From Azolla caroliniana (Eukaryota > Plantae > Polypodiophyta): 64,000 nucleotides of DNA. The position numbers were made by a program, and so were the translations under genes. The notes beneath the pieces are model-generated. The model was given only the letters and a program-made list of their open reading frames with translations. It did no database searches and was not told the DNA's origin. The stretch covers positions 6,076,001-6,140,000 of the forward strand of contig JBHGNT010000016.1 in the NCBI GenBank assembly GCA_043228905.1, given 5' to 3'. Positions 1 to 64,000 of the stretch are shown piece after piece (position 1 is the stretch's first letter; each line of letters begins with the position of its first letter).

Positions 1-3000
1 ATGATCACCATCTAAGCCAGCAAAACGCTTGTGAACCTTGAAACCCAATTCTGCAGATGCTGACAATTTGCAGTGCCTCTGCTTTTCAGCCTCTGGAATT
101 AAAAGCAAATCTGCCAATCCACAAGTGAAGCCAAACATCTGCCACAAAAAATACAGTTTTATTCAGATAATTATCAAAAATCTGCATGTATGCTAAAGTA
201 AAAGAACCCAGGGAATATAATCAAGTTTGGCTCACCTGCAGAAATGTAGTGAACAACCGACTTAAAACAGATAACAACTGCCCAGCAGCATCAGCTCCAT
301 AGAACTCTTTAACCGCATGAACTAATCCATACTTTCCAAACTGTGCTTTGTCAATGACACCATGCAACAACTCATTCTTTTCGATTCGCAATTTTACTTC
401 ACCATTATTGCGCCCCCAATACTCTCCAGACACTTTACCCGTGTTTTTAACCGTATAGGGTGGCCTCCCAGCTGTTACATGGTTTAATACTGCAGTGATA
501 ACCTGAAATTTGAAGATGCAAAAATAATGATGCAGACATCCAAAAGCATACACACATCATGATTGTGCAAAGGGTGTGTTAGCCACCTGTTTTCCAGTCC
601 AAAGAGGTTTTGGTTTTATGATTGCTGGTGGTAGAGTTTTTATAGCTTTCTCAGTTTTGATAATACCAATCTTTGGTTGACTTTGCCCCATCAGATATGT
701 TGGTGGCATGGAGGAAATGCAGGCTGAATAAACAAGCTCTTGATATTCCTCTTTTGTCAAAAATGTGTCTTTCTTGGTTAACAATGTACCACTGACAATG
801 TGATCCTAGATGAGAAAAGCAAAGTAACAGGGATTAAAAATAAATTATTCTCTGGATTATAATATTCATCATCAAATTTTGCCGTTTACTCTACAGAAAT
901 AGGATTGCTATAAGCGGCCCAAAACAATTATCCAATCATATTTCATCATGATTAAAGATTCGCAAGGAAATGAGAACCATCAAAACAACAATGTACGTAA
1001 ATTTCGTTCGGTTTATTCTTGTTTGTAACTTAGTAATCACTGTTGATTGCAACTTTTGTGGAAGGTGAGAAGCCAAAGAACTTCCTAGAGATAACAGTAA
1101 TAAATTAAATTTACAAAGTATGAGATAGAGTACTAATTTATCAATATTGCCATATTTTAATCTTTTCTAAATGATTTCCTCTTTTTCCAATCAAAGAAAC
1201 TATCAAGACTCAACATCCGATTTGTTCAGGTAGACTAAGCATCACATTTCTAAATTTCTTCAGGTTGGCTTCTAATTTGATCATGCATTCAATGTTGGCG
1301 CAGAGATCACAGACCTCAAAAGTGGTTTTGCACGCATGGGCTAATGCGGAAAGACTCCCTCCCTTGCTGTATGATTCCAGACTCACCTTTCATCTGCTGC
1401 TCTCACATCTGCTCAAACATGATTGTCAGACGCTTTACATAACCAAGAGACATCCTCACAGCCCAGCTTGCCACATTCCTTGTGGGCTCATCTGAGCCCT
1501 TCCCGTGCATTACCCTATGGCACTTATGCAAACCACCACCCCCAAATCAATCCATGTACTTCATTCTACACCCTACGATTATAAGAAGCTGGAGCAAGCT
1601 ATATTTTAGCGACATTTCATCATAGTACTATTCTGGCCATGTAGATATTACTTGGAGTCAGGTGCTGTTTCAGCCTCATCCTCCTTGTATTAAGTACACG
1701 ATCATATATTTGAATGGACGTGAATGCTGCACATCATAGAGTAAGATACTCCTCATCACTGCAGTCTCCGTGAGTCCTCTCCAATCTCCTTCTTTATTTT
1801 AGGATCATGACTGAGTGCAGAGGAGGGTAAGTGTTCATCTCACGTTAAATGGCATTTCCTTGTGGATATTATGAGAAGATGCATTGGGTGTTTTTCTTAA
1901 TTGTCTTGTGCATGTCCCAACATTCTGGGTTTATGCGTGGTACAGCAAATTGATATCCTTGGAATCCTCATGTTTGACACTGATTGCATCAATAAGCATG
2001 GTTTGACATCTGTCGTGAACATATCATCAAGTAGTGTTGGCCACATTCCATCTCTTAAAACCAATAGTGTGTCATTTGTCACGCTAGAAGAGAATTTTCT
2101 TTTAATTTTCTTTTAATTTTCTTTGCAGTTTTGTAAGGGGAAAACACATATTTCAAATTACATCCTTAGATTCGATAAGGACCTACCTGAATCAGACCTC
2201 TTATAGGGTTGCCACTCGTAGGGACCACATATTGTTGGTTTGCATTTACGATATAATATCCCTCAGCTCTTCCAACTTCATCTTGAGGAAAATGGACATT
2301 CATCTCATCACCATCAAAATCTGCATTATACGTACTGCAGCAGTGTAACATGCGAAAATCATAACTTCACTTGTATAACACTGGATATCAAAAATGTAAC
2401 TTTGCTTTTATAACTAACCTGCAGTTTGCATAATGCAGGCGCAAAGTTTTTTCACCTTTCAAAATGCGAGCTATATGCCCCATTAAACTCGGCTTATGGA
2501 GAGTTGGCTGTATGAATTGACAACGCAAAGAACCTTATAAAAACAGCAAGCATATACAAACCTTGATTGGATGTATGCATTGCGAAATAAAAAGCTTCAG
2601 AGATGCAATGAAGTTGCACTAGTTGTTAACAAACCTGACGATTGACCAGCAACGCATCTCCATCACGAAGATGTCGATATACAGTTTTTCCTGCAGCTTT
2701 TATGCTGTTAAGATTACCTCCAAAAGAGCCAGTAGCGTTTCCTCTTGTTGAACTTGGTGTAGAGAGAAGTGTTTTACTTAAGGCAAGTCGTTGTGCTATA
2801 GATAAATTATTTAGACTGACAAGAACTCCAAACTCGTCTTCCACATGAGTAGCTCCAGGATAAACTGAAGATCCATTCAAAACAGCTGCTCTCAATCTAT
2901 CAGCATTCCAATGTGTAACCCTCTGTAGTCCAGATAAAGTACAATACATGAGTATCCAAATACAATTTCATACAAAATGGAAAGTACCCATAGCATAGCC

Positions 3001-6000
3001 AACTTCACCTCTGGATATGTAAGCCGCGTTGCAAAATAAGGTGGAATTCCAATCTCATTTACTGCAATATATGGGTCCGGAGATATAACCGACCGACATG
3101 AATAATTCACTCTCTTTCCCATTAAGTTCATGCGGAAGAGCCCTTCTTTCTTTTCAAGAAGTTGCTTTACACCATTCTGCTCACTCTTCTTTCCAATAAC
3201 TACAGATAACTTTGAAGACTACATTAGACACCATTTTTGTCAACCCATTCAGATTGCACATTTAGTATATGCAAAAGTGAAGCAAGCATACACAATTTAA
3301 GCTGAAATGTTTTTCACAGCGTTTACTCTTAAATACAGCCAATTCTCACTATTAGCCTAGATCAATCATATTTGTCCAAAAAATGAGGAAATATCTCCAC
3401 AAGACATGTCAAAAAGTTTGTGTTGACAGGTTTTTGAAACAAAACATCTCACAGCTTATCAAAACGTTTCTCAAAGAGTTTCATTTGCTAGATAATGCTC
3501 AAAATTTGAGCTTGTAGATTACACCAATCATTATAATTTTGGACCCAGTAGTATGAAATCTGGCAGATATTCATTTGACAATGTGTAACTCATATAAAAA
3601 ACACACATGTAATTAACATGCCTACCAGGAACAAAACAAATGCATGAAACCTAAAATAAGATACACAATAGACATTTATGGTGTCTCACCAGTAGAACTA
3701 TCTATCAGCTTATTTGCACAGTTTTGTAGAGTCAGCCAGAGTGATGTTACTTGTGCAGAATTAACGGCAGCCATTGCGTCGATGTTCTGTTTATTTGAGC
3801 TACCACGGAGCACATTCATAAGATTCATGTTTGCTCGGAGGAGATCCACATAGAGGACATTCATTGGATGCTCCATTATCTGTAGCATAGGAAAAGATTT
3901 CATTTGATTTTGCAAATAAGTCGATGAGAGTTAATGGCATCGACCAGATATCATCTAATAATCCCATTAAGGATATTTTTTGTATGCAAACAGTCATAGT
4001 TATAGTGTAAAGACCTTTAATTTCAATCTTTTAACTACCAAATAGATTTGACCATGGTACAAGAATGAGGTGCTTTTTAATAGAAACATCAATTAATGAA
4101 GCCTAACTAAACATCATTGGCCATCTTTGCTTATGGAGTATAACTAATGAAGCCTAACAGTCATAGCACCAGTTTATAGAAGTCTAGATTGTGCTTTCAC
4201 GCCCATCTCCTTGAGAGGAGACGAATTATGGATATAGTTTATTTGTTAAGTTAGAGACGAAATATACACATTATCTTAACTTCTTCCCTATATTCAATTA
4301 TTCTAAATTTTTTAATCATTATTTAATGAACCTTAATATGGATTAGAACCTACATAAACTTAACTTCATACTCCCCATGTCTTCAAAGAATATCCATACG
4401 CTTTCCCTAAATAATTAGTAATATTAAATCATTCTTCACTTTCAAAAATAATAGCATAGATTCCATCCAGTATCCACAGAACTCTTCGTGTGATACATCC
4501 AAAACAATAGTATAAAAATAAGGCAAGAATAACTTCAAGAAAAAGGGATACTTACTGTCCCATTAAGCATGTTGGGAGGTCTGAATCTGTTAGGTGGAAC
4601 AAGCAAAGCTTCAAGGAAGAAATCAGATGATCCCTTTAACTTCTTATCCCATCCTCTGCTATAATAATTTTGAGCATCCCATATGAGGGAGCAAATGCGA
4701 CTCTCATTTCCCCACAAACGATTTATGTGTGCTTTCACCTGAGGATGCATAATGAAGAGATAAATAACTTCACATGATTCACATACTCAAGTTATCAAAG
4801 AACCTAGAATATATCTAATAAAAATGAAAAAACATAAAATGGATCTTATATTCTTCTTTTATTTCAAGCTAAATAATGTGCGAGTTTTCCTACTTGCATC
4901 TTCTGCCTATCATTGACCCTCTTTGATTACCACTATCCATGATTCACATACTCACGTTATCAAAGAACCTAGAATATATCTAATAAAAATGAAAAAACAT
5001 AAAATGGATCTTATATTCTTCTTTTATTTCAAGCTAAATATTGTGTGAGTTTCCCTACTTGCATCTTCTGCCTATCATTGACCCTCTTTGATTACCATTA
5101 TCTCTATCAATTCTTTCTGTTCTGCTACTACTGATTGATGTCTATTTTTTCCTTCTCCAAACTAATTTTTTCTATAAACAAGAACCGCAGTAGAATGTTC
5201 ACAGAAAAAAAAAAAAATAGATATTTCCAGTTACATTATTCGTAAGAAACTTGCATATCCATGAAAACAATGAGTATGATCACTAAATCAAAACTTGCTG
5301 TAAATATAGAGAAACGCGGTGTTGTGTGGAAAGTCATTGACAAAACACGATGATCAGAAGCTGGAGTATGATGATGTAGATGCGTCATCATAGAAAAATG
5401 AAGTCCTCATCTCTGACTTCATCCCATTCTCTGCATATGTTCGCTGGTCTAAATGCACTTGTGCAAATCCTTCAATTATCATTCCTTTCTTCCACCTTTG
5501 TTGATTGTCCCAACAAGTTTGTGTACAAATCCTTCAATTATCTTTCCTTTCTTTTCGCCTGAATCTTCTAGAGACTGTTGTGGGCATCAAAGCTATGTGT
5601 CCTGCAACCATTAGCAGTGCATCCTAAGACTTTTCATTTTACTCAATTGTGACAATCCTTCGAGCTTGACAAAATTTGGTGAGGGCTACCTCCTGATGAA
5701 ATAGAGTGGAGAAAGTATGCTTCTTTCCTTCCCTTTCAGGAATAAGTAAAATTCTCCTCAGTAAAAAGACGAATACATTTGAGAGGTCCATAAATCCTAC
5801 AATAAAAAAGGCATCAAATTGCTAGATAAAGGATAATACGCTAGTCATATCCTATGTTCATTAAGTGTTTGAAATGCGACCTCCGTCTGTAAAATCTATT
5901 TCTTGCTTATATTAAAATCAATTTCTGAAATCATATTGACCAAACTACGATCACAAGCTCACCTTCTTAAGAAAACCAATGATAATTTGGAAATGGAGCT

Positions 6001-9000
6001 ACTGACAACAGCCTGATTAACTTACTGAAAAATCATTACCTTTCACACTATTGTCAGTTATCAAACTTCCAGCAAAGGACTAACAGTTGACACAACACAG
6101 CTCCAAGTTTAAAAGCTTATCAATCCCCAAATATTTCCTCATATAACTTGAAGAGAACATAAGGAATAAAAAACAATTGAAACCTTATCCAGAGTGACCA
6201 CTGAAACTCCTAGAAGTGCTCATCCTTTGGTCAAACTACCCTTTTGCAATCTCTCGCATAAGAATCCATGTACTCTATAGGATCTTGCCCAGTTGTACAG
6301 CTAAGTTATAATCTGCTAACGCATTGTGTTGCACAAATGACCATGAGCTCAGTTTTATTAAAGTTTAAATCTACAGAGAGTGTAAGTGCACTGGTTATCA
6401 TATTCTGAACAAGTTGAAACAACTGATTTCTCAAGTGTTGTCATAAGCTCGAAGAAAATAGGTGGGGATACAACAAATCCTGCTTCCCAGTCCCATGTGG
6501 ATGTGACCACATCTGTGATGGGTCGTTGCCGTGAGAAAATATGTATGATCTAATGTACAAAATCTCCCCTGAAATGAATGTTTTGAAGAATCTGATAGGA
6601 AAATGAGTGTAATCCAGTGTATAATTCTGATGACCTCGTTATCTGCCCATACACACACAACTCATGCTTAAGTACTGAGGCATAATTATTCTTCTGTAGC
6701 TTGCCCACCCTATGATCGATCATGATGGTGGGTGGTCCATTGACATAGCAGCACCTCAAACTTGGAATGAGTATAATGAAGTTGATGCACCAAAACTCAA
6801 GGCTCCCTCACAAATGGCTCTATTAACACGAAATATTACTGCTCTACAATCAAATCTCAATCGTGTATGAAGTGCTCTGATACTAGCCCATCATGTTGTT
6901 GTGCCTTCCCTGATGTAATATATTTGTATTGCAGAGCAGTTCAAATGTTTTTCTCAAAACCGAATTTCCCACTTTATTTTCTTGCTAGAATAATTTGTAG
7001 TTTCAGTTTCAGTTCACAAAGCTTTGTATGATGAGATATCGTACGATGAGGTCAGTTTGGCCTCTTTAATGCTCTTTTGAAACGTCGATATAATTTTCCC
7101 TTCCTCCCTCCAATTCATTGTTATTCATACAATACACCCCAGGGAGATAAGGACATAAAGCACATTAATATATCGAGAATTAGTTCAATAATGCCTCAGG
7201 GATCATTTTGGCCTCTTTAGGGCTCTTGAAGACGTTAATATAATTTCCCCTCCCTCGAATTCATTGTTATGATACAATGCACTCCAGGGAGATCAGGATA
7301 TAAAGCACATTAATATACCAAGAATAAGCTCAATCATAGACAGCCTGCATGGGAACATTTATTATTGATTGACATATTTCTCGCATAGACAAAGGGGACA
7401 TGCGTAAGATCAATATAGCATGCACTTGTTATGATGAAGGAAATGGGATATGAGATGCACCGAAGGAAATGGAACAAAGACAAGACTACAGAAGATAGAA
7501 AATGTCCTGAGCCTTTTGACTGTCGGTGATTGTTTTTCCACTGTTTAGCAAATATACTAAACTTATCAGCAAGCCTTGTTTCTGGGGATACTTCTATTTT
7601 TTATTATGAGCATCCTGTTCTCTAGAAGAAAAAAGTTCGAGAATCTAACCAAGTTGAAACCTTTAAACTTGCATTGGAGTCATAAGAGACGTTAAAAGTT
7701 GTCTTAAATCCTAGAAAAATCACAAAAAGAAATCTTCAAGCTTGATAGTATTCATGTACCTCAAATGTTGTGAGATATCTAAGCTTACTACACAAGTCTG
7801 AATCAGCTGCTTCCACACCTTTTGAACTTTTATTCTGGCCTTTACTATCTTTAGCAGCTGAAGGAGAGTCGTTTGTTGATGGTAAAGAATCACCAGAATC
7901 AAGGTTTTTCTGATTAATGCATACATCGTTCATAAGTGACGCCAGATTAAGCCTATAACCATTCATTACATTTGTAGTCAACTTGTTTTTTTGCAGTGGT
8001 ATCTGGATTAAAAAAAAGGGATTCAAATGAAAAAAATAGAACATGCAAAAACTACTATGGAATAAAAAACAAATCAATAGGAACCTGAAAAATTTTCCCA
8101 ACACCTTCACTCCGGAGGGCTGGAACATTAGCCTTACAGTTCTCACATTTGGTTTTAGGCATGTCATCCATAAATCTTTTCAACAAACCTTTGATTGCAT
8201 CCAGTGTTCCACCGGTCAAAATCTGTGTTGCAGGGTTTACATTCTCAAACACTGTGTCTAAATTCCTCAAGTTAGTATCAGTATTGGCCTCCTCGTCAGT
8301 ACCCAAGTTAATAGCAACAGTATCAATCTCTTGACCTTTGTAAAGAAGCTCTAGCAAATCAGCATACCCTTGAACCTGGTATCCAATAATCCAGCATATA
8401 AATAATTGAAACCACATGATCCATCATGAGCAAAATGGGAATAAAAAAGCCATGATCATCAAACGAAAAATTTATATACAGTTAGCTATCATAGTAGCTG
8501 ACCTTATCTGCTTTCATTTTGAAATGATGGCAGAAGAGGCAAACATGTTTCAGAAGCTTAATAAGAGGCGTAAAGACTAAAGGATTATAGACTGGCAATG
8601 CGAGATCAATATGACCAAAATGTCCCGGACATTGGAGAGCTCCCTCACCACAGGTGAAACAACTGCATAGATAGAGAAATATTCACAGTTTTATCAATGA
8701 CTATCACAAATGGACACTGTAAGTACAGAAGCAAAATATTACTGGATTGCAAAGATCCTATCTACGGTCAGTTCTGGGAATCAGCATCAATTATTTACTT
8801 ATTAATAGAAAGATTAAATCGGTATCATGAAAGGGAAATTCTACAAAATACCAATGCAGGATAAATAAATGACTGTTACTCCCGTGTTCAATGAAATAAT
8901 CCATCAAAAATTATCGGTGAAATATTTGAAGTTGTTCAGTTAATCCATGACAAGTGATCAAAAATAATCAATCAAAACTCGTGTTTCAAATCATCTATGA

Positions 9001-9699
9001 CAAATAATCATATGCTTCCCATCCATTTTGAAAATCAATTGCAAACAACAATAGAGAAAAACAAAATTGCCGTACAGCAATGGTAATGACAACTAATCAT
9101 AAATATGATTCTCAGACATTATTAATGAGAACTTACAAACAATAACATTAGGTATATTTCAAAACAACCCAAAATTTACACACAAGAATGACAACAATAA
9201 TCCATCAAAACTAGTGATATCATGACGATTAATCATAAGCTATTATTGTTGATCGCTTTAAAGCAACACTTCACAAAACCCAAAAAAGAAAATTAAGTCA
9301 GAACAAAAATCAACCAAAACTTGAAATGATGTTACTAACCTTCCCGTTTGCTCCAAAGGACCTAATGAAGGGTCATATAAGCCACCAGGAACAGGTCTGT
9401 TGAGCGTATCTAGAAGGATAGGTGCTGTTATATGCTTCACGCTTATGGCATGAACCTCTTCATCAGTGTAAAAGCTGAAGCCTACAGCTTCAATGAGTTT
9501 ACTGACAACCTGACATGTAAGAAGCGGAAGAAGAAAAACAAACAAACTCTCACTTTTTTTTGGGGGGGGGGGTCTCCTTGTTTTTTCTCGTCCTCTTTTG
9601 ACTTAAAAGACGCAAAAAAACTCTCTCTCTTTCTTCCTCTCTTGTTCTTTTTAAAGAATTATGCTATCATCAATACATCGGATATACAGAGAGCGTAAT

Positions 9700-9742
<43 letters not shown>

Positions 9743-9782
9743 AGAGTTGCGAGAGAATCGAATAATATGAGAAACATACCAT
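1..9782 (-). CDS. NRPA1: DNA-directed RNA polymerase I largest subunit, 5' portion (continues beyond window start). Exons: 9780-9782 (ATG only), 9340-9509, 8503-8662, 8085-8375, 7760-8002, 4556-4738, 3690-3879, 3009-3199, 2635-2922, 2419-2507, 2187-2334, 587-805, 236-502, <1-138
   Basis: The spliced translation is phase-consistent across all GT-AG junctions. It contains [10 protein letters not shown], the Zn clamp CFTC...[44 protein letters not shown] and the catalytic [34 protein letters not shown] and PPNRFRP are typical of the Pol I subunit. Confidence 0.95.
4773..5102. repeat. 165-bp near-perfect tandem duplication in NRPA1 intron
   Basis: catgattcacatactc...gattacca(c/t)tatc occurs at 4773-4937 and again at 4938-5102 with only a few substitutions. 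Confidence 0.9.
7050..7335. repeat. Diverged ~150-bp tandem duplication in NRPA1 intron
   Basis: Two copies of ttggcctcttta...aattcattgttat...agggagat..ggayataaagcacattaatat, at about 7055 and about 7205. Confidence 0.75.
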
Positions 9783-9853
9783 GGCCACCGCTCTGATTCA
9801 CGCAGCGGAGCTACACCGAAAGGAACTCTGGTTCTTACCCTGCGCTATGGCAG

Positions 9854-9907
<54 letters not shown>

Positions 9908-9950
9908 AAGCAGTACCGAAGAAGAAGAAGAAGAAGAAGAAGAAGAAGAA
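9703..9950. repeat. (GA)n and (GAA)n microsatellites in first intron and 5' region of NRPA1 (possible GAGA/BPC sites)
   Basis: Long (GA)n runs at 9703-9741 and 9859-9905, and (GAA)n at 9918-9950. A regulatory role is inference. Confidence 0.8.
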
Positions 9951-10552
9951 ACTTCTCTAAAACCTCTCTGTGTGGCCTTCTCTGTGTGTCTGTGTAAGGA
10001 AGGGCAAAATCTGTCAGTTTCTGTTAATTCAGTTGACTGCCCCTCCATGTTTTAAGAAATCTCCAAAACCCCTACCCCCCCCCCATGGTCATACTCTTTC
10101 TCTTTTTATTTACCATTCTTATTTACCAGGAGTCTCTACTAGATATAGGGGGGAAGGGGGGGGGGGGGGGGGGGGGGGGGGGGTTGAACACCCGACCTTC
10201 TTCTCTTTCTCTCTCAAAACTGTTACATACAATGGGTGTCACGATGGAGTATGGTATACAACAACAAAAAAAGGCACGGCATTTCTTCTTTTTTTACTGG
10301 GTGCAAGTGGAAATTCTTTCCTCGGTGGAGTCCGTCGTCCGCGTCTTGCCTATTAGCAATTCGAGATGTCCCACCACATGTTTAGTTCTCTCTCTTCTTC
10401 TTCTTTTTATCGTAATTTGCTTACGCTGCTGGTAATTTGTTACACTACTAGCGTTATGTCTTGGGTTTGAAACCCGAATTTCTCACCTCTATATCACTCC
10501 ATAAATATCTCTTAATTTACTAGATGCCACTATGGAATGTAGATATCTCGTG

Positions 10553-10617
<65 letters not shown>

Positions 10618-12296
10618 TAATGGGTCATATTATCGTCTTCGAAGGTCTAATAGGTCATATTTGACCTCCGAAGACGATAATATAATTTCTCTCTCTCTCT
10701 CGTAAATAATGGCTTTCATTACGAAACAAAATGCACCACCATGACTAACTTACTACAAAGTATAGAACCCTTCTATCTAGGGATCTAAAGAATACTACGA
10801 CACCAAACTCAATGCCACCCTACACGCCATTCAAATGGCGAGTATGATGATATGTAACCTTGTAGAGTTCTCTCTCTTCCTAGTTGAGATTTCGTGACTT
10901 CTCTAGCACTGTCAATTGCCACAAAATAAGTCCTTTTAATTTTAGAACATATTTTCTCACCCCAACTTACGAATAAAAAATGAAGGCATTCCGCATATTC
11001 CAATTGAACCATAGCCCCCAATACCTCAAGAACTTAAAAATAATTTGAAAATGAGGCAACGGTTCATTGTTCTCCATATGTGCAAAAACCCAACTAAAGG
11101 AAGATAGACTTACTCCTGTTAGAGACATCCACACTAAACTGATACACCTCCAAACCATCCTTGCCATCAGGCATGAAATAAATCGATGCCTACTATGTTC
11201 CAATTCCACTTAACAAAAGAAACACAATCCTTTAGTAATGTTTCTTTTTTTTAATGCACCCCCTAATGGTAAAGCTCCAACCATAACTCTCCAAATAAAA
11301 ATACCTTGGCTTGTAGCATCAATCGAGAACACCAACCTGCCTTGTTCACATGAAACCACCCAGTAATGGGCTTATGAAAACCCCATATCTTTATAACCCT
11401 TTCTTCCAACCACTTATGTTTGTCAATCAACTTGTGATAAGCAACATTCGTTGAGATCATAGTCAATCTCTTATTTCCAACAAACCTCCAATCAAGGTAT
11501 TGAGATCACCCATCTAAATCAAGATTTGGCTCATGCGAAGATAGTATTTGTTGCAACTTATCCCAAACAACGTTATAACTTTTTGGAATACGAAATGTTG
11601 ATCTTATGTTCGAAAAGCCATTAATCTTCTTTGTAAACCAACATAACATCCTTAACTATTACCAAACCCAATCTAGCCATCTGATTAATTTGAAGGTTAA
11701 GAATTTGTTTACCTTCCCATCTCAACAACCTTGATGTTGCCAAAACCTCTGTTCGTAATGAATTGGCACATCCCCTTTCTTGTGGGGGATGCCATTCCAC
11801 AAAATCCAACATACTTTGCCAATATGTCAACAAATGATTAACTATCATAAACCCTGTACATTTGACATCCATGTTAGAATTAATTACATTCCACCAATTC
11901 GCTTCAACCTTCATGTTTCCAAGATTTATTCCGTTATTCTCTATAAAGTATGCTACCATTTCTGTCCAAGGTTGTACACCTTCAAACATTAATTGAATGA
12001 AAGTAAATTGACGAGCCACCATATGCTCATATAGATTCAATATTGATGCCCCACCAAGACGTTTCAGAGTACAAACATGATTCCATGCCAACCATGACAA
12101 GGCACTTTTCCCTTTTCTTTCCATAACAACATTTGCTTTGAGCATGACAACATTTAAAGAGCTTTCTTTGACCATGGGATCAAAGGAAGATAATAAGATA
12201 CCATAATCGATTGGACCACCTTAAGTCGTACATGAAAAGGCCAAAAACTAAGACCTCCAATACATAAACTTATCCTCCAACCTTTTGGATACCCAT

Positions 12297-12751
12297 TGTT
12301 AGGAATAATACTAAAATAGAGAGAGAATTAGTACTAAAGAAGGGAAGTACTATTAGTACTAAGAGGACGGGACTGCATAAGACTCCCAAGAGAGAGAAAA
12401 GAGAAGAGGAGAGAGAAAGAGAGAAAGAGAGATACTGAGGACGAGAGAGAGAGATGATGATAACAGATGATATATTATAGGAAGAGTAAGTACAAGATGG
12501 CTATGAGGCTTAAGACTGGCGTTGAACCAATTTGGTTCAACATAATACCTAGTGCCTTTTTTTTATAATGTTCTCAGGAGTAATCGTGAAGCTTCTAGAA
12601 TGTTCCAGAGAAATATGGAATATACATTAATCTCCTATAATAAAACTTAAATGAAAATAATATCTTACGTATTACAATAGATGGTATAATGGTCAACAGC
12701 TCGACCCATATAACATAAGGTCATGGTTTCGAATCTTGCCATATCATGACA
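12297..12751 (-). repeat. 3' LTR (455 bp) of the minus-strand Gypsy element
   Basis: On the minus strand it starts TGTCATGAT right after the PPT and ends CCTAACA where LINE sequence resumes. TATAAAA starts at 12567 (minus). Confidence 0.85.
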
Positions 12752-15700
12752 CTATCTTCCCCTTAAGAATTCGTGGAACGAGTCGGTGCTGATTGCGAAC
12801 TGGGTTTGTCCGGATACTTTCAGTGGAACTCAGCAAGAATATCCTGAGTAGTGGCGACATGCTCGATGAGTTCCCAAGTACGTTCGCTCGGACTATAGCC
12901 GAGCCAATCGACCAAATAATAAAGTTTGTTGTGAACAAGTGTGGAATCGAGGACGACAACAACTTCATACTTTGTGCCGGCTTCCAACTCAAGCGGGGGC
13001 GGCGGTGGTGTAACACGATCGGGAATAGTGTTTGCTTTATAAGGTTCAAGAAGAGAGCTATGGAAAACCGGATGTATTTGAAGATGCGGAGGGAGATCAA
13101 GGCGGAATGTGACATCATTAACCTTACTAGTAATACGAAAAGGACTGAGTCGTCGATAATCCAACTTGTCGCACGGTCGAGTAGTCTTGATGTGACAACG
13201 TAAGAGCCATACTCGATCTTCGATGGCAAAAGAGGAGGGAAGCCGATGACGATCCGCATAAGTCTTCTGTGTGTGTTGAGCATGACGAAGATGAGTAGAG
13301 AGATCCATCTGGATCTTGCGTGGTCTCTCCAAATGATCCTCAACACGAGGATTGGTAGGTAGCTCCGGGGTGTCGATCACCGACCAACAAGGATGAGAAT
13401 CGGTATAAGCATAAAGTGGGGAGACCCAAGTCGAGGAGTGAACATCATTATTATATGCAAACTCTGCAAAGTGGAGAATCTCGGCCCAATCGTCCTGTTG
13501 ATAACTCAGAAAACACCGGAGATATTGTTCCAACGTTTGGTTGGTTCGTTCCGCCTGCCCATCGGTTTGGGGATGGTAGCCGGAGGAGAGGTTGCAAGAG
13601 ACCTTGAGCATCTTGAAGAGATGCTACCAAAATTTGGAGACGAATTGAGGTCCTCGGTCACTGATGATATTGTCTGGGAGGCTATGATGCCGAAATACCT
13701 CACGCATGACAAGGGTGGCGGTTTCCTCGCTAGTGATGGCCTTAGTACACGGCACAAAATGTGCCATCTTAGTATATCGATCGACGACGGTTAAGATAGC
13801 ATCGAACCCCTTCGAGACCGGAAGATCTGTGATAAAATCAAGACAAATAGAATGCAACGGCTTACTTGGAATCGGTAAGGGTTCCAACAAGCCATATGGA
13901 TGGTGTCGAGGCATCTTTGCTCGGCAGCAAGCATCACAAGTCCGAACGTAGTCATCGACAAAACGTCGCATATGGGGCCACCAAAAAGATCGTTGAACGA
14001 GATCCAACATCTTAGTACTACCGAAATGTCCCGCCGTATGGGTGTCGTGACAATTTTGGACGATTTGAAGGCGACAGGAGCAATCGGGGACATATACAAG
14101 CTTTTTAAAGAATAACAAACCATCATGATATTTGAATTGTTGGTAGTCCATACCTGGTTGTTGAGATTGGGAACACGATGCCCGAGAGGTATCAATGTGT
14201 GCCAGAATGTCTTGAGCAAAATTGTTTGTCTTCAAGTTCGCACGTATGGCATTGGTAATCCAGGAATCCATTGAGGTGTGAAAAATCCGCATTGTGTGCA
14301 ATCATGTTGGTCCCAATATTACTTGCTTTTGATTATCAAACGCTGGATCACCAAGACGAGGTACAAGATATGAATGTCGTGATAGCGCATCTGCTTTTCC
14401 TTGCTGCTTCCCTCGTCAATATGTGATTTTGAAGTTGAAACGTGTGAGGAATTGAGCCCACCAAGCTTGCCGTCGATTTAGCACCCGAGCGTTCTGGAAA
14501 TAAGCAAGATTTTTGTGATCACTAAAGACGATGACTTGATGTGGAGAGCCCTCTAAGAAATGCCACCATTTCACAAAGGAATCCACGATGGCTAATAACT
14601 CCTTGTCATGTATTTCGTAGTTGATTTCTGCGGCATCGAATTTGCGTGAATGAAAAAGCCACAGGATGTAACTCTTTTTTATCTCCTTGTTGAGAACGGA
14701 TGCTACTGAGGGCGAAATCCGATGCGTCGGCCTCCATGATAAATGGTTTGTTTGTATCCACATGAGCTAGAATAGGAGATGATGTAAAGGCTTTCTTAAG
14801 ATGCCGAAAAGCCATGTCCGCTTCATTGGACCAAAGAAATGTTTGTCCCTTCTTCGTAAGTTGTGTGAGAGGTAAAATAATCTTCGAGTAATCCTGTATA
14901 AACTTGCGGTAAAAGTTAACAAAACCTAGAAAACATTGTACATCTCGTATCAACCGTGGAATTTGCCACTTTAACACAGTTTGGACTTTAGCTACATCCA
15001 TGGAGATGCCCTTTGAGGAGATGACGTAGCCTAGAAATTCCACTTGCTTGCAGTCGAAGCAACATCTTTCTAGGTTGGCATAAAGACCATTCTCGCGGAG
15101 TCGTTTTAGTACTAATAGTACATGAGAATTGTGCTCTTCGGGGTCTTCAACTAAATCAATAGATCATCCAGATAGATTATCAAACAGATATCCAAGAGGT
15201 CTCTGAATATATCATTTGCCATGTGTTGGAAGACTGTGGGTGCATTGGTTAGACCAAACGGCATAACAGTATATTCGAAATGCTCATACCGCCTGCGAAA
15301 GGCGGTCTTCCATTCATCTCCCAGTCGGATCCGCACGAGGTTATACGCTCCTCATAGATCGATTTTTGTAAAAAACTTGGCACCATTAACTCGCTCTAAA
15401 AGACTTGCTATAAGAGGAAGTGCATACCTATTCCGAATGGTGACTTTATTCAAGCCGTGGTAATCAACGACGAGACGAAGTGAGCCATCTTTCTTCTTGA
15501 CAAAGAAGATGGGTGCACCAGCCGGAGATTTGGAATGACGAATAAACCCACTTGCCAAGTTCTCCTCTATGTAGGCTCGAAGGATTTCTAACTCGGTGGG
15601 TGACAAGTTGTAAATTGGTCCCCATGGTGGCTCTGCTCCTAGTTGTAAATCGATGGGACAATCATAGGGACGATGATGAGGAAGAGTACCGGCTTTTACC

Positions 15701-15881
15701 TTGTCAAATACATCAGCATAAGGATGATATTTCGCCGGAAGTTGCACTAAGGATTCCTCCTTAATAGTGCTGGAAGGATGTACTAATATTGCAAATAGGA
15801 ACATTGCCTCCTTGTGTCCTTCTTCTCGTAATTGACGTAGTGAAATGGTCGAAACTCGATGAGTAGATTCTTGGGGTTCTC
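12297..15881 (-). mobile_element. 5'-truncated chromovirus Ty3/Gypsy element (RT, RNase H, integrase, chromodomain, PPT, 3' LTR); no gag or 5' LTR
   Basis: [49 protein letters not shown], integrase HHCC and SDRGPQF, and chromodomain YEV..LDS..YYLVDWLGY. The PPT (minus) AAGGGGAAGATAG at 12752-12764 abuts the LTR. Confidence 0.92.
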
Positions 15882-18800
15882 GATAATAAGATACCATAAT
15901 CGATTGGACCACCTTAAGCCATACATGAGAAGGCCAAATTTGAGACCTCCAATACATAAACTTATCCTCCAACCTTTTGGATACCCACTCAATAAGTTTG
16001 ACATGAGAAACTTCCACTCCAATTGGATATCTAAGGTGATGACAAATCATACCACGATGTACTATCCTTCCTAACCACCCCAACCCTAACACGTCTTGTT
16101 ATGTACATCAAACCCTAAACCCTATATTAATTCTCAATCCTCAAGCATTTGAAAACAATTCCCACACATCTCTTGTATTACAAATATTTTCCCGATTAGG
16201 TGCCAAGAACATAATATGGTCATCTACGAGAGCTTGAACAATACATGGCTTCCCTGATGGCAACCTTAGTCCAAACAATTCTTCCTCCATAGCCATATTG
16301 TGTAACTTAACACGAATAGGATGTGTCACAATAGTGAATAGTAAAGGACTTACCAGGAATCCTTGTCTAATTGACTTCCGAATAGAAATCAGTTGTGTTA
16401 CTCCATTAAACATCACATGTGAAACCTAACCCTCCCCTAATGTGTATATCAACTTAGACATACGATCACCAAAACCCATATAAGACATCAATTGATTTAT
16501 AAATGACCAATCCACATTATCATAGGCTTTCTCGATATCCATTTGTAGCAACACTATTCCTTGTTTAGACTCCTTTGCATAGTCAGTTGTCATTTGAACA
16601 TTTAAAATATTATGTAAAATGTCTCTTTTTGCTAAAAACCCATATTGAGCATTATGAATAATAGAAGGTAAAATCTTATGCAACCTATTGGCCATCACTT
16701 TTGCAAAAATATTGTACATTCCCCCCATCAATGAAATAGGCCTCCATTGAGCAAAGGAAGATGGAGAAGGCACCTTCGGCAAAAGCTTGATCAAACCAAT
16801 CTTCCAAGAATGAGGCAATTCCCCTGATGTCCACAACTTTTGAAATAAAACCGTAAAAGGCCCCTTTAACTTAATCACATATTTCTTAAAGAGTTCATGT
16901 GTTAATGCATCCCACCCATGACTCTTATCATTAGCAAGATGTGACATGACATGTTCCACTTCATCCTCTTAAATATTAGCATCTAATGATTATGCCACAT
17001 CATGTGATACATGATTTTTCACTCCATTAAAAAATACATCTCTATCCTTTTTAACATTATCATCGATACACATTTGGTACATCCAACAATTGTGTATAAT
17101 ATTCTATGCATTTCTTCACAATTTCTTAAGGATCAGAACACATGATACCATTTTCCTCTAACCTTACCACATTATGTCGTGCATGTGATTCATGAAGGTC
17201 ATGAAAAACTTATGTGATTGACAATTAGCATCATCCACTTCTTGTCTTAGACTATGTAGTCTAGCATGTTCATAATTTTTTGTCGTTAGGTCATGCATCA
17301 CAAAAATTAATACCTCTTGATATCCCATCAACTCTACATCTGTTGGCCAATAAGTTAACAATGAGTTGCATTTATCAAGCAAATTAGCTAGGAGACTTAA
17401 TTTCTTTCTCCTTTTAAAAGCACGGTGAATTCCATAATATCTAGTTAACCTCTGAACATTTGAAACAAATACTCCCCACGCTTCACACCCATCAAATTGA
17501 ACACGATGGGCAAATGCATCAATCAATTGACACATATAGGCATGGAAGACCTCATGATCCAAAAATGATGAATTAAAAATCAACTGTGGTTTTCCTAAAA
17601 ACTCATGAAAAACTCTAAGTGAGTGGGGATTGAACTCAAAAAATAATGGGAAATGATCTAATATAATTGACCCATAAGACACTGAAATATCCAAAATCTA
17701 TTGTAAAAAACCTTCGGTATGCATTACATACATTCGATCCAACCTACTCCAAGTATCCTTATATTGAGCCGATTGAAAGGTATAACCAAGTTCATCTCCC
17801 TTGATCCATTTCCATACATCTCTTAACATGACTTCAGTCTCAAAATCTCCCCATTCTTGAGCCTCTGGTCCACCCATAATAGAGTGGATAGATGTTGATT
17901 GATCTGTCTCACAACAAACATTAAAATCTCCCATCAATAAACCTGGTCTACCATTATCAAGCATTGAGTTTAGAGATCTTCATAACAACTTTCGTTCTTG
18001 TGAAACATTTGATGCATACACACCAACTAACCAAAGAGCTTGCCCTTCATAACATATCTCTACCACAATAAATCTTCCAAATTCATCTAAAACAATTACT
18101 TTTTGGTGAAATTTATCTCTTATAAACATGACAATCCTAGAATAATCCCCATGAACCTTGCCAACATAACATAATGTATAACCCTTAAAATAACTAATTA
18201 AACCAGCATTACGATGATCTTTATGCTCTACTGCACATAAAACATCCCATTGCTCACTTAACACAATCCTCCAAACCTCATGCATTCTAAATATAGAACA
18301 CAATCCCCTCACATTCCATGCGGTGATCTTTATACTTTAGTTTTTCCTTTTATTCAAGAAATCTCCTTCTCCTTCATTGCTAATGTTTCTGCCATATCCT
18401 AAAATAAATCCCCTAAGATTGCATATGAATTATTATGGGGATGCAAAACTGCAGACCCCGATGGCTCCTCGTGTGAACGAGGCACCGATTTCTGTTTATT
18501 CCAAGGAACATACAAATTACCTTTATTATCGAAAGATCATTTCTTTGGATAGTCCTCTTGATGAGCCCATGGTTTATTCTGCATGGGATTTGTTGGTGTG
18601 ACCTTCTCCATAGATACATTATGCCCAACATTTTTATTAGACTTTTTCATCTTTCCAAAAATTATTGACCATTGTCCTTCATCCTCTACAGTCTTTCCAT
18701 CCTTCTCATTCACAATTTGTGGTTCCTTTGTTTGCTCTGAAATTGTCAAAGCTTGAATCTGATCATGAGTTGTAGGCTCTTCATGTACCACTTCCACTAC

Positions 18801-19614
18801 ATTTTTTCTTTTTTGAGGACACTTAGCCATAAAATGCCCAATACACCACAATGGAAACAATATCCTACAAATGTACCCCATTTAAACCGAAAATAGATAA
18901 GCGGCATACCAGAGCATGCGATCTGTAAACAACGTGGCCTCTTTATAGCAATATTCCAAAGAATACACATCCGATATCGATTTTGAGCATTAGCACTAGG
19001 AGGCACCAAGATCTTTCCCAACTTTTCCATCGTTGACCGTAATATTGGCCAAACCACCGAATATGTGCACTCTACCTCAACCCATACGGGACACTCTTGC
19101 TTTAATATATCTTGGTATTCCACTAGTGGCCTCCATGGAACAATATGAACCAAACTTTTCTCATAAAAAACTGGCAATTTATTGAGTAATTTCTCTTTAT
19201 ACTCTTGTGATACCAAAACAAACTCATAAAATCCATGAGGACCGGCATAAACATCCTAAACACAATCAACTTGTAAAATCCCACGTAACCATTGTCTGAC
19301 CCTCCAAAGGAAAGGTATCTTCCCCATGAAAAACAATATGACCCCTTTATCACAAAAATTAGCAAATGAACCCAAAAACTCCTTATTGTCTATTTCTACC
19401 TTAGCCACTTCATCGTCAACAAACTCCTCAACAACTTTCACATTCTCCTTTATACAATCCTCCATTCATATATTTGCCATGCATCTTAAATGTTCCCAAG
19501 GACTATCATCTTGTCGCATTGCATCAACATAAGACATGTCATTACTATTATCTCCAATACATCATTTTCTTTTACCATCCCCTCTTGGACTTGATACTGA
19601 CTCAACCATGTATG

Positions 19615-20072
19615 TGTCATGATAACACTCACATCATGCATCAAAAGGATTATGACACTCACATTATGACTCAAAAGGATTTGAACCCACGACCTTGTTG
19701 TACACATGTCAAATCCTTAACCATTGTATTAATATTCTTATATGTATAATCTCTAGAATATGAAATCTAATATCATAGGAATATTCTATATTACTCTACA
19801 TTCTAGAATGACCTAGAATATTCTAGAGTGTTCTATACCACTAGAACCTTCTAGAATACTCTAGAGATCTTCTAGATTACTCTACATTCTAGGATAACCT
19901 AGAATATTCTAGAGTGTTCTCTATTACTTATAAATAAGGATCTACCACCCATCCCAAACCTAAATTGGTTCAACGCCATTTTGTAGCCTACTCTTTGTAA
20001 TCCATTTTACGCTTCAATATAATAATTCTCTTTCTATCTCTTTTTCTCTCTTTTTCTCTCTCAGTCTTGACA
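19615..20072 (+). repeat. 5' LTR (458 bp)
   Basis: TGTCAT...TTGACA, with TATAAATA at 19929 and multiple TCTAGA repeats. It matches the 3' LTR apart from roughly 9 substitutions and a 20-bp indel (counted by eye). Confidence 0.95.
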
Positions 20073-20159
20073 GTTTGAATCAATTTTTTCCTTTCATCTC
20101 TTCGTCTTCCACAAATTCTAACAAGTTCTCTTCTTCCTTCTCCTCTCCTCTCGTAAGCT

Positions 20160-21284
20160 ATGGAGTCCGTGAGCAAACAAGAATACATGCATGTTCTTTT
20201 TGAGCTCGACATGCTCACGAATAAATTTGTGGCATTAGAGCATGAGAATCAAAGGCTACTTGGAGATCTACAACACGTGAGCGCCGAAAAAGCTCAACAA
20301 TATGAAGAGTTATCACAACGGGTTCATCAACTCGAGGCGACTATATTGTCATTACGTGAGCAAGCGTCGGGGGCTCAGAACTCCCCTAGAGAGCCAAAGA
20401 TCAACCTCCCTGCCAAGTTTGATGGTACGAGGTCTTTATTTCGAGGCTTTTTGAATCAAGTTCGTCTAGTTATTCAGCTACATCCCAATCGGTATCCAAC
20501 TGATGTTGCTCGTGTGGGATTAGTGGGAACTTTGCTATGCGGTACGATGTTAGCATGGTTCGCACCACTTCTCGAGAAGAAATCACCATTGCTGGAGGAT
20601 TTCGAGGCATTTGTTAAAGAGTTTCAAGCTAGTTTCGGAGACACCGACAACACTAGGACAACGATAAACAAGATTCGAAGGCTCCGACAAGGAGATCGTC
20701 CCGCGTCGTCTTATGCAGTTGATTTCCGTCTCTTGGCATGCGATATCCCTTGGGATGAGGCAGCTTTAATGGATCAATTCCGTCAAAGTTTGAGAAATGA
20801 TGTCAAAGATCTTCTTCTTACTTTCCCTGAAGATCCGCAGTCACTTACAGAAGCCATTAGTCAAGTTGTGCGATGTGATAATCGCCTATTTGAGCGACGT
20901 TCTGAGCGCCAACAAATGTTACGCCGCCAACCTGAGCAGACTTACGCTTCTGTAGTCGCAACGCCTCCACAAGTTTCTAGACCCATTACAAGGGATGGCC
21001 CAACTCCGATGAAAATAGAGTCAACACAACGTCATGGGCCGTTATTAGATGCTGAGAAGCAACGACGTCGAGCGCATCGCCTTTGCCTGTATTGTAGCGG
21101 TCCAGGACATATAGCTGTAAATTGTCCACATAAACCTAGGCGTCAAGTATACCAAGTAAGTGCCCATGAAAACCCTACATCGAGTTCTATTGTTACTTCT
21201 AATAACATAAATAAGCCTCATAGTCCATGCCGTGAGAATAGATTCAATGTCTTGAGTTAATTAGAGGATGTGTTAAACGAGTAA
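20160..21284 (+). pseudogene. Gag (sushi/PEG10-like capsid plus zinc knuckle); TAA at 21258-21260 is probably premature, with the natural stop likely at 21282-21284
   Basis: PKINLPAKFDG, LRQGDRPASSYA, and the knuckle CLYCSGPGHIAVNC. Confidence 0.88.
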
Positions 21285-24200
21285 GTCCGGCCAAAATAGG
21301 AGCCATTTGACTGGACCATCCTAGCCATGTAGAGTTAGTTCCTAGTCGTGGTTCCATTTCATCAAATCAAGTGAGTCGAGTTTTTTCAGCACAAGTCGAG
21401 CTTACCACATCTGCATGTCATCGAGTCCTAGCCTCTGCCCTTCTAGATTCTGGAGCCAACTCTTGTTTCATGGATCGTGAATTTGCCTTGTCACAAAACA
21501 TCCTCTTGAATAAGCTTCCCAGCCTAGTAGTCGTAGGAGTCATTGATGGATGTCCCATAGCATCAGGAGATATAGTCGAGGAGTCTGAGCCAATTAGGAT
21601 AGTTCTTGGCAATTTGGCAAGCATAATCTCTTTCAACATTATTCGTAGTTCGGAACACCCAATAGTTCTAGGTCTCCCCTGGTTTGAACTCCATAACCCG
21701 AAGATTGATTGGATGAAAAGAACAATTGAGGAGACCCGGGAAAAAAGCACAAACCCTGCATCCCTCTCTCCTACATGTGATAATAGATCCCCTGAGTTAT
21801 CGCCCATCTCTTTACGATAGTTGCGGGAGGAAGGGGGGAACGAGGTCATGTTTGTCTTCGCAATAATAGCAACTCCATCATCCACTTCACATGAGGCGGA
21901 TATTAAACTACCAGAGAAATACAAGGAGTTTTCAGATGTCTTTGATAAGGTGAAGGCCAATACATTGCCGGAGCATCGGCCATACGATTGCCCTATTGAC
22001 TTACAACCAGGGAAAGAACCTCCATGGGGCCCAATTTATAATCTCTCCCCTGTAGAGCTAGAAACTTTGCGGGAATATATTGATGAGAATCTGGCAAACG
22101 GATTCATTCGGCATTCTAGATCCCCTGTTGGTGCACCTATCTTCTTCGTTAAGAAGAAGAATGGGACTCTTCGGTTGGTCGTGGATTATCGAGGGCTAAA
22201 CAAAGTGACTATCCGGAATAGATATGCTCTACCATTAATCCCGAATCTTTTGGAACGTCTCAGTGGTGCAAAATATTTCACGAAGTTGGACCTTCGCGGA
22301 GCATATAATCTAGTTTGGATTCGCCCAGGGGATGAATGGAAGACAGCTTTCCGCACTCGCTATGGACATTTTGAGTATACAGTGATGCCATTCGGTCTCA
22401 CGAATGCACCTGTTGTTTTCCAACATATGGCGAACAATATTTTTCGAGATTTTCTTGATATCTTCACTATAGTTTACCTAGATGATATTTTAATCTACTC
22501 AAAGACCCAAGAGGAGCATGATGAACATGTTCGTCAGGTATTGCGTTGACTCCGAGAATATGGTCTCTACGCAAAATTAGAAAAGTGTAGTTTCGGCCAG
22601 AATCAAGTGTAATTTTTGGGGTATGTTGTATCGTCAAATGGTATTGCTAGGGACCCCATGAAGGTACAAGCAATTTTAGAGTGGCAAACGCCCCTTTCGG
22701 TGCGTGATGTGCAATGTTTTCTCGGGTTTGCAAATTTTTATCGAAAATTTATTAAAGATTATTCCAAGGTTGTGCTTCCGCTTACTCAGCTCACACATAA
22801 AGATCGACCATTTATATGGAGTTCAGATGCAGCCGAGGCATTCGAAAGCTTAAAACGAGCATTTACAATGGCACCTATCTTAGCACATGTCGACCCAACA
22901 AAACGCTTCATCCTCGAAGCCGATGCATCTGATTTTGCACTAGGGAGTGTCCTCTCGCAGACTGGAGATGATGGACAACTACACCCTGTTGCCTTTCATT
23001 CACGAAAGTTTGAAGCTGCAGAGATCAACTACGAGATCTATGATAAAGAGCTTATTGCAATCGTGGATTCATTTCAACAATGGCGACATTTCCTAGAAGG
23101 TTCTTCTCAGCAGATCATTGTCTACAGTGATCATAAGAACTTGACTTATTTCCAAAATGCTCGAGTCTTGAGTCGGCGACAAGCCCAGTGGGCGCAATTT
23201 TTGACTCACTTCGATTTTATCATCATATATCGCCCTGGGATGCACCAAGGCAAAGCATATGCTCTTTCTCGGCGCTCTTATATGGAACTTCGTCCAGGGG
23301 AACCTGCATTTAAGCATAAAAAACAAATCCTTTTGGGTCCCAATCGATTACGATTAATGGTAATTAACGCCATAACAACTCTTGAAAATTCCACTCTTCT
23401 TGATTCCTTTCGAGATCATATGGCCACTGATGATTTCGCCAAGGATGTTTTGGATCATATCGTCCCGGATCGTGCTTCTTGCTCACGGTCGAAAAATCCT
23501 CGTAATGACTATTGTCAGTTCTATTGGCATGGTGGTTTTCTATTTCGACAAAATTTATTGTATGTTCCTGATGGTCCCCCACGGCTACAAGTTTTGCAAC
23601 ATTGCCATGACTCACCAATGGCTGGTCATTTTGGAGTTCACAAGACTCTAGAATTAATTTCTCGACGCTATTGGTGGCCTCGCCTTCGACATTTTGTTGA
23701 GGAGTATGTTCAGAGTTGTGATATATGTTGTCGATCAAAGAATCCTCGTCACCGACCCTATGGCTTACTACAACCACTTCCCATTCCGGAAACTCCTTGG
23801 AAGTCTATATCCTTGGACTTCATTACTGATCTCCCTGTTTCAAAAGGTTTTGATGCAATTCTCACAGTGGTTGATCGATTTACCAAAATGGCACATTTCT
23901 TGCCATGTACAAAGTCGATTACTAGTCAAGAGGCGACTGATCTCGTTATGTGGGAGGTATTTAAGCATCATGGTTTGCCGGATGATATTATTAGTGATCG
24001 TGGTCCACAATTCATCTCAAAGTTTTGGAAGCACCTGTTCAAACTTCTCCATATTTCAGTTAATCTTTCTTCGGGCCATCATCCTAAAACAACTGGCCAA
24101 ACAAAGCGTACCAACCAGACATTGGAACAATATCTTCGTTGTTTCATCAACTATCAACAAGATGATTGGGTTGCTTTTTTGCACTGGCGGAATTCGCTTA

Positions 24201-24913
24201 CAACAACTCAGCCCATTCTTCTACAGGATATTCCCCATTTTTCGCAAATACGGGTTGTCATCCTCGGTGGACGATGAATGCGCATCCGGAAGTTCCTACC
24301 AACCCTGCTGCCGAGGATCGTCTTAGTCACCTCCAAAAAATTCAAGCTAACATTCTCCACAATTTGCACGATGCTCAATTTACACATAAGAGGCTTGCCG
24401 ATCGTCATCGTCTAGACTCCTCAAAAAAGTTCCGCATTGGGGATCATGTATGGCTTCTCCAACACAACATCAAGACCACTCGACCTTGCAGTAAATTGGA
24501 TTACCAACGTTTTGGCCCTTACATGATCACTGGTAAGATAAGTGATGTTGCATTTCGTCTTGACCTCCCTCCGCACATGCATCTTCATCCGGTGTTTCAT
24601 GTATCCCTTTTGGAACCTTATACTACAAGTTCAATTCCAGGCCGACTTACGACACCCCCACCACCTATCGAGTTCTTGGACGGGCCTGAATTTGAAGTTG
24701 CTGCCGTTCTTGATTCTAAAATCGTGCGCAACATACTTAGTCGATTGGCTAGGTTATACCCCCAATGATCGAACTTGGGAACCTGCCGCAAATCTTTCCA
24801 ATGCTGCAGAACTCGTCAATGCATTTCATCGCCAATATCTTTGTAAACCAGGTCCTAATACAAAACCTACGACACGTGAGACGTGTCGTCGAAGAAGGGG
24901 GATAGTGTCATGA
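21278..24913 (+). pseudogene. Pol (protease, RT, RNase H, integrase, chromodomain) in the -1 frame relative to gag; broken by stops and frameshifts
   Basis: LLDSGA protease, YLDD, EADASD, integrase core and GPY motif, and chromodomain FEVAAVLDS..YLVDWLGY. Stops at 21308, 21818, 22547 and ~22610. Frameshifts at ~24185 and ~24730. Confidence 0.92.
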
Positions 24914-25343
24914 TAACACTCACATCATGCATCAAAAGGATCATGATACTCACATTATGTCTCGAAAGGATTTGAACCCACGACCTTGTTGTACACATGT
25001 CAAATCCTTAACCATTGTATTAATATTCTTATATGTATAGTCTCTAGAATATGAAATCTAATATCATAGGAATATTCTATATTACTGTACATTCTAGATT
25101 GTTCTATACCACTAGAACCTTCTAGAATACTCTAGAGATCTTCTAGATTACTCTACATTCTAGGATAACCTAGAATATTCTAGAGTGTTCTCTATTACTT
25201 ATAAATAAGGATCTACCACCCATCCCAAACCTAAATTGGTTCAACTCCATTTTGTAGCCTACTCTTTGTAATCCATTTTACGCTTCAATATAATAATTCT
25301 CTTTCTATCTCTTTTTCTCTCTTTTTCTCTCTCAGTCTTGATA
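24906..25343 (+). repeat. 3' LTR (438 bp)
   Basis: Direct repeat of 19615-20072. It ends TTGATA (C-to-T change in the terminal CA motif region) and is followed by the TSD. Confidence 0.95.
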
Positions 25344-26464
25344 GTATGCATCCTTTGAAGAATTTGGAGACTCATCCATATTCATGAAAACACTACCATC
25401 CATATGACAAGAAATAGGAGAGAGCTCACTTACAAGTAATTGTGTTGGAGAAGGAATCAAAGCAAGATATCATGAGATGCATGCAACCGAATGGATTTTT
25501 TACTCGTAACGCTCTACCAAGACCACAAATGATACGTGCAAGTAATCTTTAGAAACCTCTATGCGCAGGCTTTGAAACGAGCTAAAGAACAAAGGAAATG
25601 GACACCGTAGCAAGAATATACATCAAAATTAGTGTTTGTCATTCTCCAACATCTCCCAACTTTGCATTTCTCCGCTCTCTCTCTCTCTCTCTCAAGCTCC
25701 CAAAGTTTGTCTTGTTTCGTTAGGAAGGCTCTCTTGGCACATAACACGACCGAATTGCTCATCCGCTTCCTCTACCAGCCTGCCAACAAAGCGATAGTAT
25801 TTTGGATTTTTTGTGAAAATGAGGAATATCTCTACAACATTCCCGTTTTGTATCGACGTAGACACGATGTCACTTTCAAGTGTACATGTGGATATACTCA
25901 TGCATGTGTAGATGTATGTAATTTCATGCTAATTTAGCATTCAATGACTGGTCCTTAGAAATGTGGCATTGAGCTTGGATACATGAAATCACAAGAATAA
26001 ACAAAAAAAAAACAAAGAATGCTCACTTTAGCACCATTACTCCAACCAATGCAACAAATTAATTGCTCAAATAGGAACATGGTGTGAATGGACAATTTAT
26101 TATTAGGGAGTAAAACAAGGCTTCGTTGATCATCAAACTTGTAGAATTGTCAACATTCGACAACTAAATTCAAGCTTGACCTAATGATAAAAGCTCTTGA
26201 TTACTTGAGAAAAACAATGGTACAATTATTCATTTGATAAAAAAGGAGTAAAAACAAACGATAATGCAAAGGAGGTGCATAGATCTAATTACAAAACTAG
26301 AATGGAATCTAATAGTGTACACCATGTTCATTTAAAATTTATGCATGATCTTCCCACACCCACACAAAGGATATCCATGTGTCTCTTATAAATAAAGGAT
26401 AGAGTAGTTATGTATTATTCTATCACATTTTCTCATCTAATCAAGCTAACCTCCAAGAAGAAAT

Positions 26465-27775
26465 ATGCATTCCCATGTTGTGGCTGAGCACTACAAGGCT
26501 TCAGGACCTATAGAATTGACGGTGTCAAAGAATGTATTGAGCTTGAGTGGAGAAGGTTTCACCATCTCTGATGCTGAAGGCAATGTGGCCTTCAAGATGG
26601 ATGGCCACGCCCTTAGCCTTCGAGATCGTTGCACCCTCCTCGATCACGACAACAATCCAATCTTGACTGCTCGCAAAAAGGTTCAACTCTTCCATTTCAC
26701 ATTAAATCCCCCCCCCCCCCAACCAACCAAACAAATGTTTGAGATTCACACATACATGTTTTGAGCATGGTGGCAACATTAGGAACTATGTTGGTCATTA
26801 GAATTACAATTATTGAACATTTATATGTATCAATAAGATGGTAGAATATTTGCAATTTGTATTGTTATGTAGAAGTCTATGCTTGTTTGTAATGGATTAC
26901 ACCAATTGTTTGAACATTGTTTGGAATGCAATAAGGTAGCTACTATTATGCGGTCATTGTTAATGTTTTCTTATGGAGCCCATTTTTATCCTTGTTCGCA
27001 AACTATTTATAGATAATGGGTTTCAACTCCAACTTTCTGCGCACAATTATTAGTTCAATCAATGTAAATAATTATATATAATGGAAGAAACATGCAAGAA
27101 GAGAACGACACGTATGTTTCAAATAGTAGGCACAACAATTTTTCAAACAGGAAATCATGAAAAGCTAAATGAAGAGGTGATATTAATTGCATGGATGTGT
27201 GGTTGCAGCTCTTAACCTTGCATGATAGGTGGGGCGTTTGCAAAGGAGCGCACTTTGATGATGATGACTTGATTTTCACTATCAAGAAGACCTCTATGGT
27301 ACAATTCAAAACACATTTGTATGTGTTTCTTCGTGGCAATGATAACGATGATGCACCTGATTTTGAAGTCAAAGGCAATTTCTTTGAGAGGGAGGCTCAT
27401 ATCCTCCACGGTGAACAAGTTATTGCCGAGGTATGTCATAAATCTTCACGTGTCATCCTCCTAGGATACATTAATGATTATCATAATTGATAAATCCATA
27501 AATCATATCAATCATGAAGATATCCCTTATGTGTGTACAATGATGTTGATCGTGGCTTCACGAACATTGTTTGATTCTTAAATGAGTGGTAAAACTAATG
27601 TTTAATGACTTGAGTGGCTAAAATTTACCTTTCCTCTTTTTAGGTCAAGCGTAAATTCACAGTCGGAAATGTGCTACTCGATAAACACACATTTACGGTT
27701 GACGTGTTTCCTCATGTTGACCAAGCTTTCATTGCTGCCCTTATTATAATCATGGACCTCATTCACGAGGATTAA
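26465..27775 (+). CDS. LURP-one-related (Tubby C-terminal-like/LOR) protein, ~189 aa; exons 26465-26680, 27209-27430, 27644-27775
   Basis: GFTISDAEGNVAFKMDG, LLDHDNNPILTARKK, LTLHDRW, DFEVKGNFFER and VFPHVDQAFIAALIIIMD. Introns are phase-0 GT-AG, and TATAAATA lies at ~26388. Confidence 0.92.
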
Positions 27776-28039
27776 TGATTGCTCAAGTATAAGAAAAATG
27801 TAATAATCCGATGCAGAATTATCTTTGGATATTTTTTTTATAATCCAATACTTCATCAATAAGAGTTGTTCTTATTATCTTGTTTTTTTAACAAATTTTT
27901 AACTCATAAGGTTCAATTATGGCACATAAAATGATATGTTGATGTGGGAAGTGCATTGGAGGAAATATAAGTTAAACTATGAATATCAAAAAGGTTGAAT
28001 GTTAGAACAAGGAAAGGGTGTGGTAAGAAAAATAACTTA

Positions 28040-28158
28040 AAGGATTCGTTCAAATGGTAAGAGCTTATGTTGTGAGTGGGAGATAAGAGGTTTGTGTCCT
28101 ATTTAGACCATAGGAGATTAAGTGGATAAATGAATGTGATGGTAGACATTGTGATTAC
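28040..28158 (+). mobile_element. tRNA-derived SINE-like repeat, copy 1
   Basis: Degenerate A box (28047-28057) and B box (28089-28099), followed by the tail agattaagtggataaatgaatgtgatggtagacattgtgatta, which is shared with the copy at ~36900. Confidence 0.55.
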
Positions 28159-28854
28159 GTTATTGCTATCATTAGAGGCCAAAAGAAAAAAAGTAGAGCA
28201 TGCACGTAAAAATAAAACGCCAAAATAAAAATAAGTTGTGGTGTGTGCCAAAATAAAAAAACGTCCCCTCTAAATTTATTTGTGAGAGAGGCTCTCAAAT
28301 CTATAAAAAGGTGGAGAGGGCTGTTTGTTTGGGGGAAAAAAAGTTACAAACTCGGAAGCGTTGCCGAAACTTGAAGAGAGAGCTAGGGTTGCGAATCAAG
28401 AGGCGTGTAATACCAACATCTACAAGAGGTGACGTGACCGTGTCATTTGTTGGGGCGTTCCACCGAAACTCGAGAATCTCCCTGTGAATCTCTACTCGTG
28501 ATGTTATCCTCTTTGTTTACTCCTATCTTATTCCTATCCTTCTTCCATCTCTTGTTCACTCCATGTAACATGAATTTTTGGCTTGGAATTACGACATTGG
28601 GACGCAAAGAAAGTGGTGTAAAACAAGTCATTGAATCGTCTCGTGGGGAAACTTGTCACGTCGATACGAAGTGTTCGTCATGAGGATCACGATAGATTTT
28701 TTTGGATTTTAATTCGGACCTCTGAGCAGTAGTAGAGTCATTTTGTAAATTTTTCTGACGATGGACCACTTGCCACCACTACATCGCCGACTACCACTGT
28801 CCACCAACAACAGCCACCCAGTCTACTACCGTTGGCAGTTGTTGTCACTCGACA

Positions 28855-29275
28855 CTAATATATATAATAAATAATTACTAAATAGTAAATAAGAATAAAT
28901 TAATAATACGAGATTTTAATTAATTAATTAATATTATGATATATATATATATAATAACTAAATCATATAAATAAGATAAATAATTTACATATAATAAATA
29001 ATTAGTAAATATAAAAAGATAACAAATAGTAATAGTAAGAAAATAACAATAATAACTATTTATAATAGTAATAAATTATAAAGTTTAAAATATAAAAAAA
29101 CAGCAAATAAACCTAAAATAGTGATAAGAGTTTAATAATAGTATGGAAACAAATAAATAAATAGATAATATAATATAATAATAACTAGTTAATAATAATA
29201 ATAATAACAACAACAACAATGACAATGACAATAATAATAACAATAATTAATTAATTAAATTAAATTAAATACCAA
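28855..29275. repeat. Extremely AT-rich low-complexity tract with (AAT)n/(AAC)n/(TA)n
   Basis: Visible directly in base composition and short-period repeats. Confidence 0.85.
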
Positions 29276-29583
29276 TGTTAAATGTTATAGACGTACCTCT
29301 CTCATCGACAAATACTTACACATAATCGACTTTCAATTTAAAACAGGCAGTTACCTTCCACTAACCAAGACACTGGATCAAGTTCTCAAATCAACTCATA
29401 TTCTCACGTTCAAGTTCTCTGTGGTTCCGCTCTAATTCACATGTGCGCACGTAACTTCACGACAACAAGGAAATGTATCAAAACATGCATATATATCATT
29501 TGATAGTCACTTTCAATATGACCCATAAGATTAATCTAGGACCAACATAACATGGGTGCACAAGTAAAAGGTCGATGAGTTGC

Positions 29584-29813
29584 CCTATCTCATGATCAGT
29601 TCTGGTTATGCAAGTAAATGTGCTAAATTAGCCCCACAAGTTTGTAGACTTTTCCCAACTCTCTGACATATTGGTTTATTTGCCTATTTGATCAATCTTT
29701 TAGTTCGCAAAGTACATCAAAACACACTTCCCTCAAATAGACATTGCAAGAGTGTAGTCTTTTTAAGTGGAGGAGTATGTTACATGCATAACCATAACTG
29801 ATCATGAGATAGG
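29584..29813. repeat. 34-bp inverted repeat pair enclosing ~160 bp (fold-back; MITE remnant or hairpin RNA)
   Basis: cctatctcatgatcagttctggttatgcaagtaa (29584-29617) matches the reverse complement of 29780-29813 with 2 mismatches. Confidence 0.8.
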
Positions 29814-30705
29814 TTTTTCGTAGTTTCTCCTAATGTTACGATGAGTATGTGTGAGTTAATTGTGAAAGGAAGGAGTGTATGGATTGTAATATTCAATTCT
29901 ACCCAATGGGATATCTATTAAGTGTGTTTTCACTTGACCACTTCACGTAAAGTAGTCACGTGTGAAAGCTTTAGGACCTAGGGTTTCTGCTTATATAAGA
30001 AGGCTAGCGACCTTCATATCATGGAGGCTTGACTTATGTTGAGACTATGATAATGTGGTTATGGCTCTTGTTAAGCATTTGTATTCCTCGCAGTATCCGA
30101 GGTATGACATGTGTCAACCCTCGATGGTATGGGACATTGAGGAGGTTCAGGTTTGTCTCACGCTGTTGCCAACCGGTGTTTGGGTGGATTGGCATCCATC
30201 TTTCCTTTCTTTGGTCTATAATTCCTTATGTTTGGTTTAATTAATTAGTTAGACTCTAACAGGTACCCATCATGATTTTAGTAGCTTAGACACTAACATT
30301 GGCATGCAATAGGAGAAACACATGAGGATGCGAGTTTGTGCATGAGGAAAATGGAGAAAGAAGTAGCATATAAGTCAGTGTCGAATAGATTAAACTATTG
30401 TAAAACACTATACGTGTTTTTGTTCCTTATTAAGTCTTATTCTTCACTCGAGAAATTTATTGATCTTATTAATCGGTACTACTACCCGTTACATAAGAGC
30501 ATGACCACATTGTATTGGTGTCGACAAAGCACATATCTTAAGATTTGATTCCACGTATTCTCTTCAATATCGTACTAGTGTGAACAAAAATTCCAACTAT
30601 TGTGTACTCAAGGAATGTCATGGAAGCTTCAAAAGTGAGTTCCTTGCAAATTTGCTAACATAAGCAAACAACATTTGACAAATATCCACAATGTCACAAA
30701 TGTAT

Positions 30706-31365
30706 TGTTAGGAAACAGGTCCCTCCGGATGAGAAGTGAGAAGAATAGTGTTGACGAGCAACTTGGCCGAGGCCGAATCCGGATGTGGAGTACCCGGCAA
30801 TGGAAGACCCGGTGAGAACTGGATGACGAGTACCCGGCAAGGAAGACCCGGTGAGAACCGGATGTTGCAGGCCTGGTGAGAACCTCTCATCGGATGGAAG
30901 GGACATATATGTAAATATGTTCCAGAGAGCCCACCGGGGATATATTTGTAAATAGCTTGAAAGTCATATTAATATAAATATGACCTAGGGCAAACTTAAT
31001 AAAAGATGATGTAGAGTTGGTTGTGTTATTATCATTGTGGCGATAATTCAGAGTGCAACTGCGCACAGAGAAGAGAGAGAGAGAGGAAGAGGTTGTTGCC
31101 TCTGTTGTAACTGCTTGGTGGCAAAGCGAGGGAGCAAGAGGTCGTTGCCTCTGTGCCCCATTGTTGTAATCTTGATATAGTGATATTCTGCAGTCTGAGG
31201 GCTGCCGTGGTTTTACCCAGTTTTGGGTTTTCCATGTTAACATCTAGTGCACTCTCTTCTTTACTGTTTCGTGTGTAGATACATCTCACCACATCCTTGT
31301 TTTCTGTGATCGATCTGACGTCTCGGTTGTGGTCGAGCATAGCATAGGAAACCGTATTCCTATCA
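30706..31365 (+). mobile_element. Solo LTR (660 bp), probably Copia-type
   Basis: Termini TGTTAGGAA...TTCCTATCA with a perfect 5-bp TSD TGTAT (30701-30705 and 31366-31370). It has internal ~40-bp tandem units (gagtacccggcaa.ggaagacccggtgagaac) and the LTR-like motif gggttttccatgttaacatct. Confidence 0.88.
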
Positions 31366-31582
31366 TGTATACACTTTAATAAACTCAGAAAACAAGTTAT
31401 AAACATTGCTCTAAGTTTGTTTACAATGCTCATCCTTCAAACCACATCCATGACTTTCTTTCCACGCAATGCCAATTTGGTCTTCTCTCTCTCTTTGGCC
31501 AAACACATTCCTCTTCACAATTACAATGTCCAAGCATGCATGCACACACATAGACTCTATGCCTTTGTATATCTATTGCAAT

Positions 31583-32231
31583 TAGCAATTGGCAATGGTT
31601 TGGTTTGAATCGAACCGAGCCTTGCGAAACCATGGCTTAACAGTTTAAACGATTCAGTCGGTTTAGTTTTTTGTAAATGGTTCGGTTTCGGTTCGAGCTT
31701 TTATCGATTTAAATGGTTTGAATCGCGGTTCAAACGGTTTTTAAAATTAAAATTTGAAATATTGAAAAATTTAACATTTGTAAATTTAAAATGTGAAAAT
31801 TCGAATTCTGACCTTAACTTGAAAACCATAAACCGAATCGCGAAACCGCGGTTTTAACAGTTTCAAGGTTTGAAAGTCTATAAAACCATTTGGTTTGAGT
31901 TAAATTGAATGTTTTGTAACAAGACATTATCACCTTCATAGGCCTCTCGAAGCCTTGTGGTAGCTTAGGCTTAGGAGATATGGGAAAAAGGTTACAGGGT
32001 AACAAGATATTCAATGTTCATTGACATAGTGGACTGTTTTTGTATATTGCCTTTGGCCACTCTAATTTTAATACCAAATGGAGGATATTTTTATGTGGAA
32101 ATTGAAAGTTTTGTAGCGGTTCGGTTTAAGTTTCAAAATTGTTAAACGGTTCGGTTTAAAATAGTTCGAGTTGGAAACTCTCGAACCGAACCAAACCGAG
32201 CCGAGCCGAACCGAGCCGTTGCCAATTGTTA
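31583..32231. mobile_element. Non-autonomous hAT-like DNA transposon (MITE)
   Basis: TIRs TAGCAATTGGCAATGG / CCGTTGCCAATTGTTA with dense subterminal AACCG/CGGTT/CGAACC repeats at both ends. The TSD is not clean. Confidence 0.75.
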
Positions 32232-32462
32232 AAGATTTTTGCAATGTTCAATTAATAGAAAGAAATGCTTGAACATGGAGAGACACTCACTACTAGTCTG
32301 TATTTCAGACCGATTTGGGTGGGATTCGATCCCAAGACCCATTTATTTGCTCCCCTGTTCCTGTTCCTGCTTCTCCTGCTTCTGCTCCTGCTTCTCCTGC
32401 ATCTTCTGCAGGCTTGATTTAGGGTTTCCTTCCTCTCCATCCTCTTGCTTCCCTGCTTTCGA

Positions 32463-35400
32463 ATGGCTTCCCCCGCTCCGTGCCCCCCTGATGAGGAGAC
32501 CATGTCCAGTGCCCTCGCCTCCATCTCCAGCAGACGGGAGAAAGCCTCCAAAGCCCTCTCTGCCCTTGAAGGCCACAGGAACCTCATCTCCTCTTGCATC
32601 CACAAGTGGCAGGAGCTGGAACGAAGCTTCGGCGTCGCAGAACGGTCTCTGCAGCAGAAATTCAAAGAGCTCTCCGAACGGGAGAAGGAATTCGATGCCA
32701 AGATGGAAGAGATGAGAGGAGGTCTGGAGAAGAGAGAGGGCTCGATACAGAACAGAGAGGAGGCATCGTTGGCCCGTGTGAAAGAGCAGAAGGACTCAGC
32801 GATTGCTGCGATCCTCGAAGAGAGGAAAAAAGTCGAGGAGCAAAGGTTGCGGAAGGGTGATGGAGTGGAAGAGGAGGTTAAGTATACAGAGAAGATTAAA
32901 GATTCATATGAGAAGAATGTATCAGAAGAGAATGTGTCAGAGAAGAAGGCATTAGATAATGATGTGACAGAGAAGAATGTATCAGAGAAGAAAGAAAAGG
33001 AAAAAGAAATGGAAACGGAAAAGGAAAAGGAAAAAAATAAAGCATCAGGATCCTTCAAGAATGATAAAGAAATGCAACAAAAGGCTGTACAGAAGAAGCC
33101 TTGCGGAAATTTAGAAGCGCAGCAAAAGGATGAGAATCAAAACAAGAAAACAAAACCTGAGAAAGAAACAGGAATTTATGAAATGGATATGAATAAAAAG
33201 AAGAGGAAAGATTCACAACATGGCGAGGATGCAGCAATTGCAAAGCGTATCAAAGAAGTTTCTATACCGAAGAGGAATAATCGGAGCTCTGATGGTGCAA
33301 TAAGCCTCGAAGAAGCCATAAGCCAAGCTAAAGGAGCTTCGGATGGTCAAGTTCTGTCTCAAATGAAGTTTCTTATAGAGAAAAGTGATGGAAAAGGTCT
33401 TCGAGAACTCATTTCTCAACACATCAAAGAGATACCGGAGAGAGGAACGGAATTGCGCTCTGCTCTTCAGGCTTGTAATGATCCTTGCCGTATCATCTTA
33501 AAGGCTTTTGATGTCTATGAAGATGTGAAGAGAGCCACTTTCATCAACAAAAATTGCCAAGCGTGTATACTTCTTTTGGAGAATCTTTCAGAAGTTATTG
33601 CCGATCCGATCCTAGGATCAGGTTACCCTGTAGTTCCTGTTGATGTTCGAGAGGATGCAAAGGTGGTAGCTAGGCATTTGAAATCGAGACTTGAGATTCA
33701 GAGAAGAGATGATTATAACCTTGAAGTTCATCTCTTTTTGCAATTTCTTGCAACATTTGGGCTTGGTACCGAGTATAGTGATAATGAATTGTTGAGCTAT
33801 GTTGTTTCCATATCTCGTCGTGGCATGGCGCCATCGTTGTGTCGAGCTCTTGGGTTAACCGAGAGGATACCAGGTCGGTGCTCCAAATGATTCATAGATT
33901 AAAAGCATCATATGGTAAATTGATTAGAGAGTTCTTAAATTTGAACCAAGGAAGTATAGGAGGATTAGTCATGACTTAGCATTAAAAAAGTTGGTATGAT
34001 ACATTGTTAGTGCTAGTACTTGCCAGTTATTTAAAACATGTTTTGAAAATGAGTGTATATTATGGTTAGTGCCTAAACAATCCATGGGTCAAGCATGAGA
34101 CATAATTGACGCTTTAAGTGTAGGATTAAAAGATTTCTTGATCTAAACTCAAGGAAGTTCTGAAGGATTAGTCCAAAATTAGAATTGACTTGAGTTTTCC
34201 AAAATGCGTTTTAAAGAGGATAAAGTACGTTGCTGTTCTGTTCAAACTATTGATTGGTTAAGCATCAAATTTCCATTGGTTGGAACAAGTAATTTTCAAA
34301 TCCTAATATGGCACACTTGTTTTTTAAATGCATTTCAAAAATGTCAGTAAAACATTGTTGGTGCACAAAATAATCCACGTATCAAGCTGTAGACATTCAA
34401 TTGCTACCTGGCTGGTGCTGAATAATTAATGGTTTAGTATACGAAAATTGATTAAAGATTCTTAGATTTAACTGAGGAAATTTTTGAGGGATTAAACCTA
34501 ACATTCATTGTTTGACTGCTTAAAATTATAGCCTCTTCGCAGTCTTGCGACATTTTTGAGATTTTGTTCAGTGCATGCCTGATAGCGACTACAATGTTAA
34601 ATACTAGCATTTGTGAAGGATGAAACAGACCAGAAATTAGGTGGAAGCTATCTAATTAGAATTTTTTCTGCTATATTACTGCTTACTAACAAACCATATT
34701 CTATACATTGAAAACATTTTTTGTTTTAGACGAACGTTTTTTCTTTTATTTTGAAGCCCTGATTACTAATCTTAAATATTCCATTTTGAATGCACAGTAT
34801 TAGTTGACAGACTTATTAAAGAAGGGAAGCAGCTAGAGGCAATTTCGTTTGCATCATCATTTGGTATAATGGACAAGATTGATCCAGGCTATCTTCTGAG
34901 AGCATACTTGGAAGATTCAGAACGAGCAGCTCAGTTATTGGTAGAGAAAGCTCGATCAAAAGCATCTGGTTTGGTGTGTACAATATAAATCAGTTTTCTG
35001 ATCAAGTTATATTTCAAGTGTCTTTTAACTCTAATGAAGATCTACATTTGGTGGCAGAACGATGCTCATGTGAAACAGGTTTCAGCCCTAAAAAGTGCCG
35101 TGAAAACCATAGAAGAGTATAACTTGGCCTCCTTCATGTCTCCAGAGAGTTTGAAGAAGCGGATCGTAGCACTGGATGAGGAAAAATCTGAGAGGAAAAG
35201 GGCATCCACGGTGTTTAAGCAAGAGAGAAAGATTACCAAGAGTGTCCAAGAAATGAGTAATGTTGTTGATATAGGCCTTGGCTCAGATCCTAATACTGTC
35301 ATTGGCTCCAAGTCTAGTAATGCTTCAAATGCTGGTGAAAGAGGCCAATATGTGCTTACTGATCTTGGTCGGCCTATGGGACGCAGTAATTATGTAGGTA

Positions 35401-35813
35401 CAGACTTGGGACCATCCTATCATTCTTCTTATGGTTTAGCTAGTCAATATGACTATGAAAGAAGACCAGAATCTATACATAGTTCGGGATATGGATACAA
35501 TGGCAGAATCCCAATATCACAATCTAATTCATATGTGAGAGAAGCAGTTGGTCCTGCATTGAGTGGATCGGATTTGCGCATATCAACTGCATCATCATAT
35601 CCGGGAATTTTGGGATCTAATGGTAACTACCCACATGGCTCCATTTTACCTCTCTCCAACTATCCACGTGGCAGTGTACCTTCATCCAACTACCCACATG
35701 ACAGTAATGTACCGCCATCTAACTACCAACATAACACCAATGTTCCCCCATCCAACTACCCACATACCAACAATGTACCCCCATCCAACTACCTTCCTTA
35801 TTATAGACGGTAG
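32463..35813 (+). CDS. FRIGIDA-like protein, ~780 aa; exons 32463-33873, 34798-34973, 35058-35813
   Basis: N-terminal coiled coil (KWQELERSF..SLQQKFKEL). The FRIGIDA domain has DGKGLRELI, ALQACNDPCRIILKAF, CILLLENL, FLQFLATFGL, LCRALGL|..LIKEGKQLEAISFASSFG..LLRAYLED and ALKSAVKTIEEYNL. The 3-exon structure is typical of the family. Confidence 0.93.
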
Positions 35814-36899
35814 GCAGGGTGATATGATTCCTTGTGTTATATGAAATGGATTTTATTTTGCTGTGATATGCTCTCTTTTTTTTACGAGAAGGAGAAAGTA
35901 TATCTCCTGTTTTCAGGAGAAGGCAACAGATAATAACAAGGTCTTTCAGTCGTTTGAAGGAGAAATTACATAACCATAATGGGTTTTGCTGGACTGACAA
36001 TTGGTTTGGAGACCTATTTTTCTTCCCCTGAGATATTCGAGTTGTTGCAATGACTCTGGTGTTAATTCAAATGTAGCTCGTTGCACTCTTGAATACCATT
36101 TGTTCGTGTTGCCAATTTTGTCAAAACAATATGTATGGATTAATTCAAGCAATAGAAGTTTAGGCTGTGCAGAATATTGAACTATGGTTTTATGCAAGCA
36201 TCACAAGATTTCTATGCTTCTAATCTTCAACTATCTGTATGGTTTTATCCAAGCGACATAATATGTTTATACATTTAGTTAAGTCTTAAATCATGTGTAT
36301 GGTTTTGATCAAATAACATACACATGCTTAGTAGATTCTTCAACTATTTGTGTAGTTTTATGTAAATGTGTTAGGTGATGTGTATGTTTTGTTCCTAATT
36401 TGTTGTTCATCACATTGCACCTACGATTTGTGTTAGATGTAATCAATGATCAACCCCAAGTTGTCAATTTATCCCCGCATGTATTCGTAGAATGCACATT
36501 TTGTGATAGTGCGCCAAATGAGAAATAGCTATTGTCCAACCTAGCCATTTGGGTCAACACAATGTAGGAAATTGCAGATGATTTGGACAAAATGTATTTA
36601 GGAGAGAGGAAGTAGAGTAATAGGATTGACTAGTCAAGTTGGAAGAATATTATGTGGGCAAATTAAGATGTACTTAGTCTTGAGGTATGTGCCATTGGCT
36701 TTAAGATAAGTAATATCTAATACTAGCTTGTATCTTGGAGCTAGATCATATTAAATGACAAGCCAGTTGACAAAAAAGGAATATCCCCACTACTATCAAT
36801 TGACTTGCACATTTAATGATACCGAAACCAAACAAAGAATATAATCCACTCTCTTTGTGTCTTACATAATGATTGTGACTATTATTTTTCCCCACTAAT

Positions 36900-37020
36900 T
36901 TGTATTTGATTAGTGGATATTCTACCTAAGCTCTTTTTGGGAGGTCAAAGGTTTGAATCTTATTTGGGCAATATAAGATTAAGTGGATAAATGAATGTGA
37001 TGGTGGACATTATGATTATC
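36900..37020 (+). mobile_element. tRNA-derived SINE-like repeat, copy 2
   Basis: A-box-like TTGATTAGTGG (36906) and B-box-like GGTTTGAATCT (36950) are 44 nt apart, followed by the same tail as the copy at 28040. Confidence 0.55.
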
Positions 37021-39475
37021 TTTTAAATTTGGTCTTAGAACTTAGAAGACATAATATATCTTTCTTTCTTTTTCTAAGGTGTGAGTGCATGGGTGGGTGG
37101 ACTACCATTGTGAGCTACTCTCATATGTAATAGGAAGTTTGTTTTCATGTATACATATTTGTGATTGGAACTCTATCGCCAATCTAATTGATTCTCATTA
37201 TTTTTAATAATATGTTCATCACATTGCACCTACTATCTATTTATATTCATGCTAAGTATGCTCTATTGTTACTACTATGGTATAATGTATGTTAATTAAA
37301 GATTTTAGTGCATTGTATCCACGATGATCAATATCATTATTTGTCCTAGACGTTACGAAGTGCATGAATATAGTTCACAATACCTAGAAAAGAATGGAAC
37401 TTTGGGTTTAAAGTAGTGATTTCATTTCTCATGGATTACATATATCCTCTTGGAAAAATGTTATAGAAAATTTTAAATTCTATTTGATTATGATCAGCTT
37501 AAAGATCATCATGGATTGTATTCTGAAAGGTTAAAGCAAACCAGAAATAATATTTTATTATTATAAATTTAAAAGACTAATTTTCTTGGATTTGATGGTG
37601 ATATAACATCAATAGTTTCTTGTTATTCAATGCTTTCAATCATGCATATATTTTTTGGTCTAGTGGCATATAATTCTTTCACTTTGCAATAATGTCTAGT
37701 GTAATGAAATATCTCATTCCTTTGCAAGTCTTCAAGGCTTGCATTAATGCACATACTTCAGGATATGGTATTGCATTAACTAGAGCCTTGTGTTATAGAT
37801 TTCTACACAAACAAAAAGTTACATTAGAAATCCATTGAGAATTGTCGAATTGTTATAGGATTGTATTACTCAGAAGCCTACATGACATAAATTGGTATTG
37901 CAAAAGTTTAAAAACATATAAAAAGAAAGCAGTACTCAATCACGGTAAAACTGGTTACATTCTTGCTGATTACAATTCTCACAGGGTATAAAGTTGGCTC
38001 CATCTTCTCAATTTATACAATTTTGAATGCTCACAAGATATTAAGTTGGCTACATTCTTGCTGATTTCAATTTATTGACCTCTTCTGGGATCATAAATTC
38101 TTTCTTTATATGAAGTTAATTACATACTGCCAATTTATACATTTCATGAAACCTCACAAGGTTCAAAATTGGTTACGTTCTCAGTGATTACAATTCATTC
38201 ACCTCTCTTCTGAGACCATCAATTCTTTCTACTATCAATATCCTTGTGAGGGTGCAGACGATTACATATTATAGCAATCCAACCTGTGGGATGCTCAATA
38301 ACTCTCTGCAAGATCCAACAGGAACACATTGTAGTGTTGTAATATTACATTGAAAAGTCATACATTTTGCATGCTAAATAAGAGACTACAATATCTTTAG
38401 TAGGGATATTCAATGTCTACATACACTGCAATTAGGACTGGTGTTTCCTAAAATTCAAATACTTGGGGATTGAGATTTTGCCAGACCAGATGATGATGCT
38501 ATTGATTGCGTAAGGAATGCAAAATGAGTTAGATATTACCATTTTGGAATGATTATAATCTACAACCATTGTTGTATAAAGAGCTGGAAGGTGAACTTTG
38601 TTGTGTAGCATCTGCATAATGGAATAAAATTGAGAAAATGAGAATGCTTTATCGAGACAACATTTAGAAAAGGAAGCTTTGAGAGGAGGTTTTGATGTCA
38701 GTAGAGCATCACATTCGTGAGAATCACAGACTGAACATAAGATTAATAGAGAAGTATCTATCCCTCCATTTGATTTAAACCCCTGATTGAATATGAGTGC
38801 ATCACTTGTCGTGGTTCATGATACATTTACTAGAACAAATTTGGCCACTTCTTAGTAAGGGGAAAGTACCTTAATTTTTTTTACAAGTGGCAGCCTTTCT
38901 TATAACATTTTCACCATCTTCTGAAACAAATGGTGGGAGAACAAGGAGGTATCAGAATTGTCACTCACCTCCCTTAATGACTTGCGCAGAGATCATGGTT
39001 CCCATCTCATCCCTTGAAGTGTGAATTTTCAATCCAAATATGACATTATACAACCTTCATTTCAATCCTCTTAAGGACTTGCTATAGGTTTCGTGTATGT
39101 CTTCTGCTGGCAACAAAGTGAGAGCATCAACTTAGTCTTTGGAAATTAATATCAAAATACATTGTCACTAGGACTGCAGCAGAGTCTACATTTACTCCCA
39201 CCCAGAAAATCAGCAACTCAGAACTTGAGAACAGACTTATTCCACAGCTGATGCAGGCACAATCCTTCCATAATGTCTCCGATATCAGTTGCATCTCCAA
39301 TTTTCCCTTGGTCTTGCAGTTCGTTGACTCTCTGATGGGTCTTGATTCCTCATAATCCAAACTTGCAGAGACCACAATCTGGGACAGGACCGAGCATCCA
39401 ATTCTTCAGCTTCTCCTCTCAACTCCAGACCACATTCCATGAGCCAAATGGTTTTCAATGTTTTGAAAAAACATT

Positions 39476-41836
39476 TTAACTCGTATCGACCCATGCATTA
39501 TTGCTTGGTTTCTTCCAATGAGCATGTTTCTGCCTCACAGCTTCAAGTATTAGTGCACCCTCTTCTATTCCTGCAGCTGCATAAATATTAGACATAAGTA
39601 TGTAAGCCGCAGCGCAACTATTATCTAGTCGGATTGCTTGATCAAAAGCCAATCCTCCCAGCTTCACGTTTCCCCATTTTCTACAAGCAGCCAGTAAAGC
39701 AAGCCAAACTGGAAGATGATCACATGATGGAATTGAATTGATGAATGACATAGCTTGGTCAAAGTGCCCCCCACGTCCGAAATTAACAACCATGCATGTA
39801 TGGTGCTCCAAATTCTGTAAAACTCCATATTTTCTGCTCATATTTCTAAAATAAATTTGGGCTTCATCAAATAAGCCTGAGTGACTACATGCATTTAGAA
39901 CACACAACAAGGTGACTGCATCCGGGGAAAAACCCTCGTCTCGCATCCGCTCGAAACATTTGAATGCTTCATAAGCTTTCCCCCTCTGAGCATAGCCCGC
40001 AATAACTGCAGACCAAGAGACTATGTTTCGAGTAGGAAGTTCTTTAAGTACTTCCTCAGCTTTTGCAAGCGCTCCGCATTTTGCATACATACCCACCAAT
40101 GCGTTACCTAGCACAATATCTTTATCCAGCAAGCCCATGTGAACAATCTCATCATGAATTTCTTTGCCCTTGTCAATAGCACCTATACAGCTACAAGCCT
40201 TCAAGATGCAAGCAAAGGTGATCATGTCTGGCAAGATGCCCTCACCTTTCAATCGTTCAAAACAATTCAGTGCTTCATGACCCCGTCCCTGCTGGGCATA
40301 GCCTGCAATTAATGCAGACCAGGAGACAACATCCCGAACACACAGATGATCATGCACTCGTTGTGCTTTTGCAAGCAGACCACATTTAACATACATATCC
40401 ACTAAAGCATTGCCAACCACAGAATTGTTTTCTAAAAAACCCCTATTAATAATCTCACTATGAATTTGTTTGCCCTTGTCAATGGCTCCTATACTGCCAC
40501 ATGCTTTCAAGATGCATGTCAATGTTACCACATGTGGAGACAGGCATTCTCCTTTCATACGCTCAAAACAGTTCAATGCTTCATGACCTTGATGCAATTG
40601 GACATATCCCGCAATAAGTGCAGACCATGAGATCATATCTCGAACATGAATCTTTTCAAGCGCTTCATGAGCTTTTACAACTTCACCACATTTTGCATAC
40701 ATATCAACCAGAGCATTGCCAAGAACAATGTACCTTCCTAACAAACCCCGTCTAGCAACCTCATCATGAATTTGTGCACCCTTTTCTATAGATCCTGTGC
40801 TACTACAAGCCTTCAAAGCGTAAGTGAAAGTTACCACGTCAGGGGCAATGCCATCCTCTTTCATCTGTTCAAAACATTTTAGTGCTTCATGACCTAACCC
40901 AAGTTGGGTATATCCTCCAATTAGTGAAGACCAAGAAACAATGTCCCTAACGGGAAGCTCATTGAGCACTTGCTGTGCTTTTCCAAGCACACCGCATTTT
41001 GCATACATGTCCACTAAAGCATTACCAAGGACAACACTGTTCGACAGTAATCCCTTCCTAATAATCTCATCATGAAATTTTATACCCTTACCAATATTCC
41101 TTGTGCTGCCACATGCCTTCAAGATGCAAGTAAAAGTAATGGCATCGGGAGATAAGCCCTCACTATGCATACGCTCAAAACATTTCAGTGCTTCATGACC
41201 ATGCCCTTTTTGAGTGTACCCAGAAATTAGTGCAGACCAAGAAAATATGTCTCTGACAGGAAGATCTTCAAGAACTTGTCGTGCTTTTGCAAGCTCATTA
41301 CACTTTGCATACATATCCACCAAAGCATTACCAAGCACAATGTTTTTCTGTAGAAAGCCCCTTCGAACAATCTCACCATGTATTTGTTTCCCTTTATCAA
41401 TACATTTCATAGTTCCGCAGGCCTTCAGGACGCTAACATAAGTGATTGAATTGGGAGACACACCAACCTTTTGCATCTTCTCAAAACAGTTTAGAGCTTC
41501 ATGGCCTTGCCTACATTGGGTATATCCTGCAATTAATGCATTCCAAGATACTATACTTGGGACTGCAAGCTGGTCATGCAATATTTGAGCTTTTCCAATT
41601 GCACCACATTTAGAATACATACTGATTAAAGAGCTAGCAAGATCAGACCTCTTTTCCAACAAACCCTTTTTTAGAATGTCAGCATGCAATTGACCTCCTT
41701 TATCCAGATCTTTCCTCTTAGCACAAGCTTTGAGTAGGGCTACAAAGTCAAAAGCTTCATTTTTTACATCCATTGTCAATGCTCCCCACATTCTTTTCTT
41801 CAAACTCCTTCGTTGATAACTAATAGCTCTTCTCAT
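39476..41836 (-). CDS. PLS-class pentatricopeptide repeat protein, E subgroup without DYW (putative organellar RNA-editing specificity factor)
   Basis: The uninterrupted ORF has about six P-L-S triplets (VSWSALIAGYAQ / TFTCILKAC / GNALVDMYAKCG), then P2-L2-S2 and E motifs (VWLALLAACRKWGNV, AYILMSNIYAAAG), ending at the PG-box-like KKPSNNAWV. The first in-frame ATG is at 41836; upstream exons are possible. Confidence 0.93.
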   Translation of the reverse strand: MRRAISYQRRSLKKRMWGALTMDVKNEAFDFVALLKACAKRKDLDKGGQLHADILKKGLLEKRSDLASSLISMYSKCGAIGKAQILHDQLAVPSIVSWNALIAGYTQCRQGHEALNCFEKMQKVGVSPNSITYVSVLKACGTMKCIDKGKQIHGEIVRRGFLQKNIVLGNALVDMYAKCNELAKARQVLEDLPVRDIFSWSALISGYTQKGHGHEALKCFERMHSEGLSPDAITFTCILKACGSTRNIGKGIKFHDEIIRKGLLSNSVVLGNALVDMYAKCGVLGKAQQVLNELPVRDIVSWSSLIGGYTQLGLGHEALKCFEQMKEDGIAPDVVTFTYALKACSSTGSIEKGAQIHDEVARRGLLGRYIVLGNALVDMYAKCGEVVKAHEALEKIHVRDMISWSALIAGYVQLHQGHEALNCFERMKGECLSPHVVTLTCILKACGSIGAIDKGKQIHSEIINRGFLENNSVVGNALVDMYVKCGLLAKAQRVHDHLCVRDVVSWSALIAGYAQQGRGHEALNCFERLKGEGILPDMITFACILKACSCIGAIDKGKEIHDEIVHMGLLDKDIVLGNALVGMYAKCGALAKAEEVLKELPTRNIVSWSAVIAGYAQRGKAYEAFKCFERMRDEGFSPDAVTLLCVLNACSHSGLFDEAQIYFRNMSRKYGVLQNLEHHTCMVVNFGRGGHFDQAMSFINSIPSCDHLPVWLALLAACRKWGNVKLGGLAFDQAIRLDNSCAAAYILMSNIYAAAGIEEGALILEAVRQKHAHWKKPSNNAWVDTS

Positions 41837-44458
41837 CAACTCTTGTTGAGCCCCAGAAATTGTTGAGTAGCTCTACATCTAGATAGACCCTACAATCTCA
41901 CGATTTAGAGAGTATTCTATGCAAACAAAACACACAATCCACTCAAAAACACATTTCTTTATTACTTGCTTTGATGGGTTAAATTTTGCAATAGTCTTTT
42001 AGAAGTGTTATTACTTCTTTAGGTCTTATTGACCATTATGGTCTTTTAGAAGTGTTATCTTTCTTTCTTTCTCTCAACCAAGATATAACGAAGGGGTTAC
42101 AATAGATCAGGCAATAGCAATTTGTCATGCATGTAGGCCCCAGCCTCATGGACCACAATCTCACCACCCATGTCATCGATGGATGAAGGCCATTTATCTC
42201 CCGCCATCACAGGTCCTTCCCTCAATTCAGAGAACTTTCAATTCCAGATCGACATATGCTAGAGATCTTTCGAAGACAAAAGTTACAATATATCTGACTT
42301 GAGAACTTACATGTGCCGATAACAAGATTCTTTAGTCTCTTTTTATTTTACTTGCTTTTATGTTTACTTAGTAGCATTTATTTTGTTTTGATTTGTTGTT
42401 CGCAAAGACGAGATCCAATTTACGATGTAATCTCTTGTTTGGTCTTATATAGGTCATTTTGGCCTCTTAAAAGACGCTAATACATCATTCTTTCTTTTCT
42501 CACTCTGCCTTCACATATGCAGTTGAAACCTTTATTTGGTCTCAATGGCAAGTATGGTCTTTTAGAGAAGAGTTTCACTCTTTTGAGTTCAACCCAAGGA
42601 AGATGCCAAAAGGAACAGAAGGTTTTAGAAGGGTTTCACAATAATGGATCATATTTTGACTTTGAGACCTATCGTTGACAGTGGTGAAGAACCTAGTAGG
42701 ACTTTTGGTTGCTTAAAACCTGCACCACATACTCAAATTTGCCATAAGGGTACGGTCATTGAGGGGGATTCAAAGCAAAGGGCATAGGTTAGGGAAAGTT
42801 ACATTCCTATCGCAAAGAATCCAGTGTTCCATTGCCGGACCAAGCATATTTGAGATCCAATACCAGTTCATATGACAACTCACTTCCGATGAGAAAGTGA
42901 AGTTGGAATATTGTTCTTTAGTGGACAACTGCGTGCATCTCTTTTTGAAGGCCCTATGCATTTACTGGATTACAAAGCTAATGTGGAGTATCTGAGCAGG
43001 ATGATGCATGAATTTGGCCTACCAAGTGTGGTAGGATTTCAGGCAACCCAACAATAAAACAGAATCCAAAAGAATCGGATGATGCAGTTAGTGTCGATAA
43101 ACTTGTTGACGGGAGTTCTGATGCGTACAAGAGTCAACTACTCTCTTGCTTCATGGTCAATGAAGAGAGTGGTTATGTTAAGGTGTTAGCTGTTAGGGTT
43201 AACAGCTTAATGTATAATAGGAACCTTAGCGAGGGCACTAAGGTTAGTTCTTCCCTACAAGCCACTGAATTGCGTCTATATATGCCCACTTTGAAGCACC
43301 TGACCATAGAGCCCCCATTTTACCAATCTTCTGTTGTACTCATGCTTTGATGCTCTGATAATCATAAACACTGTCTTCTGCATAATTTCTTTGCATTCAT
43401 TAACTTAGTTACTCTCTATTTTCCAAGCAATAGGTAATATATACTTTTATTTACAATATAAACACTTCAGTTGTGCATTAATTGTGGAGTTTAGCGACGC
43501 ACCTTTGCCAATACTGCTTGTTTCAACACCAGCAATTTGATCATCTTTTGGTATAGAGGTTTTTACAATCATATTGTGTGCATTTTACAGTTTTCTAATA
43601 TGAATTTTGCATGTCTACAGGAGTAAAGTTAATGTGAGATGAAAAGAACAATCTTTCATGGGCAGCTGGTTTCAATGTCTTTTGCATGAATATTCACATG
43701 AAAAAATCACTTTTCATCCTCAAAATATGTGCAAACAAGAGTCCACTTCAAAAGCACATGTTTTTTCCACCAAAAGAAAGCATGTTCTGGCCTTATAATT
43801 CAATTATTCATTTGGTTTTTCAAACTTCATCCGCGAATATTCATTGGAGTGCAATCACTCCTCTAAAGAGAATTAGGTTCTCGTTAGTCAACATAGCCAA
43901 AGGTCTAGGTAGCAAGAAAAGCAGTTTCGATGAGAATGTATTGGTGTCATGGAAAAGAGAACATTTTCAAGGTCCGAGTTTCAAGCACATCAATTACAAT
44001 GAGCATTGAGCTGAGCGCAGTCCAGATCTTGTTGAACAACATTTTGTAATGTCTCGGTTTCATTTAGTACAAGCACACCAGTTCCAATGAGAGACTATGT
44101 GTTCTAATAGAAAACTTGTTACTTCCGATCTTTCCAAAGGACTCCATGGTTGGGAATTCAGTCGATTTACTGAAATGGAAGGAAGACACGAGCAGAATTG
44201 GCACACAACAACAGCATGAGAGAAAAAGATGTAGGAACAAACTGTGTGCCAAAATCTGGACCACTCCAAACCTAACCGAAACGTATGAGCAAAACAAGCA
44301 AACTCAAACTCTGTATCATCCGAAAATCTGAATCCCTTTAAAGAACGGAGACACATGAGGGAGAGATCCGGACGTTACCTGCGTATGCGCGAACCCTAAA
44401 GCGCGCCATAGCCAAGGCCATGGATGACCTAAGTTCTCACACGGGAGGGGTCTTCTTC

Positions 44459-45260
44459 TGGTCTTCATGGTTTCTTGCGTTTCTGCTTTTTGCTTTTTGC
44501 TTTTTGCTTTTTGCTTTTTAAGAACCTTACAGTAGATTTCTTTTTTAATTCTCTTTTTTTGCCTTTTGCCTTTTGCTTTTTAAGAAACATTTTCAGTAAA
44601 TGTTCCCCTTGTCAATAAGTATTTTCCATGCTTTCTTGCCTTTTGCTTTTTGCTTTTTGCTTTTTAAGAACCTTCCAGTAGATTTCTTTTTTAATTCTCT
44701 TTTTTAGCCTTTTGCTTTTTAAGAAACATTTTCACTAATGTTCCCCTTGTCAATATGTATTTTCCATGCTTTCTTGCCTTTTGCTTTTTGCTTTTTGCTT
44801 CTTGTTTCTTTTGCTTTTTGCTTTTTAAAAACATTCTAATAATATTTCTCTACCGCATGATTTGCCTCTCTCTCTGACTCTCTCTCCATTAATGCATAAC
44901 TCACTCCCTAATCAGAACCCTATAACAATGAAATCGCCTCCTGGTCTTCATGTTTCCTTGCGTTTCTACTTTTTTCGCCTTTTGCTTTTTGCTTTTCGAA
45001 AACCTTCCAGTCGTATTCCTTTCTAAATGCTCTTTTTAGCTTTTTGCCTTTTGCGTTTTGCTTTTTACGAAACATTTTTTCTTAGTAATGTTGCCATTCT
45101 CAATATTTTCCATGCTTTCTTGCTTTTTGTCTTTTACTTTTTGCTTTTTAAGAACATTCTAGTAATATTTCCTTGCCGAATGAATTGCCACTCTCTCTAT
45201 CTCTCTAGATTAATGCATCGCTCACTGCTTAATCAGAATCCTAACGATGAAAGTACCAGC
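44459..45260. repeat. Nested tandem repeat array built on (TTTTGC)n, with ~120-150-bp subunits inside larger duplicated blocks
   Basis: tggtcttcatg..ttgcgtttct at 44459 and 44942, repeated aatgttccccttgtcaat..ttttccatgctttcttgc units, and taatcagaa.ccta at 44908 and 45230. Confidence 0.8.
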
Positions 45261-45973
45261 TTTTGAGTCCGACCTCGACCCCGCTACAAAACGTTCACCA
45301 CCCTCTAATAGGAGGTTCTAGATCTATCCCATTGTCTGATCATGCAGCAAGTAGAGGCTTGATCGTCCAATATCTTGCAAACACTTCTCTACAGATTGCT
45401 TACTCTTCATTCCCATCTACCTTCATCTTTGATCTTCATTTCCATGGGCCCTTGACCATAAATACGTTATATTTCAACATACATGTTTGTTGTATGTGCC
45501 TCGTAAATCTCTTCTCAACACACACACTTAGATTTTGGTGCATGTAAATATAAGGCCGTTGAGTTCACTACATTTGATAGGGTTGACCATAAATATGTTG
45601 TATTTCAAAACACACGTTTGTTAATACGCCTTTTGAATCGTTGGTTTGTTGAGGACTATGGTTACCAACAACATTGTTATATACAATGCTAATCCTCATA
45701 ACATTCCTTGGTGAAAATGACAAACAAAATAAGAGTTCAAACCAATTACATTCCAAGAGTTATCAATCAATATGACTAATTGCTGGAAATCTTGAATGGA
45801 TAGAATTCAAATCTACACCTAATTATCTACATGAATCAGTAGTAGGCAATAGTGGGAAGTTGGCCTTTCTTTGTGGGAGGGTATATAAGTTTTTAATGGT
45901 CAGAGGTTGAATGGTTAATTAGTGTAAAAAATCGTGGTGATTCAGTGTAGTGGAATAGGTTAAAGATATGTGT

Positions 45974-46037
<64 letters not shown>

Positions 46038-48541
46038 AACACAAGATAGATGAAAAATAGAAATACTCAAGAAAACTTTATATTACAAACGAAATTAACC
46101 GGCACATTACAAAGTAGGAGGGTGCTTTATCTAGTCACCCTCTCTCTTCATTAACTACCGAAGCTCACCGGTCATGGGGAATGTGGAAACTCATTAGTTA
46201 TATGTCATAGAATATGATTCGCTGACACATAGTTAATGTGTAGAGAGTGGTGGTGACTTTTGACCTTTGAGTGCTCATAGGTTCTCAAAAGTGTGTTCAC
46301 ACACTAGTTTAGGTTGAGCTTGATTCTCAACAATTAGAAACCATTGGCAAATCTATGCTCCTCATGCATGTGTGAATCCTACATCTTTAACGCTATTTAC
46401 CATCAAAAAATCCTCTTGTTTTCTATTCAGGATCACGTCATTTCAAATTTTATACTCCCACATGAATGAAGGAACATAGTGTTTCCTAATCTATATTATG
46501 CTTCTCTAGTAATGAAAAAAAATTGTTTATTCAATTGGCGATTTTATTGCAAGAGTTATTCAAGCAATCAACAATGCACATGAGAATGAGTAGGTGGCTC
46601 AATAAAGTGAAATTGCTTGCCTGCTTCAATATGTCATGCCATATTCTCCATGCTATTCGACCATTGTTGCACTTCACCTTGAAAAGAAAAGAAGTGAATT
46701 TTCTTACTCTTGTTGATCAATCACCTAATGGTTGTTTTTTGTGGTTTCCATACCCTTCGGATTCATAATGTGTCCATGAGATTAATATAATTGCAATGCC
46801 AAGGATCAACCTTACATTGCTCAAGATGTATGCCAGTTTCCTCAACGTACCCACTCATCTTGTATCGCATGCTTCTCCGAATTGGAATCATAGTGTACGC
46901 AACTTTGGTTCTAGAAGTGGCACTCGAAGATGAGATATTTGTCATGTTGAAGGAAAGAGGAGACAAGAGACAATAAAGTAGAAAGGACAAAGAGAATTGA
47001 AATGGGGGTCAGCAACTTCGGTGCAACTCCTAGGACCGTACCTTAAAATTGACTATGCTGTGAGGTTCATTAAACATATTAAAGTATCGTGAGTAGTGAA
47101 AGCAAAAACCCAAGAAAGAATACATGGTTATTGACACGATAGAGGAGCAACCATTTCACTTTCAACACATTCACACGACAATTAATTGCTATAATATATG
47201 GGGGAGACCTTTCTATTCTTTACACGTGAGTGATTGCTTTTTAGAGGGGATGGCAATTCTCTTAGGACGAATAACCTTAAATGAAAGCTTTTATGTCACT
47301 ATCAATTGTATTAGTGACACCCTGCACCTCCATATCAAGGAGAAAAATCATTGAGTTCCCACTAAACCTCCGAATCACCGAAAAAATCATTTAGTGACCA
47401 GCATTCCACCATGGAATGCTATTTTGATCTAAACATTGTTACAATTCCTTATCGCCCATAGAATTCAAATCACCACTCTAGAAACCGTATATTTCCGAAA
47501 GAAACGTGCAAGAATATAAGACACACAATGTCCCAACACTCAAATGTATACGAACAAAGCACTAAACTGTTACAACGTATTTGCTTGAATCTTGAAAATA
47601 TGTAGTCAACATTACAAATATGGGTATTAAAACAACAACTAAACTTTTGGCAGAGGTTTAGGGTGTAGAGTTATTGGGTGCCAAAAAAACCAGCCACAAT
47701 TTGTATGGATTTGGAATGTATAAAGAAAAGAAAATATCACAAAGCCGTAAACCCCAAAAGCACTAACTTTTGAAGATACAAGTAGTAAGCATCAGGTCGG
47801 ATCAACTCAATGCCTTTCTCTCATAAAAGAGTATATCCATGCTTTGACCTTTTAAATATGAGCACACATTATATAAGGTTCTGTACAATAAAAAAAAGTA
47901 ACATGTTCCATAGCTATTCCTTCTTTGATTACTATCAATTCTGACTAATTACATTTTGTGCTTAATGTATGTATGCATGTATTATGTATATGCAATAATG
48001 TATGCATGTATTATGTATATGTAAGTATATAATCATGCATGTATATAATTCTGCAGTAGGATTACATGGACTATATGTAAGAATAGAAGAACAGAAACAA
48101 TGCATATGTGTATTGCAAGGAGAAAAAGGATAATCTCCATCTATCCATCTACAAAAACAGAGCAAATGCATGCTTGTACTTCCTTAATTTCACAGTTTGC
48201 AGACAGAAAACAGAAGAATCCCCTTCAATAAACCATGCACAAAATGTGGCTATGGATCATCAATTGGGCACCACCATTTCATTCAGACAAGGGAGAAGAA
48301 GAAGAAGAAGAAGAAGAAGAAGAAGATAGAGAACAGGGAAACATAAGATACTTATTTTATTTCAGGAGAGTATCTACTGTAACCTGCAAACGTACATGGG
48401 CCACTCATCGTAGCACAAAAACGAAGAAGAAAAAAAAAACACAGAAGTAACTAAACCCTAATTCGTTCGTTGTAGGACGCTGTCAACAGATAAATAAAAA
48501 CGGCAATCCAATCCAATCCTTTCCACCCATGGTCCTGCATT

Positions 48542-49241
48542 TCAAGCCCTGCAATTCAAAGACAGAGAAACCCAAAAAAAAAGTGGCATCGTCAGGTGAA
48601 TTTGCAAAAAAAAATAAAAAAAATCGAAGAATCAACAAGAAGATTTCTCTGCAGAAAATACAAAAAATAAAATTAAAATTAAAATCGAAGCATTAACAGG
48701 AAGATTTCTCTGCAGAAATCGAAGGTTTGTATGATTCGATGAATCACAGCAGGAAAAGCATGTGATGAGCAAGACGGACATGGTGTGGTGATGGCAGGTG
48801 GGGGGGGGGGGGGAATGCCAGTAATGGTGGCTTTGATTCTGATACATTGGAATGGCTATGGAAGTACCTGGAGCAGTCGGTGGTGGGGGTGATCTTGAGG
48901 CCGAGGGGTATGCTGCAGGACTGCGGCAGGGAAGAGGCGCGCTGAGGGTTCAATCCAGGGATGGATTGTGCATTCTGCTTGATGCACCTGCAGACTGCGG
49001 CCCTCACAGGCCCCTTCGACTGAGCGTTGAGCGACCTCACGTTGGCACAGCACTGCGGCGATGGCGATTGTCCGTTCCCCAGCAGGTAGCCGAAGCATGG
49101 CACGAAGTACTTGTTCACGTTGTTGCAGTCCACGTTCACCGCATCCGCCTGCAGCCCACCCTTGCCGGCCATGGCTAGCAGCAGCACCGCCATAGCCAGT
49201 GCAGTGATCTTCAGCATCGCAGGGAAAGAAGAAGAAGCCAT
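48542..49241 (-). CDS. Type-1 non-specific lipid transfer protein, ~126 aa; exons 48868-49241 and 48542-48548
   Basis: Signal peptide plus the 8-Cys motif C-X9-C-X14-CC-X18-CXC-X22-C-X13-C. The intron donor lies 5 nt after the last Cys codon. The acceptor tttgaattgcag gives ...DCSRA*; the position of this tiny exon 2 is less certain. Confidence 0.92.
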
Positions 49242-49486
49242 GGCAGCTCTGCTCCGCCGAACGAGTTCTCGTTAGTTCTCCTCTCTGGAACGTTCCTTCC
49301 TTCTGCAAAGATTTGGCCCTCTCCTCTGTCTTCTTTCTTTCTTTCTTTCTTCTACTCGACTCTCTCTCCCTCTCTCTCTCAAACTCACACACAAAAACGC
49401 AAACCCTAAAATGCTGGCTTCTACTGATGCTCTCTGCTCTGAGCTTCTTTCTCCATAGCCGCACCTTGAGTGGGGGGAGGGGGGGC

Positions 49487-49494
49487 TTTATATA
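49487..49494 (-). promoter_or_regulatory. TATA box of the nsLTP gene
   Basis: CCTATATAAAG on the minus strand, about 250 bp upstream of the ATG. Confidence 0.6.
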
Positions 49495-49726
49495 GGCACT
49501 GGCAGACAGACCTGGTGCGGGTGTAAAATTTTCTTCTCTTTTCTCTGTCTTTTCTTTGACAGAGAGAGCGTCTGGAGCAGGAGCAGGAGCCATCTTTTTC
49601 CATAACTTTCATTTTCTTTGGTTTTGACGTGCATTCAATGGAAAAAGGAATCGCAGAGTTCCCATGGCCCCCGCCATGCCATGCTCTGATCTTCCTTTTG
49701 TCTGCTTCTCTCCATCTTCATTTATG

Positions 49727-49757
<31 letters not shown>

Positions 49758-49801
49758 TTCTCTGTGACTCTGTTTCTCTGCCATTAGGGCATTCAAAAAA
49801 G

Positions 49802-49848
<47 letters not shown>

Positions 49849-49977
49849 TGTCTTCTCACACCATTTGTCTCCCTGCAGGATCTCTGCAGTATGTATGTAC
49901 TGCAGCAGAGTGTGTGCAGAGGAAGAGGAAGGGAAGGGTCCCATTGTGTCCTTTCTGGAGACAGACAGACAGAAGAC

Positions 49978-50024
<47 letters not shown>

Positions 50025-50034
50025 CCTAGATGGA

Positions 50035-50063
50035 TTTAGGTTTAGGGTTTAGGGTTTAGGGTT
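50035..50063 (+). repeat. Short interstitial plant telomere-type repeat (TTTAGGG)n
   Basis: tttagg tttaggg tttaggg tttaggg tt, a few bases after a (GA)n tract. Confidence 0.8.
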
Positions 50064-50079
50064 GCCCACCGGAGACCAA

Positions 50080-51320
50080 TGTAGGTGGTCATGGGTTCAA
50101 CCCCTTACATTCCACAATGGCATCTAGTGAAGAAGAAGAAGAAGAAGAGAGAAGATCGTGACCACCCGCCCCATCCTTCCTTATATGCCGTCCCACGTTC
50201 GCTCGCTCGTATCGGTCGATTTGTCCCAAGGGCCATGAATCTACCACCCACCCCCTCGCTTCCGAAATGCCGATCAGTCACAACAACTAGATTGATAAGT
50301 CAATGAGCCCAATCCCTAACATGGGTTTCAACCCCTACATTCCACATTGGCATCTAGTGAAGAAGAAGAAGAAGAAGAAGAAGAAGAAGAAGAAAGAGAG
50401 AGAGAGAGAGAAAGAGAGAAGATGCGTGGTTTGCAATAGAAACTCTCTTCCAAGTTTGGTCACATTTCCAAGTCTCTAGAGCGCACACACACTCTATGGA
50501 CCCCAAGCTCTACCTAGGTGTCACCTCGTTCGTCCGTTGATCGGTTGGCTGGAATCGATCGTGGCCGCCCACCCATCCTTCCTTATATGTCGTCCCACAC
50601 TCATTCATATCGAATGAATTGTCCCAATGACCATGAATCTACCACCCACCCCCTCGCTTCCGAAATGTCGATCCATCGATCAGTCACAACAAGATTGATA
50701 AATCAATGAGCCCAATCCCTAACATTCTTCTACCACACTCCCCCGATCATCGATGGCTGCTCTGTTTCACATTGTCCCTTTTCAACCTAGACACCATCGG
50801 GTGGCCCCGTGATAGTTCCGGAATACTGATTGTTTGAGAGAAGAGCATCCAGATCCTAAAAATTGGAATACATCGTCCGGGATGGAGATAAACAAAGTTG
50901 GTAGTTGAACCCTCTGAGAATAAATCTTGTTGGTACGTGATGTATTGGTTGTCTTCTCTAGCAACATGCTCGATGTCATGGTAGGTTCAATTGCTATAGA
51001 CATCATGCCTATACGGGGCCGGGGAGGCAACATGAATGAAGGGACACAATGCACTTTTTCAATATATCTAGGTTGGGGATTTCAAAAAACGTAAGGATAT
51101 GTACTCAATGAGTTCATGATGTAGTATTACAGGGTAACTTACCACATGAAAATCACAAACGAAATAAGATTTCGTCAAATTGATTTGCAAGACAGAATGT
51201 TGAACTTTTTTAGTGTGAGCACATAGAGGAAATGAAAGTGCTAGAACAACATAGGGAGCCCCCCACACAAAATGGAAACCAACCCAACATTGTGCTAACT
51301 TGCTAAGATTGATCATTGAT
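50080..51320 (-). mobile_element. Decayed LTR retrotransposon remnant: putative 3' LTR 50080-50737 with an internal duplication, PPT 50738-50744, upstream degenerate internal sequence
   Basis: The minus strand reads GGGGGAG|TGTGGTAG...CCTACA. The block catggg..caacccc...gagcccaatccctaaca occurs twice (ending 50320 and 50724). There is weak GPY/F-like text (WGAPYVV) at ~51260. Confidence 0.5.
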
Positions 51321-51325
51321 ACTTA

Positions 51326-51374
<49 letters not shown>

Positions 51375-51375
<1 letters not shown>

Positions 51376-51525
51376 ATGAGGTCATGGGTTCAACCCCTAC
51401 ACTCCATATTGGCATCTAGTGAATTGAAAGTATGTATGAAGTTTGTAATAGAGAGGTGAGAAAATTGGGTTTCGAACCCAAGACATAATGCTCATCATAT
51501 AATAACTTACCACTAGGGTAAGGTA
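51375..51525. repeat. Dispersed ~150-bp repeat with tRNA-like boxes, flanked by (GA)n; inverted homologue at ~10415-10545
   Basis: ggcatctagtgaatt and gagaggtgagaaaattgggtttcgaacccaagacataatgct match the reverse complements of aatttactagatgcc and agcgttatgtcttgggtttgaaacccgaatttctcacctct. Confidence 0.7.
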
Positions 51526-52486
51526 CTTAAGAGAGAGAGAGAGAGAGAGAGCGAGCTAGCTAGCTATGTTATTAGCATTTGGTGAAAATCAAACTTGTGT
51601 CTTTCAATTCCCAATGGCTAGTTTTTGTCATATTCTCCTAATATCTCTCCAATGAGTTCATGTATGTAGTTGGTCAAAGCATGTGCAAAAACATCGTTGG
51701 TGATGTGATATATGGCTTATATTAACTCCCATTGAGCTCATGACCTTTCTAGGTAGAGGGGAGGGAAATGAAGACAAGAAAGAAAGAAAGAACAAAACAT
51801 TATAATATAACATCGAGAAGTAGCCTATGAGAGAAACCATAGTACAATAAGGAGATGTGAAGAAACTCTAAGATATTGCATTGTCGTCTATGAGAGAAAC
51901 CTGTTGTACAATAAGGAGATGTGGTGAAACTCTAAGATGTTGATTGACCATGCTTTGAGATGTTAAGAAATTTCTACTTTGTAGAACACCATCATAATAG
52001 GTGGCAATGGTTTGTGTGTTTAACCACCTCGACATTTGATAGTTGCCTGTTCTAAGTAATGTACACAATGAGATATATGAACCTAGGAGCTTTGCTCACT
52101 AAACACTTAGTTAACCACTAAGGCATAACCCTTAGCAATAAAAAAAATGCACCAATCATTTTATAACTAGGCATGGTCAGGCTTAAATAATTTAACTAAG
52201 TATATCATTAAGCACACGTAAGTGATTAGAATACGTTTACTTAACTTGCCACCTTTTAATGTTTTGTTTATGAAATTATGTGTGACAACACGAGGTGTGA
52301 TGAATCATGAGATCCAAAAAGATAGAACAAAATCACAATTCAAAAAGATACAATGATGAGTGTGATAAGGATCTCATGTGAAATGGATATGTCTTGACTT
52401 GTGACATATGACAAATGGATGCCCCCACTGACATGATATTCGAACTAGAGCCTATGTAAATGTATATTAAACGTAGAATGAGAGAT

Positions 52487-52536
<50 letters not shown>

Positions 52537-55183
52537 GCACAAAGTTAAAGTAACATAGTGCGTAATGTCCCCAATCTAGTGTAAATAACTTTCACTATTC
52601 GACAAACTTATTATATTTTTGTTGGTCATTGATTGTGGGCCAAGTTGGCATTCCTACTACTTTTCAACTCTTATAGGACAAAGTCTTTAAAACAACCAAG
52701 GAAAAATGTAAGAAGAATTGTATGTCTTTTACCCATCATTACACGTACTATATTTATGTTGAAATTAAGTGTATGTATATACTAGTCAAAATGCATATAC
52801 TAACATTTATATGCAGGACATCCAACCCACTCCCTTGAGTCCTATATAGTTTTAGGAGAGGATATATGCGACCCTATTGCAAGGGAAAACCTCGAGAGAT
52901 CAAGCATTGTGTGTGTGCATTTGCACATGTGCGCAAATATACAATTCCAACGTATAGAGTGTGCACCAACTCTTTAGAATCCAACTACCAACTATTAATA
53001 ATGTGATCAGGCAACCCTCACACAAAGTAGTGGATGAGTGGAGTAGTAGGTTGTTTAGAGCTCATATTCCCTCTTCCACCGTTGTATTCGCTTCATGTTT
53101 ATTCCTTAATCAATGCTTACAACTTCTTATTTCTTACTCTCTTCTTCCATTTCCTTTGTTAATCTTTTGCATGTGTGTAAGGGAATACGTAATGTAGTGA
53201 GTGCACAATGAGTGCTTCAAATATTGTTGTTTGTACTGTAACGTCAAAGTGGAGCAATATGTTTGAAGACATCATCACAATCCAAATGAGGAACAAACTT
53301 TGCATTTTAATATACTTAATCTTCATGTAGAAGAAAGTGCATTCCACACTTCCATAGCCTTTGCTATATTTTCCTCAAGAGTCATCAAAATTTCAACATA
53401 ATCATCTTCCAATGCGAGAGCTTGCCTGCTAAAGTAAGTTCCACGATTTCCCTAAATTCTCCCAAGTTATAACAAGAGCGTGGTAAATAGAAATGTCAAA
53501 ATATAACTAACTTAACATACATCCTTGACACCCTAGTCACCGCAACATGTAGCAGAAATTTTAAAATTGTGCCTAACACCAAAATGGAAAGTGAGGTGTG
53601 AGTCCTGCATCCTTGCACAAAATCCAATTAGGACATTAGCTAGGAAATAAGTGACCAACTTACATGATCTTATGCCTTCTTCAAATCTAGTTATATCATA
53701 AGAAGTCCTTATTTGGATCCCTTAACATAATTGACACGCATTTACAATCTCATAGTTTGAAGGATATCTCTAGCCACAATAAATCCATGATGCATACTAT
53801 GGACAATAGGAGGTGACACTTTCTAAAGTCCATTATCCATTACTTTGAAAGTAAACAATAAACCCATTACGAGTATAGGCCTTCACTATTAAAAGAAGAA
53901 CACATAGGCCACCACTACCCAAAGTACACATGAAAGACAACATTCAATACATGTTTAATGAAATCAACTTTTCATGAATGAGGCATCGTCGTGGAACTAC
54001 ATACTTCCTTGAAACAACATGGTAAGAGGAAGTGGACCAAGATATAACATGTCAAGTTGCTCCACAAATGTTTTGATATTTTCATTTGTATTAAATCCCA
54101 ATCTAGGCTTTTATCATTAGAAGCATGTGCAAGTAGACACTTGAACTCCACTTTATTATATGTTTTTTGAGGGTTAAAGAGTTTTGAAATGTTAAATAAA
54201 TTACGAATAATTACTTGTGGGTTGACATGGACATTACTGTTCGTGTAGCAGTGAACCATATGTTGGCATAAAAGGCTGACTCCTTCCGTGCATACATTCT
54301 TACATCATGTTCAACTAGTGTGATAGACTTTATGGGGTTGACAATTATCATAATCTAGTTCTTGATTCAAATTACATCATATGTACATGAGCGTTTCGGT
54401 GTAGCTTAAGATATAATAACGTACGTATGCAACAATACATCCTTTGTGGGACGGGTCACTATGACACACTACAACTAATTAACTAGGTATGCAATAATGT
54501 CACCTTTTGTTTGTGATGTGTAAAACATTGAATATTAGGGTGACAAATATCCCATGCAAGAAGACCATGAACCATTTACTAGTAAAATCATTTTGACGAA
54601 GAAAGGAAGGATTGAATACAAGGGATTGCCTTACCATCAAAGGCTAGAAACAATCCATTGTTTGATATGTGCATTCTAGAACAATTGTAGAACTACAAAA
54701 AATACCATCATCCAAGACACTACAAACTGCTATTTGCTCACTCACTCGACCAAAGAACCAAACTATGAAATAAGAAAACAAGGTTTGTTTTTCATTTTGC
54801 CTCCTACTAAAGGTCATGTGTTCAAGTTTTATGGAGAGGTAATCTATTTAGCCTAGAAACTAAAAGTCGTGGGTTCCAAGTCCTCACATTTGTTTGACAC
54901 ACTAAATATTACTTCTCCTAAAGAGCATGCCACATAAAAGAATTGAACTAATGGTCGTCCTCTCCCTTTCTTGAGTCAGTGGGCATCCACATAAGATGGA
55001 ACTATTGTGTCCCTACAAGGATTTCTACTCGTAAAATTTTATAACTAATAGAAGGAGTTTTTTTTGGAAAAAAGAAAGAAAGAAAGAACTGAACTAATAA
55101 CTTTGAGATATCTAAAACAAATGGCACAACAACGTCAACCATATTGAGTATTTATGTTATGCTCTCCAAATAATTAATATGAC

Positions 55184-55227
<44 letters not shown>

Positions 55228-55229
<2 letters not shown>

Positions 55230-58200
55230 GTGCAATAGTAATAGAATGCTTATTGCAAATGGTATATCTTTATGGCCCAACACTAAAGGTTTTACATGTA
55301 GAAAAAACATCGTATACATAAATTCTCACTTGGTGAATGGAAATCAAAATCCAATAAGAGGACTTTATGTATTGACCTCAAATGTATACATAGGTTTTCT
55401 TATGAGAAGGCCATTGAAGATAATAAACAACCAAACTTGAGCTTGAAAAAACACAATGAAAATAGCATGATTAACTATGTTCTAGTTTTCGAAGCTATTT
55501 TGAATCGTATACATAAACTCTCACTTGGTGAATGGAAATCAGAATCCGATCAGAGGACTTTATGTATTGACCTCAAATGTATACATAGGTTTGCTTGTGA
55601 GAAAGCCATTGAAGATAATAAAAAACCACATTTGAGCTTGATCGTTATGCGAGCACCCATGTATTCCAAGATAGTTGAGGATATGTTACAAATGACAAAG
55701 ATACAACATGGTGCCACACTAGAATGCAAATGGGAAGCTTTTAAGAAAGTCATTCTCTCATGCACAAACAAATGTTTTTCGACCAAACACACATCTTAGA
55801 AATGCATCAAGAATTAGAATTAGAATTAGAATTTTATCATCCATAAAGAGGCCAAATTTGACCTATGGGACCAGAGTATACACGTGTTCTTGATATGTGT
55901 CTCCTTCCTAAGAAGGGGTATTCATACATTGAAGCACAAAGTCTCTATGTGTGAATAAAGCATACACATATGAGCTCAACCTTCTCGGTGGTGTCTTAAG
56001 TATGGCACTTAAGTTATCACTCCCTCTTAGTATGTCAACATATCTTGAACGAATTGCAGTATATGTTGAGCATGTGAAGAGCAAGTGACATTCATCCTCT
56101 ACCATGCCTTCATTGCATATTTTGCATGTTTTCAAATTTGTTACATTTTGATACCATGATGCAACTACAATACCTAACTTGTGAGATCGAGTACGAAGTA
56201 GTTAAGGGCTCTACGAGCATTACTACTCATATTGGTAATGAGATAAGGTTGGATACGATCAATAGGCATTCTTGCTTAATATTGAGACCAATATTGAGGG
56301 TTGACATTTGCAATGTAGTATTCTAGCTTTTTCCTCTTAGCATCTTCCCACTTCATCCTTAATGATTCCACCAACCTTTCCTCAATCATTACATATTGTA
56401 TAACATTGCCCGAAAGCTTTAAAAGATCATCCAAACCCCATCTTCTAAACCATTTCCTTATGTCAACAACCCAACCGGATGAGAGAATTTAACTTTTATG
56501 ATTCTTTGTAGCTTACATCCAACATTCTAAGCAAGATGTGGTAATCGATGATTCAACATATTCTTGACTTTTGTAATGTATTTATATACTTTTTGGAGTG
56601 CCAATAGTTCTATGGGTCGAACACTTGTTTCTAAGAGCATAACCTGGTAAGAGATAGTGCATTTAACTCCTAATTGTCTCCTTAAAAACATCTTTTGAAT
56701 TTTCTCACTCTCATTCCATGCATTAAGAGAGATGGTGCCACCCCATACTTCTACTCCATAAAGCAATACTTGAGTTACCATGGCATTGAACAACATTAGT
56801 TTTGCTTCCCATCCACAAGTATCACTTTGGTTGCATTGGTTCTCCAAAAGGTAATACGATTTCCAATCGGCTTGGAGCCTAGAATCAAAGCATGCACTCC
56901 ATTTATTTGTGGTAGGTACATCAATACCAAGATATTTAAAGCTTTGAACAAATTGTATATGTTCACCTATATATGTGAGCATAGGGTAATGATGAGGTTG
57001 GATGGTTTGCACTACCAACATTTTTGTTTTCTCCACATTCACTGCTAGTCCACTACTATGGCAAAATTCTTCTAATACCCTAAGTAAATTTTGTATACTA
57101 TCAACATCATATGAGAAGAGTACCACATCATCAGTATATAGAAGCAATAAGATAACATGTTGCATCAATTTGGGAGCATTCGATCCTTCTTCTCTTGCAA
57201 CCTTATTTTCCACTTCTTCTAATTTATCAATACATAAGCCAAAAAGTGTGGGTGATAGTGAACATCCTTACTTGACCCCCATGTTACTTAAAAAGTGCTT
57301 TAAGAATCCACTATCCATTTTTAGTTGGCATTTAACTTGTTCATATAGGTGTGCAACAACAACTTGGTACTCTAATGGCATGTCAATCTCTACCATTCTA
57401 TTCAAGAGCTCACTTTGTGGTACTGTATCACAAGCTTTCTTTAAATCAACAAAACAACAATAAAGTGTTTTTCCTTGTAAATGTGACCAAATGATCCACA
57501 ATGGAGTGTTTTGGGCTAAATCCTGCTTGCCCAAGTGCTCTTTTGCTTGTACTTTCAACCCATGTGCTTATCTTTTGCTTCATAATAGTGCTATATATTT
57601 TAACAATAGTTGAGCTCACCATTATTGTACGATAATTTGATACTTGATTCTTATCGCCGGCTTTAAATATTGATTTAATCCAATTCATAAGCCAATCATT
57701 TGGAAATCTTTGTTTTATAGCTTGCTCTATAATTGTCATTATCCAATGAAGAGTAGGTTGCATCCGCTGCTTTCTCACTCACCATCTTCTTTATTCCCTT
57801 ATTGACATCATCAATATCGATACATGTAGTGCATGGTGTTTCAATTTTCTCAACCATAGGAGCCACACCTTCATGCATATATAGCCTTTGTACATAGTCT
57901 AACATCTCTTCATTTGTAAATTGGCCTTTCACATATTCTTTCTTATCCTTGAGTTGTCCCCATGCTAATTTTGGTTTGAGCTTAAACAAGTTTTTCTTTT
58001 TCATCTCTTGCATTTGGAAATATCGTCTTTTTTTCTCCTCACTACTTATATAGGTGCCATGCAACAATCTTTTCATTTCCCCCCTCTATGGACTTAAACC
58101 ATTTGAGATATATCTTACATTTATCGTTGAACCAAGAATTACATGGAAAACTACATGTCGTATGCCCACCCACATGCCTCTTAAAGTATTGATACCCAAC

Positions 58201-59950
58201 CTCAAGGATGATATCCTTCAAATGTTGCCAATTTTCTTTAACATCGTTGCTTCGAGAAAAATTTAACAAATGGTTCTCCACTTCAAATGTAGTTCGAAGA
58301 AAAAATGGTTTGATAAAGAATGTCATGAAGCTCGAAAGTGCTTTATGATTTTGGATGTGGTCAAGGATAAATAAAATTATCAAAAACATTTGTATGAGTA
58401 CAAAAGGCTTATTCAAAGAAAGAGAAGAACATGGGAAGTTACTCAACAATTTCTCCAAATGTAAGAGAAAGCGCATGCATCTACTAAATTTTGGGGTCTA
58501 AAAGGGAAACATGTTAAGCATTATGGTAACTTAACTTGTCTATGCATTATCAGAATTTATATGAGCTATCTCTTGCCAGAAAGATGATGTGTTATGGTTC
58601 TCTTTCATAGGTCTCCCTTCTTTACAATTGAAGCTATATGCATAGGACGTAAGAAATTGGCCTCTCAAACGGCAAGCAATGAATGGTTAAAAGTTAAAAT
58701 GCTCAAATGGAAGGGAAAGGAAACACATGCATGGATAAGTGATAGGTTTAATCATGCATTGCAACATGGCATGACATATGATTAGATTACAAACTAGATT
58801 AAACCTTTACCAAATGGTGGAATGTAAACAACTATCGAACCATCATGGTTGGCTTGCTAATGTCAAAACTATTTGGATATATAATGGAATCAAATATAAG
58901 TGCATGGGCCGAAAAAAAATAGTAAGAGAGGTTATGGATAAGCTGACTTCCAAAAACCTTATAGCATTATTGATCACCTTGTCACCCTTCGAGTATTAGT
59001 GAAAGAAAGTTGCTTGAGAGGTAAAGGTTTATATTGTTGCTTTGTAGACTTCAAGAAAGCTTTTGATATGGTACCTTGTGAGCATCTTTGGAGGCGAATA
59101 GAAGAACTTGAGGTGCCAAGTGAATATATGCTTGTAGTGTCCCAAATCTATAAGAAGGTTACATATTGCATGAGTATAAGTGATAGACTTTCAAATTTTT
59201 TTCAATAGCACTATTGATGGTTAGCAAGTATGCCTACTCTCACCAACTCTATTTGGTCTATGCATTAATAAATTGAAAGAAATGGTTACCAAGTTTATAA
59301 AGGAAGAAGGCATTGAAGAAGTTGTTATTGGAAATGTAGTAATCATGCTTTTATTAGATGCAGATGATGTACTCCTTTTTGCAAAAACTTCAAGAGATGC
59401 ACAAAACCTTGTGAAGGCATTTAAAGATTTTTGCATTCATACTAAATTAAGTGTCAATATCTCTAAAACAAATATCAACCATGCATTAAGTACAATAATG
59501 AGCTACTTGAAGTTAAGAAACAAATGTCATACACACTCCTCCTTGAGATGGGATCACTTCTCATTAAGATCATGGGCATGGAAAAGGTGGTTGAATACAT
59601 GCAAAAGAGTCAAAAAAGTCCCTCACATCAACTTCCTAGAATCGCATGGGAAGCAAGCAAAAACATCCAAAAGATACATAAAAGCAATATTTTGTGTTTT
59701 GATTGAATACAAGAAATAGAAAAATGGTTTGGTAGATGGATTCCAACACACTTGCTTTATGATGCATCTCTAGATTCCTCTGTAAATGAGGCCTTTTCGC
59801 AACACCAATGTATCATAACATGGGACAAATGTGGAGGCTTACGCTTCACACATTATATTACACATGTTGCACCTAACTACAAAACCATATTCTTCACGGA
59901 ACATAAAAACCGTACACATCGATACATGTTAAATTTGATGTGTGAATGAG
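55228..59950 (+). mobile_element. Highly degenerate RTE/RTEX-like LINE (APE end, RT), split by a second LINE
   Basis: APE end INYVLV...SDQR (55470-55560), then KWFDKEC (58302), LYCCFVDFKKAFDMV, LSPTLFGL and DADDVLL. Confidence 0.75.
55814..58296 (-). mobile_element. 5'-truncated RTE/RTEX-like LINE with (AATTCT)n 3' tail
   Basis: NYRTIMV, CFVDLKKACD, MGVK, LYTDDVVL, FKYLG and the C-terminal CKIC...EDECHLLFTC. A tandem hexamer tail lies at 55811-55833, with a candidate TSD AAGAA. Confidence 0.85.
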
Positions 59951-60408
59951 AGAATAATGACACCTCAAGATGTAAATTTTATGAAAAACATCTTATGCAA
60001 AATGTCCAGGTCGTTAAGAATCATACATGTGTGAGTAGTGTTTTGTGATTAAATGTATCTAATTCACTCAATGCCTACACACATGCCATGTGTTGTGGGT
60101 TTAAATATATGTTGAATAAAATAAAATATGCAAAAAACACTTTTTCAAGAATCTGAGATATCATAAACAAATTGGAGAAATCTTCAAACAATTGTAGAGA
60201 AAGTAGATAAAGTGAGTTTCATATTGAATGTTAAATCGAGCTTATTTACAAGGCTGTCCACAAGGATCACCATATAAATAAGAAATGGGACCTTTTTCAC
60301 ATGTATTCTATAAGCAATCTTTCCAAACTTAAGTAATAATATACAATTCTATTGCTGGATGACACATGAACCATTTCAATGTACAACATCATTTTCTTAA
60401 TAAGAGGC

Positions 60409-63400
60409 TTATAGTTTTTCAGATTGATAATCTGACATTGCGAGGTTTTTCTTCCACACACTTTGTGTTCTTTGCCGCAACCGGTCCCTTTGATCATATA
60501 TCTTCCTCACACCATTACCAACAATAACATTTGAATAGATGATGTGTGTAATTATTGGCGCAAGAATGTTTCCAGTCTATAAACAAAACAATATAGTTCG
60601 GCGATAAACAACGTTTTTTTTAGTGTCCTAGCTTCACTAAATTTTGTGCATCACAACTATCAACTATGGTATTCAAAACCTCAGGTTTTCATTAAAGTTA
60701 ACATGTGCATGAGTGCAGCTCCTGGAATTTGGTGCATCAACTTTTGGTCTCATAAGCATTCCATGGACATGAAGTGAGGGGAGCTTTTGGTGCTTCCCTC
60801 ACTTCGGACACCTCTCCATTCTGGATCAACCTATGCTAGGGATATTTCGAAAACAAAAATTACGAAATATCTTACATGTAATGATAACAAGATTTTTTGT
60901 CACTTTTTCTCATACTTACATTTTTACTTAGTAGTATCTCTCTATCTCTTAGGCAAACATATACACACAACTATAATGCTAAATGCTCAGATCTTACCTG
61001 CATCCATTCAAATCCAAGAAATAGTGCTAATATTGACTCGAGAAGAGGAGAGTATATTCTTCTCAATTGTCGTCGTTCATACCATGCTGTAAATGTATGA
61101 ACAAGTCTGATGTCAACACTGAATAAGAATCCTCAGTATCCAAATTCAATTCCAATCTAGTGTTAGAAATGCCCTTACCTGCAAAACTCTTCTTCAATTC
61201 TGACAATGAAGTTTGGTTCCTGAGAACGGGCGCAATTATATAATGCGGATCTATGGACAGAAAACCCATTTTGTTAAATTGCTTTATAAGTGGCAAATCA
61301 ACAACCTAGGAGAATTATCCATGTTGAAAAGAGAAATCGTGTCATGTCTCCATATTGCCCCTACAGCTCTTAAAGGCCTTGTTGAGTCCCTTGTTACAAG
61401 GGCACATCAAAACCCACTAAGATCCTAAGAGCTTTTTGAGCAAAATATGGATATACTATGTCTGAACACAATTTTCTTAGACCTCTCGGCCATCTCTCCA
61501 AGCAAAAGGATCTTTTGGACTTTAACATGAAGTTGGGATAGAAGTCTATATTTTGAATAGTAGTTTAAACAAAGCTCCATCGACGAAATCAAAAAACCTA
61601 TGCTTTGGTTAATTGCTTTTTACAATGCTGTGTCATCATTTTCAACTATCAGGCCGTGGAAATAGAATTTATAAAGGAATCAGTTCAAATCTATTGTGAA
61701 GAACACATCTAGGAAAGACATAATGAAACCAATAGATGATACCTTTAGGGAAAGATGTGATGAATAGAATGGAGCCAGTAAGAGCAGCTGTTAAGACTGC
61801 AGCAAGTGCATGTGCAAATGGTGCCAAGGAAGGGAAAACTCCGGTCTGCAGAAACATGTAAAAAGATAAGCAAAGTACACTATATATATAGATATATAAT
61901 TTGTTTGTTTAGGGAACATTCTTACCAATGCTGCAATGCCATCGACAGATTGTTTGAATTTATCATCGGGTAGAAAAAAATGTGCTAGTCCCCCCTAAAA
62001 CCAAGTAACAGTTAAGAACAGCTTCACCACAGTTGAAGAAATTTATCCAGGATTAATAAGTTTCAGAAAGTGCGGCACCTGTATAGCAACTCTGAAGAAG
62101 AGCTCTTCCGCAATTGCACACAATGATACAATAAACATTATCTAATGAAAACACAAGCGATGTGCACCACTTGTTAAAAGAGTGGCCGGAACAAGAAAAT
62201 TAACCTCTATGACTAGAGCTTAAAACATTTTATATAAGCTCATGATTTAAAAGATCAGATTGCGAACCTGCCAAGCTGACAAACCAATGAAAAAGCTCAT
62301 CAATTCTTCATCCTCAACATCTCTTATAGCTCTAGCATGAAGAGATTTTTTTACCACTTCATCCTATAGCCCGAGCAAACATATGAGAACAAGTAAGTAT
62401 CTGTGCTACATCAAATGGAAATAATATACCAGGAAGCATAATCTTACATCAAGGATAAATAGAAGAGCCATCACGGGAGGTATTGCATAACCCAACCCTT
62501 CCATGGCTACATCAGCTGACAATTGAAAACCCCCAATTCCATCGATTCCAATCAAGTGGCAAACAGTCTGTCCAACAAGCACCATTGCACCATAAATACC
62601 TGCAATGTCATGCCCCAGTGTGAATGAGCCATTTAATTTCATTCGTATACAACAGCATAATGTCGGCATACCTTATGCTACTAAAGTAGCTTAAGTCCTT
62701 AAAATCAAGAAAACAAGGATTTAGCTAGAAGAAACGTCTAGTTTCAAGCAGCTATTTTCTTGTATCGGGAAGGACTATAACAGCAATGGATGTTGTATTT
62801 CATTTGTTGCTCAGAGTATTAATCCCAAGACATATCTATTTATTTACAACGATGGATGTAGCATTTTGTTGTTTGTCCGTACAAAAACGGAATATGCTAA
62901 AGTAGAATCCTACACAATCTATTTAACAAGTGTTTGAGCACAATGAAGGAGGGACATTAGCTACAGGTATTAAAAAGGAAAGGTTCATACTACAGACCCT
63001 CAGAATATGCTAAATTACACACACCGACAGGTGGTTTAATGCATCGAGTCAAGTAGCAATTAGTAACAGAAGCATTTATTCTTACCAGCAACATATGCTA
63101 TCCGAAAATTGCCAGGAATCTGTTCCCACAATGCATCATTCGGCTCAGAAACAGTGCCATTCCCTTGAATCCAAGCATCATTCTAGCAAAGAATGATACA
63201 ACAAGAAAAACAGCCAAGCTATATATGAGATGCTTTGTTTGAGGGAATGCACGGAAACAAAAGAAGCAAGAAAGGAGAAAGGAAAACATGAGCACACTTA
63301 CCTTGATCGTGCTCTGAGGTTTGCTTTCATCGAAACTCTCTGAAGCGGATTCGTGAAGAGCTCGGGGTTTGGATTGATACAGTCTTCTTGTAGTGAAGAG

Positions 63401-63525
63401 AGGAGGGGGGAGTGAGGTAGAGGGGGTGAGGGAAGGGAGGAAGGCAGAGCGAGAGATGGGTCCAGCACTGTGAAGGCCTGCAGGGAGGATGGGACAGCCA
63501 CAGCCACAGCCATGGCCAAGCTCCA

Positions 63526-63526
<1 letters not shown>
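60409..63526 (-). CDS. BCM1: CAAX protease (CPBP/Abi)-like chloroplast membrane protein, BCM1/BCM2 (soybean G)-like, ~377 aa; exons 63302-63526, 63086-63182, 62448-62599, 62268-62363, 62079-62141, 61926-61994, 61743-61845, 61179-61250, 60998-61086, 60409-60576
   Basis: The 10-exon splice model is phase-consistent. It has a Ser/Pro-rich transit-peptide-like N-terminus and the motifs GLGYAIPPVMALLFILDDEVVK, ARAIRDVEDEEL, EELFFRVAIQG, AWYERRQLRRIYSPLLE and TGNILAPIITH. The symbol rests on recalled similarity; orthology was not tested. Confidence 0.85.
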
Positions 63527-63560
<34 letters not shown>

Positions 63561-64000
63561 ACCTCCTCTGTTTTCCTCTGTTTTTTTTTTCTGTCTTATT
63601 TTCCTCTGTTTTTTTTACCCCCCTCTCTTCTCCTCCTCCTCCTGCTCTGATTAGCTTGATATGGCCACCCAATTCATTTTGTTGGTCTTATTATGTGTTG
63701 TGTATACCAGTATGTATATGTATGTACATGAGATATGTCCATAGGCATCATCACGATCCATGTGGTCCATTGATCGCGGCCATCCTGTGAGACCCATGCA
63801 ACCTCGACACACTCCTTTGTCCCCTTTACTTACAAAACAACCACAAAGTCTCCTACACAGGCTAGGTCAGCCTAGGCCAGGCCAAGCTGCACCCGACGAT
63901 TAGCTTGATGCCATCTCATTGGCTCTCGCTGCATGGGCCAAGGGAACCAGGCAAGGTAGCCTACTTCATACATACACAACGACTCGTTGCTCCCTCCCCG

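Follow-up and report, generated by a model that had tools for sequence, protein, structure and literature searches.

Pol III promoter elements within the LTRs of plant retroelements are known from the Cassandra TRIMs, non-autonomous elements in which a 5S-derived promoter (A, IE and C boxes) drives the element's own transcript (PMC10886601, PMC12786077). Cassandra had been offered as the parallel for the locus treated here in a preliminary description of the sequence. The shared feature, Pol III promoter elements in the LTR, stands, but a nearer known parallel is found in Helenus (TRIMp3), whose LTRs are tRNA-derived. As with the elements described below, Helenus has a tRNA-like sequence in both LTRs, with conserved boxes A and B and no functional tRNA, and generates a 5-bp TSD; its hosts are plants and fungi, and its proposed origin is the insertion of a SINE into an LTR (PMC10886601). 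Helenus elements are, however, non-autonomous and 311–1263 bp long. In the Helenus entries examined here, the tRNA part lies in sense and acts as the promoter of their own RNA, and their PBS is complementary to a tRNA (PMC10886601). The same paper (Kojima 2024) argues that autonomous elements depend on Pol II and that LTR stretches of this kind are unlikely to occur in them as well. Because the paper speaks of 'not a few' tRNA-like LTRs and analyses TRIMs alone, similar cases may sit unremarked in Repbase (PMC10886601).

Plant Tcn1 chromoviruses resemble the elements described here in domain order, aromatic-cage chromodomain, self-priming and 5-bp TSD, and probably in a seed-free plant host, as all named matches of a neighbouring FRIGIDA-like gene are from ferns. 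A tRNA-like or Pol III LTR element is not mentioned in the passages of the Tcn1 descriptions covered here (PMC6317226, PMC2864245, PMC3350952). A/B-box Pol III units that yield hairpin RNA do occur in the LTR of an autonomous retroelement, as the miRNA cassettes of foamy viruses, but these have terminators and defined products (PMC3993851), while the present cassette has no conserved terminator and a patchy hairpin. The bipartite Ty3 PBS offers a further likeness, since its 3' part, located at the 3' end of the RNA genome of this Gypsy element, comprises two blocks complementary to a tRNA. Ty3 is primed by tRNAiMet and its blocks match that one tRNA (PMC11381356), whereas the elements of the clade described here self-prime and keep promoter-type positions and spacing. 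Pol III promoter DNA that acts on local chromatin is known from tDNA and SINE boundary elements, which are free-standing host genes or SINEs and not built into LTRs (PMC11346459, PMC8136502). In the open-access articles covered here, no description of a comparable cassette was found for Tcn1 or for other autonomous LTR elements of plants. What appears to be new here is a Pol III-type LTR module in autonomous elements, and its antisense orientation. Pol III-type LTRs, as seen in the small dependent elements Cassandra and Helenus, thereby come to include those of autonomous elements, contrary to a published expectation.

The window, meaning the whole stretch of 64,000 nucleotides of Azolla caroliniana DNA that was analysed, holds two related Ty3/gypsy elements, both inside a decayed LINE (Table 1). 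The full-length element, E1, encodes gag, protease, RT, RNase H, integrase and a chromodomain, although its pol is disrupted by frameshifts and stops. It is bounded by the 5-bp TSD GTATG (19610–19614 and 25344–25348), and its 5' and 3' LTRs differ by 9 substitutions in 439 aligned bases and by one 20-bp indel. With a length of 5.7 kb and gag-pol present, E1 is not a short non-coding TRIM, and it further departs from Helenus in that the tRNA-like part lies antisense at the outer edge of the LTR, a TATA box is kept, and the PBS is complementary to the 5' end of the element itself. The Gypsy order PR-RT-RH-INT followed by a chromodomain is that of Tcn1 chromoviruses in REXdb; the assignment to Tcn1 is based on this domain order, the aromatic cage and self-priming, and the integrase tree contains unnamed loci only. 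The cage reads Y..W..Y in E2 and most homologues, with F at the first place in E1. The second element, E2, has lost its 5' part but retains part of RT, RNase H, integrase, the chromodomain, the PPT and the 3' LTR. Its pol is 66.6% identical to that of E1 over 2868 nt.

E2 is bordered by a 107-bp direct duplication of LINE sequence (12189–12295 and 15882–15987, 93.5% identical), and its flanks are without a 5-bp TSD, which suggests insertion via break repair and not by integrase. Each E1 LTR opens with two tandem units of about 38 nt (19615–19690 and 24906–24981); many contigs start at the second unit, so one-unit and two-unit E1 LTRs coexist. Integration targeting to Pol III sites was considered and set aside, as nothing points to it and E1 and E2 both lie inside the LINE.

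Table 1. Coordinates of the two chromoviruses and of the predicted promoter, priming and cassette features in the window.
Feature	Position	Strand	Remarks
Element E1	19615..25343	+	Full-length chromovirus, Tcn1 type
E1 5' LTR	19615..20072	+	458 bp
B box, E1 5' LTR	19677..19687	-	GGTTCAAATCC, 11/11 match
Variable-loop-like AGGTC (tRNA-type), E1 5' LTR	19691..19695	-	
A box, E1 5' LTR	19721..19731	-	TAATACAATGG, 10/11 match
AT-rich zone, E1 5' LTR, 5–50 nt upstream of A box	19736..19781	-	Putative TFIIIB platform
TATA box, predicted Pol II promoter of E1 LTR	19929..19936	+	Predicted function
Self-priming motif at predicted transcript start, E1	19962..19973	+	12 pairs with PBS, 33 nt after TATA
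E1 PBS, self-priming	20073..20086	+	Not complementary to tRNA end
E1 polypurine tract and spacer	24891..24905	+	
E1 3' LTR	24906..25343	+	438 bp
Antisense cassette, E1 3' LTR	24968..25022	-	A box 25022–25012, B box 24978–24968, then TTTC
Element E2	12297..15881	-	5'-truncated related chromovirus
E2 3' LTR, sole LTR of E2	12297..12751	-	455 bp
Antisense cassette, E2	12682..12736	+	A box TGGTATAATGG 12682–12692, B box GTTTCGAATCT 12726–12736

The preliminary description had placed an antisense, tRNA-like Pol III cassette at the outer end of these LTRs, and its boxes were recovered where it had put them. In the E1 5' LTR, the A and B boxes lie on the minus strand, 44 nt apart from start to start, with the expected AGGTC between them, and the 3' LTR repeats both boxes. 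In E2, the equivalent boxes have the same 44-nt spacing and run antisense to pol, and the cassette ends 15 nt inside the LTR edge. Pairs of A and B boxes with at most two mismatches in total comprise, in the 64-kb window, the three LTR cassettes and one further pair at 51520. When the first 170 nt of each LTR were subjected to dinucleotide shuffling, a comparison that had been proposed as a check, the observed score was reached in 0 of 150 shuffles for E1 and in 0 of 150 for E2.

Other parts of the earlier account had to be revised. A TTTT run directly after the B box is present in the E1 5' LTR but not in the 3' LTR, which has TTTC, nor in E2, where no T4 follows for 1317 nt; at 19673, a base that breaks the run is found in 78–98% of contig depth (four runs, four coded organisms). 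E1 and E2 had been treated as separate cases from two divergent families, whereas pol identity and the integrase tree place them in one clade. The minus-strand LTR, which had been called otherwise poorly alignable, shares the cassette as described, and it also has a TATA box and a self-priming motif in common with the E1 LTR.

Relatives were gathered through an integrase alignment, which gave 79 metagenome loci (from the best 80 of 575) and 17 from prokaryote assemblies. An antisense cassette lies just inside the LTR, after the PPT, in 15 of the metagenome loci. Together with E1 and E2, this makes 17 copies, all of them antisense (17/17). The A–B distance is 43 or 44 nt in 16 copies and 46 nt in the remaining one, and the B box lies 15 to 62 nt from the LTR edge. 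Box mismatches number three or fewer in 14 of the 17, four in L006, and five in L012 and L072. Eight of ten tested copies beat all 150 shuffles, while the scores of L012 and L072 were reached in 18/150 and 10/150, respectively. In a quick, midpoint-rooted tree of 60 of the 94 integrase fragments (at least 43% identity, plus E1 and E2), all 17 cassette copies fall within one group of 21 rows, with an SH-aLRT of 89 (97 without L012 and L013). Among the other four rows of this group, L008 and L013 break off within the LTR, after 9 and 24 nt, respectively. The remaining two, L065 and L066, represent one decayed copy inside the clade and have no cassette, possibly as a result of loss.

Beyond this group, the cassette was not recovered in the sequences covered. 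Among 44 LTR-like starts of outgroup elements, located by pattern and in some cases doubtful, 42 have at least five mismatches, one has four, and one (L023) has three. Within the first 170 nt of the L023 LTR, an antisense B-box-like stretch lies 21 nt inside the edge, with a weak A box 49 nt off and without AGGTC; this pair is probably due to chance. A cassette profile found nothing under E 0.01 beyond the known copies in 508 kb searched, and no match of note in the 39 tree rows outside the subclade. None of the 17 distant relatives from prokaryote genome contigs carries the cassette, and no integrase relative was found in viral contigs.

Several relatives appear to be autonomous, as stop-free pol frames of 1183–1235 aa are present in L001, L004, L007, L008, L009 and L010, although each of these six probably represents many copies collapsed in assembly. 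Among the best 120 matches of a search with the full pol, none was assigned to a named plant host. The 15 cassette-bearing relatives all come from one accession series. They are therefore not independent hosts, and the host range may be a single genus. Because E1 and E2 are related self-priming Tcn1-type chromoviruses, a single acquisition is indicated. Separate SINE insertions in each family were ruled out by the homologous sequence and identical placement across one clade.

Comparison of nine families indicates which parts of the cassette have been kept. Pairwise identity in the flanks is 0.37 upstream and 0.30 downstream. Within the cassette, it is highest for AGGTC (0.91), the 3' half of the A box (0.80) and the B box (0.75), and lower for the A-box 5' half (0.50) and the anticodon zone (0.43). 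The boxes are thus more conserved than the sequence around them, which bears on another of the checks proposed at the outset. Four-fold degenerate integrase sites of the same nine families have an identity of 0.395, with saturation at 0.30. Simple inertia is ruled out because identities of 0.75–0.91 in the boxes stand against 0.30–0.40 at neutral sites. Coding constraint on the cassette is ruled out as well, since the pol stop codon lies at the start of the LTR and the cassette is therefore non-coding. Invariant columns include those that we take to be T8, G18, G19, G53, T54, T55 and A58 of the tRNA numbering. The retention of T8 amid varying neighbours is more in keeping with a promoter that is read by proteins than with base pairing. 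The promoter model gives no account of two further invariant columns, both of them T's of the anticodon zone.

Variation within families was also examined. In the E2 family, the A box is poorly kept in its 5' half, as each of the seven positions from 12682 to 12688, including G10, T8 and A14, varies at a level of 8% or more in one or more of four runs. G10 is missing in E1, L002, L003, L007 and L012, a change at T54 is common to L017 and L057, and C56 is absent in three copies. Among the changes of at least 8% listed for the E2 family in the four runs, none falls at 12716–12751 apart from two positions at which the window copy alone differs, in each case with a weakened or altered B box. Of the 56 variant rows for E1, the 40 examined include none in the B box, one at an N position of the A box, and seven in the 33-nt spacer, two of these within AGGTC. 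Changes in the B box are mostly transitions.

The DNA upstream of the A box has a composition of its own. In 10 elements, the AT fraction 5–50 nt upstream of the A box is 0.81–0.87, compared with 0.53–0.75 elsewhere. The upstream regions of plant tRNA genes are likewise AT-rich and TATA-bearing (PMC3082873). The plant CAA motif has no consistent placement among the copies. In its layout, with AT-rich DNA upstream of A and B boxes that are spaced as in a tRNA, the cassette corresponds to a type 2 Pol III promoter, but it has no oligo-T terminator at a fixed place. A profile built from the LTR copies only was run against 120 phage loci preselected by a B-box pattern, and 24 of its 29 matches at E ≤ 0.01 were same-strand tRNA genes; the best full-length matches were phage Ile(TAT), Met and Asn tRNA genes. 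Judged by these comparisons of sequence, the cassette is real, clade-wide and under selection. The central claim of the preliminary description, that the LTRs of these chromoviruses keep a tRNA-derived, promoter-type module, is upheld by the clade-wide presence of the module, its conservation and the profile match to tRNAs.

The cassette does not resemble a tRNA in its structure. ARAGORN found no tRNA in it, and the tRNA-model search that had been recommended turned out negative, with an Rfam tRNA score of 12.5 bits (E 3.5), below the gathering score of 29, and no significant match in 12 loci. A functional tRNA gene or cloverleaf was rejected: 51.8% of cells are paired, compared with 36–49% when the model is slid, and only 34.7% and 43.7% in the anticodon and acceptor stems, respectively. 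In the most basal copy (L012:1108–1188), a 5-bp anticodon-like stem with a 6-nt loop is kept though the boxes are the most decayed of all. A long, imperfect hairpin of 16 pairs, which joins the D/anticodon side with the V/T side, is partly kept. It is paired at 73.6% in antisense (slid controls 28–51%) and at 66.5% in sense (slid controls 16–44%), the slid control being lenient because the structure was derived from these same sequences. Its covariation is weak (18/500 shuffles for antisense and 165/500 for sense), and that of the antisense hairpin is no more than relatedness gives. RNAalifold returned no consensus structure on either strand. Mean fold z-scores are −0.9 in antisense and −1.55 in sense; L001 reaches −4.8 and −6.1, respectively, and L017 (−3.0) and E1 (−2.7) also fold strongly in sense. 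The first T4 past the B box is met at 0–51 nt in 13 of 18 cases and at 452–1317 nt in the other five. A defined antisense RNA of about 70 nt, as had been suggested earlier, is consequently unsupported, since T4 is not conserved and is absent at that place in the E1 3' LTR.

Inward of the cassette, the LTRs appear to carry a Pol II promoter and a priming system that dispenses with tRNA. A TATA box lies 114–183 nt inward of the A box in 10 of 11 elements (L003 is too short). In E1, L004, L007, L010, L012 and L073, 9–12 bases of the PBS pair with a motif 32–36 nt after the TATA box, and there are compensatory changes between PBS and motif among these six elements. From this pairing, priming is predicted to be of the Tf1 self-priming type, which is known for plant Tcn1 elements (PMC6317226) and needs no tRNA primer. 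The E1 motif lies in a small inverted repeat and has a resemblance to a B box, by coincidence or otherwise.

The explanation that we favour, while holding it a little below even confidence, is that the cassette serves as putative docking DNA for TFIIIC and TFIIIB, that is, as a chromatin element placed back to back with a Pol II promoter. An ancestor of the clade would have captured a tRNA-derived head, from a SINE or a tRNA gene, backwards, at the outer end of U3. A SINE head is a plausible source, given the several free tRNA-head repeats of the window, one of which shares the V-loop/B-box stretch (E 0.017). Descendants would have retained the A box, the B box, their spacing and the upstream AT-rich zone for the binding of TFIIIC and TFIIIB. 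Placed back to back with the TATA box of the Pol II promoter, this site could keep the neighbouring promoter nucleosome-free and block silencing that spreads from flanking heterochromatin. Such a barrier would be useful because the group I chromodomain is expected to guide the element into heterochromatin; the group I chromodomain of MAGGY binds H3K9me (PMC3350952). If a Pol III transcript arose at all, it would be incidental and vary in length. A DNA site is the best fit because promoter bases, spacing and AT platform are kept while cloverleaf and terminator are lost, and because the cassette points outward, back to back with the TATA box. This chromatin reading draws on work on tDNA and SINE boundaries (PMC11346459, PMC8136502), and in one review tRNA genes are described as nucleosome-poor and as insulators (PMC11346459).

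Some observations sit less easily with a docking site. TFIIIC tolerates variable A–B spacing, so the strict spacing found here is not demanded by such a model. The variable 5' part of the A box, the copies that lack G10 or C56 or have T54 changed, the inconsistent CAA motif, the shuffle-level scores of L012 and L072, the cassette-free L065/L066 and the single accession series of the relatives also count against it, as does the partly kept hairpin, for which a pure DNA model has no need. The hairpin, together with the retention of both boxes and AT-rich zone, would suit an active Pol III gene whose hairpin-headed antisense RNA matters in itself, as a limit on copy number, a source of small RNAs or a decoy for silencing. 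Transcription would leave the element at the 5' LTR or, when started in the 3' LTR, pass over the PPT into integrase. Precedents exist in the Pol III miRNAs that simian foamy virus LTRs produce from A/B boxes (PMC3993851) and in the antisense RNAs by which Ty1 is trans-silenced (PMC12786077), and the hairpin is better paired in antisense than in sense, with L001 folding strongly. Nevertheless, an RNA of this kind is improbable given that its 3' end is not conserved, covariation is weak, no consensus fold emerges, and the mean antisense z-score is low. About equally improbable is a role in the genomic RNA, in which the boxes would pair with a host tRNA at its D and T arms, or a U3 hairpin would form beside the PPT, in the service of dimerisation, packaging or strand transfer, comparable to the 3' part of the bipartite Ty3 PBS. 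The antisense orientation and the location immediately behind the PPT, in the 3'-terminal part of the genomic RNA, suit such a use; the 3' PBS parts of Ty3, of 12 and 11 nt, bind tRNAiMet (PMC11381356), and a tRNA-like sequence in the HIV-1 U3-R region is reported to promote strand transfer (cited in PMC6468702). The B-box transitions could mostly be tolerated through G-U pairs, and sense-strand folding is strong in L001, L017 and E1. Yet the elements self-prime, with compensatory changes to match, no single parent tRNA can be named, and sense covariation is at shuffle level. A genomic-RNA role also leaves the upstream AT-rich zone, the isolated T8 and the fixed spacing unexplained.

A relic of a SINE or tRNA without any Pol III role, kept by inertia or by the binding of some other host or element protein, is less probable still. 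Repeats with tRNA heads are common in the genome, Kojima's 'not a few' Repbase LTRs have tRNA-like parts (PMC10886601), and some cassette copies are decayed; against this, box identity far exceeds the neutral level, and the kept positions of this non-coding cassette are those of the tRNA promoter. Chance resemblance, to which the non-significant Rfam match and the three-mismatch pair of L023 at 49 nt might point, has next to no credibility. It is refuted by the shuffles, by conservation in identical place, strand and spacing across the clade, and by a profile that recognises real tRNAs.

If the docking-site explanation is followed further, the cassette might represent a portable Pol III-type barrier and promoter opener in every LTR of autonomous, heterochromatin-seeking chromoviruses, a broader proposal that is tentative and, on balance, doubtful. 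Were it true, autonomous LTR elements would use the Pol III machinery against silencing, and with each new insertion and each solo LTR the host genome would acquire a Pol III chromatin boundary. As the families are abundant in their hosts, many candidate TFIIIC sites would have been added to the genome. How chromoviruses are transcribed after insertion into silent chromatin is an open question, to which a conserved 55-nt cis element with point-mutable boxes offers one testable answer.

The window contains further tRNA-head repeats. It had been suggested that the cassette might seed SINEs, but the SINE-like heads of the window share with it only a generic V-loop/B-box stretch and could equally be its source. 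A repeated composite (10383–10606 and 51330–51558) consists of two tRNA-head-like pieces on opposite strands, set in GA microsatellites; in the copy at 51520 (minus strand), the A and B boxes are 42 nt apart. SINE-like sequences at 50075–50150 and 50320–50400 have a B-box head and (GAA)n tails, and their 3' stretch is common with this composite. A further SINE-like family with a tRNA-type head is represented by two partial copies (28046–28157 and 36938–37018). Elsewhere in the window lie a PLS-class PPR gene with an E motif (39476–41872, minus strand) and a FRIGIDA-like gene (32418–35813, plus strand), the named matches of which are all from ferns, at 36–45%.

Follow-up and report, generated by a model that had tools for sequence, protein, structure and literature searches.

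Some retrotransposons with long terminal repeats (LTRs) are shown or predicted to start reverse transcription from their own RNA. In Tf1 of Schizosaccharomyces pombe the first 11 nt of the RNA pair with its primer-binding site (PBS) and are cut off by RNase H, and the leader adopts a three-duplex "pretzel" fold (PMC7175516; bioRxiv 10.1101/2022.12.06.519325; PMC11042837). As far as the accessible text of the sources goes, the mechanism is shown only in this yeast element, and self-priming in plants has so far been based on a single complementarity search. That search for complements predicted self-priming for 83% of 1500 elements of the chromovirus clade Tcn1 from mosses and club-mosses, and for 89% of 203 plant elements of the Ty1/copia lineage TAR, which belongs to another superfamily and has no chromodomain (Neumann et al. 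2019, PMC6317226). A PCR survey of 26 ferns and horsetails failed to detect Tcn1 (Novikova et al. 2010, PMC2864245), and in the accessible text the clade is reported only from mosses and club-mosses.

Here we describe element A, a retrotransposon in a window of 64,000 nucleotides (the whole stretch of DNA that was analysed), which very probably primes reverse transcription as Tf1 does, with the predicted 5' 11-12 nt of its own RNA. It resembles the Tcn1 chromoviruses, so far as the accessible descriptions go, in its aromatic-cage chromodomain, its 5-bp target-site duplication (TSD), the absence of a tRNA PBS and an LTR complement from which self-priming is predicted. At about 5.7 kb it also fits the 5.5-9.4 kb and the two frames for gag and pol that REXdb gives for the clade. 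The group of element A adds primer/PBS covariation, junction fossils, a U3 hairpin and a tRNA-like remnant, none of which is described for Tcn1 in the accessible parts of PMC6317226 and PMC2864245; lists of self-primers, or a decision on the clade, may be in Neumann et al.'s Additional files 1 and 3.

Two further systems invite comparison. As in the accessible accounts of Tf1 and Tf2 of S. pombe and of the Tf1/sushi elements, a predicted primer would pair with the PBS in the element A group and the PBS would be copied into the cDNA ends; the LTR ends fit the att motifs of Sushi (PMC3601003, in part). The group differs from Tf1 in that its primer is 11 or 12 nt long, the pretzel is only partly predicted, and we infer a cleavage that in Tf1 is shown. 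The TRIMs Helenus and Cassandra carry, like element A, a piece in the LTR that is derived from a small RNA and resembles a Pol III promoter. According to the accessible text neither is autonomous, a tRNA PBS is present in Helenus, and the role proposed for the Helenus piece is production of the template RNA (Kojima 2024, PMC10886601). In contrast, element A has a TATA box and its piece is degenerate and antisense; of the features that define Helenus and TRIMp3 it has the tRNA-like LTR sequence, but it encodes gag and pol and lacks a tRNA PBS, where those elements are non-autonomous and tRNA-primed.

Element A and its predicted primer

Element A is a complete Ty3/gypsy element of 5,729 bp (19615-25343, forward strand). 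Its LTR limits were set by alignment of the 5' LTR (19615-20072, TGTCA...TGACA, 458 bp) with the 3' LTR (24906-25343, 438 bp), which differ by 9 mismatches in 438 aligned bases, and by the TSD GTATG on the left (19610-19614) and on the right (25344-25348). The gag ORF (20160-21260, with its stop at 21260) matches Pfam Retrotrans_gag and Ty3_capsid. Pol (21311-24913) is recognized by Pfam in pieces, namely protease, RT, RNase H, integrase, SH3_Tf2-1 and chromodomain, which in this copy are interrupted by stops and frameshifts, and a polypurine tract lies at 24891-24905. The chromodomain matches Pfam Chromo; its residues F..W..Y, which span a frameshift in element A, and Y..W..Y in families E and F occupy what we take to be the positions of the aromatic cage. 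Gag and pol are separate proteins in close relatives (P0001, P0125). Short palindromic repeats centred on TCTAGA make up the U3 of family A (19750-19925 in this copy) and are found in families B, C and D too. Elsewhere in the window are a FRIGIDA-like gene in pieces (32418-35813, forward strand) and a PPR gene of 798 aa with an E motif (39476-41872, reverse strand).

A preliminary description of this DNA had proposed that the element primes itself, and all of its coordinates were correct on recheck. The sequence after the 5' LTR is, as it stated, not a TGG-starting tRNA PBS: a GT spacer that is kept across families (20073-20074) is followed by the PBS TTGAATCAATTT (20075-20086). This PBS is complementary to the predicted self-primer AAATTGGTTCAA (19962-19973, predicted RNA nucleotides 1-12) over 12 bp, with 11 Watson-Crick pairs and one G:U at 20080. 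The primer segment begins 33 nt below the TATA box (19929-19935, TATAAA from 19929), and other families keep a spacing of 32-33 nt; this spacing, together with a pyrimidine-A step, points to the beginning of the primer as the probable transcription start. The ends of contigs show no accumulation, which bears on this start in neither direction. Conservation among copies, on which the proposal depended, is high in the 30 best family A copies: 26 pair at 12 of 12 positions, three at 11 and one at 10. The G:U at 20080 is therefore a mutation of this copy, where a T stands for the C of 28 of the 30 copies; T>C at this position is seen in further contigs too. In one family A copy (L008:1501-1808) the primer region has gained 3 bases and the sequence directly after the PBS 4 bases, and the pairing of the two is inexact.

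The motif that the preliminary description reported for a second family, family B, is likewise in place, 34 nt below its own TATA box. It lies at 12533-12522 in the 3' LTR of a 5'-truncated copy (12297-12751, reverse strand; TATA at 12567), which also has a tRNA-like remnant at the start of U3 and a palindrome formed by an inverted primer copy between TATA and primer (12521-12541, reverse strand). Because the 5' LTR of this copy is lost, its PBS is absent from the window. Among 30 genome matches of family B the PBS is next to the LTR in 10, of which seven pair at 12 of 12 positions. The LTRs of families A and B do not align, yet they share the 12-mer in genome copies. The family B copy of the window sits inside a LINE and has neither 5' LTR nor gag; about 100 bp of LINE sequence is duplicated on its two sides (12189-12295 and 15893-15987, reverse strand, 93%), which far exceeds a 5-bp TSD.

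Covariation, leader folds and the tRNA-like remnant

Sixty regions were fetched around gag and chromodomain matches, which with the window makes 61. An LTR pair was present in 41 of them and an LTR end could be called in 40, by a pattern that favours a PBS starting with TTG or TGG; the called ends agree with the LTR alignments and with most TSDs. A perfect LTR complement of 11-17 nt occurs in 34 of the 38 elements of the group with called ends, and the other four have mismatches or G:U pairs. Wherever TATAA is intact, the 11-12 nt core of the duplex begins 32-33 nt below it, at a pyrimidine|A step. The duplex always ends in CAA. Random internal windows have a complement of at least 11 nt anywhere in their own LTR in 33 of 12,000 cases (0.275%), a chance figure set with no requirement for TATA spacing. 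Two elements of a second chromovirus family (L155, L162), which have a tRNA-Met-type PBS and whose RT groups with algal and seed-plant sequences, served as a control; their LTR match is only 6 nt.

Primer and PBS change together. Among the 34 perfect elements the PBS matches the LTR in all 244 pairs of its own primer type and in 0 of 878 pairs with other types; the family tree made alongside is a quick one. Metagenome contigs, mostly of one series with three from other sources, added six primer/PBS types: 78 loci were fetched, 67 have upstream sequence, and both halves are visible in 23 of these. There are thus 12 types in all, with 8 of 11 columns changed on both sides, and the covariation between the R-region 12-mer and the PBS that the preliminary description had named as a check is present across copies. 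None of the loci examined shows the normal PBS of family G or of family H. Covariation alone is no proof of function, but self-priming itself predicts that the primer is copied into the PBS.

In folded leaders the mean pair probability between primer and PBS is 0.91-0.96 in 13 of 14 and 0.72 in one. Fold prediction gives the central duplex of the pretzel in all of them and the U5-side helix in families B-F but not in A; E alone is predicted to have the leader-side helix. An inverted primer copy between TATA and primer, with a predicted folding energy of -12 to -20 kcal/mol, occurs in families B, E, F, G and the L163 type, and no such copy is present in families A, C and D. This U3 hairpin would be absent from the 5' end of the RNA and present in its 3' end, and there it would mask the primer's second copy.

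The U3 of element A also contains, on the opposite strand, a tRNA-like remnant (19672-19728, reverse strand) that consists of part of an A box (19715-19728), a variable-loop-like stretch and a B box (19677-19687). It scores 14.9 bits against a profile of host tRNAs, for which the best of 880 shuffles reached 6.3. Most LTRs of families A, B, C, D and F score 6.6-20 bits, while family E has only a B-box-like hairpin of 4.5 bits, below the best shuffle, and family G has nothing. The remnant was found solely with the host-tRNA profile, as Rfam (E up to 10) and ARAGORN detected no tRNA in the LTRs; the profile missed 7 of 44 LTRs, among which were a control, family G and a cut LTR, and a sense-strand site in one of the control LTRs scored 8.3 bits against it. 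The preliminary description had called a tRNA-like U3 module in a self-priming element an odd combination. The module is real, but it does not conflict with self-priming, because it is antisense, is not complementary end-on to the PBS and has no acceptor stem or CCA; for want of the last two it cannot be the primer. One guess is that it is a putative TFIIIC site that may act as a boundary, or else an outward Pol III promoter at the LTR edge. Nuclear tRNA genes of this genome occur in tandem arrays, of Lys/Asn with a period of about 368 bp and of Ile and Arg too (L181, L188, L189, G000:C5 near 17.99 Mb; L198-L200).

Junctions between primer and inverted U5

At two fetched loci, U3 and the primer are joined to AC and an inverted U5, which reads as the sequence of the primer fused to its own minus strand. 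A genome-wide pattern search found 197 such junctions, in all families, and its reversed control found 0. The ratio 197/2,453 is no clean error rate, because both patterns miss part of their targets: the junction pattern requires an intact TATA, and the comparison pattern does not catch normal E, F or H, nor all of C. We examined 70 of 100 listed junctions (of the 197), aligned 65 and dropped one as a repeat, which leaves 64. Relative to the primer end, the inverted piece ends at 0 to +10 in 15 cases and inside the primer in 0 (p = 6e-5). The remaining ends lie at +11 to +21 in seven, further short in 31, part-way into U3 in three and through all of U3 in eight. The pile-up just past the primer is therefore a minority, since 38 of the 64 inverted pieces stop over 10 nt before reaching it. 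Three end points were decided by eye: L296 was left out as a duplicate of L297, L226 was shifted from -4 to +7, and L306 from +7 to +14. Without these corrections the comparison is 15 against 2. Strong-stop ends at +1 are expected if the template is cut directly past the primer, and the ends of the inverted pieces likely mark where the template RNA is cut. By analogy with Tf1, the cutting enzyme is likely RNase H.

The process that these data suggest would run as follows. The predicted first 11-12 nt of the RNA would fold onto the PBS, and a cut behind ...CAA, for which RNase H is the likely enzyme, would release them to be extended. The junctions would be replication errors in which a minus strong-stop DNA, its primer still attached, anneals by 2-5 nt to a minus strand within the element. 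Its primer would be copied into a PBS that then pairs not with the true PBS but with the primer sequence in R, so that U3 is copied onto it. In a minority route plus strong-stop DNA may snap back on itself, and integrase would insert the mis-copied product in either case.

Several junction elements are instructive on their own. Four LTR-only inserts of 616-721 bp (L221, L233, L263, L278) have a U3 end on each side, with an exact TSD in three and one mismatch in one, and are likely snapped-back plus strong-stop DNA. A head-to-head family E element (L125, G000:C17:9250500-9260400) has the TSD CTCAT and an assembly gap in its centre; at its primer junction the U5 end is present a second time over 9-11 bases, as if reverse transcription had stuttered when it began. 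Within 65 kb lie three junction elements of family D (L296-L298, G000:C9:1908639, 1925831, 1973236), and the two of them that share the second junction are possibly one event that was later duplicated. Error junctions are more frequent in family D (15 in the first 100 listed) than in family B (2 in the first 100; Fisher p = 0.0015, coordinates matched by eye). Fewer copying errors in the presence of the hairpin are only a lead, because two families are compared and they differ in other ways.

The junctions might instead be inversions that arose after insertion between the 12-bp inverted repeats, or plus-strand snap-back with RT pausing at the stem base, and they would then mark no RNA cut. This explanation bears on the fossil argument only and leaves self-priming untouched; we regard it as unlikely, though it carries more weight than the others considered here. 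Any crossover within the 12-bp repeat would yield an identical first junction, the eight inverted pieces that span the whole U3 are directly explained by snap-back, and a stem could stall RT near +1. On the other hand, none of the 65 aligned junctions is a clean inversion with its reciprocal junction. The second junctions lie at scattered sites (of 56, 26 internal sense, 6 internal antisense, 5 LTR and 19 unplaced) and have short microhomology, with a mean of 2.2 nt against 0.34 by chance and at least 2 nt in 18 of the 26 scored. Moreover, TSDs around the U3-to-U3 products L263, L221 and L233 argue that these integrated already rearranged. The same holds for many junctions, as TSDs flank the junction elements: both ends were called in 37 of 62 elements (25 were not callable), with an exact TSD in 18, one mismatch in six and none in 13, of which some are due to a mis-called left end.

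Other readings concern the primer itself. The 12-mer could be the primer and come from a second packaged RNA, from the 3' R copy, or from an RNA that starts elsewhere. Sequence does not distinguish cis from trans, the start site is a prediction, and the helices that flank the Tf1-type fold are weak or absent in family A. This origin is nevertheless improbable, as in five primer types the complementarity opens with pyrimidine|A at a distance of 32-33 nt below TATA, which is where a plant Pol II start is expected, and the 3' copy of B, E, F, G and the L163 type lies in the predicted hairpin. It is more improbable still that a host tRNA or tRNA fragment primes and that the LTR match is incidental. 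The PBS of A/B with its GT is complementary to the tRNA T-loop, and types A/B, B2 and C have internal matches of 9-11 nt to the T-arm of host tRNA-Asn and tRNA-Gln. Against this, the longest match of types D, E/F and H to tRNAs of real length is 6-7 nt, there is no TGG, and no host tRNA 3' end matches the PBS among 87 distinct ARAGORN sequences of 14 anticodons, an incomplete sample that lacks the initiator tRNA as a positive control; the comparison with host tRNA 3' ends that the preliminary description had suggested thus came out in its favour. Every PBS change is mirrored in the LTR, and if the template were intact and the primer came from outside, ends would be expected at the 12-mer start, where 0 of 64 are found. 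Least credible of all is that the R motif is kept as a TFIIIC B box and its likeness to the PBS is secondary. The A/B motif with its next bases, GGTTCAACGCC, fits what we assume to be the B-box consensus, and these LTRs do contain another tRNA-like piece, but D, E/F, G and two metagenome types keep the complement with no B-box likeness, and covariation already disfavours the idea. Self-priming, as first proposed for this element, is the best reading; the covariation over 12 types supports it, and the ends of the mis-copied insertions point the same way.

Clade, host and significance

In a 57-row tree the RT of element A falls among fungal, vertebrate and other sequences and not within the green-plant clade (100% support) to which the tRNA-primed control belongs; the deeper nodes of this tree are poorly supported. 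Membership of element A in Tcn1 is likely and no firmer, because no named Tcn1 sequence was among the matches compared. The plastid contigs of the assembly have in-frame stops, seven in rpoB and two in chlB. Such stops mark U-to-C editing, which is not known from mosses. The rpoB and chlB stops therefore point to a fern rather than a moss, with a hornwort or a quillwort as less probable hosts. A homologue search with one host gene gave no match. With a host that is likely a fern, the element departs from the range of mosses and club-mosses reported for Tcn1. The accessible parts of PMC8282616 and PMC13469084 hold nothing further on ferns.

Since Neumann et al. 2019 already predict self-priming for the clade, self-priming itself is not new for plants. 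A literature search, with most subscription journals outside its coverage, found no published report of these junctions, of the U3 hairpin, of the antisense tRNA-like piece or of Tcn1 in ferns. Two lines of evidence are added here from sequence alone, namely the joint change of primer and PBS over 12 types and about 200 mis-copied insertions, some of which end at the predicted cut. More tentatively, and with somewhat less than even confidence, we suggest that self-priming has a cost. Since R is complementary to the PBS, second-strand transfer may be misdirected in roughly 2-15% of insertions, and, with no data other than the genome sequence, the 197 integrated errors may map the primer cut in vivo. 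Several families may have answered with an inverted primer copy at the U3 end that hides the 3' primer copy, and the group may extend to ferns and bring with it, at the edge of the LTR, a conserved antisense module of Pol III type.

The value of the locus lies in its likely fern host, in the covariation, and in junction fossils, through which genome sequences would reveal the cut site of self-priming and how often it errs. If this is true, a junction scan in any genome with a self-priming family could confirm the mechanism, locate the cut and give the error rate, with fungi, vertebrates and the TAR lineage of copia elements within its reach. A fern host would also add to the range of a clade whose scattered distribution serves as an argument for horizontal transfer from fungi.
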